A stretch of 64,000 bases of DNA from a virus (lineage: Duplodnaviria > Caudoviricetes), in the IMG/VR virus record IMGVR_UViG_3300024549_000205, positions 1-64,000 of that record; one strand, given 5' to 3'. A program made the translations under genes and the position numbers. Positions 1 through 64,000 of this stretch are shown here, one piece after another. The first letter of the stretch is position 1. Every line of letters begins with the position of its first letter. Below the pieces are notes generated by a model. The model was given only the letters and a program-made list of their open reading frames with translations. It did no database searches and had not been told where the DNA came from.

Positions 1-5
1 AAACC

Positions 6-299
6 ATGGCAAAATTATTAGGAAACCGCATCTATTTAGAGATGCCAAAGAAAGAAGAGAGTAAGCTTATTGTAGATGAGAATACAAAAGAAGCTTTACA
101 AAAAGAACTACTTAAAAAAATGAGTAGATTGAAAGTGCACAGTGTAGGAACAGCTATTACAGATCCAGATCTTGTTATTGGTTGTGAAGTGTTAGTAGAT
201 CCTACAGCATTAAGAGATAAAACATTAATCATTCCTTTATCAGAGGATGAAGATGTTATGTTAGTTTCTATATTTGACATAGTCCATATATGGGATTAG
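6..299 (+). CDS. groES: GroES/Cpn10-like co-chaperonin
   Basis: 97 aa; LLGNRIYLE...VHSVGT...LVIGCEVLV...VMLVSIFDIVHI parallels the GroES pattern PLxDRVxV...VxAVG...VKVGDxV...LxxxExDILA. Confidence 0.75.
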   Translation: MAKLLGNRIYLEMPKKEESKLIVDENTKEALQKELLKKMSRLKVHSVGTAITDPDLVIGCEVLVDPTALRDKTLIIPLSEDEDVMLVSIFDIVHIWD

Positions 300-1009
300 T
301 TTCTTTTTCTAAATTTCTTAAAGAGTACAAGAAAAAATTTCCATCTTCTTCTATTAATATTTTAGAAGAAGTTGGAAATAATGTTATAATAGAAGATGAA
401 TTTGGAAAATGTAAAATAAGAAAACAACATTTACTAAACGGAATTACTCCATCTATAAATTCATCATTGGATAAAAATTATTATTTTAAAAATAAAGCTA
501 ATAAAATTCATAATTCTAAATACAATTACTCTTTAGTTGATTATATATCTGCAAATAAAAAAATAACAATTATATGTAACGTTCATGGAAAATTTAATCA
601 AGAAGCCAATTCTCACTTAAATGGAAGAGGATGTCCTATATGTAAAAAATTAAATATTTCAAATTATCATTCAAATAATCCTACAGGATGGACAAAATCT
701 AATTGGTATAAAAATAGTAAAACTTCTAAAAATTTTGAATCATTTAAACTTTATATTATAGAATGTTATAATGAAACAGAAAAATTTTATAAAATAGGAA
801 GAACTTTTGTACCTATTGGTTTAAGATTTAAAACTAAAAAAGAAATGCCTTATAATTACAATGTATTAAAAATTATTGAAGGAGACTCAGACACTATATA
901 TAATTTAGAAATAAAATTAAAAAACATGAATAAAAATAATAAATATATACCATTATTAAATTTTAATGGAAGCAAAGAATGTTTTAATAACATAATACAC
1001 ATTTACTAA
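290..1009 (+). CDS. Putative homing endonuclease (Zn-binding DUF723/CapR-like repeat plus GIY-YIG-like C-terminal domain)
   Basis: YNYSLVDY...KITIICNVHGKF.Q..NSHLNGRGCPIC module; LYIIE...FYKIGRT...LE...GSKECF; markedly more AT-rich than its neighbours. Confidence 0.7.
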   Translation: MGLVSFSKFLKEYKKKFPSSSINILEEVGNNVIIEDEFGKCKIRKQHLLNGITPSINSSLDKNYYFKNKANKIHNSKYNYSLVDYISANKKITIICNVHGKFNQEANSHLNGRGCPICKKLNISNYHSNNPTGWTKSNWYKNSKTSKNFESFKLYIIECYNETEKFYKIGRTFVPIGLRFKTKKEMPYNYNVLKIIEGDSDTIYNLEIKLKNMNKNNKYIPLLNFNGSKECFNNIIHIY

Positions 1010-1010
1010 T

Positions 1011-1775
1011 ATGGAAAATAAAAAATATCCTTTTATCAGTTGCAAATGCATCACTTATGGAAGAGTAGATACTCTTGAGGAAGCAATACAAAGCTTCCTC
1101 ATACAAGAGTATCCAGGTAAGAAAGAACTTATTATAGTTAATGATTATCCTCTTCAAAAATTGGTGTACGATCATCCAGAAATAAAAATTTATAATCTGG
1201 ATGAAACATTCTCTACTATAGGAGAAAAAGAAAACTATGCTATAGAGAGATGTTCTGGAGAATTAATTGCTGTATGGGATGATGATGATGTAGCTTTGTC
1301 TAATCATCTATCTAATATAGCTAAGTTTTGGAGACCAGATGCTAATCTATTACACTGGCAAAATGGTGTCTTTTATAATGAACCTAATATAACAGAATTG
1401 ATGGCTCTTGGTAACTCAGGTATTGTATATAGCAAGAAAGCTTGGGAAGAAATTGGTAAGAGTCCAATAGAGAACGCTGGTGGAGATATGACGTTAGTTG
1501 TAGCTATACATAACTTAGGAAGAGATAAAGTGGTATTAGCTGATCCTCCTAATGAAGAATGTTCTTGGTTTTATATGTGGGGCGGTAGAGGATATCATCA
1601 ATCAGGTATGGGAACAGACACTGCAGATAGACCTAATGTTATACAAAGACATAGTCAATATGTAGAACAATTAAGAAGAAAAGGACAGATCCCTACAGGA
1701 GATGTTCATCTCACTCCTCAATGGAATAAGAACTATGCACAAATGCTAAAAGACTACATCAATGCAAATAAATAG
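1011..1775 (+). CDS. GT-A fold glycosyltransferase (GT2-like)
   Basis: ISCKCITYGR...LEEAIQSFLIQEY...ELIIVND...IGEKENYAIE...GELIAVWDDDD. Confidence 0.85.
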   Translation: MENKKYPFISCKCITYGRVDTLEEAIQSFLIQEYPGKKELIIVNDYPLQKLVYDHPEIKIYNLDETFSTIGEKENYAIERCSGELIAVWDDDDVALSNHLSNIAKFWRPDANLLHWQNGVFYNEPNITELMALGNSGIVYSKKAWEEIGKSPIENAGGDMTLVVAIHNLGRDKVVLADPPNEECSWFYMWGGRGYHQSGMGTDTADRPNVIQRHSQYVEQLRRKGQIPTGDVHLTPQWNKNYAQMLKDYINANK

Positions 1776-2418
1776 TATATCAATAGATTCAACTAATTCT
1801 CTTACAGAATTATGTATGCTTGGTGTGAAGTATCCAACAGATAAATCTCCATACAACACTGATAAGAATCTACACAAACATGCATACACTGCTATATACA
1901 GTTTATTGTTCTCTAACATTAGATATAATAACATACGTGTAGGAGAACTAGGTATATTAGAAAATCATTCTATGCTTTCCTGGAGAGAATTCTTTCCTAA
2001 TGCTAAATTATATGGATTTGAATGGTTTGATAGTAGATTAGATAAAGCAATTAGTGATAACATTCCAAACTGCATTTATGCTAAAATGAACGTTACAAAT
2101 CCAAAATCTATTGAGGAAGGATTAACTGACGCAGGAAGTGAATTTGACATACTAATGGACGATAGTACACATGTATTTGAAGATCAGATTAAGTTTATCA
2201 ATGTAGCATATAGACATTTGAAACCTGGAGGATTTTTAATTGTAGAAGATATATTTATTGATGCTAATGAAGAAGATTATTCAAAAGCAATAAGTCATCT
2301 ATCAGATTATTTCTCTTCTGCTACATTCATATTTGCTAATCATGATTTGAAACATTCTCCTGGATGGAATAATGACAAACTACTTTTATTACATAGAAAC
2401 GATAAGCCATGTTCTTAA
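1762..2418 (+). CDS. SAM-dependent methyltransferase, MycE/TylE/ElmM-like sugar O-methyltransferase type
   Basis: TDK...HAYTAIYSLLF...ELGI...SMLSWREFFPNAKLYG...FDILMDDSTH...LKPGGFLIVEDI. Confidence 0.8.
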   Translation: MQINSISIDSTNSLTELCMLGVKYPTDKSPYNTDKNLHKHAYTAIYSLLFSNIRYNNIRVGELGILENHSMLSWREFFPNAKLYGFEWFDSRLDKAISDNIPNCIYAKMNVTNPKSIEEGLTDAGSEFDILMDDSTHVFEDQIKFINVAYRHLKPGGFLIVEDIFIDANEEDYSKAISHLSDYFSSATFIFANHDLKHSPGWNNDKLLLLHRNDKPCS

Positions 2419-2948
2419 ATATTATAACACCGTCTTGTAGACCAGAAAATCTACATGTTATTTCTAAGAGTATAAATATCCCTAGAGATCAATATAGATG
2501 GATAGTGGTATTTGATCTATTAGAAATGCCAGAAAACATTCCTGATAATTGTGAATGGTATGCTCTTAAAGATGCTAATAGTACATCAGGTAATGCTCAA
2601 AGAAACTTTGCTCTTGATTTAGTGACTCATGGACATATATATTTCAATGATGATGATACAGAGATGCATCCTGATCTATGGGACAATATAAAGAATGAAT
2701 CTGATGAAGACTTTATTTCTTTTAAACAAGCTAACAAAGATGGAACAATTAGACTAGAAGGAACTAATGTATCTGTAGGAAACATAGATAGTCACAATTT
2801 TGTAACATCTGTAAATTGTGTAGGAGATACACGATGGGTACTAAATAGATATGATGCTGATGGTGTGTTTGCACATGAATGTTACCAGAAAGCAAAAAAC
2901 AAATCATATATAAATAAAGTGCTATCAGTGTATAACACTCTTAGATAG
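2409..2948 (+). CDS. Minimal GT-A glycosyltransferase (GT43/GT2-like)
   Basis: IITPSCR...RWIVVFD...GNAQRNFALD...GHIYFNDDD; resembles the GT43 pattern TPT...WxxVED...QRNxAL...GxVYFADDDN. Confidence 0.7.
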   Translation: MFLNIITPSCRPENLHVISKSINIPRDQYRWIVVFDLLEMPENIPDNCEWYALKDANSTSGNAQRNFALDLVTHGHIYFNDDDTEMHPDLWDNIKNESDEDFISFKQANKDGTIRLEGTNVSVGNIDSHNFVTSVNCVGDTRWVLNRYDADGVFAHECYQKAKNKSYINKVLSVYNTLR

Positions 2949-2953
2949 AAAAC

Positions 2954-2983
2954 AAAAAAGCCTCCGTTATCTGGAGGCTTTAT
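2954..2983. terminator. Bidirectional Rho-independent terminator between convergent transcription units
   Basis: aaagcctcc-gttatct-ggaggcttt perfect 9-bp stem with A-run on the left and T-run on the right, between convergent genes. Confidence 0.85.
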
Positions 2984-3141
2984 TATTTTGATAATCTTTT
3001 AGCTTTCATAGGTTGTTGAGCACTTGTTCTCTTTCGAATAACATCTGCTTCTCTCATAAAATTTCCATTGATTGGTTTAGGAGGAGCGACCTTAGGAGCC
3101 ATTCTAGGCTTACCACTCTTCTTAGCTTTACCAGAAGTCAT
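2983..3141 (-). CDS. Small basic protein, 52 aa (not in the supplied ORF track)
   Basis: Translated by hand: MTSGKAKKSGKPRMAPKVAPPKPINGNFMREADVIRKRTSAQQPMKAKRLSK; fills the gap between the upstream gene and the terminator exactly. Confidence 0.7.
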   Translation of the reverse strand: MTSGKAKKSGKPRMAPKVAPPKPINGNFMREADVIRKRTSAQQPMKAKRLSK

Positions 3142-3145
3142 TGAT

Positions 3146-3541
3146 TTACTTGCAGCCATATTTGCATTTTTTCATTGATGTACCAGTTTTAGCTTTCTTA
3201 ACTGCAGCACCTTTCTTAGCTATAACACCACGTCCTTTAAGGATGTCAGCTTTTGTAATCTTTCCATCTTTATTAAGATCAGGAAATGATTTACCATTTT
3301 TAGCTTTGGTAACTTTACCACCATATTTTTTTTCTCCTATTTTTTTATGTTTATATTCACCTCCAAGAGATTTTTTAATTTTACCATAAACTCCAAGTGT
3401 AGAAAGCTGAAGAGCATCTTCACCAGCATTTTTAACATCTCGTAGTGTTAGGTTTCCAATTCTCTCAGAAACACTTTTAGGTTTTTTAGGAGTAGTAGTA
3501 GTTTTTTTAACTACAGGTTTTTTAGGTTTTGGTTGCATCAT
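3146..3541 (-). CDS. Small Lys-rich protein with AKxG/xxGG motifs and a Dx[DN]xDG loop; putative internal virion protein
   Basis: KKYGGKVTKAKNGKSFPDLNKDGKITKADIL...AKKG...AKTG; tight operon packing. Confidence 0.7.
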   Translation of the reverse strand: MMQPKPKKPVVKKTTTTPKKPKSVSERIGNLTLRDVKNAGEDALQLSTLGVYGKIKKSLGGEYKHKKIGEKKYGGKVTKAKNGKSFPDLNKDGKITKADILKGRGVIAKKGAAVKKAKTGTSMKKCKYGCK

Positions 3542-3543
3542 AA

Positions 3544-3690
3544 CTATTTCTTTTTAGATTTTATTTTACGTTCTTGTTTCAGCATTGCAGCTGTAGGTTT
3601 TTTACCAGATCCTTTATTAGCTCTAATGTTATCCCAAAGTCCTCTTTGAGAAGTAGAACCATCTGCACGTTTAATCATTTGTTTTTTCAT
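3544..3690 (-). CDS. Small basic protein, 48 aa (not in the supplied ORF track)
   Basis: Translated by hand: MKKQMIKRADGSTSQRGLWDNIRANKGSGKKPTAAMLKQERKIKSKKK; 2-nt gaps to both neighbours. Confidence 0.75.
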   Translation of the reverse strand: MKKQMIKRADGSTSQRGLWDNIRANKGSGKKPTAAMLKQERKIKSKKK

Positions 3691-3692
3691 AA

Positions 3693-4040
3693 TTAACAAT
3701 TCCATTTACGAAGAGCAAGAGCTTTTCTTGTAGGTTTACCATTGGGTTTTTTCATAGGACCTTTTACGCCACCCATTCTAGCACAAAAAGATTTTCTTCT
3801 ATTAGCTGCTTTACTTCCAGGTTTTAACTTAGAAGGTTTAGTTGTAACAGCCATTTTAAGTTTAGATCCAGGATTAGCTCTTCTGTAAGATGCCACTCCT
3901 TTTCTATTAAGACCACCTTTAGGATCTTTACCTTCTTTACGAGTCCAAGCTGGTGTACTACCACCATTTTTTAATGTACTTCCTTTGAACTCACCCTTCT
4001 TCTTAATAAGAGGACCATTTGGAACTTTAGTAATAGCCAT
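3693..4040 (-). CDS. Small basic phage protein (DUF6321-like)
   Basis: PAWTRKEGKDPKGGLNRKG...RRKSFCARM...ALRKWNC, a recurrent phage family recognised from memory. Confidence 0.7.
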   Translation of the reverse strand: MAITKVPNGPLIKKKGEFKGSTLKNGGSTPAWTRKEGKDPKGGLNRKGVASYRRANPGSKLKMAVTTKPSKLKPGSKAANRRKSFCARMGGVKGPMKKPNGKPTRKALALRKWNC

Positions 4041-4042
4041 GA

Positions 4043-4567
4043 TTATTTAGATTTACGTTTAGCAGCAATACTTTTAAAAGTTTTTGCCAAATTATAACGC
4101 TTAGATCCAGGTTTACACGTTGGTCCACCAAATTTAGCTCCTGTGCAAACACCTTTTGTACCACGCTTCTTAATAGAAGCTGCAGCTTTCTGCATCCATT
4201 TACCATCTTTAGCTATAGAGCCACCATTTTTCTTTTTACTCCAATCAGATTTAGATTGTTTAGAAGCTGCTTTACTTGTTCCACATCTTGTAGACTTAAA
4301 ATTAGGATCAGCTGTATCACAAGCAGGAACATCTTTTTGTTTATTTTGCTTTCTTTGAAACGCCTGATATTGCTCTTTAGTCATATTATCAGGTCTTTGT
4401 CTTGCAATAATAGAATCTTTCTTTCTTACAATCTCAGCTCTTTTAACTGCTGTAATGCTATCTAGTTTTCTTCTATTTTCTCTTGCTTCAATAAGTCTTT
4501 CAGCAGTAGTTTTCTTTTTAATAGTATCTACAGATGTACCTGTTTGAGCTTTCTTAATAGTTTTCAT
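4043..4567 (-). CDS. Basic protein with AQTG...KNGG motifs; putative internal virion protein
   Basis: 174 aa, Lys/Arg-rich; KKAQTG at the N-terminus, KKNGGSIAKDGKW near the C-terminus. Confidence 0.7.
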   Translation of the reverse strand: MKTIKKAQTGTSVDTIKKKTTAERLIEARENRRKLDSITAVKRAEIVRKKDSIIARQRPDNMTKEQYQAFQRKQNKQKDVPACDTADPNFKSTRCGTSKAASKQSKSDWSKKKNGGSIAKDGKWMQKAAASIKKRGTKGVCTGAKFGGPTCKPGSKRYNLAKTFKSIAAKRKSK

Positions 4568-4570
4568 GAC

Positions 4571-5164
4571 TTATTTCTTTTTAGCCACTTTACCACCTGT
4601 CTTCATTCTAGAAGCAGCACCTCTAGCACCCATAGCTCTATCAGCTCTCTTAACCATTCTCTTCTCAACTCTTTCAGCTCTTTCTGGATTATTTTCTTTG
4701 ATTCTAGAAAGTCTTTTTTGTTGTCTTGGATTTTCTTTAACAACTTTTGATCCTACAGAACCGCCATTTTGCATCTTTGTAGCACCAAGTTGTTTATCTT
4801 TGGTAAGAGAAGCTTTTCCTTTAGCACCAGCTAATGCTTTCTTTTGTACATCAATAAATGCACCTTTCTCAGAACCAACTCTTTTGTTAGAAGCTTTAAG
4901 TGCAGATAAAGAACCACCGTTCTTCATTTTCTTTTTTAAAGGAAATCCATTTTTATCATAACCAGGTTGTCCTTTTCTAGTCTGTCTAAGCATACTTCTA
5001 GTATCTTCATAAGAATCCTTCATTGCTTTTTCAGATAAATTTCTATCTCCATATTTAGCAGCAGAACGAGCTACTTTAGCATTAATATCTGCAGATTTTT
5101 TAAAATAAGCTGTACTATCTGCTGTCTTAGTACCATTTTGTGCTTTTTTAATCATTTTTGCCAT
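4571..5164 (-). CDS. Basic protein with four AQNG/MxxGG motifs; putative internal virion protein
   Basis: KKAQNG, MKNGG, MQNGG, MKTGG. Confidence 0.7.
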   Translation of the reverse strand: MAKMIKKAQNGTKTADSTAYFKKSADINAKVARSAAKYGDRNLSEKAMKDSYEDTRSMLRQTRKGQPGYDKNGFPLKKKMKNGGSLSALKASNKRVGSEKGAFIDVQKKALAGAKGKASLTKDKQLGATKMQNGGSVGSKVVKENPRQQKRLSRIKENNPERAERVEKRMVKRADRAMGARGAASRMKTGGKVAKKK

Positions 5165-5354
5165 AGCGTTTAAATGTTATATTGGGTTTTACAATAAGAT
5201 CTTTATGACAATATTGCCATAATTCTCCAGTTTGATTAATTATAATTGTATAGATGGTGTCTGTCTCATGACCATAATCGGTCACAAATAATATTGAGCC
5301 ATCTCCCTTTGGCGTTATAACATCTATTCTATTCTTTGGTTCATATATTCTCAT
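5148..5354 (-). CDS. Hypothetical protein (68 aa)
   Basis: ORF in operon orientation, overlaps the next gene start. Confidence 0.6.
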   Translation of the reverse strand: MRIYEPKNRIDVITPKGDGSILFVTDYGHETDTIYTIIINQTGELWQYCHKDLIVKPNITFKRYGKND

Positions 5355-5373
5355 AGAGAAGTGCTTTTGTTTG

Positions 5374-5404
5374 AAAACAGCTCTTATTCGTCACCCAAGA
5401 GCTA
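5374..5404 (-). terminator. Probable Rho-independent terminator
   Basis: Minus-strand RNA uagcucuug-ggugacgaa-uaagagcug followed by UUUU, directly after the stop of 5410..5661. Confidence 0.55.
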
Positions 5405-5409
5405 TATTA

Positions 5410-5661
5410 TTATTCTTTTACAACTTCCATTGTAGGAACTTGTGGTTCTTCCACTTCCTTAATGATATCAGATTCTACACCTTTAATCATTAATTCTTCA
5501 ATTGCCTGATTAGCTTGCATCATTAATTGAAACCTTGCAGCTTCTTCTGATGATAAATAAGCTCTAACTGTGTTTAAAAATAATCCAAACTGTTGTCCTG
5601 TTAATGTGAATGTGTCTTCAGGAGTCCATGTGTACCTTTTTGAAGGATCATACTGTGCCAT
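5410..5661 (-). CDS. Hypothetical protein (83 aa)
   Basis: ORF with its own upstream intergenic region and -7-like element. Confidence 0.7.
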   Translation of the reverse strand: MAQYDPSKRYTWTPEDTFTLTGQQFGLFLNTVRAYLSSEEAARFQLMMQANQAIEELMIKGVESDIIKEVEEPQVPTMEVVKE

Positions 5662-5705
5662 AATGTGTTGGTTTTAAAATTAGTTGTAAATGTAATAAAT
5701 CTTTT

Positions 5706-6092
5706 TTAATTATACACTTTAACGCTAATATAACTATCATTAGGTGTAGCAAAATTAATATGATTAATATCAGGAGTAAAAGTATTACTTGGCCTAGTTC
5801 TAGATGACCCTGTATCAATAACTACTTTATCTAAATCAGGAAAAGCTCCTGGTGAAGTAAATATTGTTGTTCCAGAAACTCCTGATGAAAAAACAGGAGT
5901 AATATCAAAAGTGTTATTAAGTACTAATGTAGGCTGTACCCCTTGACCTAAAGCTTGAAAATAAAACTCTTTATAAGGAAGTGGGGGTGGAATAGGAGGA
6001 ATAGCTGCTTCAACAAATTGAGTTAGATTTAATTCTCCTTTATACCCTAATTGTTTTTCGACCCAAAGGCCTGCTTTTATAAATATAGACAT
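5706..6092 (-). CDS. Putative virion decoration/fibre-tip protein
   Basis: N-terminal FIKxxLW...GYKGELNL shared with the upstream collagen-like gene; Pro linker; beta-rich C-terminus. Confidence 0.55.
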   Translation of the reverse strand: MSIFIKAGLWVEKQLGYKGELNLTQFVEAAIPPIPPPLPYKEFYFQALGQGVQPTLVLNNTFDITPVFSSGVSGTTIFTSPGAFPDLDKVVIDTGSSRTRPSNTFTPDINHINFATPNDSYISVKVYN

Positions 6093-6113
6093 GATGTTTG
6101 TTTTTTATATATA

Positions 6114-6121
6114 CAAATATA
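6114..6121 (-). promoter_or_regulatory. Bacteroidota sigma-A -7 element TATATTTG
   Basis: Matches TAnnTTTG, ~22 nt upstream of the ATG at 6092. Confidence 0.55.
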
Positions 6122-6122
6122 T

Positions 6123-7082
6123 TTAATATGTTTTGTTTAGTACAAAGATATCACTGTAAATGTTGTTTCCTGCGTTAGCAGATCCCCATTGAGCTGTAAC
6201 ATCTAATGTATTACTAACTGTTGTATTAAATGTTGTGTTATTCACTACATTAAAACCAAATCCTTGAACAGAAGCATTGTTAGTTTTTGTGTAATGAAAA
6301 GACCCTAATGATACAATAGAAGCTACACCAGCAGTTCCAATTTGTCTAATTGTAAAATCAACATTTAGACTCCACACATCATCTGTAACAGCACTTCCAA
6401 GATTTTGTACACCACTATCTAATAATGTAATGGCTCCTGCTTTAACTCTTATTCTAATAGTTTGATTATTTGCAGCATTCATGACACCACCAAAAACAGC
6501 TCTAAAACTATCCCCCACTTGAAATCCATTTGCAGGAACAGTTAATGTACCTACACCACCATTTATTAATGTGCTTTCAGTAATACCTGTTATAATTGTT
6601 GAGTTTCCTGTTTGAGCAAAAAGACTTCCTGAAGGACCAATAGGTCCTTGAATACCTTGTATCCCCTGAATACCCTGTTCTCCTTGAGGTCCCTGTATTC
6701 CTTGTATACCTTGTGGTCCTTGTAAATCTCCTACATCATCCCAAGTATTGGTTGCTGTGTTCCATACATATAATGAACCATCTGATTCTATAATCCATGC
6801 AGTACCTGGAAGACCAGGATCTCCACCAGCTCCTGCTAAGAATGCAGCAAGATCTGGATAAGAACCAAGCACTGTCAATGCAGCACCTGTTTCACCTTGT
6901 ATTCCTTGTGGACCTTCCACGCCTTGAATTCCTTGTATTCCTTGAATTCCTTGAGGGCCTTGTGGACCAACCACTGTACTAGCTAACTTCTTGATAAGTT
7001 CATCAAGATTCAATTCTCCTCTATATCCTTGTGCAGGATTGGTTCTAACTTCCCAAAGGGTAGGTTTAATGAATGTTGGCAT
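6123..7082 (-). CDS. Collagen-like fibre/spike protein
   Basis: Two (G-x-Q)n tracts ([10 protein letters not shown]) flanking a small globular insert, then a beta-rich C-terminal head. Confidence 0.8.
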
Positions 7083-7084
7083 AA

Positions 7085-7369
7085 TTATTCTAATGTTATT
7101 TCGAATGTTATTACACTCGTTGTTTTAATTGATTTACTCATATCTATTCTCATCTTAAACATGTTACAAAACTTAAGAATCTCTTCTATAAGCATATTGT
7201 TATACATTGGATGACTTGTTGCTATTCTGAATCTGTAAGACTCTGATAGTTTTGTTATTTCAAGACTACATAGTTCATCTACAGAAGAGATAACACCTTC
7301 TAAGTGTGCAAGAAAAACCTCATCGTTATCTTGCATCACTTTAGGAAAATGTTTTCTGTTTATCTCCAT
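7085..7369 (-). CDS. Hypothetical protein (94 aa)
   Basis: ORF abutting both neighbours. Confidence 0.65.
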
Positions 7370-7783
7370 TTATGACAATGTTAATAAATATTTTGTTTTA
7401 GCTGCTTCTCCTGATAATGCATCTGCTAGATTACATACATCATGGAAACCATTCTTCTCACCATACATCTTTAAACTTGATGCAAACTTCATAAGATCTG
7501 ATACACATTGTTCAGGTTTGCAATTTGTAAGAGGTTCTATTTTATAAAGACCAGGTCTTTTACCTGTATACCCCATAATCTTTTCTACCACACCATCTTT
7601 GAAATCATGTACATAATCATACAATGCACCAAGAGCTTGATGCTCTGCATAACTGGTTGTTTGCCAATGTAACAAATGTAATTGCTCATGAAAATATGTA
7701 AGCTTTGCAGCTATAGATTCTAATGAAAGATCCATAACTGCTTTACTTGCCATATCGTTTGGAAATAATGATAACTCAGCCAT
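7370..7783 (-). CDS. Ferritin/Dps-like four-helix protein (DUF5856-like)
   Basis: QLHLLHWQTTSYAEHQALGALYD...DGVVE...G...KYLLTL. Confidence 0.75.
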   Translation of the reverse strand: MAELSLFPNDMASKAVMDLSLESIAAKLTYFHEQLHLLHWQTTSYAEHQALGALYDYVHDFKDGVVEKIMGYTGKRPGLYKIEPLTNCKPEQCVSDLMKFASSLKMYGEKNGFHDVCNLADALSGEAAKTKYLLTLS

Positions 7784-7785
7784 GA

Positions 7786-7995
7786 TTAAGGTGCTGGAGT
7801 TGTAGTTGTTGTAGTAGTTGGTGCCACAGTGGTAGTAGTGGTGGTAGTATAATTACAACACTCATATGCTGGAATCTCTTTCCATTTTCCTACTTTTGGC
7901 TTATTTTTTCTAAGGATTAAGCTTCCTGCAACTATTCGCCCTGAACCATCAAAGCGAACAAATGCTTTTAAAGGCCTTGCATTAATTGTACTCAT
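7786..7995 (-). CDS. Small protein with C-terminal poly-Thr tail; putative virion decoration
   Basis: ...YECCNYTTTTTTTVAPTTTTTTTPAP. Confidence 0.75.
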   Translation of the reverse strand: MSTINARPLKAFVRFDGSGRIVAGSLILRKNKPKVGKWKEIPAYECCNYTTTTTTTVAPTTTTTTTPAP

Positions 7996-8022
7996 TTTAT
8001 TAAATTTTATTTGTTAATATTA

Positions 8023-8737
8023 TTAAACTAATTCGACATATGACCATATAAAATTATTATTAGGTCTTTTTTCTTGTCTGCACCACTCACCTATGCTTAT
8101 AGGTGATACATTTTCTTTTGTTCCTGCTTCTTGCAAACAAGAATAAGTAACTAAAAGTACTCTGTCTTTATTATATTTATACACTTTCTTTTTTCTAGGA
8201 TTAACCCATCCTCTATCTTTTCTTTCTTTATTCTTTAAAGATATAATTTGTTTTGTTTCATCACTATGTTTTCTGCCTTTATTTGTAGAAACTCTTCCTA
8301 AATGAGCATTTGATAATTTTTGCAAATGTTCATCTGTATATATATATATTTGTTTTACCTTTATTCCAAGGAGCTCGTCCATTAGGTCCTTTTCCACCAT
8401 CTGTACCATTCAATACAATATAATTTTTTTCAATATACTCAGAAATTATCTCTTTTTCTTTTAAAAAAGCTTCTTCTTCCGTTAAGTTACTTTCAATAAC
8501 TTTAAACATAACCTTTAATTTCTTTTCTTCTATAACATCGTTCATCCACATATATAATGGAAAATCTTTATATCTTTTATAAGTTCTACTTATAGAATGT
8601 TTATACGCTCTTTGATTATGATCAGAAGTAACACCTATGTAAATGTTTTTATCAGTTTCATCTTCAGAGTATATTATATAAATACAATATGGTTTATCTG
8701 GATAATTAAGATTTACTAAACCATTATATTCTTTCAT
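8023..8737 (-). pseudogene. GIY-YIG homing endonuclease with NUMOD3/NUMOD1-like DNA-binding repeats, frameshifted at a (TA)6 run
   Basis: YCIYII...IYIGVT...LNGTDGGKG...PWNKG in 8330..8737; GRKHSDETK and KKVYKY...YSCLQEA in 8023..8409; the frames switch at the TA repeat 8337-8348. Confidence 0.75.
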
Positions 8738-8738
8738 G

Positions 8739-9755
8739 TTAATATGATAAATTATATTTTTCTTTTATTTCGTTTAGCTTAGTGGCATAAAACCACGTAC
8801 AAAACTTTTTAGAATTCTCATCATTCAATACAGTTTCTAAATATGGATCTTTTGTTGGATCAGTTCCCATGTGGTATTTACCTTTATAGAAAGCTGGGTA
8901 TCCATTTCCTGTTTCAGAAACTATTCCTGCGTTATGAAAGATTGTGTGAGACTCTAATTTTACAATAGGATCTGTTGCCCATGCAAAATCTAATTCTCTC
9001 ACCACTTTTGTCTCTTGATCTCTTAACCAGATGTTCCATAAGACAGCCCACATATCTGCACACCAACTTTGAAACCCTGAGTTTTCATCTTTAAAAAATT
9101 CTCTATTTATCTTTTGTAAATAGGTTCTTATAAGAATACAATCATTCATCACCTTACTCCAAAAATCAGCATCTACATTCTTTAATAGATATTGTGCTCC
9201 TCCTGAATGATCATTATTAGCTTCAGCTATCTCTCTACTGATTCCAATAACACTTGCTATTTCTGCAAGAACATCTCTACCTTTATACTCTTCTAATTTT
9301 TCTGGTAACACTTGATGTATCTTACTATCAAAATATTTAGCGTTGATATAGCTATTTGTGTCTGATAGATAGTTTATGTCATCTTCTAAAAACTGATCTA
9401 CATTAAAGTCTTTCATAAATAGAATGTCAGAATCACAATAGAAGATTGCTTTCTCACTTAGTTCTGGATGTTTCTTAAAATGTTTCCAAAGAACATATGG
9501 TCTAAGTACAGGAATGTATATTCCTATTAATCTATTTAAGTTGTCTTCATCTTCATAGAAATGAAATTCAGCTTCTGGATACAACTCTTCGATTTGTTTC
9601 CACTTATCTCTATTCTCTCTTCCTTTAGGAGTGAATATAAGATTGATTGCTTTGTCAGAATGTCCTATCTCTTTTAGACTTTCCATCCATAAGTTTACTT
9701 GCCATGTGTAATAGATGTCACTTGGACATGCTTGGACAAATTTTAAATCTTTCAT
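8739..9755 (-). CDS. GT-A glycosyltransferase resembling plant peptidyl O-glycosyltransferases (GT95 HPAT / GT96 SGT1)
   Basis: YYTWQVNLWMESL...YIPVLRPYVLWKHF...IFYCDSDILF (DxD)...WCADMWAV; same motif order as YxxWQ...YxxxNKP/NRP...DxD...WxxEMY in GT95/96. Confidence 0.7.
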   Translation of the reverse strand: MKDLKFVQACPSDIYYTWQVNLWMESLKEIGHSDKAINLIFTPKGRENRDKWKQIEELYPEAEFHFYEDEDNLNRLIGIYIPVLRPYVLWKHFKKHPELSEKAIFYCDSDILFMKDFNVDQFLEDDINYLSDTNSYINAKYFDSKIHQVLPEKLEEYKGRDVLAEIASVIGISREIAEANNDHSGGAQYLLKNVDADFWSKVMNDCILIRTYLQKINREFFKDENSGFQSWCADMWAVLWNIWLRDQETKVVRELDFAWATDPIVKLESHTIFHNAGIVSETGNGYPAFYKGKYHMGTDPTKDPYLETVLNDENSKKFCTWFYATKLNEIKEKYNLSY

Positions 9756-9794
9756 AATGTAGTTGGTTTATTATATTTTATTGTTGTGTGTTTA

Positions 9795-9998
9795 TTAGTT
9801 TTCTGGGAAAGGTGTATATTCAATACGCTCTAACTCATTAAGTTGGTCATAAATTTCTGAAAAGTTTGGGTCGTTTAAGACCTCTAAACCAACTATCCAT
9901 CTGTCGCTACCATCTTTTACAAATAGTAATTCTGAAGCGTTATTTTTATACCCATTCAAAGCGGTATATTGTTCTAAATTTGGATGTAAAACTATCAT
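9795..9998 (-). CDS. Hypothetical protein (67 aa), possible fibre chaperone
   Basis: Small acidic ORF directly after a beta-rich structural gene. Confidence 0.6.
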   Translation of the reverse strand: MIVLHPNLEQYTALNGYKNNASELLFVKDGSDRWIVGLEVLNDPNFSEIYDQLNELERIEYTPFPEN

Positions 9999-9999
9999 G

Positions 10000-10773
10000 T
10001 TATAAAGAAGTTATATAAGTGTTAAACGCATTTACAAAAGCTGTATTTTCAGCTACCAAAGAAGCACCATTTGCATACATAGATACTCTATGTGCTCCAT
10101 ACAATGAGCCAGAACGTAAAACAAATTGATTATTACTATTCATACTTGCCGATGTTGCTGTTCTACTTCCTTGCGTTGTAGCATTAAACAACTCTATGTT
10201 TGTAGAATTTGTACGATGTATTGATTTCATTCCTTGAGTAGCTGTAAAATCAAAAGAACCACCAGTTAACCCTGTTGTTCCTTGATTAATTCTTTGACTG
10301 CTAGTTGAACCTCTTATTATATTATTAATAGAAGCGGCTGATTTACCATCTAAAGCTCCAGTTCCACTTGCGGTATATAAATATAAATATCTACTTGCAT
10401 TGTTTTGTAAATAATTAACTCCTTGAGTAACCGCATTAAAATTCGTATCTATATAACTACTTGTTCCATTACCTTGAAATCCTTGATTAGTTGTGAAAGT
10501 TGGAGAATTAATTAAAGTTGATTGATTTAATGTAGGTGCTTTCCAATTTAATGTAGCAAAATTTTGTCCACCATTATTAGCAAAAATATACAACACATCA
10601 AGTTTAGTCCATATACCACCCGCTTTTAAAGATAAAACCAAATTATTTTGTATAATTTGTTGAGAAGCTGTTGGCAACGTATATCCTAACGCAACAGCTC
10701 TATTCAACACAGCTTGATAATCTGCATCAAATGAGCTATTTTGTCCTTGTCCTGCTCCTAATAATGTTAACAT
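10000..10773 (-). CDS. Putative virion structural / lectin-like beta-sandwich protein
   Basis: LKAGGIWTKLDVLY...GFQGNGTSSYIDT; Asn/Ser/Thr/Gly-rich. Confidence 0.55.
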   Translation of the reverse strand: MLTLLGAGQGQNSSFDADYQAVLNRAVALGYTLPTASQQIIQNNLVLSLKAGGIWTKLDVLYIFANNGGQNFATLNWKAPTLNQSTLINSPTFTTNQGFQGNGTSSYIDTNFNAVTQGVNYLQNNASRYLYLYTASGTGALDGKSAASINNIIRGSTSSQRINQGTTGLTGGSFDFTATQGMKSIHRTNSTNIELFNATTQGSRTATSASMNSNNQFVLRSGSLYGAHRVSMYANGASLVAENTAFVNAFNTYITSL

Positions 10774-10774
10774 A

Positions 10775-11299
10775 TTATACGTAAGTTAAATTAACAATTA
10801 CATCTCCTGCTCCTACTGCCCCAGTATCATTATCTGCTGAACCACTTGTAATAGCAAATGATAAACCACTAATAAAATCAATAGGAATATTAAAAGGAAT
10901 TACAATACCTGCTCCTTGTGTATTAGCTGGAACTGGAATAGTAAGCACTGGAGTGTCAGTTCCTACTGTGGGAGCTGTTGCTTTATCATAAAACTTCAAA
11001 TATCTAACTGTACTTGTAAGCCCAATAGCCGAAACAACATATAATTTTGATTGTTGTGCATTTATTGTATTAGCATTAGTTGACGCTAATGAAATATATT
11101 TATATGGTTTTACAGTGTTTACATCTACAACATTCACTGTATTTTCTACAGTTACAGGAACTGGATCTGTTATATCATTAATTACTGTTACATCTGATGC
11201 AGTTCCTGTCACCTTTGTTAAGTATTCTAATTGTTTTGATATTTGCCATAATAGATTAGAGTCTGTTCCCCAACCTATCTGTCTTGAAGGTATTGCCAT
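10775..11299 (-). CDS. Putative virion structural protein
   Basis: MAIPSRQIGW...LWQISKQL anchor-like N-terminus; YLKFYDKATAPTVGTDTPV jelly-roll-like C-terminus. Confidence 0.55.
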   Translation of the reverse strand: MAIPSRQIGWGTDSNLLWQISKQLEYLTKVTGTASDVTVINDITDPVPVTVENTVNVVDVNTVKPYKYISLASTNANTINAQQSKLYVVSAIGLTSTVRYLKFYDKATAPTVGTDTPVLTIPVPANTQGAGIVIPFNIPIDFISGLSFAITSGSADNDTGAVGAGDVIVNLTYV

Positions 11300-11322
11300 G
11301 ATTTAAATTTTTATTCGTTATA

Positions 11323-11330
11323 CAAAAATA
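11323..11330 (-). promoter_or_regulatory. Bacteroidota -7 element TATTTTTG
   Basis: TAnnTTTG ~24 nt upstream of the ATG at 11299. Confidence 0.55.
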
Positions 11331-11371
11331 AGTTTTTTTAATTATAAGTAGATGATTATCACCAAAATAAA

Positions 11372-11412
11372 ATAACAAAAATAGTTAGAACGAGTCTAAC
11401 TAGTTTGATTAT
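11372..11412. repeat. Inverted pair of the 18-bp intergenic motif
   Basis: ataacaaaaatagttaga (11372-11389) and the reverse complement of 11395-11412, ataatcaaactagttaga. Confidence 0.6.
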
Positions 11413-11546
11413 TTACCTTGACCTCTATAAAGTTTCTTGTAATTCTTAGAACTTTTTAGAGAAGATGTTTTAGATTTAGCATGAATTCCAGGTCTGCTAA
11501 CTTTAGTTTTCACCTGTTTCTCTACTGTATTGGTTTGTTTTGCCAT
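11409..11546 (-). CDS. Small basic YRGQG-type protein, 45 aa (not in the supplied ORF track)
   Basis: Translated by hand: MAKQTNTVEKQVKTKVSRPGIHAKSKTSSLKSSKNYKKLYRGQGK. Confidence 0.75.
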   Translation of the reverse strand: MAKQTNTVEKQVKTKVSRPGIHAKSKTSSLKSSKNYKKLYRGQGK

Positions 11547-11549
11547 GGT

Positions 11550-12017
11550 TTAAAATAAATTATATTCAAAAATGAATCCATACCCTGATGGATTATTTGG
11601 TTGTACAAAGTATTGAACACCTAAATTAAACTTAGGAAATTCAAGCATTATATTTGTATACAACATGGGTTCATTTAATGTAAGTCTTATTGTTTGAACA
11701 CCTGCATACCCATGAAGTTCAGGTTTCTTCCACCATCCTATTGCTTTATCTTGAACAGTAATGATTTCATCTTTCTTAGAAAGGATGCTATCTTTTATCT
11801 TAATGATCTCTACAAGCTCATCGTTCTGCTCTTGTAGATTCTTAATCTCTTCATTTTTTAGTAATAGATGTTGTTTGCAAAAATCTCCGTTAACAAGATC
11901 TTTAACTACTTCTCTAGCTACTTTTTCATTCAATACTATCTTTTTGATGGTATCTGTCTGTGAAATACTCTTGAAGCTCACTAATAGACATAGTATCAAT
12001 AACCTTAATTGTGTCAT
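11550..12017 (-). CDS. Putative outer-membrane spanin-like component
   Basis: Signal-peptide-like N-terminus, coiled coil, amphipathic beta strands ending in Phe; overlaps the upstream i-spanin-like gene by 92 nt; last gene of the lysis cassette. Confidence 0.5.
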   Translation of the reverse strand: MTQLRLLILCLLVSFKSISQTDTIKKIVLNEKVAREVVKDLVNGDFCKQHLLLKNEEIKNLQEQNDELVEIIKIKDSILSKKDEIITVQDKAIGWWKKPELHGYAGVQTIRLTLNEPMLYTNIMLEFPKFNLGVQYFVQPNNPSGYGFIFEYNLF

Positions 12018-12276
12018 GTTGTATTTGTATTAATGTTTTTTCTTTTTGAATAATAGTACTTTCACTAATTTTTAAACTATCAAGTTTATTCCAGTGTAGT
12101 TCTTCTTTTTGCTCAAGTACTTCAATCTCTTTTTCAAGACGTTGCTTTTCTTTTTCTAATTCACTATTCTGTCCTATTCCATAAAACAAGAATAGAAAGA
12201 ACAGTATAATTAAAATGGACCCAAGCCATTGTTGTTTTATGAAATTACTTATACGGTACATAACTTGTTTTACCAC
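11926..12276 (-). CDS. Putative inner-membrane spanin
   Basis: Single N-terminal TM (WLGSILIILFFLFLFYGIG) followed by a coiled coil; follows the endolysins. Confidence 0.55.
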   Translation of the reverse strand: MVKQVMYRISNFIKQQWLGSILIILFFLFLFYGIGQNSELEKEKQRLEKEIEVLEQKEELHWNKLDSLKISESTIIQKEKTLIQIQHDTIKVIDTMSISELQEYFTDRYHQKDSIE

Positions 12277-12706
12277 CTGATTTAACAGCTTTTAAAATTT
12301 GTTTACGTTGTTTACCAGTTGATTCATATGATACATGAACCCAATCAGGATTTTTATCAGTACCAAATTCCCAAATCATTTGATCAAAGTTTAAGTTGTC
12401 TTTAATGAACTTAAATATTTGTGCATTAGTTATTGATGTACCATCCATATCAATATCAATTGCTTCACCAGAACAATGCTGAGAGGACAAACTTCCTCCA
12501 ATAGCAGTATTAAGAGCCTTGCTTCTGTACCCTGATGAAATATGAATAGGAACTTCAAAGTGTTCTCTAATTGGCTGGAATATATTCTCAGCTAACTTTT
12601 TAAAATTTTCAATGTGTTCTGGAGTTGGCATATTGCTAATTCCTTTTCTCTTTGCAGTTTCACTTCTTGTTACTTCTGCTAACGATAGGTTTTCTGATAA
12701 TTGCAT
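12245..12706 (-). CDS. Endolysin, peptidase M15 family
   Basis: ISSGYRS...N..IGG...SQH..GEAIDID...DQMIWE...WVHVS. Confidence 0.9.
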   Translation of the reverse strand: MQLSENLSLAEVTRSETAKRKGISNMPTPEHIENFKKLAENIFQPIREHFEVPIHISSGYRSKALNTAIGGSLSSQHCSGEAIDIDMDGTSITNAQIFKFIKDNLNFDQMIWEFGTDKNPDWVHVSYESTGKQRKQILKAVKSGGKTSYVPYK

Positions 12707-12709
12707 AAT

Positions 12710-13168
12710 TTATTTTTTAAAATATAATTTAGATTCTGCTTCTCTTCTTGCTACAAGACCTTTCAAAGTTTTTCCTCCTGCTTTTACCCATTTCATAAAC
12801 TCTAGTTTAATACTTTCGTCTGCAGGATTAGCATTCACTTTCTTCAATAGAGTGGAAGATTTTAAATTTGCTGGACCTAAGTTATAAGCAAATGATACTA
12901 ATGCATCAAATTGATTTTGATTGATGTCATCTCTACAATAACTATCTACATACTTCTCAAAACTAACAAGCATATGTTTTAATAACTCAACTGATTCTGT
13001 TTCAGTAAGAGCTTTATCAGTCATTGTTACTTTCTTACCATTAGGATAGAATGTTGCTCCATACCCAATTGTTGGTATACCTGCTGGACATTTGTATGGA
13101 GCTGATTTAAACCCTTCAAAGGTTTTAATCAATTCAACACCTGCCACTCCTGTTTTAGTTATCTTCAT
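12710..13168 (-). CDS. Endolysin, GH24 lysozyme
   Basis: LIKTFEG...YKCPAGIPTIGYG...NQNQFDALVSFAYNLG...GLVARREAE. Confidence 0.95.
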   Translation of the reverse strand: MKITKTGVAGVELIKTFEGFKSAPYKCPAGIPTIGYGATFYPNGKKVTMTDKALTETESVELLKHMLVSFEKYVDSYCRDDINQNQFDALVSFAYNLGPANLKSSTLLKKVNANPADESIKLEFMKWVKAGGKTLKGLVARREAESKLYFKK

Positions 13169-13392
13169 TATTGTTTACTCTTAGTAAATTTATCAATTGA
13201 TGTAAGGCCTAATGCACCAAATGCAAACAAAGCTACAGACTCTACAAGAACATCTGAAGGCTTAATTAATTCATGACTGAATGTGTTAGCAATTAAAGAT
13301 GCTACAAGTGCAACAACACATAAAAGTCCTGCTACACGTTTAGATGAAACTCTATTTGATTCATCACTTACTAATTCTTTCCAAAAGCTCAT
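13168..13392 (-). CDS. Putative holin (2 TM)
   Basis: 74 aa, SSKRV followed by two hydrophobic helices and a basic C-terminus; TAATG-coupled to the lysozyme. Confidence 0.7.
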   Translation of the reverse strand: MSFWKELVSDESNRVSSKRVAGLLCVVALVASLIANTFSHELIKPSDVLVESVALFAFGALGLTSIDKFTKSKQ

Positions 13393-13394
13393 AA

Positions 13395-14150
13395 CTATTT
13401 AATTTTATTATTACTATTTTCTTGTGTGGCATATTTAATACCCATAATTGTACCAACTATTGAAAATGCGTTTGTCAATAAGACACTAAACATGTTACTC
13501 CAAGTAGACCCAATAATTTGAGTTTCTTTATTTGTTACAATAGCTGCCCAATATAATACAGTTGTTACAATTCCAACACCTATTATTACTGCCAAAGCAC
13601 ATTTAACAATCACTTTTATTAACTCACTTTGACCTTTTTTTATAATTACATCTAAATCATTCAAAGCAGCATCTTTTTCTTTCTCTATTGAATCTTTAAG
13701 TTTTTCAGATTTTTCCAACTCAATCTGTAAGTCTTTAGATAAAGCATCAATCTTGTTTTTACTATCTACTGTTTCAGTAATGTCAGTAGCAATCTTCATT
13801 ATTTTTGTAATATTACCCTCTTCATTAAAAATAGGATTGTAAGTTGCTTGTAAATAAATAGGACTGCCATCTATTTTTTTTCTTTCAAACTCTCCTTCAA
13901 AGAATATACCCTCTCTTAATTTTTCCCAAAACTTAACGTACTCATCAGATTTAGAATACTCATAAGTAACAAAAATACTATGATGTTTTCCAATAAGTTT
14001 TTCGTGTTCATCTTCTTGAAAACCCATAGTCTTTAAAAAGATAGAATTTACTCCCAATATAAAACCTTCTAAATCAAAATAAATAATAGCATTACTTCTA
14101 TTAATAGCTTCAAGACGACTTAATAGCTCTTCTTTAGGTAGGTTTTTCAT
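13395..14150 (-). CDS. PAS/PAC sensor domain + coiled coil + two C-terminal TM helices
   Basis: AINRSNAIIYFDLEG.I..VN..FL..MGF...LIGKHHSIFV...FWEKL..G....GEFER...DG..IYLQATYNPI...G...KIMKIATDIT, the PAS type of soluble chemoreceptors such as BdlA. Confidence 0.9.
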   Translation of the reverse strand: MKNLPKEELLSRLEAINRSNAIIYFDLEGFILGVNSIFLKTMGFQEDEHEKLIGKHHSIFVTYEYSKSDEYVKFWEKLREGIFFEGEFERKKIDGSPIYLQATYNPIFNEEGNITKIMKIATDITETVDSKNKIDALSKDLQIELEKSEKLKDSIEKEKDAALNDLDVIIKKGQSELIKVIVKCALAVIIGVGIVTTVLYWAAIVTNKETQIIGSTWSNMFSVLLTNAFSIVGTIMGIKYATQENSNNKIK

Positions 14151-14470
14151 TATGATGTAATATTTTTATATAATGTAGATATGTATTGTAATAAGACACC
14201 TATCCCTACGATTATACCTACAGTCCAGGTAAATCGTTTCTTAAACTCTTCTTGTTTTTGAATCTTAGTTTCTAAATCTTTGATTCGTTCTTTAAGTTCA
14301 GTTATGTCTGTAACAAATCCACCAGTTTTTGTCAAAGCATTACCTAATATAGCATCCACCACTTGTGTTAGTTTGCTATCTATAGAGGTCATTTTTTCCT
14401 CTAGATCGTATAAACGTTGATCCATGCTCTTCAATTCTTTTTCTACTTGTTGTTCAAATGATTGGGCCAT
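14150..14470 (-). CDS. Coiled-coil protein with C-terminal TM (XhlA/holin-accessory-like)
   Basis: Heptad pattern followed by FTWTVGIIVGIGVLLQYI; first gene of the lysis cassette. Confidence 0.6.
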   Translation of the reverse strand: MAQSFEQQVEKELKSMDQRLYDLEEKMTSIDSKLTQVVDAILGNALTKTGGFVTDITELKERIKDLETKIQKQEEFKKRFTWTVGIIVGIGVLLQYISTLYKNITS

Positions 14471-14567
14471 ACTGGTAAAGATTTTTATATATATATTACT
14501 TATTTAAACGCAAAATGCCCAAGCTCGAAGTTGAGTGGGTTTGTTGGTTACATATATAATTAAAGAA

Positions 14568-14575
14568 CAAATATA
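14568..14575 (-). promoter_or_regulatory. Bacteroidota -7 element TATATTTG (lysis cassette promoter)
   Basis: TAnnTTTG in the intergenic region; tataatatagc box 52 nt away, as at 15058. Confidence 0.55.
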
Positions 14576-14662
14576 AATTGTTTATTCCATATAAAGAAAT
14601 GCTAATATTATATTTCTGATATAATATAGCATAAGGTAAATATATTTACGTAGAGCTTGTTC

Positions 14663-15052
14663 TTAGTGAACAATCTTTAAAAGATCTCCTGTACGATATA
14701 TTTGACCAACACTCAATCCTGCAAATATAGCAGAAGCATTATCAGAATATTGAGGAGTGATTTTAGGTGTTGTTAATACAATACTCCAATCATTTGATCC
14801 AGCACCTACTGACTTAGCAAAATATAATATAGAATTAGTTGTATTCAAATAAAGCTGTCCTATATATGTAGCAGAAGTAGTAGGAGCAGTGGTACCAGTT
14901 TTTGGTACCAAGTTATTATTTATTTTAGCTAATATAGACTCAAGACTTTCTAAAGGATTGGCTTGTATATTAGTTAAATAAGAGCCATTGTATATAATGC
15001 ATTTAGCATTTTCATATGTGGCACACGTTGGGCAAATTGCAGCTGTTCTCAT
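14663..15052 (-). CDS. Short fibre/decoration protein with Cys-containing anchor module
   Basis: CIIYNGxxL...LESILAKIN shared with genes at 56917-60514; GTTAPT...GQLYLNT and AGLSVGQIYRTG fibre-like motifs. Confidence 0.6.
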   Translation of the reverse strand: MRTAAICPTCATYENAKCIIYNGSYLTNIQANPLESLESILAKINNNLVPKTGTTAPTTSATYIGQLYLNTTNSILYFAKSVGAGSNDWSIVLTTPKITPQYSDNASAIFAGLSVGQIYRTGDLLKIVH

Positions 15053-15057
15053 GTGAG

Positions 15058-15065
15058 CAAATTTA
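15058..15065 (-). promoter_or_regulatory. Bacteroidota -7 element TAAATTTG, possibly driving a leaderless mRNA
   Basis: TAnnTTTG ends 6 nt before the ATG at 15052. Confidence 0.55.
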
Positions 15066-15122
15066 TATATTAATTATGTATTATAAAAGGGTGTATGTTA
15101 GATATTTGGTATAATATAGCGT

Positions 15123-18100
15123 TTATCTACTTCTTGATTCTCCAGTAACTCGTATACCTTGTTCTTTAGCCAATTCTGGATACAAGTAAGGTAATAATTC
15201 ATTTTGAAATTGTGCAGCTACAGGAATCATATTAAAGAAGTATTTAGTAGGGTGTGATTTTTCAATCATCTCTTCATCGCCTGAAACTTGTCCATACATT
15301 TCTCTACCTGTATACCAAAACACTTGTGTAGCTCTACTTAAAAGCCCAAGAGATGGAATTACAGATCCTTTAGTCATACTTTCAAATGATAAAGGATTGT
15401 AGTAGAAAGTAATCTCATCAGACACTTTATTTACAAGTTTTAGATACCACTTGTATCTATTTTTTTCTTCTTCTGTAGCATCTTCTGGTGGTTCAGCTGC
15501 TTTAGCTGCAAGAACTAATGACATCATTCCAAACAATAAGTATAGTTCTTTCATTTGATTACCTATTTGTTCTCTGATAAGATCTTGGAATTCCTCTTCT
15601 GTAATCTCTAATTCTTGACCAGTCTTTCTAAAGTAATCTAATTTCTTAGCCTCAAGCATTTCATTAAGAATTTGTAATCCTTCATCAGTACCAGTTATAA
15701 TGGCTCTCATTTTTGATATGTTTCTAAACCCTACATGTTGCCAAGTTTTAACAAACGCTCTAGTTCTACCATATTCCCATTTATCAAGTTCTGCATTTTT
15801 ATCAATTCCTAACGTATGTTCAGCAACTAACTTAGGCATCCAGTTTTTGAACATCATGAATGAACTAAATATAGTATCTCTTCTGTACCCAGCTTTATTG
15901 TCTTCATTCATCTGACCATTAAGCTTTCTACCATATTCAATAATAGATGTACGAAACTTAGCTAACTCTGAATCACTCACTCCTGGAATAATCACTTCAT
16001 CATTTTCAATAGTAGCCACCTTATCTAATGAAGAAGATTCTTTTAATTCTTTAACTCTTTCATTAAATGATTTCTCTAAAGCTTTTCTTTCGCTTTCAGA
16101 CAATTCTTTTCTAGCATTTCTATCTTGTTGTTTTAAGTACTGAACTATGTTCACAATCTTACCATCTACAACCATTGAGTTATCGATAATACTCAATGCA
16201 TTACCCATTTGTAATCTTCTTTCAGCAAAAGAGTTAGTTGACATCATCACATCAGTGAATGTCCATGTAGACAGGTATTTACCAAGTCCTTGTTTCTTAG
16301 CTATCTTTCTTCTTTCTTCTGTAGTAACATCTTCATTCAGTGGTACAATAAGATCTAAAAGTCCTTTTTGTATTACAGTGAAACCTTTTCCTGTAACAAC
16401 CTTTAAGTTGTTCTTTTGAAATTCTGCAAATGAATACATTGTTCCACCATTAACGAATGCTTGAAAGTTGTATCCAATAAAGTTGGCTATAGCAATAAGA
16501 GGTTTAAGACCAACCGCAAGAGATCTAGTTAATGTATCAGCATTACTTAAAAGCTTTTTAGCATTCACTGTCTTAGCTTCTTTTTCTTCTTCTGTCTTAC
16601 CAAATTTTTCTCCAAACGTAGCAAAACCAACATTCCCTAATGAACCAAGATCTTGTCCTAGTTTGTATAGTCCATCTTCAATAATCACTTGTAATATATC
16701 TGCATTCTTATTTTCTGATTCATTTACACTCAACTCTCCATCTGTAAACTGAACAACACCATTCTCAACTATAAGACTTCCTTTAGATTTTTCAACAGCA
16801 TGTAATGTAAGAAGAGTGTTCTCTAAGTTCTTAGAACTTTCATATTCTAATAAAGACTTAACCCACATTGCACCCACCTTATTAAGGTCAGTAGACAATT
16901 GGTTCACAGCTTTATCTGTTTGAGTAAAGTATTTAGGAATTGACTTTCTCACTTTACCTGTCTCAGGATCAATTTTAGAAAGGTTTTGTCCCTCATTAAT
17001 TCTAGTTTGATAGAAGTCTGTCCATAAAGATTCTTTTGCTTGAGCAGTTACATCATTTGTCTGTGCAAACTTCTGAAGAATGGTAGCTTCTATTAATGGA
17101 AAGAATGAACTTCCTTGTTTATCAAGGTAACCCATTTGTCTAGCTTTAGCATTCAAATCGCTGAAGAATTGCCACACATCATGAGCAGCTTTATTTTTAC
17201 GAAGATCTTCATACTCTTTAGAATACTTACCATCTTCAATCATTGTTTCTCTGAATAACTGTTTGAATCTGTAATTATCGTATCCATCAAAGTATTCACT
17301 ATGTATATCTAAGGAATCTCTTAGTTTAGCTTTTCTCCAAGTACGTTGTAATGAATCTTCTTCTTGATCATTTGAGAATACAGTTTTATCAAGATCTGTC
17401 AATCCTTTATCAATTGCAGCCTTAGAAAGTTTATCATACTCCTCAATATTCATGTTCTTTAAAAAGAAATCTTTATCACGTTTCTCTCTAGCATCTTTTA
17501 ATTTATTCCAGAACGCAACGTCAAACTTTCTAATAAGGTTTAACCCTGTTGGAGACATTGTACCAATTAAGTCAAATGCATTCACTCCTCTTGCTGCAGC
17601 TTCTTTTTCTAATGGAATAAGAAGTTTCTCATACTCTTTCATTTTTCTTGAAAACTCAATATTCACAAGACTATTTGCATTCATAAGCATGTTTGACGCA
17701 AGCTTAATAATCTTAGCAGAAAGTTTAGATCCTTCTAAAAATGTTTTAGCAAAACCATCAATTTCTTTCTCAGCTTTCAATATAGTGGTTTTAGTCTCTT
17801 CTGTTGTGACTCCTTCTTTAATACCTAAGTGTACAGCATATTGATTTTGTAATTCAGAAATCTCATTCAACATTCGACCTGCCATAGAAGCAATGTGCTC
17901 TAGTTCTTTCAATATCTTTTTATTGTCATCAGTCATTCCCTCTCTTGTATATTCAGAAAGAAACACTTGATCCATTGATGTAAACTTTACAGCACTCACA
18001 CCATATTCAATTAAGTCTCCAAGCTTTTTATCTAACTCTTCTTTACTTATTGTATTATAGTCTATTTTAGCAAAGTCATCCAATGAAGTTCTTGCATTAT

Positions 18101-19874
18101 TCAAGAATGATTTACCTACAGTTACTAAAGGTTCGAAGTTTAATTTAACATGTAAGTTACGAATAGCAGTGCTTAACTTATTGATTTCTAAGATTTTAGT
18201 ATATCTATCTTCAGGAGATACTGGTTTCTTATATAGTTTTTCCCATTGCTCTCTCAATGATTTTACAAGAGAATCAATTTTTGGGTTACCTGTGCTCTCT
18301 GAGTTAATAGGAACTGGAAGTAAGTATAGATTTGTTTCTTCTAATGAATTTAGTTTACCTATTTCCATAGATGTAGGAGCAGAGAATCCACTTTCAGGTT
18401 TTCCTTCAACTGCATAGTTGTAGTTGATAACAAATGGAATCATCCTCGCTTTTCTTAATTGAGCAGGTTGTAATCCATAGTTATATAAAATCTTAGTGTA
18501 CTCACCCATCTGAGCTTTCCAGTCTTTCTGTTTACCCCAGTGAATATCTTCATCCACACTTTTGTTTACAGATGTAGTTTTCCAGTCAAGGATATCCACT
18601 TTAATATCATCTGTTCCATCTTCTTTTTGATAAGGTTCAAGAGCCATGAAATCAACTGCAGATGCAAGTTTACCTTTCACTCTCTGATTAACCACCTTAG
18701 CTTCTAATATGAAACGTGTACCTGGTTTGTAAGAGCTGATGAGCTCTGTAGCAAATGCTTCTATTCTTGTTTGAACTTTAGGATCAAGTTTAGTTGCTAT
18801 AGCATTGGTTAATGCTACATCTCTTTTATATCCATCTTTATCTATAAGATTGTTAGTTACAAATTTATATATATAATCATGTATTTCAGTTCCCCAGTCT
18901 TTCTTCTGATCATCTAAGAACTTCTGAAGATCAGTTCTATCAGGAAGAGTTTTTTTAAGTGATGCTGTTACAGAAGGAATTTGTTCAGGTAGATCATCAA
19001 GAACATAATGTCTTGGTATTTTTTTACCTGACTCATCTGTTGTTTCATCCACCACTTTTAATCTATTACTAAAATCTATAACTGTATCGTAGAGTTTATC
19101 TACAATAGAGTTTTTAACTTGATAGAATATACCACCATTAGTAATATTAGAAACTACTCCACCTACATTAGCAGATAACACTTTACGTGAAGTTTGTTGG
19201 AAGATATCTATATTAGATTTTCTATATTGTCCTCTGATGAAATCAAGAATAGTATCCCACCATTTTTGTACCATAGAACGTTCTGTTTCAGCCATTAGTT
19301 CAGGAAACTGTGTAGAGCCTTCAGATTGATTGATAATTAATTCAGCTATAAGTTTATCTACAGCTTCTTTTTTTATCTTTCTAATATCTGGTTTTCCATT
19401 AGCTAACTGATACGCTTTCTTTCCTTTATATGCTTTTAATGTTTCATCATAGATTTTAAATCTAGTAATTTTAGAAATCATTTCTGTAACAAGCTTTGGA
19501 TTAGTTTGTTCTAATATAGCTGTAGCAATGTGCACCACCTCTTCTGTTAAAGTGTATCCTTCCATTCCTTGAGCAATAGCTATTACTCCTTTAATAAGAT
19601 CAGCAAGACCATTGACTCCTTTAGTATCTATATCAGGATTACCTTTAGAATAATCTTCTAAAGTTACAATATCTAAATCCATTTGCTTAGCAACATCTTT
19701 CATCATAGCCACTGTTTCATTAGAAGCTTTTGATGCAGGATGTTCAGTTTGAAAATATTCTTTTTGAGGAACTTCCCCTTCGTAAAATTCCCAAAGATAG
19801 TGGGCCATGTTTTCACCTCTGGCAGTCACTAAGGACTGCCATTCTTGTGAACTAGTATTTATACAACTTATCAT
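15123..19874 (-). CDS. Large virion cargo/ejection protein with degenerate zincin and PD-(D/E)xK nuclease-like domains
   Basis: 1583 aa directly downstream of the RNAP gene; TLTEEVVH; WGTEIH...E...AVDFM...ILDWKT...QMGEY. Confidence 0.7.
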   Translation of the reverse strand: MISCINTSSQEWQSLVTARGENMAHYLWEFYEGEVPQKEYFQTEHPASKASNETVAMMKDVAKQMDLDIVTLEDYSKGNPDIDTKGVNGLADLIKGVIAIAQGMEGYTLTEEVVHIATAILEQTNPKLVTEMISKITRFKIYDETLKAYKGKKAYQLANGKPDIRKIKKEAVDKLIAELIINQSEGSTQFPELMAETERSMVQKWWDTILDFIRGQYRKSNIDIFQQTSRKVLSANVGGVVSNITNGGIFYQVKNSIVDKLYDTVIDFSNRLKVVDETTDESGKKIPRHYVLDDLPEQIPSVTASLKKTLPDRTDLQKFLDDQKKDWGTEIHDYIYKFVTNNLIDKDGYKRDVALTNAIATKLDPKVQTRIEAFATELISSYKPGTRFILEAKVVNQRVKGKLASAVDFMALEPYQKEDGTDDIKVDILDWKTTSVNKSVDEDIHWGKQKDWKAQMGEYTKILYNYGLQPAQLRKARMIPFVINYNYAVEGKPESGFSAPTSMEIGKLNSLEETNLYLLPVPINSESTGNPKIDSLVKSLREQWEKLYKKPVSPEDRYTKILEINKLSTAIRNLHVKLNFEPLVTVGKSFLNNARTSLDDFAKIDYNTISKEELDKKLGDLIEYGVSAVKFTSMDQVFLSEYTREGMTDDNKKILKELEHIASMAGRMLNEISELQNQYAVHLGIKEGVTTEETKTTILKAEKEIDGFAKTFLEGSKLSAKIIKLASNMLMNANSLVNIEFSRKMKEYEKLLIPLEKEAAARGVNAFDLIGTMSPTGLNLIRKFDVAFWNKLKDAREKRDKDFFLKNMNIEEYDKLSKAAIDKGLTDLDKTVFSNDQEEDSLQRTWRKAKLRDSLDIHSEYFDGYDNYRFKQLFRETMIEDGKYSKEYEDLRKNKAAHDVWQFFSDLNAKARQMGYLDKQGSSFFPLIEATILQKFAQTNDVTAQAKESLWTDFYQTRINEGQNLSKIDPETGKVRKSIPKYFTQTDKAVNQLSTDLNKVGAMWVKSLLEYESSKNLENTLLTLHAVEKSKGSLIVENGVVQFTDGELSVNESENKNADILQVIIEDGLYKLGQDLGSLGNVGFATFGEKFGKTEEEKEAKTVNAKKLLSNADTLTRSLAVGLKPLIAIANFIGYNFQAFVNGGTMYSFAEFQKNNLKVVTGKGFTVIQKGLLDLIVPLNEDVTTEERRKIAKKQGLGKYLSTWTFTDVMMSTNSFAERRLQMGNALSIIDNSMVVDGKIVNIVQYLKQQDRNARKELSESERKALEKSFNERVKELKESSSLDKVATIENDEVIIPGVSDSELAKFRTSIIEYGRKLNGQMNEDNKAGYRRDTIFSSFMMFKNWMPKLVAEHTLGIDKNAELDKWEYGRTRAFVKTWQHVGFRNISKMRAIITGTDEGLQILNEMLEAKKLDYFRKTGQELEITEEEFQDLIREQIGNQMKELYLLFGMMSLVLAAKAAEPPEDATEEEKNRYKWYLKLVNKVSDEITFYYNPLSFESMTKGSVIPSLGLLSRATQVFWYTGREMYGQVSGDEEMIEKSHPTKYFFNMIPVAAQFQNELLPYLYPELAKEQGIRVTGESRSR

Positions 19875-19875
19875 A

Positions 19876-22800
19876 TTAACAAATTTCTTTTCTAACTTCT
19901 TTTAATATTTTCCCAATTTCTTCATTACTATATCCAAGTTTAATTAACATGTCTATACCAATGTCACTTAAGTTATAAGACTTACCATCTTTTAACACAC
20001 GCTCTTTGGTTGATCTTGGTGCTTCTACCACTGGTTCAGCCACTGGAGCAGGAGCTTGAGGGTCGTTGTTTATACTTCCATTGTCATTATCAAAACCAAA
20101 CTCTTGTAAAAGTCTTTGTTTTAAATATGCATATGTCTGAGGAGCTTTTTCTTTTAGCTGTGCTAAACCTGTACCCAATCCATCTTTAGGCATCACTACA
20201 GTTTTGCCTGTTGCTTTGATTTTAGCTATGTCACCATCAATGATCTGTCTGTTCTTGATTAAGTCTTTGTCTGACATAAAAGCAGCTTCATCCATCGAAG
20301 GAGTAATTTTTGTAGCTATTCCCATAGCGTTAGGATTGTTTCTGATTTGAGCTTGGCCACCCATTCCAACTCTTTGAGTGTTATCTCCAAATACATAAAT
20401 CTTATCTGGATTAGCTTGTACGTCAGCAACAGAATATCTGTCTACCACTTCTACATTTTTAGTTGGTTGGATTGTAGCTACCACTGGTGTTGTTCCTAAA
20501 AGAGCCAATTCAATTTCACTATCTTCTACTTCTCTCATCACCTTCATAAATCCATTGTCTAATACAGATGGTCTAGATACTGTTGAGTTAGGATCCAAAG
20601 GAAACTCTTTACCGTAAAACTCTTGAGCTCTATATGAATCACCCCAAGCATTAATCATTTTGTATACATAGTTTAGGTAGGTTCTTTCAACTCCATTTTT
20701 ACCTTTGAATGTAGATTCTTGTATTAAAGGAACTCTTTTACCTTCATCATTTATTTTGTATACCTTTTTGAATAATCCTTTATTGACGTGAGAAGTATCT
20801 CCAATTCTTCTAGCCTTAATTCTTTGAGCTTTTGTAATTTGTCCTTCGTAAGAATATGTCATGAAATCACTTCTTCCTTCTCTTGAACGAATTGGTATTA
20901 CAACCATTTCAGGAAGTTCTCCATTAAGCATCTTCTTCTCTAGTTTCTTACTTAAGAATTGTCTTTCTGGGTAGTACCAATTTCCAGGAGTTGCTTTACT
21001 TTCTTGCAATCTTCCTTTCTTAAATACAACAACGTTAGTGTTATTCCAGTTGCTTCTCTCCATTGTATCTAACGTTTTAAAGTCCGCTAAGTTAGGGATA
21101 TTTTCTAAATTAGACAACGTTTGGTTGTAAAATTCTTTAAAATCATCATAAGGAAGAAGGTTAGTAAATGCAATAGGAGAGTTTGTAAGTCCTGATTGTA
21201 TTACAGCAAGTCTAACAAGCTTACCATAAAGATCTTTGTTCTCATCACCAAGCTTTTCTTTTAACTCATTGAATCCATAGATGATCATGTTTTGGTCATA
21301 CACCTTAGCGTCTTTACCTTTGATAGAGATGTTATCTGGACTAGCAATAAACATATTCATCATTTTTCTAGATTCCTTAGGTGCATATCCTAACTTCATC
21401 AATAACTCAAGACTTATATTTTCTCTTTGATATACATTACCATCTTTTAGTTTATATTCATCCAATACAATCTTTTTACCACTTTCTAATTGTAATGATT
21501 TAAGAATCATGTTGTTATGTAAAGGATGTGTTTCATCTTTTAACACCTTATCTCTAAATTCAATAATTTGTTTAGCAGCACTCTTTTCTGTTGAGTTACC
21601 TAATAATATTTTCTTAACTGAGTTGTTAAGTTTTCTATCGTTCTGTACAGCCCAGTCAAAAAGATCATTCACTGCTTTCTGAGAAATCTTAATAAAATCT
21701 CTATCACTCATTTCTGTATAAGGAGCTAACACTTGTTCCATCACCTTTCTGACATTCTTTTTATCAGAGATTAAGATTTCAGCAAATGCATCACGTACAC
21801 CATATATAACATTAGCAAGCTCACCTACAAAAGAGTTCTTAAGAATACTATCTACAGCAGGTACCACTTCATTCTTTTCATTTATAGAAGAAAACATCGT
21901 TCTTTGTGCTTTAGCAAGTTGCATTTGTTTCTTGAATACTAAATATGGATCATTGATTGTTGCAGTGTCAAAATTAGATCCTTGTGTAACTTGGAACATA
22001 TGACTAGCCATCATAGCGTATTTTAAAAACTCATCTAATATATAATTCTGTTGAGCTAACTCTGAAGGACTCATTTTCTCAGGAGATTTACCCATCATGT
22101 CATACAAATCTGTCTCATTAGGGATTCCATTTACAACAACATTGTCCTCTGTTAAATAATCATATTTAACATCATCAACAAATTTTTCAATGAACAACCA
22201 TGAGTATCCATTGTTTTGGATTGTTCTCAAGTAATCACGGATGATTGGTTGGTTCATGAAATAACCTACTGTGTTAATAGGCACACCAAGCTTAACTAAG
22301 AATAACCATGTAGAAGCTACATTAGGAGTAGCTCCCATCTCCATAATCCAAGGACCTTTGGAGATATCCACATATCCATCGATAAACTGTCCAATAGTAT
22401 CAGAGATGTATGTTTTGTCATCAGCACTCTTTATTTTAGATAGAGTGGCACGTTTAACTCCATTAACCATAACTGAGTTGTACTCATTGAAGTTAATTTG
22501 ACCATCACCTAACCATCCTGCATCTACTGGATCAACTGTTGTTTTTATTTTAACTGGATCTACATAAATAAGACTACGTTGATTTTGAGCATGGTTAGTT
22601 TGATTCACCGCAGCAATACCAATTGCATACTTACCTGTAACAAACGCATGTCTCAAGTTAGTCATAAATGCTCTACTCAACATGTTACCTACAGCACCAT
22701 AGTCAATCTTAGTTCTACCAAGTTTATCATTAATCTTATCAGTTAATTCTTTAAGATCATCTGCAGAGTTAGGTTTAATTAAGTTATCAAAGTTAAGGTC

Positions 22801-25800
22801 GTTAGAAATTAACTTCTGTAATGATTGGATGTATTCATTCTCTAATGACTGTCTGTAAAGATCATTAATTACATCTTCTCTTTGTGTTGAGTATTGTTCA
22901 GGGAAAATAGCTTCCATTAATCTATCTTCAGCCTCTCCTTTGGAAAGAAGTTTTTTAGAGTTTAAGTACTCATTAAATTCTCCAGCATCATACATTTTAC
23001 CAAACTTATCAATGGCTTCTTGACCTACACCTAAGTAAGGAACCACTTTAGGTTTTTTGTCATTGCTAGGATATATGTTTTTCAAATAGATTGACAACTT
23101 ATCAATATCAAAATCCGATCCAGCTTTCATAACAAGTTCTGAAGGAATAACAACTGAGTCTTTATATCCTTCAGGTAAGAACTTAGCTATCTCAAATACA
23201 TCAATAGAGTTTTGTTTCTGTGTTGGAATACGGAATGCCACACCCATAATAGCTTCAAACTCTTTCTTGCCTTCTGGATCATTATTGAAATAATTAATAA
23301 GCTCCTCATCAGACATATCTGATTTAAACCATTTACCCACCATTAACTGACAAACATTTATTGTCTTACCGTTCTCATTTCTAGTGTAGAACTTAAGTAG
23401 GTTAGAGCTATAAACATTCTTACCTTTAACTACTTGTTGCCCAGGTCTTTCTGATTCTAATAATGTAGAAGGAATCTGTACCTTCATACCTCCAGATATC
23501 TTAGGAGATACAACGTTCTTATCAGCAATAGAGTAAAGAATGTTTCTGATTTGTTGGTATGCAGGAGTAGCCTCCAATACAACATCTCCAGACTTAAATC
23601 CTTTTAGTGCATCACTGATGTTATCATTCACTTCTCGTTTCAAGATCTCATCTCTCAACGTGTCAGTTAGTTTATTAATATTACTTATTATGAATCCATC
23701 AGCAGTTTTTGTTATACCAAGTTTCTTAAGAAGAGATTTGTATCCATACTCTATCTTAGCATTTAACATGTCTTGGTTATGCTTAATGTCTTTGTATAGT
23801 TCAGACTCTTTTAGTTTTTGCTCAGGAGATAGTTTTATCCATTTAATGAATCTAGCATTGAAATCTCCGTTATTAACATCAAAGTCAATTGGCACACCAG
23901 CTTCCATAAAGTCTAATGTAGCAAGTTTAGTCACCTGAGATCCTTGTGTTACATAAGCTGCATCTTTAGAAGGAACTTCTGCTTGTACACCCATAATAGC
24001 AAACGGTATGTTTGATACTGCTTGTTTCTCATAGATGTTAATACCAGCATTAGCATCTTCGAATGGTGTCTCATCGAACTTACCTTTTTTATCATATAAA
24101 GGAGATATCTTCTCAGCACCCACTTTACTTCCTGATTCAAAAACAGCATAGTCAATGTTCTCTTTCTGCATCTTGTCATACAACTTGATAGCATTAGAGT
24201 CAGGATTCATTTTGTGAAGTAGTCTGAATGATAGAGGAAGTAATGCAAACTTATGTAGTACAACATCATTGTAATCTCTACCATTAGCTTTATTACCAGA
24301 CACAATAGGTTTTCTAGGAGTGTATGTACTCGCTACCTCAGGACTGTTTCTATCAAATTTTTCTATCTCTCTCTTACTAGCTCCTGATCTAACAAGATCT
24401 TCGTACGCCATATCATGTCGATATTGAGCTTCATTAGCTTCAGTCCATTCTCCAGAACGTATTCCAAATACACGATTGGCTTTTAACATAATGTATCCAC
24501 CACCATCAGTTTCTTTATATGGGTCATAATCTTTAAGATCACTAACACTCAATATATCTCCAAGAGTGATTGTTCTAAAATAATCTAATGTCATATCAGT
24601 GTAACCAGCATCTCCAGGTTTGAATCCTTTGTTATAGATTTCATTAAGAGCAGCATTTACATCTTGTGATCCTACTAAAAGAGCTTGTCTAGGAGAGTTA
24701 AAGTTTTTAATACGTTTCAACTCATCAGAATACTGATAAGGGTCTGAATATAATAACTTGTGCATCTCGATGTTAGCTATCATATAATTGATAGACAACA
24801 CTTGAAGTTGGTCTCTTAAAGTTTTTTCATTTAATTCTAACTCATTATCAAGTTTGATATCGTCAATAGTTAATCCTTCGCTACCATAGTATACAATACC
24901 ATAGTTTTTAAGAAGAGCTTCTGTATCTGCAGCATCTTTTTTAATGAACTCATCTACAGCTTCATTAATTTCAGATCTGAATCCTTTGAATCCTTCTGAA
25001 GGTTTTCCATTGTACAACTCTTCAGCTGTATATTTTCTATAAGCTCCTTTTGTTATTTTATTATTAAGCTCTTCACCTAAAATAGATTTAAAGAAACGTA
25101 AGTCTGTTGGCTTTCTATTTTCATTCTCAACTATATTACGTCCATCTCTAGCAAGTTCCACTTCAGATATAAAATAGTTTTTAAAGATTTCATAGTGATC
25201 TTTGTCAGCATATTCTTCTTTAGTTACGAATGCTAAATCATTGTGCATTTTAACAGCCCATTCAATAGCAGCATCTCCAGGAACAAGATTTAAGTAGTAT
25301 CCATTTAAGTTAAGATTGATTTCTTGAACAAGTCTCTCTTTAGCTGAAAGTTTAGAACTTTCTTTCTTTACACCACGAACTTGATTATCCATACCATCAA
25401 TGTATACAGACTTCATTAAGTCTTGTGTACCAGCAATACGTTTACCTGTTCCTTTTGTAGGATGTAAGTTGAACATCTTCTGCATCATCACACTTCCTTT
25501 AGCAAATACGTCATTACGTAAATATTCGTATTGTTTGTATGCAGGATTGCTTGATAACTCAGTGATGTTATCTAGTTTAGAAAGAATGTTGTGTAATCCA
25601 CTCAACGCGTTCACACCAATATAAGTTTGTGTACGTTCTCCATTCATGTTGAAGTATGTACTCTCGAATTCTTTATTTTCAATAACAGCCTGCACAAGTC
25701 CTAATTGGAATAAGTTTCCTTCTATGTTTAATGCTCTAGGAGTTAAACTAACTATACCTCTAGCAACTTCTCCATTAGCTTCGTCATTTTCAATCTCAGC

Positions 25801-28800
25801 ATCAGTTTTAGCTTTACCTTTATCGTTCAAATCAGAGAAGACTCTTTTTATTCCTTCTACAGCACCTCTAAAAGCTAATGCTTGATTATCAGTTAATCTA
25901 CTTAATGCTTTGATATTGAACTCAATACCTAATTCATTAAGTAACGCTGTATAAGTTGTCAAGTCTGAACCACTCAATGGCATAGACTTAATCTTATCTG
26001 TAGCATAATATCTTCCTGTCTTAGGTTCGTAAGAGAAGAATGTAGAATTAGATTTAATTTTGTCAACCATAGTGTTGGTCATATCACGCTTAGCTTGTTT
26101 AGCTGCACTAGTTAATGTTGAATCACTAACTACTACATCTCCACCAGGCATGATGAATACAGATATAGCATCAGCATTCTGACTCTTCATTGATTTCCAG
26201 AACGCAGTGATAAGTTGCCATGATGACTCATCTAATGATCTAACATCAATTGGTGCAGTAATAGATGATTTTGTAAGTCTTGTGTACAAGTTCTCAAAGT
26301 TAGGATCTCCTTTAGCCATTTCTCTAAGTCTATCCAACATATCATCAATGTTTACAGAATCGAAAAGTTTGTTTTTCAATCTAATAAACACTGAATCAGC
26401 AGGAATAAGAATAGCACCACCAATAGAAGATTTTTCAACTTTCAATTCTCTTTCTCCTTTTTCATTCACACCTACGTATGAAAGAGGAAGAGTTCCTAGT
26501 AATAACTTAACAGCACCGTTTGCTTTTCTGAATGAATCAATCTTTCTAGCATCTCCAAAAGGATCTTCTTTACTTTTCTCAAACTCACTAATGTCAAGCT
26601 CATCATTCTCATCAAACTGTATATTGAATGTTTTAAGCTTCTCTTTGTGTCTCTCAATAATAGATTCCCATTGAGCATCTACAGTGTCATATAATGTTCC
26701 AATATCATTGTATAATTTATCACCTTCTTCTTCAGTAAGACGACCATCTCTCTTATCTTGTTCTATAAGATCTGCTTGATGACCAATCACATCTAGTATT
26801 CTCACATTAAGCATTTCGTAAAGCTCTTTCTGTCTAGGTTTAACTATGTTGAATAAGCTTTCTTTTCTCTTAATAAGATCAGTAAGAGTAATGAATGTCA
26901 TCTCGTCAATTATCTCATGTAACTGAACAGCAGGGATTCCTGTTACTCTCAAATCAGAAAAATCATCAGCTGAAGCATTTTCAATATCAATCACACCCAC
27001 ATTAGCATAAGCTAACTGAGATACATAAGGATTGAATGTATTGTAATATCCATCACCTATCTTGTTGAATAACTCTTTTGTATTACGTTGAGCATCTTTA
27101 CCATAGAAGAATGACTTGATGAAATCAATCAATTGAGAGAACAACTTACCAATCAAACTCTTAGAGGCAATTGATTTACCTAATTTATCATTAAGTACAG
27201 CATCTCTGAATTCCTCAGCAAGTTCTTCTTTGATTTGATGAGCTGTCGCATATTTGTATTCAACTGTTCTACCAGTTTCTCTATCTACGAATGTTCCTTC
27301 TCTACTTGTAAACTCTTTAAGTATGGCTTCTTTTTCTTTTGCATCAGCAAACATTTTCCATACAGCTTCAAATACCTCGTGGTACACAGTACCTACCTCA
27401 GCATTTTCGTATATATAGATAGCTCCATTATGAAGCATACCCCAAGCTTGTTTACCATTAGTAGCTTGAATGATGTTCTTCACTCTGTATACAGGAATGT
27501 TTGGGAACTTCTCACCAATCCATTTCTCTAACTTCTTCCAATCTTCACCTTGGAACTTCTTAGCTTGTCTAGCTACAACAACACGCATTGCAGCATCATC
27601 AGGTTTTTGTCCTCTTTGTCTACTAGCAAACTTACTTGGCTTAGCAGTTTGTTCTGTAGCTGGTGGAGTTACTATTACTTCTTCAGTGCTTTTTAATGTA
27701 GCTAGTTCTGCATTTAATCTATCATTTATTAATTTACTTCCTGAAAAATAATCTCCTAAATAATAATTTAAACCTTTTATTGTTTCAGGTAAAAATTTTG
27801 GATTAAACATATTATCTGCTTTATCTCCTTCAATTACTTCTTTCATTAAGCCAATACCTAATGGACCATATCTTAAAAATGTAACATCATCTTTTCCTTG
27901 TTCAATTTTACCATCTACTTGAAATCTAACTGAAATTTTATTTGTAAGCTTTAAGTTATCAGATATATTTTGATCACGTAATTCAGAAGATTTTTCAACA
28001 GCATCAACTATAGCTTGAACTTTATTTGCATTACCAATATAAATAGTTATATTTTTTCCAGGTTGTCCGCCATCTTTTCCAATTTTATACCCTTTAATTA
28101 AACCTTTAGATTTTAAATCATCTAGAATTTTAATTGTTTCAGTAGCTCTACTTCTAATTTCATCTGCTGGTGTATCATCATTTTCACTTTCAAATTGTTC
28201 AACACCTTTAATTGAAAGATGCATTTTCCAACCTTTGTTTACATCTTTTTCAAAATTATCTATATTACTTTTTAAATTTGGACTTATTACTTCTTCAGTA
28301 CTTTCTAAAGCTGCTAGTTCTGCATCATATTTAGCATTGATTTTATCTGCATTAAGTTCTGCAAGATTATTTGGTAGACCAGAAGGACCTTCTAAACTAG
28401 CAAGCAATGATGCACTATGTTGTGTAGCAATTGGTTCAATATGTTTTGATAATACATCTCTAATTTGATCCTTAGTTAAATTAGGAAAATTATATAACAT
28501 ATATTGTTCAAACTTCTTAGGATCATAAGCTGCGTAACCTTCATAATCATCAGTTATGTAAGGATTGCTTCCTGGTATATCAAATATTCCATCTATAGCT
28601 AATGTTAGTAATTCTTTATCTTGTTCAGATAAAGATGCGTCATCAGAAACTTCTTGTTTTAATTTATTTCTAGTTTCCTCTAACGTATCAAACTGTTCAG
28701 CTACTTTTGTTTTTAAATCTTGTACACCTAACTTTTTATTTTCTTCAAGTTCAGCTTGTCTTCTTTTTTCTATATCAGCTTTCTTATCAGTAACTTCAGG

Positions 28801-31800
28801 AACCACTTCAACATTTGGTGTAAATGGTGTAGCAATAGCAGGAGCAACAGGAATCTTTAATGCTTCTAATTGTTGAAGCACCTTCATGTAGATATCGTTA
28901 CCAATTAACTGTTGAGCTTCTGCTGGAGAAACACCTTTAGCATCAGCAACTGAATTTAAAACTTCTCCATCAAAAGAACCAAATTGAATATTAAATCCTT
29001 GACCACTCTCATTGAACTTTTTACCATCTAGTGTAAATGTTATTTTACCGTGACTTCCAATTTGAACGGTGTTCTCTGCTATTCCATCTAACACAAATGT
29101 TGTTTGTGGAGCATCTGAAGCAGGTATCTTAGACTTAGTTTGAAATGCATCTAATTGTGGTCTAATTTTAGCCAAGATGGCTCCATAGAAAATAGCTCTA
29201 GCTTTATCAAGATCTTTATTATTGCTAGGATCAAGACCTTTCTCAGTCATAAGTGCTGCCATTGTCTCTGCTTCAAATGTGATGCTGAAACCTTTTTCTC
29301 CTTTTGAATCTATATACTCTTGAGCATTTATCTTAAAAGGAATCTTACCAAACTTACAAGTGTATATGTTTTCTTCACCTTCTAAATTATATTCTTTTTG
29401 AGCACCAGGTTGAACAGTAGCAGCAGGAGCAGGTGTTTGTTGAGCAGTCTTATCTAATGCAACTAATTGCTCATCAATATATCTGTTCAAAAGATATTTA
29501 CTAACAGCACTCATCACCTTATCCTCATCACCTTTTAGAGGTTCAAGGATTGGAGTTAAGTCACTTTGTAATTGTGCTTGATCTAAAGTTTCTTGCCATG
29601 CTTCATACGCAGCTTCATTAATAGTTTTGAAAATATTATCCATTAATGGAGCAATATTTTCTTCAGCATTAATTGCTGTTTTGATTTTCTCCAATGCATC
29701 TTTACTTACAGTGACTGCAGTTTTAGTAGGAGCAGCTGGTGTAGGAGCTTGTGTAACTACAGGAGGAGGAACTGGAATTTCATAGCTATCAATAGTAGAA
29801 TCCAATGTAAAATAGATTCCTTTCTTGTTAGGAACAGAAGGATCAGTCAATGGTCTCACTTGTGTAACTAAAGGTATCTCTTCGTTAGTTCTCCCTTCAG
29901 CTGATAATAGATATGTTTGGTAGTTATCCCAATCTCTTTTGATAGGTTGACCAGCTTCATCTATACCAATAATCTCTGTATATTTTTTCTTGAATGACTC
30001 TGTGTTAACCTTAGTGGAGTTTACATTATTGTACATACCTCTAAGAATAGCTTTGATTTCATTTTCACTATTCTGTAATCCATTTACAGTGAAATCAAAT
30101 CCTTCGCCACCAAGTCCTGATAAGAATAATTTAGGATAGGTTACATTACCTTCTGTAACATTCTCAAACCATACACTATTGTATCCAGGATTTTTTTTCT
30201 CTTTTGTTTGAGTGTTTCTTGGAATGCCCCAATAAACAACAGTCTTTAACCAGTTGAATAAGTACTGTGTTTCAGCTGTCTTAGTGGTACCATCTTTATC
30301 AACATTCTTAGTCACTTGAAGTAGAACATCATATATAGTATTCACTTCATTTTCTGTAAGGTTTCTGTTTTTTAGTTTAAGTAATCCACCTGGAACTTTT
30401 AAGAACACTCTACCTAATGGAGTGTTAAATGTCACACTACCATAAGTAACAGCTTCATTTTTTGTAGCAACCATTAATACAGGATCTTCAAGTAAAGCTC
30501 CTTCTTCTAATAGTCCTGTTTCTTCTACAGCCACTCTAGCATCATAGTCTCTTACATCTTTTCCTTTATCATCTTTGTATGTTACATAATCTGGAATACC
30601 AAATGATGCAGATATAGATTGTGGAGTGGGAACTGTTTCTTCTGCTAAACGAGCAGCTCTCCATTTATTATATTGTTGTTTTAATGACTCTTGTGCTGGA
30701 GTTAGTTTACCATCAGTAGTCATTTTTCTGAACATAGAACCTCTTTCTCTCTTACCATCTTCACTTGTATAGGTAGCTTCTAATTCATCAGCAGGGAATA
30801 CTTGAAAGATAGCATGTTTAGTAGGATCAGCCAGTTGTTCTTTTGTTAAAGGAACACCGTTCTCATCAACTAGTGTGTATGTATTATCATCATTGTCTTG
30901 TACCATTACAAGAGCAATAATCTTATTAGGATTGATAGGTTTACCTTGACTGTCTATAGCTCTTCCTTCATCAGTCAAATAGTTCATAAGGCCATCTATG
31001 CCAGCTTCTGCTTCTGTAGCAGCAGTGACAATCATTCCACGAATAGAACCTTTGTTTGCAAACTTATGCATGTTGAAACCAAAACGGTTTGCTCTTGCAT
31101 GATGTTCTCTTATTTGCTCACCTTCTCTACCTCTAGTAACAGCAATAGTAGATCCTACTACTTCAAGGTCATCTTTCTTAGATGATGCTTCGTAGAATTC
31201 ATTACTGAAGAAACTTTGTACGTCCTTACTGTTTGTACCTAGGTATTCTGCTTGAAGAGCTTGATCACTTTCTAATTTCTTCTTCTCTGCTTCTTGCTGT
31301 TTATATTTGTCAGCAACCTGCTTGAACTTATTAAGAATCATTTCTTTAGCCTCAATCTCTTTCTGTACATCATCAAGAGCACCTTGCATAATATCCATGT
31401 GCTCAATAAGATCTTTTAGTCTTTGTTCGTTAGGAGTTATTTCAAGATCTTCAGTCTCAGCAATAATATCATCAATTAGTTGTAAGTCTGAACGATAATT
31501 AGGCTTCACTTTAAGAAAGTTAGGATTGGCTTTCAAGAAATCAACCCAGTCTTGTCCCATAAGTCTAGGAACATTTGGATATCTAGACTCAAAGTTTGCT
31601 ATAAGGTTAGATAGATAGTCGATAGTAGCATCTAATGCTCTCTGAGTCTCTCTTGCTAACTTAGATAATGTAGAGATCTGTGCTTGAGTTGTCTCTTGTA
31701 ATATCTCAAGATCGATGATTTCATCTTGTAACTCATCCATGAAATCTTTGAAGTTAGTCGAGTACTCATCTATATTAGAAGCCATGTCTGTAATATAGTT

Positions 31801-34800
31801 AAGAGTAGCATCAATCTCTTCAGCATCCAGTTTCAAAGCTTCAATTTCTCTTTCTAATTGCTCTTGCATTCTAGATAGACGCATAGCATTATCGATAGCT
31901 CTTGCTGTAACAGCTTTAAACTTATCAACTTTCTTACTACGTTTATCTAATTCAGCTGCTTCAATTTCTTTAGTCAACTTCTCATATTCCTCTTTTGCTT
32001 TAACAACTTCTTTTTGTTTTGCATCAATTGTTCGTTCAATCTTAATTTGTTTATCAGCTAATGTATCAAACAAATCATTTAATATACCAAGACGTGCTTC
32101 ACGTTTAGCTTGTATACGTGGATCTTCTTCAGCAGTGTATTCATCTTTTGCTTTTTGTTGAACTGCAGTTAATGGTCCAACTTCTCTAATCATAGGTTCT
32201 GTGAACCCTTTCTTTTTATTTGCTTCAGTTAGTTTGAATTGATCTCCTGTAACTTCAATCTCTTTAATCTCTCCTTTTTTGTTTTTATACTTGAAGAGCA
32301 TTTGATCAGTCTCAGGATTATATTCTATCCTACCTTTTTGTTTACCATACTTCTTACCAAAGTTGAATTCATACACCATATTCCAATGTTCCATGTAGAA
32401 CTTGGCTTTCTTATTATTTAATGTAGAATCTACTTTACCAAGGTTATATCTTTCTAATGTAGATTCTTTTAAGTCATGGATAACACCATCTGAGTCTTGC
32501 ACCTTAATAGTGCCATCTTCATTTCTACCCAATACAACCATTCTAGGAGCACGATATACTTCATATCCTTTATCATCAAAATCAACAACTTTTCCTAAAA
32601 AGTATTCAGTGCCTATTTCAATATCTCTAACACCTCTTTTAGTCTTAATAGAGATTGTTTCTTTGCTTGTTTTTGTATCTTCAGGAGTTTGAAACTCTTG
32701 TCTTTCTTCGTTATATTTTTGTGGGTTAGTAATAAGATCATTATACTCTTTAAGATATTCTTTTCTTCTTAATGACATTTCAAGAACATCTATTACATTC
32801 TGTTTAATGTCAGCTTTGTTAATATTAGAAGATAATTCTATTCCAATTAAAGCTTCTGCAATCACCTCAGATTGTGGATCAGTTAACTCTGCATTTAAAA
32901 CAGATTGTACATCCACTCCTTTAGATACAGGAAGCATAGATACTTCAGGAATACGAACATCATAGTCTGCCACTTTACTAGCAGCATAAATCATTTTATC
33001 AATTACTTGATCAGAATATTTTCTTTGTGGTTGTCCTTTAGAGTTTAATATAGGATTACCTTCGTCATCTTTTAATATTTCTCCAGAATATCTCAAGTTA
33101 GTAGACTTGAATAGTTCTTCTGTATACTTAGCTGTTTGCTCAAAGTATGCAAGTTTGTTACTAAATGACTCAGCTGTGTCATTCATATTTGCAAGACCTA
33201 ATTGTTTAAGAGATGCCATACCATCAGGACTCATGGATTGTTTTCTCATGTCCTGAATGTCATCCATAACCATGTCCATTCTACCATACTTGATACGTGG
33301 TGCCAAGTAATTATGCATCATATCAGCATTAAGATCTTTTGCTTCCAACTTATCACCTGCCTCAATAGCAGCTTGTTGTTGCTCTTGAAGTACAACACCT
33401 CTATTTGCAGCATCTAATTTATATTGGAAAGCTTCTTTATATGTAGGAGCACCATTAAGTAATTCTAAGAAATCTGCAGTGTTTGATTTAGTAGCTTTAC
33501 TCATCATGTAATTACCTTTAGCTTGCATAGCTGCTCCAGTAAGACCTCCAATAATACCTCCCTCAATTCCTTCTTTAGATACTAAAGCACCTACTCCTTC
33601 ACCAGATCCATCTCTACCAAACATACCATATAATACACCATCAACTAATACATTAGCCTCTTTTCCTTGGTACGCTTTGTTATAATAATTTTGTGTTCCT
33701 ATCTGTATAGCATATTGACCAATCTCTTGACCCATCTCTTTAGGATCAAAAGCATATTTACCTACTCCTTTAACTGTATTATATAATTTACCAAATTTAG
33801 TTTTAGCAACTTCTTCAGCAACATATTTTCCATCTTTTAATACAACATTATCAGCTCTTCCTAATAAACTGTTTGCAGCTTGTTTTTCCGCAGCATACGA
33901 ACTTCCAAGTAACTTAGGAAGTTGTATATATTCTGTAACACTTAATAGTGCCATATTGGCAAGGAAAGATGTTTTTCCTACTTTCTCTGTTTGTTGATCT
34001 ATTATCTTCAGCTCTTCAGCACTTGGTGCTACGCCAAAGTTATTCATCTTATATTGATCAATTAATTGTTGTCTAAACTGATTAGAAGTTTGTAATCCTT
34101 CAAATGCAGCTTCTCCAGCTTGAGAATATGCAGCTATACCTATTCTTCTACCTACATCATTAATTTTTGCAAATTGATTTGTCTCTAAAGCAATCTCACC
34201 CATTCTACTTGTCTTTGCTGCAACATCAGCAATAGACGAAATTTCTCCTTCTAATAATGCAGCAGCTTCAGCATTCTTACCTGAAGAAAAAGCTCTTGCA
34301 GTGTTTCTCATTAATGGAGCGTATGCTTTAAATGTTTGAGATGCTTCTAATGCAGCAGCTCTAGCTGCAGCAGCTTCTCCAATAACAGTACCAGTAGCAC
34401 TAAGTGCTTTAGAAGCAATATTACCAGAAATAATAGCACCTACAGCAAATCCTGAATTCTTAATCACTTTATCAAATAAAAAGTTTGCTGTCCACCAGTT
34501 ATCAGGAGAATACCATTCAGCATTCTTTTCTTGGTCTGTATAATAGTTAGGTAAGTATTCTTGATCTACTTTTTCATTCCATTTATCAATTTCTTGCATA
34601 ACAGGATTGTCCCATATATCAGCAAGTCTTCCTGTAAATATAGAAGAGATGGCACCACCCACTGTAGCAAATCCACCAACTACAGTTGTAGCTGCAAGAT
34701 TTGTACCTTTTAATACACCATTTACACCTTTATCTAACCAAGACTGTTGAGCTCCCCAAGCATCTTCATTATTAGCCCCATAGATAACAGTGTCATATCT

Positions 34801-35034
34801 ACCTGTTAAATCTGATGCAACATCAGATAAATAAGTTTTATCTGCTTTAATTTCATTAGGATCTACTTGACGATTCTGAAGATTGATCATGTCATCTTGT
34901 GACAAAGCTTTTCCTGATCTTGATCCAGGAAATCCTGTTGACAAAGGAGCTGAATTAATTGAACCAATATTAATTGGATCTGGACCTTTTACATAAGGTT
35001 GTCCATATAAATTTGGATTTGTAGGATCTGGCAT
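19876..35034 (-). CDS. Giant virion-packaged RNA polymerase polyprotein (crAss-like, phi14:2 gp66 type)
   Basis: 5052 aa; FRIPTQ...GSDFDIDKL catalytic motif at ~23095-23125; zincin-like YHEVFE...EELAEEF at ~27200-27390. Confidence 0.92.
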   Translation of the reverse strand: MPDPTNPNLYGQPYVKGPDPINIGSINSAPLSTGFPGSRSGKALSQDDMINLQNRQVDPNEIKADKTYLSDVASDLTGRYDTVIYGANNEDAWGAQQSWLDKGVNGVLKGTNLAATTVVGGFATVGGAISSIFTGRLADIWDNPVMQEIDKWNEKVDQEYLPNYYTDQEKNAEWYSPDNWWTANFLFDKVIKNSGFAVGAIISGNIASKALSATGTVIGEAAAARAAALEASQTFKAYAPLMRNTARAFSSGKNAEAAALLEGEISSIADVAAKTSRMGEIALETNQFAKINDVGRRIGIAAYSQAGEAAFEGLQTSNQFRQQLIDQYKMNNFGVAPSAEELKIIDQQTEKVGKTSFLANMALLSVTEYIQLPKLLGSSYAAEKQAANSLLGRADNVVLKDGKYVAEEVAKTKFGKLYNTVKGVGKYAFDPKEMGQEIGQYAIQIGTQNYYNKAYQGKEANVLVDGVLYGMFGRDGSGEGVGALVSKEGIEGGIIGGLTGAAMQAKGNYMMSKATKSNTADFLELLNGAPTYKEAFQYKLDAANRGVVLQEQQQAAIEAGDKLEAKDLNADMMHNYLAPRIKYGRMDMVMDDIQDMRKQSMSPDGMASLKQLGLANMNDTAESFSNKLAYFEQTAKYTEELFKSTNLRYSGEILKDDEGNPILNSKGQPQRKYSDQVIDKMIYAASKVADYDVRIPEVSMLPVSKGVDVQSVLNAELTDPQSEVIAEALIGIELSSNINKADIKQNVIDVLEMSLRRKEYLKEYNDLITNPQKYNEERQEFQTPEDTKTSKETISIKTKRGVRDIEIGTEYFLGKVVDFDDKGYEVYRAPRMVVLGRNEDGTIKVQDSDGVIHDLKESTLERYNLGKVDSTLNNKKAKFYMEHWNMVYEFNFGKKYGKQKGRIEYNPETDQMLFKYKNKKGEIKEIEVTGDQFKLTEANKKKGFTEPMIREVGPLTAVQQKAKDEYTAEEDPRIQAKREARLGILNDLFDTLADKQIKIERTIDAKQKEVVKAKEEYEKLTKEIEAAELDKRSKKVDKFKAVTARAIDNAMRLSRMQEQLEREIEALKLDAEEIDATLNYITDMASNIDEYSTNFKDFMDELQDEIIDLEILQETTQAQISTLSKLARETQRALDATIDYLSNLIANFESRYPNVPRLMGQDWVDFLKANPNFLKVKPNYRSDLQLIDDIIAETEDLEITPNEQRLKDLIEHMDIMQGALDDVQKEIEAKEMILNKFKQVADKYKQQEAEKKKLESDQALQAEYLGTNSKDVQSFFSNEFYEASSKKDDLEVVGSTIAVTRGREGEQIREHHARANRFGFNMHKFANKGSIRGMIVTAATEAEAGIDGLMNYLTDEGRAIDSQGKPINPNKIIALVMVQDNDDNTYTLVDENGVPLTKEQLADPTKHAIFQVFPADELEATYTSEDGKRERGSMFRKMTTDGKLTPAQESLKQQYNKWRAARLAEETVPTPQSISASFGIPDYVTYKDDKGKDVRDYDARVAVEETGLLEEGALLEDPVLMVATKNEAVTYGSVTFNTPLGRVFLKVPGGLLKLKNRNLTENEVNTIYDVLLQVTKNVDKDGTTKTAETQYLFNWLKTVVYWGIPRNTQTKEKKNPGYNSVWFENVTEGNVTYPKLFLSGLGGEGFDFTVNGLQNSENEIKAILRGMYNNVNSTKVNTESFKKKYTEIIGIDEAGQPIKRDWDNYQTYLLSAEGRTNEEIPLVTQVRPLTDPSVPNKKGIYFTLDSTIDSYEIPVPPPVVTQAPTPAAPTKTAVTVSKDALEKIKTAINAEENIAPLMDNIFKTINEAAYEAWQETLDQAQLQSDLTPILEPLKGDEDKVMSAVSKYLLNRYIDEQLVALDKTAQQTPAPAATVQPGAQKEYNLEGEENIYTCKFGKIPFKINAQEYIDSKGEKGFSITFEAETMAALMTEKGLDPSNNKDLDKARAIFYGAILAKIRPQLDAFQTKSKIPASDAPQTTFVLDGIAENTVQIGSHGKITFTLDGKKFNESGQGFNIQFGSFDGEVLNSVADAKGVSPAEAQQLIGNDIYMKVLQQLEALKIPVAPAIATPFTPNVEVVPEVTDKKADIEKRRQAELEENKKLGVQDLKTKVAEQFDTLEETRNKLKQEVSDDASLSEQDKELLTLAIDGIFDIPGSNPYITDDYEGYAAYDPKKFEQYMLYNFPNLTKDQIRDVLSKHIEPIATQHSASLLASLEGPSGLPNNLAELNADKINAKYDAELAALESTEEVISPNLKSNIDNFEKDVNKGWKMHLSIKGVEQFESENDDTPADEIRSRATETIKILDDLKSKGLIKGYKIGKDGGQPGKNITIYIGNANKVQAIVDAVEKSSELRDQNISDNLKLTNKISVRFQVDGKIEQGKDDVTFLRYGPLGIGLMKEVIEGDKADNMFNPKFLPETIKGLNYYLGDYFSGSKLINDRLNAELATLKSTEEVIVTPPATEQTAKPSKFASRQRGQKPDDAAMRVVVARQAKKFQGEDWKKLEKWIGEKFPNIPVYRVKNIIQATNGKQAWGMLHNGAIYIYENAEVGTVYHEVFEAVWKMFADAKEKEAILKEFTSREGTFVDRETGRTVEYKYATAHQIKEELAEEFRDAVLNDKLGKSIASKSLIGKLFSQLIDFIKSFFYGKDAQRNTKELFNKIGDGYYNTFNPYVSQLAYANVGVIDIENASADDFSDLRVTGIPAVQLHEIIDEMTFITLTDLIKRKESLFNIVKPRQKELYEMLNVRILDVIGHQADLIEQDKRDGRLTEEEGDKLYNDIGTLYDTVDAQWESIIERHKEKLKTFNIQFDENDELDISEFEKSKEDPFGDARKIDSFRKANGAVKLLLGTLPLSYVGVNEKGERELKVEKSSIGGAILIPADSVFIRLKNKLFDSVNIDDMLDRLREMAKGDPNFENLYTRLTKSSITAPIDVRSLDESSWQLITAFWKSMKSQNADAISVFIMPGGDVVVSDSTLTSAAKQAKRDMTNTMVDKIKSNSTFFSYEPKTGRYYATDKIKSMPLSGSDLTTYTALLNELGIEFNIKALSRLTDNQALAFRGAVEGIKRVFSDLNDKGKAKTDAEIENDEANGEVARGIVSLTPRALNIEGNLFQLGLVQAVIENKEFESTYFNMNGERTQTYIGVNALSGLHNILSKLDNITELSSNPAYKQYEYLRNDVFAKGSVMMQKMFNLHPTKGTGKRIAGTQDLMKSVYIDGMDNQVRGVKKESSKLSAKERLVQEINLNLNGYYLNLVPGDAAIEWAVKMHNDLAFVTKEEYADKDHYEIFKNYFISEVELARDGRNIVENENRKPTDLRFFKSILGEELNNKITKGAYRKYTAEELYNGKPSEGFKGFRSEINEAVDEFIKKDAADTEALLKNYGIVYYGSEGLTIDDIKLDNELELNEKTLRDQLQVLSINYMIANIEMHKLLYSDPYQYSDELKRIKNFNSPRQALLVGSQDVNAALNEIYNKGFKPGDAGYTDMTLDYFRTITLGDILSVSDLKDYDPYKETDGGGYIMLKANRVFGIRSGEWTEANEAQYRHDMAYEDLVRSGASKREIEKFDRNSPEVASTYTPRKPIVSGNKANGRDYNDVVLHKFALLPLSFRLLHKMNPDSNAIKLYDKMQKENIDYAVFESGSKVGAEKISPLYDKKGKFDETPFEDANAGINIYEKQAVSNIPFAIMGVQAEVPSKDAAYVTQGSQVTKLATLDFMEAGVPIDFDVNNGDFNARFIKWIKLSPEQKLKESELYKDIKHNQDMLNAKIEYGYKSLLKKLGITKTADGFIISNINKLTDTLRDEILKREVNDNISDALKGFKSGDVVLEATPAYQQIRNILYSIADKNVVSPKISGGMKVQIPSTLLESERPGQQVVKGKNVYSSNLLKFYTRNENGKTINVCQLMVGKWFKSDMSDEELINYFNNDPEGKKEFEAIMGVAFRIPTQKQNSIDVFEIAKFLPEGYKDSVVIPSELVMKAGSDFDIDKLSIYLKNIYPSNDKKPKVVPYLGVGQEAIDKFGKMYDAGEFNEYLNSKKLLSKGEAEDRLMEAIFPEQYSTQREDVINDLYRQSLENEYIQSLQKLISNDLNFDNLIKPNSADDLKELTDKINDKLGRTKIDYGAVGNMLSRAFMTNLRHAFVTGKYAIGIAAVNQTNHAQNQRSLIYVDPVKIKTTVDPVDAGWLGDGQINFNEYNSVMVNGVKRATLSKIKSADDKTYISDTIGQFIDGYVDISKGPWIMEMGATPNVASTWLFLVKLGVPINTVGYFMNQPIIRDYLRTIQNNGYSWLFIEKFVDDVKYDYLTEDNVVVNGIPNETDLYDMMGKSPEKMSPSELAQQNYILDEFLKYAMMASHMFQVTQGSNFDTATINDPYLVFKKQMQLAKAQRTMFSSINEKNEVVPAVDSILKNSFVGELANVIYGVRDAFAEILISDKKNVRKVMEQVLAPYTEMSDRDFIKISQKAVNDLFDWAVQNDRKLNNSVKKILLGNSTEKSAAKQIIEFRDKVLKDETHPLHNNMILKSLQLESGKKIVLDEYKLKDGNVYQRENISLELLMKLGYAPKESRKMMNMFIASPDNISIKGKDAKVYDQNMIIYGFNELKEKLGDENKDLYGKLVRLAVIQSGLTNSPIAFTNLLPYDDFKEFYNQTLSNLENIPNLADFKTLDTMERSNWNNTNVVVFKKGRLQESKATPGNWYYPERQFLSKKLEKKMLNGELPEMVVIPIRSREGRSDFMTYSYEGQITKAQRIKARRIGDTSHVNKGLFKKVYKINDEGKRVPLIQESTFKGKNGVERTYLNYVYKMINAWGDSYRAQEFYGKEFPLDPNSTVSRPSVLDNGFMKVMREVEDSEIELALLGTTPVVATIQPTKNVEVVDRYSVADVQANPDKIYVFGDNTQRVGMGGQAQIRNNPNAMGIATKITPSMDEAAFMSDKDLIKNRQIIDGDIAKIKATGKTVVMPKDGLGTGLAQLKEKAPQTYAYLKQRLLQEFGFDNDNGSINNDPQAPAPVAEPVVEAPRSTKERVLKDGKSYNLSDIGIDMLIKLGYSNEEIGKILKEVRKEIC
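27673..28325. repeat. 41-bp imperfect direct repeat bounding an internal cassette of the RNAP gene
   Basis: 27673-27713 vs 28285-28325, 36/41 identical; encode AELATLKSTEEVI / AELAALESTEEVI. Confidence 0.8.
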
Positions 35035-35038
35035 AATT

Positions 35039-37729
35039 TTATTGTTTATTTTGGTTATGTAAATAATTTATATACATAGCGTTTAATTGTGCTGGAGTTG
35101 TTGTCTTATATGTATTATCTATAATATTTTCATCAGCCGCTATTGCAGCACCGTATACAGTGATGAAATTTTGACTATTTGGAGGTTTAATATAATTAAC
35201 AAGTCTATATCCTCCATTTGATTTTACAACATCTGCTCTATATATCCATCCTGCTTTTGTTACTTCTGGATTAACTTGATTACCTTTAAAGTAAGCTGTA
35301 CGCCAAGCATTAGGTGAATTAGGCATATATATTGGATTAGTAGATTTTGTTTTTTCATTTATATTAAGTGCATCCTGTATAGGTTGATCTTTGTAATCTG
35401 TAAATTTAGAGTCTGTAAAAGTTGTTAAATCTTTACGATTTACATTAGTTATAGTGTATGGAACTCCATCTTCACCAGAAACTATTATTTCACCAATCCA
35501 GTCTTCTTTAGAATTAGTAGGTTTCTTACCTTTCCAAGATATAGTTTTTGCATTATCTAAAGCTTTTAGCACTGCTGTTCTATCTGCTCCTTCACCATAG
35601 TTTCTTTCTCCACCATTTACATATGCTGCCACTTTACCTACAGTAGCAGATTTTGAATCAGAATCCATAGGTAAAAATCCTGTAACAGTATCTGATACAC
35701 CAGCTATTTTAGATAACTTTTCATTAAATAACTTATCAGATTTATCTAATGCACTATAATACTCATTTGGTTTATCTCCATAATTGGCAATTTCTTCACG
35801 AACTTTATCTCTTGCTTGAGGACTTAAATACCACCAGTTACTAAGAAATTTGTTTTGTTTATCAGTTAAATTTTTATAATTTATTTTAAGTTTTCCTTTT
35901 GCATTAATTCCCCAACTACCCTGACTTAACATTTTTAACTGTCCATCCTTCATCATAGCTATCATATCCCCAGGAGTGATTGTAAACTTTTCATTATCTC
36001 TAGTAGTATAAGTGAATGTAGAACGATCTTTTGTTAATTCATTTAATATTTTATCAACACCAGCTTCTTTATTTGCACTTACTAAAGCTTGATCGTATTG
36101 ATTTTTTTTATTATTTAAAACTGAAGCGGTGCCCATATAGTTATTAAAGTCATCTTCTAAATTAGGTGGTGGAGTTAATCCAGCTTCATCATATTTATTT
36201 TTAATATTTGTTGCCCATCTATCCAAAAATGCTTCAGGAGTTACCTTTAATTTTTTTGCATACTGTTTAACTTTAGCATAAATAGCTTCATCTGATGCGG
36301 TAGCATTATCATTACTTGCTCTAACTATATCAGCATATAATGAAAAAGCTAGTTTATTTTTAGCCTCACTTAGTGTATTTATATCTTCTTGAACAATATT
36401 AACAGCACTCACTTTATCTCCAGGAGCAGCTCCTGAAAATAAAGGTTTGTTTGCATTATAAGTAGCGGATCCAGATTTACCTGGTTCAGGTTTTTTATTC
36501 CAGTTTCCTGTAACAGGATCTTGTTCATAGTCTCCATAGAACTTCATCCACTCTCTTTGGTTTGAAGATCGAGAAAGATCTAATTGAGCATTTTGATAAG
36601 CTATTTTATTGCTTTCAACTTTCTCATTGAATGCAAATGTCTGTCTCCAGTTTTGTTGTTGAAGTGCTTCGTTAACTCCAGTTGTTTGTGATTTCTCTTC
36701 TTTAACAAATTGGTTAATTAATCTTTGTTTGAACTCTTGAGTATAATAACTTTGTTTAAATTGCTCAGGGCTATCTTCTGCTTGTTGAGATAATGATAAA
36801 AACATATTATCATTCTTTAATAGATTAGCTTCTATATCAGAAACAGTTTTAATGTATAATTGTTTTTGCTCATCAGATAAATTTGTACTATTTAACATAG
36901 CACTAGCTTCTAAAGATTGCTGTTCTAGTTTTGATCTTTCATCATCATATTGAATTTTCAAAGGTTCCAACAATGTAGTGGCCTCTGTATTTCTATATGT
37001 AGCCCATCCATCAATTCCTAATTGTTGTTTTACATCTCCTTCATTCATTACATTTTCTATAGCAGCTAATACAGCTGGTCTATTTGTAACAAGTTTATCA
37101 ATAGTTTTTGCATCAGCATATCTGTAATGACCATCTATAATCATTGGTTTTCCTGTATTAGGATCAGTAACAAATAACTGTTCTGCAACTGTAGAACTTT
37201 CTCCTGCATTTACAAGAGCTTGTTGTAGTTTTTTAACAATGTTTGTATAAGGAACATAATCAGCTCTAAAACTAGCTTTTAAATCTTTACTATTAACATA
37301 TTCTTGAGCAAATTGATCGTAGTAATCATCATTGTTTTTATCTGTCAATCCTTTCTTTGATAACTCTTCTCTTTTCTTATATCCTGCTCTCAGCTTAGCT
37401 GTAGAATTAACAGCATTCTGAATGTCTTCATCTTTAACTATTTGTTTAGTCATCCCATTAACAGAGTTAACTAAAGAGAAGTCTGAGAAATCACCAGCAG
37501 CAACTAGTGTTAAGTTATTACCTAAAGAATTAAGTTTAGATTGTAAATATTGTTGTTGAACAGGATTAGCAATATCTAATCCTGCAACATTATCAATACT
37601 AGTTTGGATTTTTTTTATTCCATCTTCGTATTTCTGTTGTTTGTATACACCAACTTTAAGCATTGCATCCACAGGTTGCTGCTCTACATAAGGGTTGAAA
37701 GTTGGAATTTTATCTGTAAATGAAGCCAT
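35039..37729 (-). CDS. Virion cargo/ejection protein (896 aa)
   Basis: Helical, Gln-rich protein directly upstream of the RNAP gene, as in crAss-like gene order; FNPYVEQQP...KQQKYE N-terminus. Confidence 0.65.
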   Translation of the reverse strand: MASFTDKIPTFNPYVEQQPVDAMLKVGVYKQQKYEDGIKKIQTSIDNVAGLDIANPVQQQYLQSKLNSLGNNLTLVAAGDFSDFSLVNSVNGMTKQIVKDEDIQNAVNSTAKLRAGYKKREELSKKGLTDKNNDDYYDQFAQEYVNSKDLKASFRADYVPYTNIVKKLQQALVNAGESSTVAEQLFVTDPNTGKPMIIDGHYRYADAKTIDKLVTNRPAVLAAIENVMNEGDVKQQLGIDGWATYRNTEATTLLEPLKIQYDDERSKLEQQSLEASAMLNSTNLSDEQKQLYIKTVSDIEANLLKNDNMFLSLSQQAEDSPEQFKQSYYTQEFKQRLINQFVKEEKSQTTGVNEALQQQNWRQTFAFNEKVESNKIAYQNAQLDLSRSSNQREWMKFYGDYEQDPVTGNWNKKPEPGKSGSATYNANKPLFSGAAPGDKVSAVNIVQEDINTLSEAKNKLAFSLYADIVRASNDNATASDEAIYAKVKQYAKKLKVTPEAFLDRWATNIKNKYDEAGLTPPPNLEDDFNNYMGTASVLNNKKNQYDQALVSANKEAGVDKILNELTKDRSTFTYTTRDNEKFTITPGDMIAMMKDGQLKMLSQGSWGINAKGKLKINYKNLTDKQNKFLSNWWYLSPQARDKVREEIANYGDKPNEYYSALDKSDKLFNEKLSKIAGVSDTVTGFLPMDSDSKSATVGKVAAYVNGGERNYGEGADRTAVLKALDNAKTISWKGKKPTNSKEDWIGEIIVSGEDGVPYTITNVNRKDLTTFTDSKFTDYKDQPIQDALNINEKTKSTNPIYMPNSPNAWRTAYFKGNQVNPEVTKAGWIYRADVVKSNGGYRLVNYIKPPNSQNFITVYGAAIAADENIIDNTYKTTTPAQLNAMYINYLHNQNKQ

Positions 37730-37744
37730 AGCGTATTAGTTAAG

Positions 37745-37822
37745 CAAATATAATATGAATTATTAGATTATACAATAGAGTATAATAATCTGTGTTAATT
37801 CTTTATAATTAAATTAGTTATA
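37745..37822 (-). promoter_or_regulatory. Promoter: -7 element TATATTTG (37745-37752) plus upstream conserved box (37795-37822)
   Basis: TAnnTTTG 16 nt before the ATG; 26-bp box is 25/26 identical to 56474-56499 at identical spacing. Confidence 0.65.
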
Positions 37823-40800
37823 AATTTTTGAAAGCTTTTAGTATTGAACTGTTCTTACCATCTTTTTTAATAGATTTTCCATTCTTACCAATGCTTTCTA
37901 TTTCTTCAACATCCTCTTCTCTTGAGTCTTTGCTACCAGCTCTCACTCCTACAATGTTTCCATATCTATCATATGTAAATTCTTTTCCTTCAGCTAATCC
38001 TCCTCTACTAGATGATTTACTTCCTCCTCCTATAGTAGTGTCAAAGAAATGTAACCCATAATTTTGAGCTCTACCATCTTGACCAAATCTAAAGTTAGGA
38101 TACATATTCTCATAGATACTAAGTTTTCTATTCTCAAGTGCATTTTTAGCATACTTATCAGATACAGAATTGAGAGCTGCTTGTGACGTAGCTTTAGTAT
38201 TACTCTTAGCTTGTTCTTGTCTTTGATATTGTTGATCATAGATTGCCAAGTTCTTTAACTCTGCATCATTCAATGTATTAATGTTTCCAGAATACACTTG
38301 ATCTTTCATGGCTTGATTCATTCTAAACTGATCAGCTAACACTTTTGATTTAGCACCATATGTTTGTGCAGCAAGATTAGACTGAGCAGCAGGATTATAT
38401 CCCATCATTCTTTGAGCACTTCTTTGATCAGCAGTTATTTCATTCAATTGATCTTGTAATGATATATCATAAGGAACTCTTAATTGTGGAGTGTATGGTG
38501 TTGCTTGTACAGGTTCTAATTGATTACTTGACATAGCATACATCTCTCCCATCAATTGATTAGGAGAAAGTCCTTGTTGATCTGTAGGTGTAAGAAATCT
38601 CAAACCTTGATTAATAAGTCCCCAAGGAAACTGAACTTTCTCTTCTTCCATAGGAGTGTACTCTGGTTCTTCAACATTTGCTGTTAATTGTTCTTCAGTG
38701 ACTATAGGTTCTGTTTTTTTAGATTCATCTATTCTTGCAGTTACAGTTTGTTCTCCAAATGCTCCATCCTCATCTATCTTTGCTGTTGATCCCATTGATT
38801 TAGCTCTAGCATTAAATGCTCTTTGGAAATTCAATACATCTATTTTATTCTTAGGATCAAATGTACTCCAACCTGGATACCAAGCATTAGCTTTCTTAGC
38901 TTCTTCAAATTGTTGTGGTGTCACTTTACCCCATGTTCCTAATGCACTTTGTTTTTGACCTGCAGGAACATATCCAAGAGCATCTGCAGATTTAGTTTCT
39001 TCATCTTTAGTAGAATATTTTTTAATGGTTCTGTAATATTTACCATCATCACCTTTACGATATCCTGCAGCAGCAGCTTCTCTTTCAGATTTAAAAGTTT
39101 TTCCTTTATCTCCATTTTGAGCTTTCTTAAAAATATCACCACCCCACTTAGCATTCATTGTAACAGGATCTTTGTCAAGTTTAATGTATCCTTTAGCAAG
39201 ATCTTCAGCACTAATGTTTTGTCCAAAGTTTTCAGACATTTCTTCTTTAGCATCATTAATTGAGTTTTGAAAGTTGGCTAATGTTATTTTTGTATTAGCT
39301 ATATTTTTAAGATTAAACTTAGCTCCTTCAATGTTAGCTTGCAATCCTGCAAGTTTTGCTTTATCAATAGATGTTTCTACTTTGAATGAATTTAAAATGT
39401 CCGTATTCTTAGAAATAATTTTATTCTGTTTAACTTCTTGTTTAGAAAGATCTATTCCAACGTTTTTAAATTTCTTTCCATGATACATATTTGCTATCTT
39501 CATAAGTTCTGGATCATTAAGTTCTCCTGCTACTTTTTTATTTATTTGCATATTACCAAATACTACACCAGTGTTTTCTGGTTCTCCTGTTTCTGGATTT
39601 ATATTTCCTCCAGATTGCATTTCAAACATAGGTTCTCCTCTTTCCACTTCTACAGGATTCTCACCATATGTAATACCAATACCAGTGTTACCTTTTCCAT
39701 CAGAGTCAGTATGAGATTGTCCTCTAAATACTACTGTTTCACCAGATCCTGGCATATAAGGATTATGAGACATAGGTTCAGCATATCCACCCCAATGCGT
39801 TTGAAGTTCACCACCCATATTATAAGTTTGCATAGCTCTTTCACTAGGTTCTCTATAAGCTTTTAAATGTCCACCAGCTCTGAATTCATCTTTATGTGCA
39901 AAATCAGCAAAGTCTTGATCATTAACATCTCCAAACATTGTGATCACTTGTGGATTGTATTCAGGATTCATGTATCCACCATTTCTCATATAAGATCCAT
40001 ATTGTGAATGAACAGAATCTTTGAATTGAGAAGCCATGATTCTATCCATATTATTTTTAGTTCTTGCTTCAGCTTTTCTTTGATCTCTATCGTTTGTATC
40101 AAGTAATCCACCAGCAAGTGTACCTACAGTTTGACCAATTGCTTGTCCTGCTGGACCACCAATAGCCATACCAGCAGCACCACCAATAGCACCACCAATT
40201 TGTCCACCACCATCATTTCCTGTCATATTACCAGCAAGACTAGAACCCATTCCTCCAATTGCTCCCCATGGAGTTCCTCCTCCACCCATTGAAGACATCA
40301 TACTAGATGGATCAAACATTTCTGCTCCACCTGCTGCTTTAGGAAGGTATCCTCCCATTCTATATGATTTAACTTGGTTTACATTATATAATGGTTCATA
40401 TTCAAGATCTGAATAAATATCATTTCCTCCTTCATATGTATTTTGTATCTCTGTTGGGTTACCACCAACCATTCCTCCTTCTTGTAACCTAACACCATTT
40501 CTAGCAAGAACATTTGTTCCTACACCATATATAGGAAAGAATTCTTCACCTGTCATTTCAGGCATCATTGCATTTGCTTTCTTTCTTGCATTCTCAGTGT
40601 ATTGTCTTAAGTCATCAACATCTGTAGATTCAGCTGCTCTTGCTTGAACATCTGTAACATTTGCCCATTTCTGTGCTTCTTTTTTAGCTCTTCTACCTGC
40701 TCTTAAATTTTGATAACCAGAAATAAGTTCTCCAGCTGGTCCAGCATACTTAGCAACTTGATTTCCAATGTTATTCATTTTTTCAACATTAGTGTTAGGC

Positions 40801-41120
40801 CCTCCAGGAGAAGCATATCCAGATTTATCATCTGCTAACGTAGAAGCATTAATTGTAGACAAATCACTAAACATTCCAGCATTTACACCAGGAGATTGCA
40901 TTTGTCCTTGTATAACATTTTGCATATTAGGAATATTCTGAGCTCCTTGCATTCCTTGCAAATAAGAACTCATGCCTGACATCACTGCTCCTTGTTGTGC
41001 TTTCTTTACCATTTTCTTAGCTTCTGGATGAGCTTTGAAGAATGCTGCTTCAGTTGGATATTTTTTGTAAAATGCTTTATCAGATTTTACACCTGCTAGT
41101 TTTAAGAATTCTGCTTTCAT
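37818..41120 (-). CDS. Virion cargo/ejection protein with glycine zipper and peptidoglycan-binding-like motif
   Basis: GGAIGGAAGMAIGGPAGQAIGQTVGTLAGGLL; GQSH...G...VEVERGE; VLNFQRAFN...EDGAFGEQT; ~12 xxxGG/AQxG motifs. Confidence 0.7.
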   Translation of the reverse strand: MKAEFLKLAGVKSDKAFYKKYPTEAAFFKAHPEAKKMVKKAQQGAVMSGMSSYLQGMQGAQNIPNMQNVIQGQMQSPGVNAGMFSDLSTINASTLADDKSGYASPGGPNTNVEKMNNIGNQVAKYAGPAGELISGYQNLRAGRRAKKEAQKWANVTDVQARAAESTDVDDLRQYTENARKKANAMMPEMTGEEFFPIYGVGTNVLARNGVRLQEGGMVGGNPTEIQNTYEGGNDIYSDLEYEPLYNVNQVKSYRMGGYLPKAAGGAEMFDPSSMMSSMGGGGTPWGAIGGMGSSLAGNMTGNDGGGQIGGAIGGAAGMAIGGPAGQAIGQTVGTLAGGLLDTNDRDQRKAEARTKNNMDRIMASQFKDSVHSQYGSYMRNGGYMNPEYNPQVITMFGDVNDQDFADFAHKDEFRAGGHLKAYREPSERAMQTYNMGGELQTHWGGYAEPMSHNPYMPGSGETVVFRGQSHTDSDGKGNTGIGITYGENPVEVERGEPMFEMQSGGNINPETGEPENTGVVFGNMQINKKVAGELNDPELMKIANMYHGKKFKNVGIDLSKQEVKQNKIISKNTDILNSFKVETSIDKAKLAGLQANIEGAKFNLKNIANTKITLANFQNSINDAKEEMSENFGQNISAEDLAKGYIKLDKDPVTMNAKWGGDIFKKAQNGDKGKTFKSEREAAAAGYRKGDDGKYYRTIKKYSTKDEETKSADALGYVPAGQKQSALGTWGKVTPQQFEEAKKANAWYPGWSTFDPKNKIDVLNFQRAFNARAKSMGSTAKIDEDGAFGEQTVTARIDESKKTEPIVTEEQLTANVEEPEYTPMEEEKVQFPWGLINQGLRFLTPTDQQGLSPNQLMGEMYAMSSNQLEPVQATPYTPQLRVPYDISLQDQLNEITADQRSAQRMMGYNPAAQSNLAAQTYGAKSKVLADQFRMNQAMKDQVYSGNINTLNDAELKNLAIYDQQYQRQEQAKSNTKATSQAALNSVSDKYAKNALENRKLSIYENMYPNFRFGQDGRAQNYGLHFFDTTIGGGSKSSSRGGLAEGKEFTYDRYGNIVGVRAGSKDSREEDVEEIESIGKNGKSIKKDGKNSSILKAFKNL

Positions 41121-41124
41121 AATA

Positions 41125-44100
41125 TTATTGGTATTTGTCCATCCAGCCTCCTGGTTGTTTTGTATTATAGTTTGTAAAATTAGTTAATTGGTTTAACTTA
41201 ACCAACTGATTTCCATCTTTTGCTTTGGTGATGGTTCCTCCATTTTCTTTTTTACCCATAAACCAATCATAAGATTTATCTAAGAAAGGTCTATCTTCAC
41301 GTTGTTGTTGTATACTATCTTCTTTCCTTTCATACTCTTTTCTTTCTTCCTTTGTCATTTTTTTTATCATTTCATCCTGAAACTTTTTATATTGTATTTC
41401 ACTACGAGACTGAAGCTCACTATGTCCTAAACCTATCCCAACTAATGTAGAAGCACCAGTACCAATAAGTCCAGCAGTCTTCATATTTTCTGCAAGTTTA
41501 TTTAAATGAACTTTTCTATCAAACAAATCTCTTCTCATCTGAGCAATCTGATCTGATTCCTTATTTATCTTTTCTCTGAATTGATTAAGTTTTTCTATCT
41601 CTTCCTTGTATTTTTTATTATAAGCTTTATCTGATAAAGCTTCTATATCCTCAGATATTTTTCTTCTTTGTTTACTTAATTCATCAAGACGCAATTTAGC
41701 TCGGTCTATACCACCTTCCACATATCCTTTAATAGCGTTAAACTGTTTTGGTAAAAGCTCTAAGTCACGAGAGATAGTTGGTTGGGCACTTGTTGCATAT
41801 GCAGCTGCATCAGCTCTTTGTCTAAAAGATTTTAATGCATTTTTTGAATCTGATAATTGATATTGCATAGCATCTATAGCTTCATCAAAATCTCTAAGTG
41901 TAGATGCATATGTAGAATTACCATATCGACTATCTTTCTTTACTATAGTTCTATTAGTTCTTTTTCCAAATTCATATAAAGCTTTTTTACCTTCATCACT
42001 GTATGGTAGGTTTTCAATTAATTGTGATGTATTTTCACTTCCTCCAGCTAAGTGTCTCTGTTGATCATTGAACTTCATTTCATTGATGATATCAGACAAT
42101 ATAGTTCTTTCTTCTTGACTAAAAAGTTTTTCTCCAGATGTTTGATGTTCAATAGAATTAATATATGACATTGGATCTGATGTATTCAAATCCATACCAA
42201 GCTGTTTCATAGAAATAATATTACCATCTCCATGGAAAGGATGTCCAAGCATTACATGATTTTGTCCTATACCATTAACAGCTCCACCACCAGCACCAGG
42301 ATAATATTCTTTAATAGCTGCTTCTATTTTATTAATCTTTCCTGGATCTACTTGTCTAGCTAATATAGAGTTGTTCATATAGTAGTCATTTATAGCAAGT
42401 TGCATTCTTTCTGCATCAGCTGCTACTAATGATTTATTACCAATGAAATCAATCTTATTTAATATCTCAGCATTTTTTTCAGCATTAGATAACTGTTCTA
42501 ATGGAAACTGATGTCCAATAGATCCTTTACTGCCTACTAAAGATTTAACAAACTGTTGCTGTCCCTCTGCTACAACATTTGGTTTACCATAATTAATTAA
42601 AGCGTCTATCTTATTTATATGTTTATCCTTAGAAGATTCATAAGCATCAACAACTGATTTAGTAGTAGGATTAGTCATATCTACTAGTTCTTGTGATGAG
42701 TAAGGAATTTTTATTTCAGACTTAGATTTTATTGCTTTCTTAGCTGCTGCATAATATTCATCTGGAGATACTTGTTTAAATAATTCTATAGCTCTTGTAC
42801 CTATAGCTTTACCACCTTTTTCTTGAATAACATTTATATCAATTGGTTCAACTCCTTTGGCTGCTCCAGGAATATTATGAAGTTCAGCAAATCCATTATT
42901 CCCTACTGAAGGATTAGCTTTAGCAAATTTATCATATTGTGTCTGACTCATAAGAACATCATAATCACCAACTATATGAGGAACTTCTGCTTCAGCAACA
43001 TTCTTAGCACTACCAAACACTTTAGCTCCAGGAATTTGAGTTTCTACAAAATCAATATTCTTTTTAACAGTGGCACTATATTCTGGACTAGCTTGAGGAA
43101 GAGTTGCGTTATCTATAGTTTTTATAACTTTATCTCCTTCTAACGTATGAATAATTCTTTCACCAGGAACAGATGTAGATATAGGAAACTTTTCTCCTGT
43201 TGATAAATCCATGATATCTGTACTACCTGTTCTTAATCCTAAAGATGTATTTTTTCCACTTTGAACAAGACCATCATCATTCACTTTAAACTGTTCTGCA
43301 ACATTTATTCTTTTGTTAAGTTTATCTATCTTATCGTTCATTTGGTTAATTTCAGAAAGAGATGCTCTATTTTTTATATTACTAAGCTTGTTTTCTATTG
43401 CGTATCTCTTTTGACGAAGTGCAAGGCTTTCATTTGAAAAATCTGAGTATTCTTTACTTTGATAAAGAGCAGATTCAGCATCATTAATAGCATCAATTTT
43501 AGGTTGTATAGTTTTTTGCTCACCTGATATTACAGCACTCATATCCTTAGCTAGAGTTCTAGCTTTATCAAGACGAGGTGCAGCAAACTGACTAGTTTTA
43601 ACTAAAGCTTGTTGCATTCCTTTTTGTAAAGGATTTTTTAAAATTGACATTCCCATTAATGTTTCTGGATCTGTTAAAGCATCAACAGCAAAAGCTGCAT
43701 ATGGATTTTCTACTCCCCATGTCTCAGAAGGAATTCTTTGAGTAGAAGGGTCCAATGCGTTCAACATATTAAAATCATTTCCTCTAAGAGCTTCCACTCC
43801 TTCTACTAACGCAGATTGAGGAGCTTGTAATCCTGCAAGAGGAAGATCTCTCATCCATCCATATGCAAAATCAGCAGCTTTATCAGCATTGAATCCTACA
43901 TTATCTTGAGCTTTACTTCTTATTTGTCTACCTATTGGAGAATCACTATTAAAGTGTTCTTTCTCTTCATCTGATAGTTCTTGATAAAAAGGATATTGGT
44001 TATCATAAGGAGTGACAACCACTTCATTAAATGGATTGAAAGAAATACTTTCATCATCATTTTGTACACCTATTCTTCCTTCATCATATAGTTTAGCATA

Positions 44101-46161
44101 TTCAGAAGAATCTGTTAATATCTTTCTTTTTTTTCCTTCTCCTTCATCTACTGTAATTTCTACACCTTCTTGTGCTATGGGATATTCTGTCACCTTAGTG
44201 CCACTAAGTTTATATTTACCACCTGGCATCATAAGTTTGACATCTCCTGTATCTGATACAGCAAGTATGTTTTGAGTTATAGGTTTTCCTGTTTTTGGAT
44301 CTGGTCCCATGTCTATATATGAACCTTTTTTACTTTGATCTATTTCTGTTATCTCTCCTGGATGAGCCCATTGTCCTCTATCATCTTTAATAACTTTTCC
44401 ACTCTTAGCACTAGCCATTGTTTTCTTTGCATAAGGACCATTGCTTGGAGCAGGATTGTTTGTACGTGCATATGAGAAACCTACAGCTCCTGGAATAGAA
44501 CCACCCATTTGATATTCAGGAATAAGTTCAGTATCATAAACCGTTTCAGCACCAAGTGTTCCTAATAGAGCTCTGTTTGCTAATAAGTTTTGATTACTCA
44601 TACCTTTAACTTTAATAAAAGGTTCTATATAATCTACTCTAGGAACATTCATTTGCATAGACAAAGATGCATTACTAGGTAAATTAGCTTGTGGACTAAG
44701 TGGATATAAAGGTTGTCCTGGTTGTAAATATTTTGAATTTCTTCTAAATGTTTGAGAACCTAATCCAAAAGGTAATGCTAAACTAGCAGCATTTATTGCA
44801 GCAGAAACATAATCTTCTTCAGACAAAGCATCATATGTTTGATAAGCATCTATTAAACCTCCAGCAACGTTTCCTATTTTTCCTATTGCTTGAGCATATG
44901 GATTAGGAGCAAAGTTACCTAATTGCATTACATCTGTTGTAACATCAAGAGGTTTTAATATTTTCTTTTTTGCTTCAGCTTGTTTTTGTTTATTTTCAAT
45001 AACTACCTGAGTTCCACTTCTAGGTTTACCTCCTTGAACAATTTCAGGTTGTTGTTTAGATTGATGAGGTTTGTAAACTCCTTTATCATCTTTGATTACA
45101 ACTTCACCTTTTGAATTTACATGAACGTTGGTTCCAGGAAGTTTTTTAATTATATTTTTTGTAGAAGGAGCTAGTCTATCTTTTTTTACAGCAGTAGACT
45201 CTGTTACTGTTTTTCCTCCTTGTGCTTCAGGAACATAATTAACTGGATATACAGATCCACCCATTTGATATTGAGGTGTAAACTTTGGATTATTTGGATT
45301 AAATGGTAGAAAATCATTAGTATTCCAAATACGTCCATACCAAGTATCATTATAATCACTACTAGGAACTCCAGGAGTAGGATTGTTTATATTTTTATAA
45401 TACCAATCTCTTCCTTTATTCATTAAAAGTCTTCTCTTATTTTCAGAAAGTTTTCCTATTGTACTGGCATACTCTTGATCAAATGAATATGCTGGATTTT
45501 TTCTACCTGCCCATTTACCTTCTTTATCCAATTTAGATGGATCATATTGTCTGTAGTATTCTTGTAACGCAAATGCTCTAGGATCTTTAGTTATTTTATT
45601 ATTAACTTTATCCCACCCAGCATTGAAAATAAAATCCATTGCCTCACTCATTTCCATTGCACTTGCTTTAGGCAATATCTTTTTTACTTCAGGATGTATG
45701 TTATTCATTAACATATCCTTATATTGAGGATCACTATAGTATGGCAATGGTGTGCCACCAGGACCACCTCTTAACTGTTCATATCGTAATATTTTATCAG
45801 CTTGATGTGCAACACTATCTCTAGAAGTCAGAGCTTTTGGTTTTTTTTTACCATTTTGAGCAATAGGAATAAGTCCACCATCTTCAAACTGCCCTCCCCA
45901 TGCAGGAGAATAATCTCTACCTTTGGTATTATATCCTTCACCTACATATCCTTCTGGTAAAGAAACAGAATTATCATTATAGTTCTCTTGGTGTTCTTGC
46001 ATAGATCCACCATCAGCATATGATTCTAACCAACCACCATTTTTCATGTTGTTAGAATTATCTCTACCACACTCATGACATACATACATGTCTTTCTTAC
46101 TAGAATCAGATTTGTTCCAGCTCCATCCGCATGTACATTTTACTTTACTACTACTACTCAT
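41125..46161 (-). CDS. Polyvalent virion cargo protein (Zn ribbon, lysozyme-like segment, nucleotidyltransferase-like domain, C-terminal hydrophobic helix)
   Basis: CTCGWSW...CHECG; MDFIFNAG; VFGS-x11-DYDVLM...PIDINV; modules delimited by AQxG and YQMGG/KENGG. Confidence 0.65.
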   Translation of the reverse strand: MSSSSKVKCTCGWSWNKSDSSKKDMYVCHECGRDNSNNMKNGGWLESYADGGSMQEHQENYNDNSVSLPEGYVGEGYNTKGRDYSPAWGGQFEDGGLIPIAQNGKKKPKALTSRDSVAHQADKILRYEQLRGGPGGTPLPYYSDPQYKDMLMNNIHPEVKKILPKASAMEMSEAMDFIFNAGWDKVNNKITKDPRAFALQEYYRQYDPSKLDKEGKWAGRKNPAYSFDQEYASTIGKLSENKRRLLMNKGRDWYYKNINNPTPGVPSSDYNDTWYGRIWNTNDFLPFNPNNPKFTPQYQMGGSVYPVNYVPEAQGGKTVTESTAVKKDRLAPSTKNIIKKLPGTNVHVNSKGEVVIKDDKGVYKPHQSKQQPEIVQGGKPRSGTQVVIENKQKQAEAKKKILKPLDVTTDVMQLGNFAPNPYAQAIGKIGNVAGGLIDAYQTYDALSEEDYVSAAINAASLALPFGLGSQTFRRNSKYLQPGQPLYPLSPQANLPSNASLSMQMNVPRVDYIEPFIKVKGMSNQNLLANRALLGTLGAETVYDTELIPEYQMGGSIPGAVGFSYARTNNPAPSNGPYAKKTMASAKSGKVIKDDRGQWAHPGEITEIDQSKKGSYIDMGPDPKTGKPITQNILAVSDTGDVKLMMPGGKYKLSGTKVTEYPIAQEGVEITVDEGEGKKRKILTDSSEYAKLYDEGRIGVQNDDESISFNPFNEVVVTPYDNQYPFYQELSDEEKEHFNSDSPIGRQIRSKAQDNVGFNADKAADFAYGWMRDLPLAGLQAPQSALVEGVEALRGNDFNMLNALDPSTQRIPSETWGVENPYAAFAVDALTDPETLMGMSILKNPLQKGMQQALVKTSQFAAPRLDKARTLAKDMSAVISGEQKTIQPKIDAINDAESALYQSKEYSDFSNESLALRQKRYAIENKLSNIKNRASLSEINQMNDKIDKLNKRINVAEQFKVNDDGLVQSGKNTSLGLRTGSTDIMDLSTGEKFPISTSVPGERIIHTLEGDKVIKTIDNATLPQASPEYSATVKKNIDFVETQIPGAKVFGSAKNVAEAEVPHIVGDYDVLMSQTQYDKFAKANPSVGNNGFAELHNIPGAAKGVEPIDINVIQEKGGKAIGTRAIELFKQVSPDEYYAAAKKAIKSKSEIKIPYSSQELVDMTNPTTKSVVDAYESSKDKHINKIDALINYGKPNVVAEGQQQFVKSLVGSKGSIGHQFPLEQLSNAEKNAEILNKIDFIGNKSLVAADAERMQLAINDYYMNNSILARQVDPGKINKIEAAIKEYYPGAGGGAVNGIGQNHVMLGHPFHGDGNIISMKQLGMDLNTSDPMSYINSIEHQTSGEKLFSQEERTILSDIINEMKFNDQQRHLAGGSENTSQLIENLPYSDEGKKALYEFGKRTNRTIVKKDSRYGNSTYASTLRDFDEAIDAMQYQLSDSKNALKSFRQRADAAAYATSAQPTISRDLELLPKQFNAIKGYVEGGIDRAKLRLDELSKQRRKISEDIEALSDKAYNKKYKEEIEKLNQFREKINKESDQIAQMRRDLFDRKVHLNKLAENMKTAGLIGTGASTLVGIGLGHSELQSRSEIQYKKFQDEMIKKMTKEERKEYERKEDSIQQQREDRPFLDKSYDWFMGKKENGGTITKAKDGNQLVKLNQLTNFTNYNTKQPGGWMDKYQ

Positions 46162-47027
46162 TATTTATAAGATATTTGTGCAGGTGTTAATATAAATTGA
46201 GACACCAAATGTACTGTTGATGAGTTATCAAGAATGTGTCTCACTTTCAATTCTTTTGCTCTTAATGTTGCTTTCTTAAAGCTTCTCAATCCATAATCCA
46301 TGTTCTCTTGATTCACTTCTTTATCTATTGACATAGACTCACATGATGATCTAAACAATGGAACCTGAGAACTCTTCTCTAAAGCCCAGAATGTATTATA
46401 CTGATAGAAGTTATCACTCTTTGTATAAGTGATTGTTTTACTGTCTGTATTGTATATTGGATATTGTCCATATGCTTGTAAGTTATGAAGTGGTTTTGCA
46501 ACAAGATTTAATATTCCAGAACTCTGTTGTCCATTATATAGAATAGCTTTATTAAACCATTTGTCGTTTGTTTCAATTTTTAAATTACTATCATATGCTT
46601 CATATGGATTTCTTATGTATTCATACGCTTTTGTATAGTCTTTAACGTTCTGTAATATCTCATCTTGGAATTGATAAGCAAATGGATATTCTATTACGTA
46701 TGGTTTTATACTTCCATAAAAATAATTATAGACTTGCGTGTTGGTTAAATGTTTCCACAAACAAGCAGTTTTAGTTTGCTTATATCCACTCTTAGAATAT
46801 TCTAAATAAGGAATTTCTCTTAATGGAAAGGTTTTTTCAAACCCACATTCTCCATTTGATACCAGTCTTATATTTGTCACTTCATTATCTACTAGATATG
46901 TCCTACCTCTAATTAACTGTTTTCTACTTACATTTTCATCTAGTAGATTATTATAATTATCGTAAACACTGAAAGGTCCTGTATTAGGACCTGTCTGTGT
47001 TATCTTTATTGTAATTTCTCTTTTCAT
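46161..47027 (-). CDS. C-terminal part of the tail muzzle/stabilization protein, fused to a small N-terminal decoration domain
   Basis: Likely start at 47027 (TAATG overlap with the upstream stop) rather than 47090; LWKH...YNYFYG...FNKAILYNGQQSSG...LRAKELKVR. Confidence 0.6.
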   Translation of the reverse strand: MKREITIKITQTGPNTGPFSVYDNYNNLLDENVSRKQLIRGRTYLVDNEVTNIRLVSNGECGFEKTFPLREIPYLEYSKSGYKQTKTACLWKHLTNTQVYNYFYGSIKPYVIEYPFAYQFQDEILQNVKDYTKAYEYIRNPYEAYDSNLKIETNDKWFNKAILYNGQQSSGILNLVAKPLHNLQAYGQYPIYNTDSKTITYTKSDNFYQYNTFWALEKSSQVPLFRSSCESMSIDKEVNQENMDYGLRSFKKATLRAKELKVRHILDNSSTVHLVSQFILTPAQISYK

Positions 47028-50000
47028 TATATAGTAGTGGTTGTTGTTGTGGTTGGACAATCTATAACTTCTGTACAAGGATCTCCACAAGCTTGAATAA
47101 ATATATATCCATCTCCTACAGTTTCAAATGATATAGATTCGTATTGTGCACATAACGTTACAAATGTATCTGAATATTCATCATAATGAGTGACATTTGA
47201 TCCATCTGTCCAGATTAAAGTTACGCTACCATAAATAGTTACGTTATAACAATATGTATCAGGAACAAATGTTGTAGTGGTAGTTGTTGTACCACAATTA
47301 TAAATTCCTACAATCACTCCTGATTCTACTTGATAAACAGTTGTATAAAAAGCACTTTCATCTGTATAATAGAATCCATCAGGAACTAATGTACAATCTG
47401 TAGAAAATGCATCAAGATAAACAATTTGTCCTATTTGTAATTCATTATATGCTACAGATATTGTTTCTATTTCTATGTAAGACCAATCTTCATTTGTATT
47501 TAAATACTCTATTCCTGAACAAGCATCTTCTAAACTTCCTGTTGTATCTATTATATTTGTATCACAACTTTCAGAATATCCTGTTATAAATAAATCATCA
47601 CTAGAAAGATTACCTCTTTGACATATTGTAGTGGTAGTTGCAGGAGGAACAGTTATTATAGCATCTCCTTCAATGTTACAAGATGTTTCTATAATTGTTC
47701 CTTCTAATTCACAATCTAATGCTAATGTACTAGTTGTTGTTGTAGTTGGTAAAGGTATAGGTGCAGAACTTGTAGTGGAAGTTGTTGTTGGTATAGTTCT
47801 ATCTATCTCTCCTACTAAAGCTGTAAATGTAGCTTCTCCATTTACAGAATCACAACATCCATTAAGTCCTGTATAAAAGAAATTATTTTCTGCTATATAA
47901 AAATTAGGAACATAGCTATGGAAGGAAACCCAAGATTTCGTATTAAAATTAAATGATATCGTAAATGATCTGTTACAAAAAAATTCAGCATCATCTAAAT
48001 AAACTACATCTCTAAAAACAACATTATTAATTATGTTTTCAACATAAAATTCTTTATTAACTTCGTCATATTTAATATCTTCATCTAAAGGAACATAATC
48101 TAATTTTGTAATTATCACTCTATCAAACTTAGCATCAAACACTCCATGTAAACCTATTCCATTAAAATGGTTATCAGTGTCTACTTTTGGAAAATATTTT
48201 AATATTTTAAATGGTAAATTATCTGTCATAAATCTATTTACACCAGAACCAAATGCTGTCATATCTATAGCTTGTGTTCCTTGTATAAGAAATATTTGTC
48301 CACGTTTAGCATCAATGGTTATTTGTCCTTGAGGAATCTTTAATAAAAACTTATTCTGACTTCCTACATATCCAAGATCTGTTTCAGCAAAATCAATAGG
48401 AGGATTCTCAAACATTCTAGGATTACCTACATATGCTGCTTGTGGATTACTTGTATCAATTGTTAATAAACTATTATATAATAATGATTTATTTTCAAAC
48501 CTAGCAAGGATTGCTCTGTTTTGAATACCATCTAATGATATAAGATTTCCATAGTTTTGTGGAAAATCATAAAAAGAAAGAGCTCTGTATATTAACCAGT
48601 TGTTCACTTTATTATCTGCATCTGTAAATTGTTTTTCAGAATAAATAGTTCTAAAAGGATAATACGTAGAACAGATTGCATTCCAATCAATAGGAAGATT
48701 TGTAAATGAATTTTCTTTATTTTGTTTTGAGAAAGTTACATTATAATAATATGTATTGTCTTGCTCAATAGGAACAAATGATTGTTGCACCCATGAATCA
48801 GGAATACTTGTAGATACATGTGGCCAGAAATCACCTTCTCTGTTATTGAATGCTTGTCTAAGATCTAAATTATAAGAACTCTCACAATAGAAGTTAGGAA
48901 CACCATATGCAAACATATAAAAATATCCATCATAATAAGTTAACTCACTAGGTGAATTAACACTAGTGTATTGTGTTGTATCATTAGGACAATCAAAATT
49001 ATTAGCTTTATATGAAATAAAGTTTACTAATTGTTTGTTTGCAGCTGTTGCATTACGTAATACACTTCTTGCAGAGTGCCAGTATTTTGGATAGGCAATG
49101 TTTCCAATTGCATCATAGAATACATCTGAATCATCAGGAGCATTCACTCTATTTTGTAAAAAGAAAGGAAGTTTTGTTTTAAATGCAAATTTACCAATGA
49201 ATGTATCTCCTCCAAACACAGTGGATTCTGTAGGAGTAAATTGTGAAAATATCACTTGAAACCCTGTATCTACTTTCTCATATGAATATATTTGACCCCA
49301 TTGTCCAGGAACAATATTTTTAATTGATCCATAGTATGAAACAACATTAATGTCTTGTTCTCTTTGTGGAGTGGCACAAGCATTAGTTCCTCCAATTGTA
49401 AATCTAGAATTATCTTCAATTAAAGAATTTCCTAAATATAATAATGAATCTGTTTTACTAGGAAAAGGAAGACTTTCATCTGTTTTTAAATAGACAGAAG
49501 TTTCTCTATTATAATTATTAATATTATTATCATCACCAACGTTTTGTAATCCAGGAATTAAATATCTTTTTATATCAAGATTTCTTTGTTTGATTCCTAA
49601 ATTATTATATACAGGAGAATGATAACTGTAACTAGCTATAGAATTAAATGAGTATGCATAGTTTTTTCTAGTTATACCATTAATATAAATTGTTAAATAA
49701 GCTTGATAAGCTGCAAACAATGCAACAATATCTCCTCCAGCAATATTTGAAGAACTTTCTAATGCAACTCGTTGTGCTTCTTCACTTAATAATCTATACT
49801 TAGCATTGTCTCTCACTTCAACAAAGTGAGCTCTACCACCACCATACATTACATTCTCAAGCTTTAATACATCACCTAAGAACGGTTGTCCAAAAGATGT
49901 TTCTGGAGAATTAAATATTTGTCTGTTTGTAAGAGATTCTGATAATGGAGCTAGAGGTTCTTCTTCTTTACAACCTGGATCTCTTATTTCTTCATTTTTT

Positions 50001-52357
50001 CTTTTTCTGTAAGCTCCATCATTTCCAGCACATTGTACAGGTTCAGTATCTACTCTTACATATATTCTAAATCCTCTTCCTGATCCTTGCCATGGTCCTG
50101 AAACAGGGCCTACAGCAGCATCATTCCAGCAAGACCTTGTTCCTGCTCTTCCATTTTTTGTTTCAACAGTCCAAATGTCATAATTTGCATATCTAGAATA
50201 AGCTACGCATTTTTCATCATCTGGAACATATCCTGGAACTCCTGGTGTAATTTGATAAGAAGCATATCCATAAGCAATAGGACCTCTTCTTCCTCTTTGT
50301 TGTTCAATTTTATTAAATACACCTTCTCCTAAGAATGTAGGTTTTGTAATCGAACATATTTTATATGGATTGTCTTCAAGATGAAGTTCGTATATTTTTT
50401 GTGTTGTTTCTTTGTTTATATTACAATCAGTATATCTAACTTCTGTATATGGACCTAATTCATCTTCTTTATTAAAACTACGAACAATAATATCAAAAGG
50501 TTCACATACATCAAAATATGCATTATTATCAGTATTTAAAAAAGGATCTTCACTAAGATCATTATATGGATAGTTTGGATAGTAATATGTTTCTTGTTCT
50601 TTAACATAGCTTCCTACATTACGAAGAATACCTTTAGCAACAATAGATCTATTTGTACTTCTATCACCACGAACAATTTTATATCCTACAATATCATCTT
50701 TCTCTTCATTTGTTAAATTAGACTCTCTGATTAATTGTATAACCTGTTGATTATTGATTTTTATACCAATAGGATAAATCGCACTAGATTGTTGCATTTG
50801 CACTTGATATCTATCTGAAACAATTACAGGAACAGAAGATTCAAATGAAGGACTAATTAATATATCAGGAAACTTATGATGTCTAATTTGTTGATTAGCT
50901 AAGTCTCCCCAAACTTCTACATTACAAGGATAAGTTTCTGTAGATTCCCAATAAGCAAATTGACCAAATTGATATGGTCCTTTGTAACTAGACTCATTAG
51001 AGAATTCTGGAGATGTTCCTATTACAGAAGCTGTATTATATATTTTCCAATAAGGAGCAGAAGTTCCTTCTCCTATAAAATCAGGATTGGTGTTTGGAAC
51101 ATCTGGTTGACTTACTATCTCATTGTTTGTTTGTTTTCTACCTGGAATATGAAAGCCATCTGTTTGTTTTCCATTTCTTAATAAGAATACAATCTCAAGT
51201 GCATACACTTCATCACGCAAGTACCCACGTAAGTTTGTTGCATTCACTTCATCTGCATAACTTTCTGTAGAAGGTATTCTCCAACTTTCCCACTGAAGAG
51301 TTATTTGATTAGCTATTTTTTGATAATTCACTCTATCTATTGTAGATAGTTTATCCCAAACTAAAACATCTTGCACTGCAGTTAAATCTCCTGCTACATC
51401 ATAGTATGGAAACTTTTCAAATATATCATTTATAGAAAGTCTTATATCAGTTTTACTTTGTCCTGTATAAGTTATTTGTTGTGTAAAATTATCTATGAAG
51501 TATGTTCCAACAAGTTCAACTGATGAAATACCATTAATTGTTTTTATTACAGCTAAGTTATAATATTGATACTTTCCTGTTGTATCTAAATTAGTTATAT
51601 CAATAACTATTGACCTTCCTACAGGATAATTAAAATTTACTGTAGTGAAGTCTGGATCTGCAATAGGTGTAGGATTTGTTATAGAATAGAAAGAAGTGTA
51701 TGGACTACCTTGTGCATCTGTATATTGTATACCAAATTGATAAACACCTGCAATCAAATCTCCTCCTGAAATTACATCTATAATTTCTAATTGAGGAATA
51801 TTAAAATTAGGTTGTATTTTTAATTTATTACAATCTAATTCATCTAATGTAAGTACACTACAAGAATTAGGAATAATCTCTGTCACATAAGGCACATTAT
51901 CAATGTCCATATATCTTCTAGGATTAAATCCATCTGTCCAATAAATCTCTGTAGAACAGTTTGTTATTCTATGAACAACTTTGTGTATAGGATGGTCAAT
52001 GTTAAAGTTTAAACAATTAGCATTTACAATTGTTCTGTAAATACAATCATTATTAATCATCTGTCCTATTTCACTTTCTCCTGTAGAAGAGTTAGCTAAA
52101 AAGAAAATAAACTTGTTTCTTTCCTGTATAAAATGACTTCCAATTAAGGAATATCCATTAGGGAAACTAATACATAATTCATTCCCTGGCTCATTCTGGT
52201 AGTTTACAGAATTAGCATCAAAGTTTTCAACAGCAGCATTCAATGCATATGTAAGTGTACCTGGTTTAATCTGATTAACAGATTGATCCATGTTCAGTCC
52301 TACAGTGGCATTATTAGACTCTTGCTTAATGTTTCCTTGTTGTTGTTCTTCAGCCAT
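47027..52357 (-). CDS. Tail stabilization / muzzle protein (crAss-like) with poly-Thr/Cys-rich C-terminal extension
   Basis: GLNMD...YALNA...NEPGN...IYWTDGFNPRRY, FGGDTFI, GSQNK...IDAKRG, FTISF...SWVSFHSY; position after the tail ring gene. Confidence 0.8.
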   Translation of the reverse strand: MAEEQQQGNIKQESNNATVGLNMDQSVNQIKPGTLTYALNAAVENFDANSVNYQNEPGNELCISFPNGYSLIGSHFIQERNKFIFFLANSSTGESEIGQMINNDCIYRTIVNANCLNFNIDHPIHKVVHRITNCSTEIYWTDGFNPRRYMDIDNVPYVTEIIPNSCSVLTLDELDCNKLKIQPNFNIPQLEIIDVISGGDLIAGVYQFGIQYTDAQGSPYTSFYSITNPTPIADPDFTTVNFNYPVGRSIVIDITNLDTTGKYQYYNLAVIKTINGISSVELVGTYFIDNFTQQITYTGQSKTDIRLSINDIFEKFPYYDVAGDLTAVQDVLVWDKLSTIDRVNYQKIANQITLQWESWRIPSTESYADEVNATNLRGYLRDEVYALEIVFLLRNGKQTDGFHIPGRKQTNNEIVSQPDVPNTNPDFIGEGTSAPYWKIYNTASVIGTSPEFSNESSYKGPYQFGQFAYWESTETYPCNVEVWGDLANQQIRHHKFPDILISPSFESSVPVIVSDRYQVQMQQSSAIYPIGIKINNQQVIQLIRESNLTNEEKDDIVGYKIVRGDRSTNRSIVAKGILRNVGSYVKEQETYYYPNYPYNDLSEDPFLNTDNNAYFDVCEPFDIIVRSFNKEDELGPYTEVRYTDCNINKETTQKIYELHLEDNPYKICSITKPTFLGEGVFNKIEQQRGRRGPIAYGYASYQITPGVPGYVPDDEKCVAYSRYANYDIWTVETKNGRAGTRSCWNDAAVGPVSGPWQGSGRGFRIYVRVDTEPVQCAGNDGAYRKRKNEEIRDPGCKEEEPLAPLSESLTNRQIFNSPETSFGQPFLGDVLKLENVMYGGGRAHFVEVRDNAKYRLLSEEAQRVALESSSNIAGGDIVALFAAYQAYLTIYINGITRKNYAYSFNSIASYSYHSPVYNNLGIKQRNLDIKRYLIPGLQNVGDDNNINNYNRETSVYLKTDESLPFPSKTDSLLYLGNSLIEDNSRFTIGGTNACATPQREQDINVVSYYGSIKNIVPGQWGQIYSYEKVDTGFQVIFSQFTPTESTVFGGDTFIGKFAFKTKLPFFLQNRVNAPDDSDVFYDAIGNIAYPKYWHSARSVLRNATAANKQLVNFISYKANNFDCPNDTTQYTSVNSPSELTYYDGYFYMFAYGVPNFYCESSYNLDLRQAFNNREGDFWPHVSTSIPDSWVQQSFVPIEQDNTYYYNVTFSKQNKENSFTNLPIDWNAICSTYYPFRTIYSEKQFTDADNKVNNWLIYRALSFYDFPQNYGNLISLDGIQNRAILARFENKSLLYNSLLTIDTSNPQAAYVGNPRMFENPPIDFAETDLGYVGSQNKFLLKIPQGQITIDAKRGQIFLIQGTQAIDMTAFGSGVNRFMTDNLPFKILKYFPKVDTDNHFNGIGLHGVFDAKFDRVIITKLDYVPLDEDIKYDEVNKEFYVENIINNVVFRDVVYLDDAEFFCNRSFTISFNFNTKSWVSFHSYVPNFYIAENNFFYTGLNGCCDSVNGEATFTALVGEIDRTIPTTTSTTSSAPIPLPTTTTTSTLALDCELEGTIIETSCNIEGDAIITVPPATTTTICQRGNLSSDDLFITGYSESCDTNIIDTTGSLEDACSGIEYLNTNEDWSYIEIETISVAYNELQIGQIVYLDAFSTDCTLVPDGFYYTDESAFYTTVYQVESGVIVGIYNCGTTTTTTTFVPDTYCYNVTIYGSVTLIWTDGSNVTHYDEYSDTFVTLCAQYESISFETVGDGYIFIQACGDPCTEVIDCPTTTTTTTI

Positions 52358-52362
52358 GGTTA

Positions 52363-53337
52363 TTAATTGTTACGTCTTCTACCATATCTATTAGTACGGT
52401 TAGGAAGCTCATACATATTAAATCTTTTAAGATCGTTTTTAATTCTTCTTTGTTTCTCCCAAGGAGTTTGTTTCTTCATTTCAATCTCAGCCATGATGTA
52501 AGATTCTTCATAAGCTTGTTTATGATACATCATTTTTTGTTGCAACTGATTGAAAGTTTCATCATTAGTTTGATTCGTAAGAGTTTCAAACATTTTAAAT
52601 TTAATGAATGCTTCTACATATTCTCTAATACGATAATTGTCTGGAATCATTTGATTACCTATTTCATCATATTCTGTAGCATAGAATAATAAATGTACAA
52701 CACCATTTCTGAAATTAGTTACAAACTTATTGTCTCTAATATCAAAACTATCGTAACTAGCAGCACCAGGAGTGAATTCATGAATAGGAGGAGCTTCAGC
52801 ATAAAAGTCCCAATTGCTTGTATATTCCACTCCACAATTTTGTCTTGCAGATATATTACCAGGCTTAAGTAAATACTGATGAGTAAATCCTCTAGCAACA
52901 GTGTTGTTTGTTTTGTATACAGCTTGTACTAATTCTGGCATACATGTACCATTACATGCAGGATCTTGACAACCTGGTCTGTTACAAGGAGTTCCTCCAA
53001 TAGTTAATGGAGCCACTTGAATAGTGGTTGCACTAGCAGCTTGTGAATAAAATGAATTAGCTGATTGATATGGATATCCAGAAACTTCTGTACACATCCA
53101 AGCTTCTCTTACAGCATAAAAGTTATCAGGAAGTCTAGCTTGAAAATCTTCTACAAACAAGACTTCTTCACTTATTACAAATGTAGTTCTTCCTAACTTC
53201 TTTAGAGCTTTGTCTAAGTAAGTAGGAAATAAAAGATCATCTATTGCACCAGTATCGAAATAACTTTTAAGTTCTTCTTTAACAGTGGCATAAACAGGTT
53301 CTGGTGATACGAAATTATATTTATAGTAGTATGACAT
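52363..53337 (-). CDS. Tail tubular / ring protein
   Basis: Position between the IHF-like and muzzle genes; FVTNFRNG.V.L.FYA...MIPDN..IREYVE. Confidence 0.65.
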   Translation of the reverse strand: MSYYYKYNFVSPEPVYATVKEELKSYFDTGAIDDLLFPTYLDKALKKLGRTTFVISEEVLFVEDFQARLPDNFYAVREAWMCTEVSGYPYQSANSFYSQAASATTIQVAPLTIGGTPCNRPGCQDPACNGTCMPELVQAVYKTNNTVARGFTHQYLLKPGNISARQNCGVEYTSNWDFYAEAPPIHEFTPGAASYDSFDIRDNKFVTNFRNGVVHLLFYATEYDEIGNQMIPDNYRIREYVEAFIKFKMFETLTNQTNDETFNQLQQKMMYHKQAYEESYIMAEIEMKKQTPWEKQRRIKNDLKRFNMYELPNRTNRYGRRRNN

Positions 53338-53343
53338 AGTTCA

Positions 53344-53823
53344 TTATTTTTTCCATTCTTTATAGATGTGTTGATACTTGTCGTTGGTTTTTAAGTAATG
53401 TGACAATAGTCTTGATGTAAGTCTAGAAGGTTTGAAATACCATAGATCAGAATGTTTAAATCGTGCTGTTGACTTAAACCACATCCAACCAAAAAAATAT
53501 CCTTCTGTGTGATAATTGAAGTTGTATATAACCTTACCTTTCTCTTTAGTTTTTTGCCAATCAATAGGTAGGTTTACAAACTCTTTACCATCTATATTAT
53601 TTTTTAGTTTTCTTCTTTTCTTTTTATTGATTGAGAACTCTCCGAACCCATAAGGTAGTTTTGCTTTATCACCTGTTTCTAAAATGTATTCTTTAAATAA
53701 CTCATTGAATGTATAAAGAATATTTCTCCACTCATCATATGTAAGTTTTATAGAAGGGTGTTTTTTGCAAAACTGATTATAGTTTTCTTTACTAGAGCTT
53801 CTCCAATCAATCTTTGTTCTCAT
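53344..53823 (-). CDS. IHF/HU-like DNA-binding protein (crAss-like structural module)
   Basis: ILETGDKAKLPYGFGEFSINKKK...IDWQKTKE...YFKPSR. Confidence 0.7.
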   Translation of the reverse strand: MRTKIDWRSSSKENYNQFCKKHPSIKLTYDEWRNILYTFNELFKEYILETGDKAKLPYGFGEFSINKKKRRKLKNNIDGKEFVNLPIDWQKTKEKGKVIYNFNYHTEGYFFGWMWFKSTARFKHSDLWYFKPSRLTSRLLSHYLKTNDKYQHIYKEWKK

Positions 53824-54551
53824 TAATTAGTTGGTTTTGAGTTTGGTGCTTGTCCATCTATTCCTTCTGCACTCATGTCTGTTTTAAGATTGAAATACGT
53901 AGATAAAAGTTTTTGAGATGTAAGTTGTAATGTTTGCTGCTCTAAGTATCCAGGAAGAGGAAACTCTTTATCTAATGGATTCTTACATATCTCATCTAAT
54001 GTATACTCTGGAGATCCACATCCACATTCTGGATACATGATTTCATTTTCTACATCTTCTTCAAATAATGCTACAAATCTAATTGATTTAATCATTGGAT
54101 TGTTTACATATAGATATCCATTAGTAATCCAATAATACTCTTCTTTCTTGATTATAGGAAGTCTTAAAAGATTGATGTATCTATTAATAGTAATTTCTTT
54201 TAACTTCTTTCCTTGACCACCTAATGCATTAATAGAATAAACTCCTTGTATTACATATTGGTAATTACCTTCTGATATACGTGGGAGTTTAAATTTTGTT
54301 CTAGCAATAGTGCATTCATCTACATAATTACAACATTCAGAGATAGGCACTTCTATCATCTCTAAACAAGGAATAGTAGTGAACAATGTATCAGTTGCCC
54401 AAAGTTTTCTAAGATTGGTTTCTCTTTTTATAAGTAACAAAGCATTGTTTCTTATTTCAGAAGCAATTGCTCTATCTGTAATAAGACTATCTGTAGAAAG
54501 TATCTTGTGGACACTTCTAACATCTGATACTAATTTTCTTAATGTTGCCAT
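53823..54551 (-). CDS. Putative tail ring/neck protein
   Basis: TLRKLVSDVR...RTKFKLP...YYWITNGYLY...DKEFPLPG; gene position. Confidence 0.6.
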   Translation of the reverse strand: MATLRKLVSDVRSVHKILSTDSLITDRAIASEIRNNALLLIKRETNLRKLWATDTLFTTIPCLEMIEVPISECCNYVDECTIARTKFKLPRISEGNYQYVIQGVYSINALGGQGKKLKEITINRYINLLRLPIIKKEEYYWITNGYLYVNNPMIKSIRFVALFEEDVENEIMYPECGCGSPEYTLDEICKNPLDKEFPLPGYLEQQTLQLTSQKLLSTYFNLKTDMSAEGIDGQAPNSKPTN

Positions 54552-54553
54552 AA

Positions 54554-55180
54554 TTATATTCTTTCTCTAAACCACTTAAATTTATAAGCAGTAGGTTTTT
54601 TGTTATTAACACATGAAGATACATGTGATATATTAAAATTTAACTCTCTCTTAATGTCTGACATACTATCCCAAACTTTTATAAGTTCATTATTTAAATT
54701 ATATTGATAAATTTTAAATGATCTATGATGATCTTTTCCAAATTTTCCTTTAGTAGAATGATTCCTATTAAGTTGTTCTAATAATTCTTTTTTTCTAGTA
54801 TCTGTTATATTTCTTTTAGCCGAAATAGATTGTTTCAATTTTGTTTCTTTAGAATGTAAAACACCTTCTTTACCTTCACCACCATCTGTAAAATTACATA
54901 ATGTTCCTAAATTTAAATCTTTTCTACCATATACTTTTATAAATTCTTTTTCTTTTCCTATTATAAAACTTCTATCATTACTTTCAAATAAAATTTCTAT
55001 ATTATATTTTGTAACATTTGTTATGTTCAACCAATGATTATTTCTATTTTTGGTAGTATAAGCTCTTCTATATTTTTCAGAATCCTTACTATAATATTTA
55101 GTAGTTTTACTAACTTTTCCTATACCAATATAAAAAACTTCATTTTTATCTAATCTAATATGTCTATATAAATAATACAT
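54554..55180 (-). CDS. GIY-YIG-like homing endonuclease with NUMOD repeats
   Basis: YLYRHIRLDKNEVFYIGIG...EKEFI..YGR...LCNFTDGGEG...HSKETK...IYQYNLN..LIKVWDS; start probably 55180 (TAATG overlap). Confidence 0.8.
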   Translation of the reverse strand: MYYLYRHIRLDKNEVFYIGIGKVSKTTKYYSKDSEKYRRAYTTKNRNNHWLNITNVTKYNIEILFESNDRSFIIGKEKEFIKVYGRKDLNLGTLCNFTDGGEGKEGVLHSKETKLKQSISAKRNITDTRKKELLEQLNRNHSTKGKFGKDHHRSFKIYQYNLNNELIKVWDSMSDIKRELNFNISHVSSCVNNKKPTAYKFKWFRERI

Positions 55181-56394
55181 TATATACGACATTCGAATTC
55201 TGCTATCTTACCTAGATTAAGATCATAGACTAAAGCAAGAGCTGCACGCACTGAATGTACGTAGTTATTATCTAAGTGCCATCTATCAGTTCCTGAAAGA
55301 CTAGGCATTTGTTGTATTCTTACTCCCTTAACCTCTTTAGCCATATAGTGATGTTTATCACCTGTATGAACTTCTCTGTAAACAGCATCACCAAACTGGT
55401 GACTATATTTTGGATGTGTTGCAAACAATAATGGAAGATCTTCTATCTTACAGTTACCATGGTGCCATCCAATAAATGTATTACCTAATGTTATTCCTTT
55501 AACTACACTATGTTCTCTCATAAACTCTACATCTGATTCATTTTTGAAAAATATATCTAATGCATGTGCTAAGTAGAAAGATTTAGTTCTATCATGGTTT
55601 CCTTGTACAAGAACAACAGTTACATTGTTACAATGTTGTCTCAACATATTAATTGTATCTACAAGAATAGCAAAGCCTAATTCATACTCTTCTGCATAAT
55701 CCATTATAGTGTCTTGTGGAGTACCGTTTGTAGTTTGATGTTGATAGTTATCAGTGTGAAAATAATCGTTGGATATAGGAAGAATGATGTTGTTTACATT
55801 GTAATTACTACTCACTTTCTCAATCAAAGACTGAGCCACACTAACATATCTTAAAACTCTTGCAGTTATATCATTGTCACCATCCACTGTTCTTTTAGCT
55901 AAATGATAATCAGATATAGAGATTTCTACATCTACAAAGTCTTTATTTACAAAACGATCTACTTTGGTGATTGATACATTATTTGGTTTGTAGTTTTCTA
56001 AGAATCTTGCAAAGTCTTCAGGAGAGTAATCTTTTGCTTCTTTTCTTTTTGAAAAGATTGAGGAAGTGAATTTACCACTTGGTAACATCTTAGACCAGTA
56101 GTTTGTTATAACGTACTTATCTAAGTTTATCTTATGTAGCTTAGCTAGTTCAATGTCATCTTTAGGTTCAAAGTCTGTAACTATTGTACTTTCTATTGTA
56201 CCTTTTTCAACATTCACTTTGCGTTCTCCTGCAATAGTTTTTATTACATCTTCATTATCTTTTTCTCTAAGTTCTTTCATGAGCTCATTGACCTCAAATT
56301 CACTTATTCCTAGTTTCTCAGCATAGAACTTTTTACTTTTCTTCTGACTTAATAACTCTTCTAATCGGTTCAATAAACTTTGATTTTCAGACAT
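55180..56394 (-). CDS. Calcineurin-like metallophosphoesterase with N-terminal HTH
   Basis: SDYHL, NDYFH, VQGNHD, HHG, HTGDKHH motifs; KKFYAEKLGISEFEV helix-turn-helix. Confidence 0.85.
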   Translation of the reverse strand: MSENQSLLNRLEELLSQKKSKKFYAEKLGISEFEVNELMKELREKDNEDVIKTIAGERKVNVEKGTIESTIVTDFEPKDDIELAKLHKINLDKYVITNYWSKMLPSGKFTSSIFSKRKEAKDYSPEDFARFLENYKPNNVSITKVDRFVNKDFVDVEISISDYHLAKRTVDGDNDITARVLRYVSVAQSLIEKVSSNYNVNNIILPISNDYFHTDNYQHQTTNGTPQDTIMDYAEEYELGFAILVDTINMLRQHCNNVTVVLVQGNHDRTKSFYLAHALDIFFKNESDVEFMREHSVVKGITLGNTFIGWHHGNCKIEDLPLLFATHPKYSHQFGDAVYREVHTGDKHHYMAKEVKGVRIQQMPSLSGTDRWHLDNNYVHSVRAALALVYDLNLGKIAEFECRI

Positions 56395-56423
56395 ATTTGC
56401 TCATGTTAGTTAAAAAAATATTG

Positions 56424-56501
56424 TAAAGATAATTAATAGTTTTTATATATTCCAAATAATTTTAGTTAGAGACTTAATTCTTTATAATTAAAATAGTTAG
56501 A
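56424..56501 (-). promoter_or_regulatory. Promoter: -7 variant TATCTTTA (56424-56431) plus conserved upstream box (56474-56501)
   Basis: Same box and same 50-nt offset as at 37745/37795. Confidence 0.6.
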
Positions 56502-56533
56502 AACAAAAACTCCCCAAGGAAAACCTTGAGGAG
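56501..56533 (-). terminator. Rho-independent terminator
   Basis: Minus-strand cuccucaagg-uuuu-ccuuggggag followed by UUUUUGUUU; a second hairpin lies at 56534-56563. Confidence 0.8.
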
Positions 56534-56569
56534 AAATCTTGTAAAACCAACAAAACAAGATTTTTTATT

Positions 56570-56887
56570 TTAAATAGGTATACCAGTAGTAGTACTAGTG
56601 GTAGTAGGACTAACTGTTGTAGATGTAGTGGTAGTAGGAGCAACTGTAGTTGTACTAGTTGTTGTAGTAGATTCTAATAAGATATCTACATAGTTTGTAC
56701 ACACTCCATTAGATTTAACTCTAATAGTAGTAGTGTAATCAGGAACTAATGCAGAAGAATATCCTGCAAGCAATGCTGATTTAGAAACTCCTGATTCAAA
56801 AGCTGACACATATCCATCTAGATTTGAATACAAATCAAATGGACCTGAATCACTTCCTGCGGTTGTTAATGTTATTAATACTGTCAT
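56570..56887 (-). CDS. Small beta-domain decoration protein with poly-Thr tail
   Basis: ~70-aa ITLTTAG..SGPF.LY...IRVKSNGVC domain plus a 30-aa Thr/Ser tail. Confidence 0.75.
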   Translation of the reverse strand: MTVLITLTTAGSDSGPFDLYSNLDGYVSAFESGVSKSALLAGYSSALVPDYTTTIRVKSNGVCTNYVDILLESTTTTSTTTVAPTTTTSTTVSPTTTSTTTGIPI

Positions 56888-56916
56888 AAGTTATTTATTA
56901 TAAATTATTATTTAAA

Positions 56917-57696
56917 CTAAGAACATATTCCTATTGCAGAATCAACATTTCCTGTTCCATTAACTTGGCAATTTGTTGAAGCTGAACTAAAATCAATTTC
57001 TATATGATAAAAATCACCATCACCTACAAATGGAATTGTTCCTCCAGGATTTGTATAAACAACACTACTAACTGATACAGTTTCACTACCAGGTATACCT
57101 GCTGTATTAGAAATCCAACACCCAGTATCTAAAATTTCACTACAAGCATCTGTTGGATGAGATGTACTTGATATTGAACCTTGTCTCAGACCACTTGGAG
57201 TTGTAGTGGTAGTAGTGGTTGGTGCTATAGTAGTGGTACTAGTAGATGTGCTTGTAGAACTACTAGTTGTTGTAGTGGTAGGAGTAGCAGTTGTACTAGT
57301 AGAAGTTGTACTACTACTTGTTGATGTTGTTGATGTTGTTGTACTACTTGTTGAACTACTAGTAGTGGTTGTTGTTGGAACTATTGTGGTTGTGGTAGTT
57401 GTTGTTGGTACAACAGTAGTAGTAGTTGTAGTAGTTGGACAACATACATTTAATTGACTATATATGTTAGTTATATCTTCTGTAATAACCATTACATCTT
57501 CTGTAAGAGTAATTATTTCTTCTGTAAGAATGTCAACGTTAGCTTTTACATCACATATAACAGCATCAAATTTACTAAGAATGTCATTTAATCCATCACA
57601 CGTATTTACATTTGTACAAGGAAGTGGAGTGCTATCATATTTGACAGCACTCGTTCCTATTATACTTGTGTTATTTATTTGAGAGCACTCAACCAT
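56917..57696 (-). CDS. Fibre/decoration protein: Cys anchor, coiled coil, ~80-aa Thr/Ser stalk, C-terminal YTNP domain
   Basis: Read directly from the translation. Confidence 0.75.
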   Translation of the reverse strand: MVECSQINNTSIIGTSAVKYDSTPLPCTNVNTCDGLNDILSKFDAVICDVKANVDILTEEIITLTEDVMVITEDITNIYSQLNVCCPTTTTTTTVVPTTTTTTTIVPTTTTTSSSTSSTTTSTTSTSSSTTSTSTTATPTTTTTSSSTSTSTSTTTIAPTTTTTTTPSGLRQGSISSTSHPTDACSEILDTGCWISNTAGIPGSETVSVSSVVYTNPGGTIPFVGDGDFYHIEIDFSSASTNCQVNGTGNVDSAIGICS

Positions 57697-57715
57697 TATT
57701 ATTTATTTTAAATTA

Positions 57716-59422
57716 TTAACAATAACTTATTGGATATTCAACACGTCCATCTGATCTAATTTCTACATATCCTGAAGCATCTCCAAGTATTTGTATATGC
57801 CACCATCTGTTAAGTCCATTAAAAGGACCAGAACCATCAGGATTTGTATATGCATATTTATTAAGACCAACAGTTTTGATATATAACGTGGTAGTTAATG
57901 CATAATCACAAATAACTGGTGAAGCAGTTTCTTTATTTTCAGTAGATATGAACATAGGTGCAAGACAACATTCATTAAGTTTTATAGGATCTGACACCTT
58001 AGTATTTTCTCCACCTATTTCTATATATTGTTCAATAAATGTATTAGTTCTACTTACACAAATAGTTTCAGTTCCAGCTTTATTAAATAAGAATGTGTAA
58101 TATTCATTAGAAAAACAAGCTTCATCTACATACACGTAAACTATACCATTGTCACTATCCAATAACTGTTCTTCAGTTACAGTAACTTCATAAACATAAC
58201 AATCGCAAAATATACTAGTAGTAGTAGTGGTTGTTGGTGCAATAGTAGTTGTGGTGGTAGTTGAACTACTGCTAGTTGTTGTAGTTGAACTAGAACTACT
58301 TGTAGTGGTAGTTGCAGGAACTGTAGTGGTTGTTGTAGTTGTTAATGCACAAGCTTCACCATATTGAAAACCTCCAGTTCCACATAAATATACAGGAGGT
58401 GGATAATTTAACATACAGAATGTAAGTAATTCACCTGAACTAGTTTCAACTGTTTGAACATTTCCTTCACAATCTGTATATTGAATTAATGCATAATCTT
58501 GATCTGGACAATTTGTACTAACATCAATTGATATTTCTATACAAGATAATTCTGCAGTGGTGGTAGTGGTAGTAGTTGGACATTGGTCATCAATACAATT
58601 TGCACCAATATTAATAGTTACAAACTCACTATCAGCAAGTCCACAACATCCACAAACTTTTATAGTTTCGTAAGCATCTATAAGAAGTCCACTAATTAAT
58701 GTACCAGTGCAATCTTCATAACTTATAGAATGTGAAACAGAATCACTGTTAGAGAATGTAAGACATTCACAAGGAATTGCTGTTGTTGTAGTGGTGGTTG
58801 TAGAACTAGTTGAACTAGTGGTAGAAGATGATGTAGTGGTAGTTGTTAAAGGAGCACAAGGACCGTTTGGTGTAACAATCACTGTACCTGGAACAGTTAG
58901 AGGACTATCTGTTATAACACAAATATTTGTATCTCCTGGCATCAATACTATAGCTTCTTGTTCTTGTGTAGTACAATCAGTAACAATTATAGCTACAGGA
59001 TCATCTCCTGTGTTACTTAATGAGAAGTTTTCACAAGGACGTACTGTAGTGGATGTACTAGTAGTAGTTGCAGAACAACATTCACCTAATGTATTGTATA
59101 TATTAATTATATCACCATTAATGTCTATCACTTGATTAGTGATGTTTGTAACTTGATTAGTTAGATAATTTATCTGTGTTATCAAATTACAAATAATCTC
59201 ATCTATCTTTTGTAACACTACATTAAGTGTATCACATGGTTCAGCCACTATACATGGTAATTCAGGACCATCATAGACAATAGTACTAGATATAGTTAAA
59301 TGAGTGCTACATGGATTGTTGTTGTTACAACTACTATTGGTAATTGTAGAACTACACCCACAAGGACTATTTAAAACCACCTCTGTACAACAAGGATTGA
59401 CTGGTAAAAAAGGATATGCCAT
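57716..59422 (-). CDS. Fibre/decoration protein: Cys anchor, coiled coil, repeated Cys-rich beads separated by poly-Thr
   Basis: Three C...[YT]xDC...C repeats, four Thr tracts, C-terminal YTNP domain. Confidence 0.75.
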   Translation of the reverse strand: MAYPFLPVNPCCTEVVLNSPCGCSSTITNSSCNNNNPCSTHLTISSTIVYDGPELPCIVAEPCDTLNVVLQKIDEIICNLITQINYLTNQVTNITNQVIDINGDIINIYNTLGECCSATTTSTSTTVRPCENFSLSNTGDDPVAIIVTDCTTQEQEAIVLMPGDTNICVITDSPLTVPGTVIVTPNGPCAPLTTTTTSSSTTSSTSSTTTTTTTAIPCECLTFSNSDSVSHSISYEDCTGTLISGLLIDAYETIKVCGCCGLADSEFVTINIGANCIDDQCPTTTTTTTAELSCIEISIDVSTNCPDQDYALIQYTDCEGNVQTVETSSGELLTFCMLNYPPPVYLCGTGGFQYGEACALTTTTTTTVPATTTTSSSSSTTTTSSSSTTTTTTIAPTTTTTTSIFCDCYVYEVTVTEEQLLDSDNGIVYVYVDEACFSNEYYTFLFNKAGTETICVSRTNTFIEQYIEIGGENTKVSDPIKLNECCLAPMFISTENKETASPVICDYALTTTLYIKTVGLNKYAYTNPDGSGPFNGLNRWWHIQILGDASGYVEIRSDGRVEYPISYC

Positions 59423-59434
59423 TTTGATAAGTTG

Positions 59435-60514
59435 TTAAGGAATATAAATAATATAACGACAACCAATTGATGGTTGAATATTTGAGTGACCTAAACCTCC
59501 TCCTGTCATAGCATTTGATACATTTACATTTACAGTTAAAGAAACTTCACTTGTATCTCCTGTACCTAATGTTCCTGTACCTGGAGAAAAAGCTGTTCCA
59601 TCTACATCCGATGAAGCTCTAACTATAGTATGTTTATGAGGATTTGGAGTAATGCTAGAGGTAACTGTAGGTTCGTGTGTATGTGAAGGAATTTGATTAC
59701 TATTTAATACAATTTGATTTGCTCCTGTAACAGTTCCTATAGAATAATTAGGATTACCTGCAATAGTAGGATCAACTGCTGCTGCCATTGTTCCTCCTAA
59801 CATTGTACCATCTGTAACACCAACTAATGTTCTACCTCTCATATCAGGAGTACCATTGTTACCATTACATAAATAAATATTAATCCAATCTCCTGTACCA
59901 GCTCCAGATCCATTAAAATATGTTATTGGACCATAATAAGGAACAGCAGCATAAGGAACCATTCTGTTTTTTATTAATGTATTTTGACCAGATGAATCTA
60001 TGTAGTCTTGAATTAAAGCATCTAGGTCATCTATTTGCACATATGTGTTAGGTAAGTTAAGTAGAAGTCCATTAAAATCTGTTTTTAATGTACACAATGT
60101 ATTAATTGTAACTTGTAATATAGAATGTGTACCAGAAGATGATGTAACTCCTGCTAAACAATTTGTTGTGTAAGGAGCTTCTATAACATTAATAGCTTCA
60201 TCTAATAAATCTAATTCTTCCTGTAATTTACATGTAGCTTTAATTAAAGCAATAGAAAGATCTAATACATTAATGTCTCTACACGTTGGAAGATATTGTT
60301 TCACTACATCACAAATAATTGATGAGTTAATATCTAATATAATTCCTGTACCATCTAATGTAGATGTAAGAAACGTAATTAGTGCTTGTTCTACAAAAGA
60401 TAGAGAATCACCAGTTTGAATTCCTAAGACAGGAACATCAATTCCTGTATATCTAACACATCTGTCAGAGACAATCTCTGTACATCCGTTATAACAATTT
60501 GAGCAATTGGACAT
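59435..60514 (-). CDS. Tail fibre protein with tail-collar domain
   Basis: YLCNGNNGTPDMRGR...QIPSHTH...TGGGLGHSNIQP; N-terminal Cys anchor module. Confidence 0.8.
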   Translation of the reverse strand: MSNCSNCYNGCTEIVSDRCVRYTGIDVPVLGIQTGDSLSFVEQALITFLTSTLDGTGIILDINSSIICDVVKQYLPTCRDINVLDLSIALIKATCKLQEELDLLDEAINVIEAPYTTNCLAGVTSSSGTHSILQVTINTLCTLKTDFNGLLLNLPNTYVQIDDLDALIQDYIDSSGQNTLIKNRMVPYAAVPYYGPITYFNGSGAGTGDWINIYLCNGNNGTPDMRGRTLVGVTDGTMLGGTMAAAVDPTIAGNPNYSIGTVTGANQIVLNSNQIPSHTHEPTVTSSITPNPHKHTIVRASSDVDGTAFSPGTGTLGTGDTSEVSLTVNVNVSNAMTGGGLGHSNIQPSIGCRYIIYIP

Positions 60515-60536
60515 ATTATTTTATTTTTAAAAAGAT

Positions 60537-61379
60537 TTAACAAGAGAAAGTTTGGTTAACTTGTCCAGTACCACTAGTTCTAATTCCATTGTTTGCTGAT
60601 ATATTTTTATACCATAAAGCTCCTCCAATAAATGGAATGGTTAATCCTGGATTAGTGTATACAAAACTTCCAAAAGATAATGTAGGACCACTTGTGTACA
60701 CTGTTATTGCTGCAACAGTTTCAGCACAAGCTAATGTATTGTCTGCTTTTCCTTCAGAAAGACCATGTGAAAAACTTACACTAGCTGTTGTGGTTGTTGT
60801 AGTAGTTGGTGGTATTGTAGTTGTACTAGTTGTACTAGAAGTGCTTGTACTTGTGCTAGTAGAGGTACTGGTACTCGTAGATGTGCTGGTACTACTTGAA
60901 CTAGTGGTAGTGGTGGTAGGTACTGCAGTAGTACTGGTACTTGTTGTTGTTGAGCTAGTACTGGTTGACGTGCTTGTACTACTAGAACTAGTAGTGGTAG
61001 TGGTTGGTACTAAAGTGGTACTAGTACTGGTTGTAGTACTGGTAGGATTTGGTACAATTGTAATGTCACAAGGTTCTTCTAAACAACGTTCTGGTTCATT
61101 ACATTTACTAACACATCCTGATGTAAGACGAATCACTCTACTAGCAATCATTTGTACAGAGTAGGTATGTACATAATTAGGATTGTAATATTTGTACATA
61201 AGAATTCTTCTATATCCAATTAATTGAAGTATGTCATTAGAAGGCACAGATTTATTCAACATATATGAAATATTGTTGTATAAGTTGTTGCCAAGTTCTG
61301 CCAACTTGCAATCTATTTTCTTAATTAAAGAAGGAATGTTTGCACATTCTGGACAATTAGTTAGTCTTGGTGATAACAT
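60537..61379 (-). CDS. Structural protein with ~85-aa Thr/Ser stalk and C-terminal YTNP domain
   Basis: Helical N-terminal domain, (TS)n/poly-T tract at ~60786-61043. Confidence 0.75.
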   Translation of the reverse strand: MLSPRLTNCPECANIPSLIKKIDCKLAELGNNLYNNISYMLNKSVPSNDILQLIGYRRILMYKYYNPNYVHTYSVQMIASRVIRLTSGCVSKCNEPERCLEEPCDITIVPNPTSTTTSTSTTLVPTTTTTSSSSTSTSTSTSSTTTSTSTTAVPTTTTTSSSSTSTSTSTSTSTSTSTSTSSTTSTTTIPPTTTTTTTASVSFSHGLSEGKADNTLACAETVAAITVYTSGPTLSFGSFVYTNPGLTIPFIGGALWYKNISANNGIRTSGTGQVNQTFSC

Positions 61380-61390
61380 AATCAGGTTTT

Positions 61391-61486
61391 TTATTTTTCA
61401 ACTTTAGATGCACAGTGTCCACATAACCCATTGGTTAATTGACATCCACATCCCACTCTAGCTCCGCATGAAGTACATTGTGCCAT
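61391..61486 (-). CDS. 31-aa Cys-rich microprotein (not in the supplied ORF track)
   Basis: Translated by hand: MAQCTSCGARVGCGCQLTNGLCGHCASKVEK; fills the gap between two structural genes. Confidence 0.75.
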   Translation of the reverse strand: MAQCTSCGARVGCGCQLTNGLCGHCASKVEK

Positions 61487-61488
61487 AA

Positions 61489-62052
61489 TTAATAAAAGTT
61501 TATTAGGTAGTTGTTACCAGAACAACCACAGTTGGATTTTAAAAAGTTGTTTAACATATTATCTGCTTGAGCATATAATGTGTTTGATTCATATTCTGCA
61601 CAGTTATTAGCTGCTGCAATAGCTCCTTGAATAAAGAAGTTGATTGTATTTAATTGTACACTAGATTGTGTTTTAAGTGCTCTATCACATTCCATCATAT
61701 TTAATTGAAGAAATGCGTTATCAAACTTTTCTTGAAGTTTATCAACACGTAAAATTGTCTTCTCTACATAATTTGCATATGCAGGAGCAACGGAATATTT
61801 AATTCTATATATTCCATCAGGAAGAGCTTGATTGCAACCAGGATCTGTTATTCCTAAATTAGATGATGTAAATACATTGATTTCATTAGGAACAAAAGGT
61901 AATATTTTGGTTCCAAATCCAGGAATGTCAATCTCAATAGATGGTGCAGAAACCACTGGAGGATTGGTAGGATATACAGAAGCATCTGCAACACCAAGTG
62001 TAAGTACACTATAAGTAGGAACTACTAATATATCTAATTGTAAGTTTGCCAT
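61489..62052 (-). CDS. Conserved crAss-like structural protein (tail hub-type by position)
   Basis: DAS.Y...LPDGIY.IKYSV.P motif; position in the capsid/tail module. Confidence 0.55.
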   Translation of the reverse strand: MANLQLDILVVPTYSVLTLGVADASVYPTNPPVVSAPSIEIDIPGFGTKILPFVPNEINVFTSSNLGITDPGCNQALPDGIYRIKYSVAPAYANYVEKTILRVDKLQEKFDNAFLQLNMMECDRALKTQSSVQLNTINFFIQGAIAAANNCAEYESNTLYAQADNMLNNFLKSNCGCSGNNYLINFY

Positions 62053-62060
62053 GTTGTTTT

Positions 62061-62108
62061 TAAATAAATATGCCAGAGGATGTGAGTTATCCTCTATCCC
62101 CTGGCATA
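62061..62108 (-). terminator. Rho-independent terminator after the 401-aa structural gene
   Basis: tatgccagaggat (62069-62081) / atcccctggcata (62096-62108) 13-bp stem with one G-U pair, then UUUAUUU. Confidence 0.75.
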
Positions 62109-62140
62109 GGTTATTATTAATTTACTCTCTTCTTTTATTC

Positions 62141-63346
62141 TTAAGGAATAAGAGTAGAAGTAGTAGTTGTTGTAGATGCAGGAGCACTAGAAGTAGTTGT
62201 TGTAGTTGTGATACAAGCATTGTTATCAACAACAGCACCTAAAGCACCTTCTAAGATAGCTTGGAACTCATCTGTAAGATCATTACCACCTTGAGGTACA
62301 GCAAGAATCACTGTAGAATCTTCCATGATATAATCACCCCATTGGTACTCAGATCTGTTATACTCGTTAAATCTAATATAGAAAGTGTTATAAATAGCAC
62401 CATCAGATACCCAAGACTCAAAGTTCTCGTTGTAACCATTCATTCTATATAAATGTTTCAAGTAACCAGCTTGGTAACTGTAGAAGTTTTTCTCTAATTG
62501 AGCAATTTCTGCAGATGTACCAGTAGCATAAGAAGCACGTTGTCTAATAATAGGATCAGCAACTAAATTACAAGCATCTGCTACAATAAAGTCAGCAGTT
62601 GTAGCTGGACCAGAATAAACAAAAGTTCTGAAAGACATTCTATCATATTCAAAAGGGAACGCTGCGATATCACAAGGTTGACCATATTTAGTTAATGGTT
62701 TTCCTGTAATACGTAATGTAGTTCCACCTATATTTTCAAATGTATAGAATGTAGAGAAAGAAATGTTGTCAGGGTTGTTTCCTGGAGCTTTCAAGTTTAA
62801 TTGATAGATCAAGTCATTGATGATAGTGTTATCACTTACATCATCACATGGATTGTCATCACAATTACAACATGGAGCTTGGATAGTTACTGAACGAGTA
62901 AAACCATTGAAATACAATGTATCAATATAAGAAGAGTGAGCACGTAAAGTTAACGTGATAACTTCTCCACATTGTACAGTGAAATTAGTTACATCAGTAA
63001 TTTGGTTTGCCGCAGTTGGACATCCTGTTACCTTGTACCATTCTGTTACATTAGAATTTTTTGCTACAATTGTTTGTGCTACTTGAGGAGTTCCTGGAAC
63101 AGGTACTACAGTTGTTGCAACACCAATCTTATCAGATCTTTTAGATCCTTGTAAATAAGTGTTTGTTCTACCTTGTGCAATGTAAAAGTACGGAAAGTTT
63201 TTAATAGTCGTACCAGTTACAGTAGCATACAAATTGTTAAAGATTCCCACAGTACCTTTATCAAGGTCTTGTGTTGAGCCAGAGCTAGGGACATCAGTTT
63301 GCCCTACTGGAACCACGAATAACGTGGTTAATGAAAAATCAGCCAT
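62141..63346 (-). CDS. Abundant structural protein (auxiliary capsid protein-like) with C-terminal poly-Thr tail
   Basis: 401 aa, beta-rich, followed by a terminator; ends CITTTTTTSSAPASTTTTTSTLIP; position in crAss-like gene order. Confidence 0.6.
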   Translation of the reverse strand: MADFSLTTLFVVPVGQTDVPSSGSTQDLDKGTVGIFNNLYATVTGTTIKNFPYFYIAQGRTNTYLQGSKRSDKIGVATTVVPVPGTPQVAQTIVAKNSNVTEWYKVTGCPTAANQITDVTNFTVQCGEVITLTLRAHSSYIDTLYFNGFTRSVTIQAPCCNCDDNPCDDVSDNTIINDLIYQLNLKAPGNNPDNISFSTFYTFENIGGTTLRITGKPLTKYGQPCDIAAFPFEYDRMSFRTFVYSGPATTADFIVADACNLVADPIIRQRASYATGTSAEIAQLEKNFYSYQAGYLKHLYRMNGYNENFESWVSDGAIYNTFYIRFNEYNRSEYQWGDYIMEDSTVILAVPQGGNDLTDEFQAILEGALGAVVDNNACITTTTTTSSAPASTTTTTSTLIP

Positions 63347-63374
63347 TTTTATTTATTTTAAATGTTAATAAAGT

Positions 63375-64000
63375 TTATTCGTTTGTTTGTATTCTGAATT
63401 GAGCACTCTGAGCTGCAGAAGCATTTTCAGTATACATTGCTAGATTTTGTACTGTTAAGTCTAACAATTCATCTTCTAAATATAATTCAAGTTCACAATC
63501 TTGATCAAATGATGGACTACCATCTAACATTATGTATCCTGTCTTATTTATATATTGAGGATATCTCATGTACATTATGTAAACTTTTGTTGGTGTGAAT
63601 GTACCATCTGTAAAATAACTTATCTCATCTGATGATAAAGAGTTGAATGTTTCTTGGTATTCAAAACTTGGTTTGTAATGATCGTTATTCATAATGAACT
63701 GAAGATCACCATGTTTTGCAAGATCTCGATTAATCCAAATCTTTCTATTCTTACATCTTCCTTTGTCTGCTAAAACATATGAATCTATATAGAACATATA
63801 TTGTGGCTCAAGATTGTGTACATACGTACACCATTGATTTATTTCAGGATTCTTTAATATAAGATCTAGAGGTTGGTGATTATAATTCATTATAAGACTT
63901 TGTAAGTCTTCATAACGTTTCTTAAACGAATCCATCCCTAATCCACTAGTAACACTAAGACCATCAACTTTTTGTTTTATCAACTTGATCTGAGCCTCAT
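63375..64000 (-). CDS. Ring/neck structural protein (5'-truncated by the window edge)
   Basis: Frame stays open to the window end (EAQIKLIKQK...); YMRYP...DCEL...EDELLDLTV. Confidence 0.6.
   Translation of the reverse strand, partial: EAQIKLIKQKVDGLSVTSGLGMDSFKKRYEDLQSLIMNYNHQPLDLILKNPEINQWCTYVHNLEPQYMFYIDSYVLADKGRCKNRKIWINRDLAKHGDLQFIMNNDHYKPSFEYQETFNSLSSDEISYFTDGTFTPTKVYIMYMRYPQYINKTGYIMLDGSPSFDQDCELELYLEDELLDLTVQNLAMYTENASAAQSAQFRIQTNE

Follow-up and report, generated by a model that had tools for sequence, protein, structure and literature searches.

The time at which a phage bursts its host is a central trait of its life history and, to our knowledge, has been understood as a clock set by the accumulation of holin, apart from the lysis inhibition of the T-even phages. 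The pinholin S21-68 and the lambda proteins S105/S107 carry no sensor domain, and their timing is a matter of protein concentration and N-terminal charge. Lysis inhibition in T4 involves the holin T together with the antiholins RI and RIII, as set out in the available text of two articles (PMC11413866, PMC8385771), and a phage-encoded PAS receptor that ties host killing to a small-molecule signal, VqmA-Phage, has been described in the vibriophage VP882 (available text of PMC8284805). Here we describe a lysis operon of a freshwater phage that contains a gene whose 251-aa product combines a PAS domain at the N-terminus with a C-terminal membrane hairpin. In the literature searched, which lay mostly outside the subscription journals, neither a protein of this kind nor histidine kinases encoded by phages were described.

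The lysis operon and its PAS gene

The window, i.e., the whole stretch of 64,000 nucleotides of viral DNA that was analysed, carries on its minus strand a lysis operon in the order XhlA-like gene, PAS gene, holin candidate with two transmembrane (TM) helices, GH24, M15 and a spanin-like pair, as read from the list of open reading frames (ORFs) and their junctions:

14150..14470, minus strand: first gene of the operon, 106 aa, coiled coil at the N-terminus and TM helix at the C-terminus (ORF)
13395..14150, minus strand: 251-aa PAS-coiled coil-2TM protein (ORF)
13168..13392, minus strand: 74-aa protein with two TM helices and a charged C-terminus, candidate canonical holin (ORF, hydropathy)
12710..13168, minus strand: GH24 lysozyme-type endolysin (PF00959, 4.5e-42; phrog_7 endolysin, 4.5e-53)
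12245..12706, minus strand: M15 peptidase-type endolysin, second lysin of the cassette (PF08291, 3.7e-20; phrog_894 endolysin, 2.4e-39)
11926..12276, minus strand: 116-aa i-spanin-like protein with an N-terminal TM helix and a coiled coil (weak match to phrog_1026, Rz-like spanin, 0.0043)
11550..12017, minus strand: possible partner as o-spanin, 155 aa, hydrophobic at its N-terminus (ORF, position)

The gene order and the close packing of the first five genes, given in an earlier note on this DNA as 1-nt overlaps and gaps of 2-3 nt, are as claimed: the PAS gene overlaps the 106-aa gene by 1 nt and is followed by the 74-aa gene after 2 nt, which in turn overlaps the GH24 gene by 1 nt, and the M15 gene follows after another 3 nt. 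The two spanin-like genes overlap each other by 92 nt. No TM helix or signal sequence was seen in the GH24 endolysin, and the TM helix of the 116-aa protein lies at about residues 12-40 by hydropathy. The 155-aa protein has no family match in Pfam, PHROGs or NCBIfam, so that its possible role as o-spanin is drawn from its position; it belongs to a conserved cluster of 13 relatives, and in relatives it comes after the endolysin. Likewise, the 74-aa protein matches no family in these three collections, and its candidacy as holin follows from size, topology and position; 43 relatives cluster with it in the 86 loci that were clustered (80 viral, 6 from genomes), and this cluster varies strongly, its columns being 32% identical on average. 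The 106-aa protein, with a hydrophobic window at residues 80-101, matches phrog_937 (“hemolysin,” 2.2e-6) and reaches 0.0013 and 19.3 bits with the XhlA family PF10779, below the cut-off of 34.7, and the term XhlA-like thus denotes a weak resemblance at the sequence level short of established membership.

A scan of positions 11000-15500 with a sigma-70 consensus returned 22 promoter-like sites (24.5 expected) and two terminator-like sites, both on the non-coding strand and none on the coding strand; it is not informative, as this consensus may not apply to the host. A riverine library recorded as RNA contains the whole stretch within a 30.9-kb contig without differences, and two others contain short identical pieces, which is no proof of transcription since the sequences are assembled and libraries of this kind may also contain DNA.

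The 251-aa protein can be divided into the following segments:

14094..14150, minus strand: N-cap, residues 1-19 (helix 6-18 in the model, pLDDT below 50)
13776..14093, minus strand: PAS core of putative flavin type, residues 20-125 (HMMs, alignments, model, Foldseek)
13617..13775, minus strand: signalling helix or coiled coil, residues 126-178 (AlphaFold2 model)
13536..13616, minus strand: TM1, residues 179-205 (mean KD 2.11)
13521..13535, minus strand: short periplasmic turn, residues 206-210 (AlphaFold2 model, codon comparison)
13425..13520, minus strand: invariant TM2 block, residues 211-242, proposed output element (codon comparison, hydropathy)
13395..13424, minus strand: basic cytoplasmic tail, residues 243-251, and stop codon (ORF, alignment)

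The PAS domain, which the earlier note had taken for an intact one of the chemoreceptor type, bears out that description. It is recognised by PF13426 over residues 22-126 (1.1e-10, 42.1 bits against a cut-off of 27), by PF08447 and PF00989 (36.4 against 25.6 and 33.2 against 22.6 bits) and by TIGR00229 (1.5e-13, 51 bits against 22.9), is 36-53% identical to the PAS repeats of multi-PAS methyl-accepting chemotaxis proteins (MCPs) and is under purifying selection. The model has a PAS fold (strands 21-25, 30-34, 84-91, 97-108 and 114-123 with helices between), and Foldseek assigns a probability of 1.00 to the PAS structures of LOV, MmoS and NifL. Among solved sequences, the FAD-PAS domains of MmoS (3ewk, 6.2e-6) and Aer (8dik, 3.4e-3) come closest. 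In the available text of Xing et al. (2023, PMC10468136), the FAD-binding PAS clusters comprise those of NifL, MmoS, AerC and Aer, and a tryptophan in helix F-alpha is the primary determinant of FAD, a histidine or an asparagine providing secondary contacts. Residue W75, in a helix of the model (69-79) and invariant in 24 of 24 sequences, aligns with this tryptophan of MmoS and Aer, and H57, within the GKHHS motif (residues 54-58), aligns with the histidine of their G-Q-x-H motif. The asparagine of the N-R-R-K-D-G stretch of MmoS is aligned with R90, and the segment around the RHPD motif of Aer, which we take to matter for FAD, with unlike residues. As judged from its nearest relatives and from W75, the domain would be of the chemoreceptor/flavin type and may bind a flavin, through which it probably reports the redox or energy state of the cytoplasm.

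Behind the PAS core, the AlphaFold2 model (moderate confidence, pLDDT 69) shows one continuous helix from residue 125 to 206 and a second from 211 to 244. Searches of Pfam and NCBIfam revealed no output domain of any kind, in line with the earlier note, which had stated the lack of a kinase, MCP or cyclase output, and the MA signalling domain PF00015 was not found: the 251-aa protein and its relatives with two PAS domains show PAS families only. From the same note's comparison of the C-terminus with a holin or antiholin membrane module, the two TM helices stand, backed by hydropathy and the model, and the kinship does not, as no described holin family in Pfam, PHROGs or NCBIfam matches the protein. 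The distribution of charges and the model point to a topology with both termini in the cytoplasm.

The ORF is real, with relatives on 245 viral contig stretches and purifying selection on all of its parts, non-synonymous pairwise codon differences lying below the synonymous ones throughout. Among 42 distinct sequences the TM2 block shows 45.8% synonymous and 0.0% non-synonymous differences, and TM2 with the two following residues shows 43% and 2.3% (65 sequences), the apparent invariance at residues 236-243 being inflated because the relatives were gathered via exact peptide patterns, one of them at the end of this block. A nucleotide-level element or an overlapping gene was rejected as its cause, since synonymous differences are highest in the gene there. 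The N-cap is the most constrained part after TM2 (residues 1-27, 43.1% against 5.1%, the same 42 sequences). The signalling helix (35.5% against 25.7%) ends just before TM1 in the motif A-x-NDLD-x3-KK-x-Q-x-ELI, which is conserved across the superfamily, TM1 is hydrophobic and variable in sequence (32.6% against 29.5%), and the basic tail varies in length and sequence. It is in TM2 that the invariant columns of the superfamily concentrate. This helix is amphipathic (mean KD 1.14, moment 0.89), with 11 of its 13 polar or small residues within an arc of 0-160 degrees, in a stripe formed by Q211, S215, N219, S222, T226, S230, G233, G237 and others.

A viral family with exchangeable inputs

The 251-aa protein belongs to a large unnamed family that is found almost entirely on viral contigs, with relatives on 245 viral stretches against four close contigs from metagenome-assembled genomes (MAGs). 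A tblastn search of cultured or deposited phages returned three records, in the PAS part only, the best of which (MT836939) was rejected as a relative, as it is a high-GC contig with an ordinary PAS-PAS-MCP gene. The form with only a small N-terminal domain (P0250) had no tblastn match in 50,697 records. This distribution, and an identity of 45% over 128 aa (E 8e-35) between the PAS domain and a PAS of histidine kinases that related viral contigs encode, speak against the earlier note's “captured host sensor”: the phage kinases are just as close as the chemoreceptors, and an obligatory origin from a host chemoreceptor was therefore rejected.

The coiled coil and the two TM helices form the family-defining output element, to which different inputs are coupled. 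An exhaustive HMMER search with residues 131-251 found 101 representative proteins, 70 of them at E<=1e-10. Of these 101, 22 were read: they carry the module at the C-terminus or no more than about 40 residues from it, after N-termini of various kinds, and the match coordinates mostly place it near the C-terminus in the remaining representatives as well. Fused to it are other PAS types, GAF (PF01590, 2.5e-17) and a SOUL fragment; the largest branch has a small N-terminal domain only (roughly 36 residues), and the model of this form (pLDDT 90.5) has the same layout of a long helix plus hairpin. Over 176 distinct module proteins, 96 of the 98 assessable small-domain forms have the gene of a receiver-only response regulator (143 aa, PF00072) directly upstream, as against none of the 70 assessable forms fused to PAS or GAF, and sensor kinases of the composition GAF+PAS+PAS+HATPase_c lie upstream of the small-domain forms. 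PAS, GAF and a phage two-component system are thus exchangeable inputs, and the regulator, being receiver-only, must act protein to protein. In the 75.8-kb record of the source phage no match to Response_reg was found. The module itself matches nothing in Pfam, PHROGs or NCBIfam and nothing meaningful in PADLOC (15.6 bits, E 0.0021), and the ESM Atlas offers no more than unnamed viral clusters, which score at most 0.88.

The earlier note had proposed a check of whether homologues lie beside holin and endolysin genes, and for the PAS type this is so. Neighbourhoods were counted for the best 80 of the 245 viral hits, which are at least 71% identical and hence not independent of each other. An endolysin lies within three genes in 70 of these 80 (adjoining in 48, within two genes in 14 more and within three in 8 more), and in each of the seven loci with neither endolysin nor holin nearby the PAS gene is the last on its contig, three of them showing by tblastn a cut M15 or GH24 gene at the contig end. 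Families confirmed among the neighbours include GH19 (phrog_181, 4.2e-61), Phage_holin_4_1 (PF05105, 7.5e-10 and 6.9e-7) and PG_binding_1. When mapped onto a tree of 71 distinct proteins, the nearest endolysin switches its type (M15, GH19, GH24 or PG-binding) 19 times or more and moves between the upstream and the downstream side seven times. The linkage is looser in the small-domain branch, where 39 of 99 loci have an endolysin within three genes and 52 of 99 within five.

A holin-family gene lies within three genes in 52 of the same best 80 of 245, adjoining in 32. It belongs either to the two-TM cluster or to the unrelated Phage_holin_4_1 family, and in 28 of the 80 no holin is recognisable. 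A coupling between the sequence class of TM1 and the family of the holin gave no clear result, since each of the two main classes occurs with both families (4 and 6 for the YS class, 27 and 6 for the YW class).

Candidate roles in lysis

It is the gene neighbourhood that links the module to lysis, and from it we infer the function. That the 251-aa protein controls the timing of lysis at all appears reasonably likely to us; lysis cassettes are landing places for accessory genes, which counts against such a role. We lean, if only slightly, towards an inner-membrane, signal-gated effector of lysis timing with a flavin-PAS input. Its gene sits inside the operon, with the 1-nt overlap and the 2-nt gap on its two sides, and the protein would be produced along with the separate holin candidate, both endolysins and the spanin-like pair and would set or gate the time of lysis. 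The cytoplasmic PAS domain of putative flavin type would pass its state via one long signalling helix to TM1, from which the five-residue periplasmic turn would lead back through the amphipathic, polar-striped TM2. The module may then act on the membrane independently of the holin: the polar face of TM2 could oligomerise into a small pinholin-like depolarising channel or engage a conserved target in the host membrane, and, depending on the state of the sensor, whichever holin is present would be set off or restrained. This holin-independent version is tentative and falls clearly short of an even chance; we counted in its favour that TM2 is invariant beside both holin families and that the sequence class of TM1 does not strictly follow the holin family.

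The protein might also itself be a holin or pinholin that is regulated through its cytoplasmic domain and that, in some phages at least, forms the primary hole. It fits the functional class of holins, that of small membrane proteins with at least one TM domain encoded with the endolysin, and its likeness to them lies in the small C-terminal hairpin and basic tail only, where half of the face of TM2 is polar or small. At two loci with a GH19 endolysin (L077 and L079), no other ORF of at least 45 aa with a hydrophobic segment was found near the endolysin in the stretch examined, although these loci are short and a holin may lie outside. Since most loci of the best 80 of 245 have another holin candidate, no known holin family matches, and 250-370 aa is large for a holin, we regard this reading as unlikely.

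A similarly low probability is given to an accessory, membrane-tethered sensor unrelated to lysis, serving superinfection exclusion, manipulation of host respiration, envelope or behaviour, or defence or counter-defence. Accessory genes are often found beside lysis cassettes, layouts of a sensor with a TM effector are typical of abortive-infection systems, and the two-component branch adjoins its response regulator far more regularly than an endolysin. However, the gene of the source phage lies within the operon and not at its margin, the adjacency has outlasted the many exchanges of endolysin type and side, and the PADLOC match is too low to be meaningful.

A classical antiholin is, in our view, quite improbable. 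Its hairpin would bind to the 74-aa holin in the membrane and prevent holes from forming for as long as the state of the PAS domain is unchanged. Antiholins are usually encoded with their holins, and the PAS gene is indeed directly upstream of the holin candidate and frequently near or next to a holin-family gene in the related loci. But a partner fitting such varied holins would not be expected to have a frozen TM2, and this helix is invariant whether the holin nearby belongs to one or the other of two unrelated families or is unrecognisable, the TM1 classes occur with both families, and the holin cluster itself is variable. The complex prediction for the module (A3, residues 25-121) and the 74-aa protein (A2) gave 0.00 against a mark of 0.32 and is uninformative either way. 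The holin-specific antiholin considered in the earlier note is thus disfavoured, and its interpretation as a whole is partly supported. A degenerate, functionless remnant of a host chemoreceptor, as the public label “methyl-accepting chemotaxis protein” of many relatives might suggest, is already refuted by the selection on every segment and by the distribution, with no MA domain, an intact gene on hundreds of viral contigs and a C-terminal module conserved far beyond the PAS-bearing forms.

Returning to the signal-gated effector, it is tempting to speculate that the module represents a new class of lysis trigger, a “sensor holin,” i.e., a pinholin-like element that depolarises the membrane without need of the holin and is opened directly by a cytoplasmic flavin-PAS or GAF domain or by a phage-encoded kinase-to-receiver phosphorelay, a proposal that we still consider doubtful. 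If it were true, the burst of many freshwater phages, which probably infect Bacteroidota, would be decided by redox or energy state and not by holin accumulation alone. On hundreds of viral contigs, a PAS, a GAF or a complete phage two-component pathway stands before one frozen membrane helix, and such a family of exchanged sensors in lysis cassettes suggests that phages time lysis by the internal state of the host. Should the module affect lysis, environmental phages would couple their burst to host physiology, phage-encoded histidine kinases and receiver proteins would gain a first function, and the module would constitute a compact, modular switch from sensor to membrane.

Comparison with described systems

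Several described systems share single features with the proposed effector. PBSX encodes, just before its holin and lysin (XhlA-XhlB-XlyA), a protein with a coiled coil and a C-terminal TM helix like that of the 106-aa gene, the similarity between XhlA and the 106-aa protein being weak as given above. The control of the holin-like LrgAB and CidAB by the two-component system LytSR parallels the relatives that combine kinase, regulator and module, but LytR acts on bacterial transcription, whereas the phage regulator is receiver-only, and the module is unrelated to LrgA or CidA. In the pinholin S21-68 and lambda S105/S107, with two or three TM helices, a helix with a polar or small face lines the lesion, which resembles TM2, and triggering is tied to the energisation of the membrane, as would be the case for the proposed module; no homology to the 251-aa protein was found in Pfam or PHROGs.

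The topology of Aer, with an N-terminal cytoplasmic PAS domain tethered by a two-TM hairpin, recurs in the 251-aa protein, which, unlike Aer, ends after TM2 without a HAMP or MA signalling domain and in which the hairpin, through its TM2, is the most conserved part and not a mere anchor. E. coli Aer, Azospirillum AerC, MmoS and NifL have the same type of PAS domain, with the conserved F-alpha tryptophan (available text of PMC10468136). VqmA-Phage likewise connects a phage-encoded PAS receptor to the killing of the host, but in the available text of PMC8284805 it is a soluble, DNA-binding transcription factor in a lysogeny-lysis switch, whereas the output of the 251-aa protein is a membrane hairpin encoded in a lysis operon. 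The T4 system, as far as the available text describes it, is similar in that a phage-encoded, membrane-acting protein shifts the time of lysis in response to a signal and in conjunction with a holin. There, the periplasmic domain of RI senses the superinfection signal and binds the holin T specifically; the 251-aa protein, in contrast, has a cytoplasmic PAS domain, shows no sequence relation to RI and keeps its output helix invariant across different holins.

The PAS gene within the lysis operon

The source IMG/VR virus record is 75.8 kb long with an estimated completeness of 65%, and the window has a G+C content of 28-35%. Gene calls and transmembrane (TM) calls, both made by simple methods, place the PAS gene second in a tightly packed operon on the minus strand, listed here in order of transcription:

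14471-14662: AT-rich spacer of 192 nt preceding the operon
14150-14470 (-): first operon gene, coiled-coil/TM protein of 106 aa with a weak XhlA/"hemolysin" signal (Pfam, PHROGs)
13395-14150 (-): 251-aa PAS protein, 1-nt overlap with the 106-aa gene
13168-13392 (-): 74-aa protein with two TM helices, 2-nt gap after the 251-aa gene, no Pfam or PHROGs match
12710-13168 (-): GH24 endolysin (Pfam/PHROGs, 4.5e-42), 1-nt overlap with the 74-aa gene
12245-12706 (-): M15 endolysin (Pfam/PHROGs, 3.7e-20), 3-nt gap after GH24
downstream of M15 (-): genes for 116 and 155 aa overlapping each other, the former with a weak Rz-like signal (Pfam, PHROGs)

This gene layout, the GH24 and M15 profile matches and the fact that PAS families are the only matches of the 251-aa protein (PF13426, 1.1e-10; TIGR00229, 1.5e-13) uphold the operon order, with a PAS gene inside it, described in the earlier note. 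Some 95 nt ahead of the operon's first start codon the spacer holds TATATTTG, a possible match to the -7 motif TAnnTTTG known from Bacteroidota promoters. Tail-fibre-like genes lie on either side of the operon (10000-10773 and 14663-15052), and the downstream one shares 73% DNA identity with a "putative YapH protein" of Flavobacterium phage vB_FspP_elemoA, a likeness that is the only hint of a possible host. Very large minus-strand ORFs occupy 15123-19874 (1583 aa), 19876-35034 (5052 aa), 41125-46161 (1678 aa) and 47027-52357 (1776 aa); at 1e-5, PHROGs yielded nothing for the 1583-aa protein or for two more, of 896 and 1100 aa. A riverine library recorded as RNA (run X1) covers 10000-16000 in a contig of 30.9 kb, without differences from the window and at depth 56; the contig may stem from RNA or from carried-over DNA.

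Peptide patterns of the family retrieved 245 viral stretches versus only 4 close matches among 32 million genome contigs, the latter being short MAG contigs whose taxonomic labels disagree and whose neighbouring genes look phage-like. Genes were called and clustered around the best 80 of the 245 viral loci, all at least 71% identical, and Pfam and PHROGs supplied names for the cluster representatives. Of these 80 loci, 48 have an endolysin-class gene directly adjacent, another 14 have one within two genes and another 8 within three; in one locus it lies further off, and in nine none was seen. Homologues are consistently found beside lysis genes, the outcome that the earlier note had set as a check in its favour (70/80 with an endolysin within three genes; 73/80 if recognised holins are included). 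In the remaining seven the PAS gene is the last gene on the contig, three of them having an incomplete M15 or GH24 at the contig end. The nearest endolysin is of type M15 (29 loci), GH19 (29), GH24 (10) or a PG-binding protein (2), and among the holin candidates there are two families with no relation to each other. The tandem of GH24 and M15 (12245-13168) recurs only in L008 and L009 among the 80 loci, the others carrying a single lysin beside the PAS gene. A maximum-likelihood tree of 71 distinct proteins requires at least 19 switches in the type of the nearest endolysin (on well-supported branches alone, at least 9 for M15 and 8 for GH19) and shows 7 switches of its side, upstream or downstream. 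The PAS gene thus stays put in the lysis cassette as all its neighbours are swapped.

Sensor domain and membrane hairpin

In an AlphaFold2 model of the 251-aa protein (24 relatives in the alignment, pLDDT 69), residues 20-123 adopt a PAS fold, and an unbroken helix (125-206), a short turn and a second helix (211-244) come after it. By hydropathy TM1 spans approximately residues 179-205 (mean KD 2.11), while TM2 (211-238) is of marginal hydrophobicity (mean KD 1.14) and strongly amphipathic, with 11 of 13 polar or small residues within one 160-degree arc. Since lysines precede TM1 and occur in the tail, we infer an N-in, C-in topology with a cytoplasmic PAS domain.

The domain belongs to the PAS superfamily, and the protein is not an MCP. 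The nearest solved structures by sequence are the FAD-binding PAS domains of MmoS (3ewk, 6.2e-6) and Escherichia coli Aer (8dik, 3.4e-3), and by fold the LOV, MmoS and NifL PAS domains. According to Xing et al. (2023, PMC10468136) a conserved tryptophan is the primary FAD determinant of FAD-PAS domains; W75 of the window's PAS aligns with it and is invariant. The domain is probably of the flavin-PAS group. Its identity to the PAS repeats of multi-PAS chemoreceptors is 36-53%. Because it is equally close to a PAS unit of histidine kinases on related viral contigs (45%, E 8e-35), a recent capture from the host is not supported, nor is the captured host sensor of the earlier note. Compared with P0004, a form with two PAS domains, the window's PAS (13776-14150) looks like a mosaic of both units: PAS-A is matched at the ends (19, 16 and 18 of 20 residues), whereas the middle is nearer PAS-B (16 and 14 of 20), which suggests recombination between the repeats.

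The C-terminal module and its inputs

Throughout the family the amino acids of residues 211-242 do not vary, and synonymous divergence is here the highest in the gene, although the end of this block is biased towards invariance by one search pattern at residues 236-243.

Pairwise codon differences by segment among 42 distinct single-PAS sequences (synonymous; non-synonymous)
TM2 block (211-242): 45.8%; 0.0%
N-cap (1-27): 43.1%; 5.1%
PAS core: 37.2%; 17.0%
Coiled coil: 35.5%; 25.7%
TM1: 32.6%; 29.5%

The pattern was repeated over 65 sequences; the constraint therefore acts on the peptide and not on the DNA. An exhaustive HMMER search with the coiled coil and two TM helices (residues 131-251, hereafter the module) against 1.84 billion representatives found 101 proteins (70 at E<=1e-10) and independently confirms the conservation. 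TM2 is almost unaltered even at 30-60% overall identity. The module lies at the C-terminus or at most about 40 residues from it in the 22 proteins read, and mostly C-terminally in the remainder as well, judging from the listed match coordinates. It has no named family in Pfam, PHROGs, NCBIfam, PADLOC or the ESM Atlas, and the family was not found in 50,697 deposited phage records, with a single member as query in each search.

What precedes the module varies: PAS domains like the window's, single or double, another type of PAS, a GAF domain (PF01590, 2.5e-17), only a coiled coil or, most commonly, a small domain of about 36 residues. Among P0257, P0245 and P0246 the N-terminal pieces are unexpected ones: a fragment of the heme-binding SOUL family (PF04832, 1.2e-19), a C2H2 zinc finger with a weak match, and a start resembling a dehydrogenase. 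They could be further inputs or gene-call artefacts.

The small-N-domain form, whose high-confidence model (pLDDT 90.5) has the same layout of a very long helix and hairpin, resides on large viral contigs of up to 430 kb. Gene order is conserved: membrane histidine kinases (one or two, GAF+PAS+PAS+HATPase_c) come first, a receiver-only response regulator of 143 aa (PF00072) second and the module protein third, followed by small TM proteins and often GH19; some loci are ordered GH19, kinase, regulator, module, holin. Examples are found in L090-L169 (L098:605-2728 and 3285-4568; L119:1365-1796). Together, the kinases and the regulator directly upstream of the module make up a complete phage-borne two-component pathway. 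Beside the cluster on the large contigs (L161:5881-6714, L091:8694-10559) lie a class II aminoacyl-tRNA-synthetase-like protein (PF00152, 2.2e-16) and a protein that is DnaK-like by eye.

Inputs of the module in 308 loci (best 80 per search) with 176 distinct module proteins; the sequences are related and the counts are not independent events
Small-N-domain form: regulator directly upstream 96/98 assessable; endolysin within three genes 39/99, within five 52/99
PAS-fused form: regulator directly upstream 0/67 assessable; endolysin within three genes 64/71
GAF-fused form: regulator directly upstream 0/3; endolysin within three genes 2/3

The window's own record contains no receiver domain. Such an either/or of fused sensor and upstream regulator is what one expects if the module were an output element fed by either a fused sensor or a phosphorylated receiver.

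Possible modes of action and known systems

What is shown for the 251-aa protein is a sensor, predicted to be cytoplasmic, whose signalling helix runs on into TM1, an amphipathic TM2 that is frozen, a place in the lysis operon and, across its family, exchangeable inputs; all functional statements derive from architecture, selection and neighbourhood. The PAS domain would report redox or energy state via a flavin, the signalling helix would pass this state to the hairpin, and the hairpin would shift the moment of lysis. Holins in general fire upon membrane de-energisation. The polar face of TM2 might self-assemble into a small depolarising channel, or the hairpin might engage a conserved host membrane component.

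As TM2 does not vary between loci of the two unrelated holin families, and TM1 classes are found with either one, an action independent of the holin, such as the channel or the host target just named, is favoured. The protein itself is possibly the hole former, being the sole membrane protein near the endolysin in two short loci. A role unrelated to lysis is also possible, since the evidence for lysis is positional. A classical antiholin binding its holin is less favoured, given the same indifference of TM2 and TM1 to holin family. The likeness to a holin/antiholin membrane module in the earlier note is not supported, and the protein belongs to no described holin family.

Within the literature searched, from which subscription journals were largely absent, neither a lysis protein coupled to PAS or GAF nor a phage-encoded histidine kinase turned out to be described. 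Closest in function is T4 lysis inhibition, with a signal-responsive regulator at the holin; closest in sensor type are Aer and AerC, and in concept the phage PAS receptor VqmA-Phage and the LytSR-LrgAB circuit. We rate the 251-aa protein as falling within signal-controlled lysis regulation, a kind already known, with a real chance that its family represents a new class of lysis trigger.
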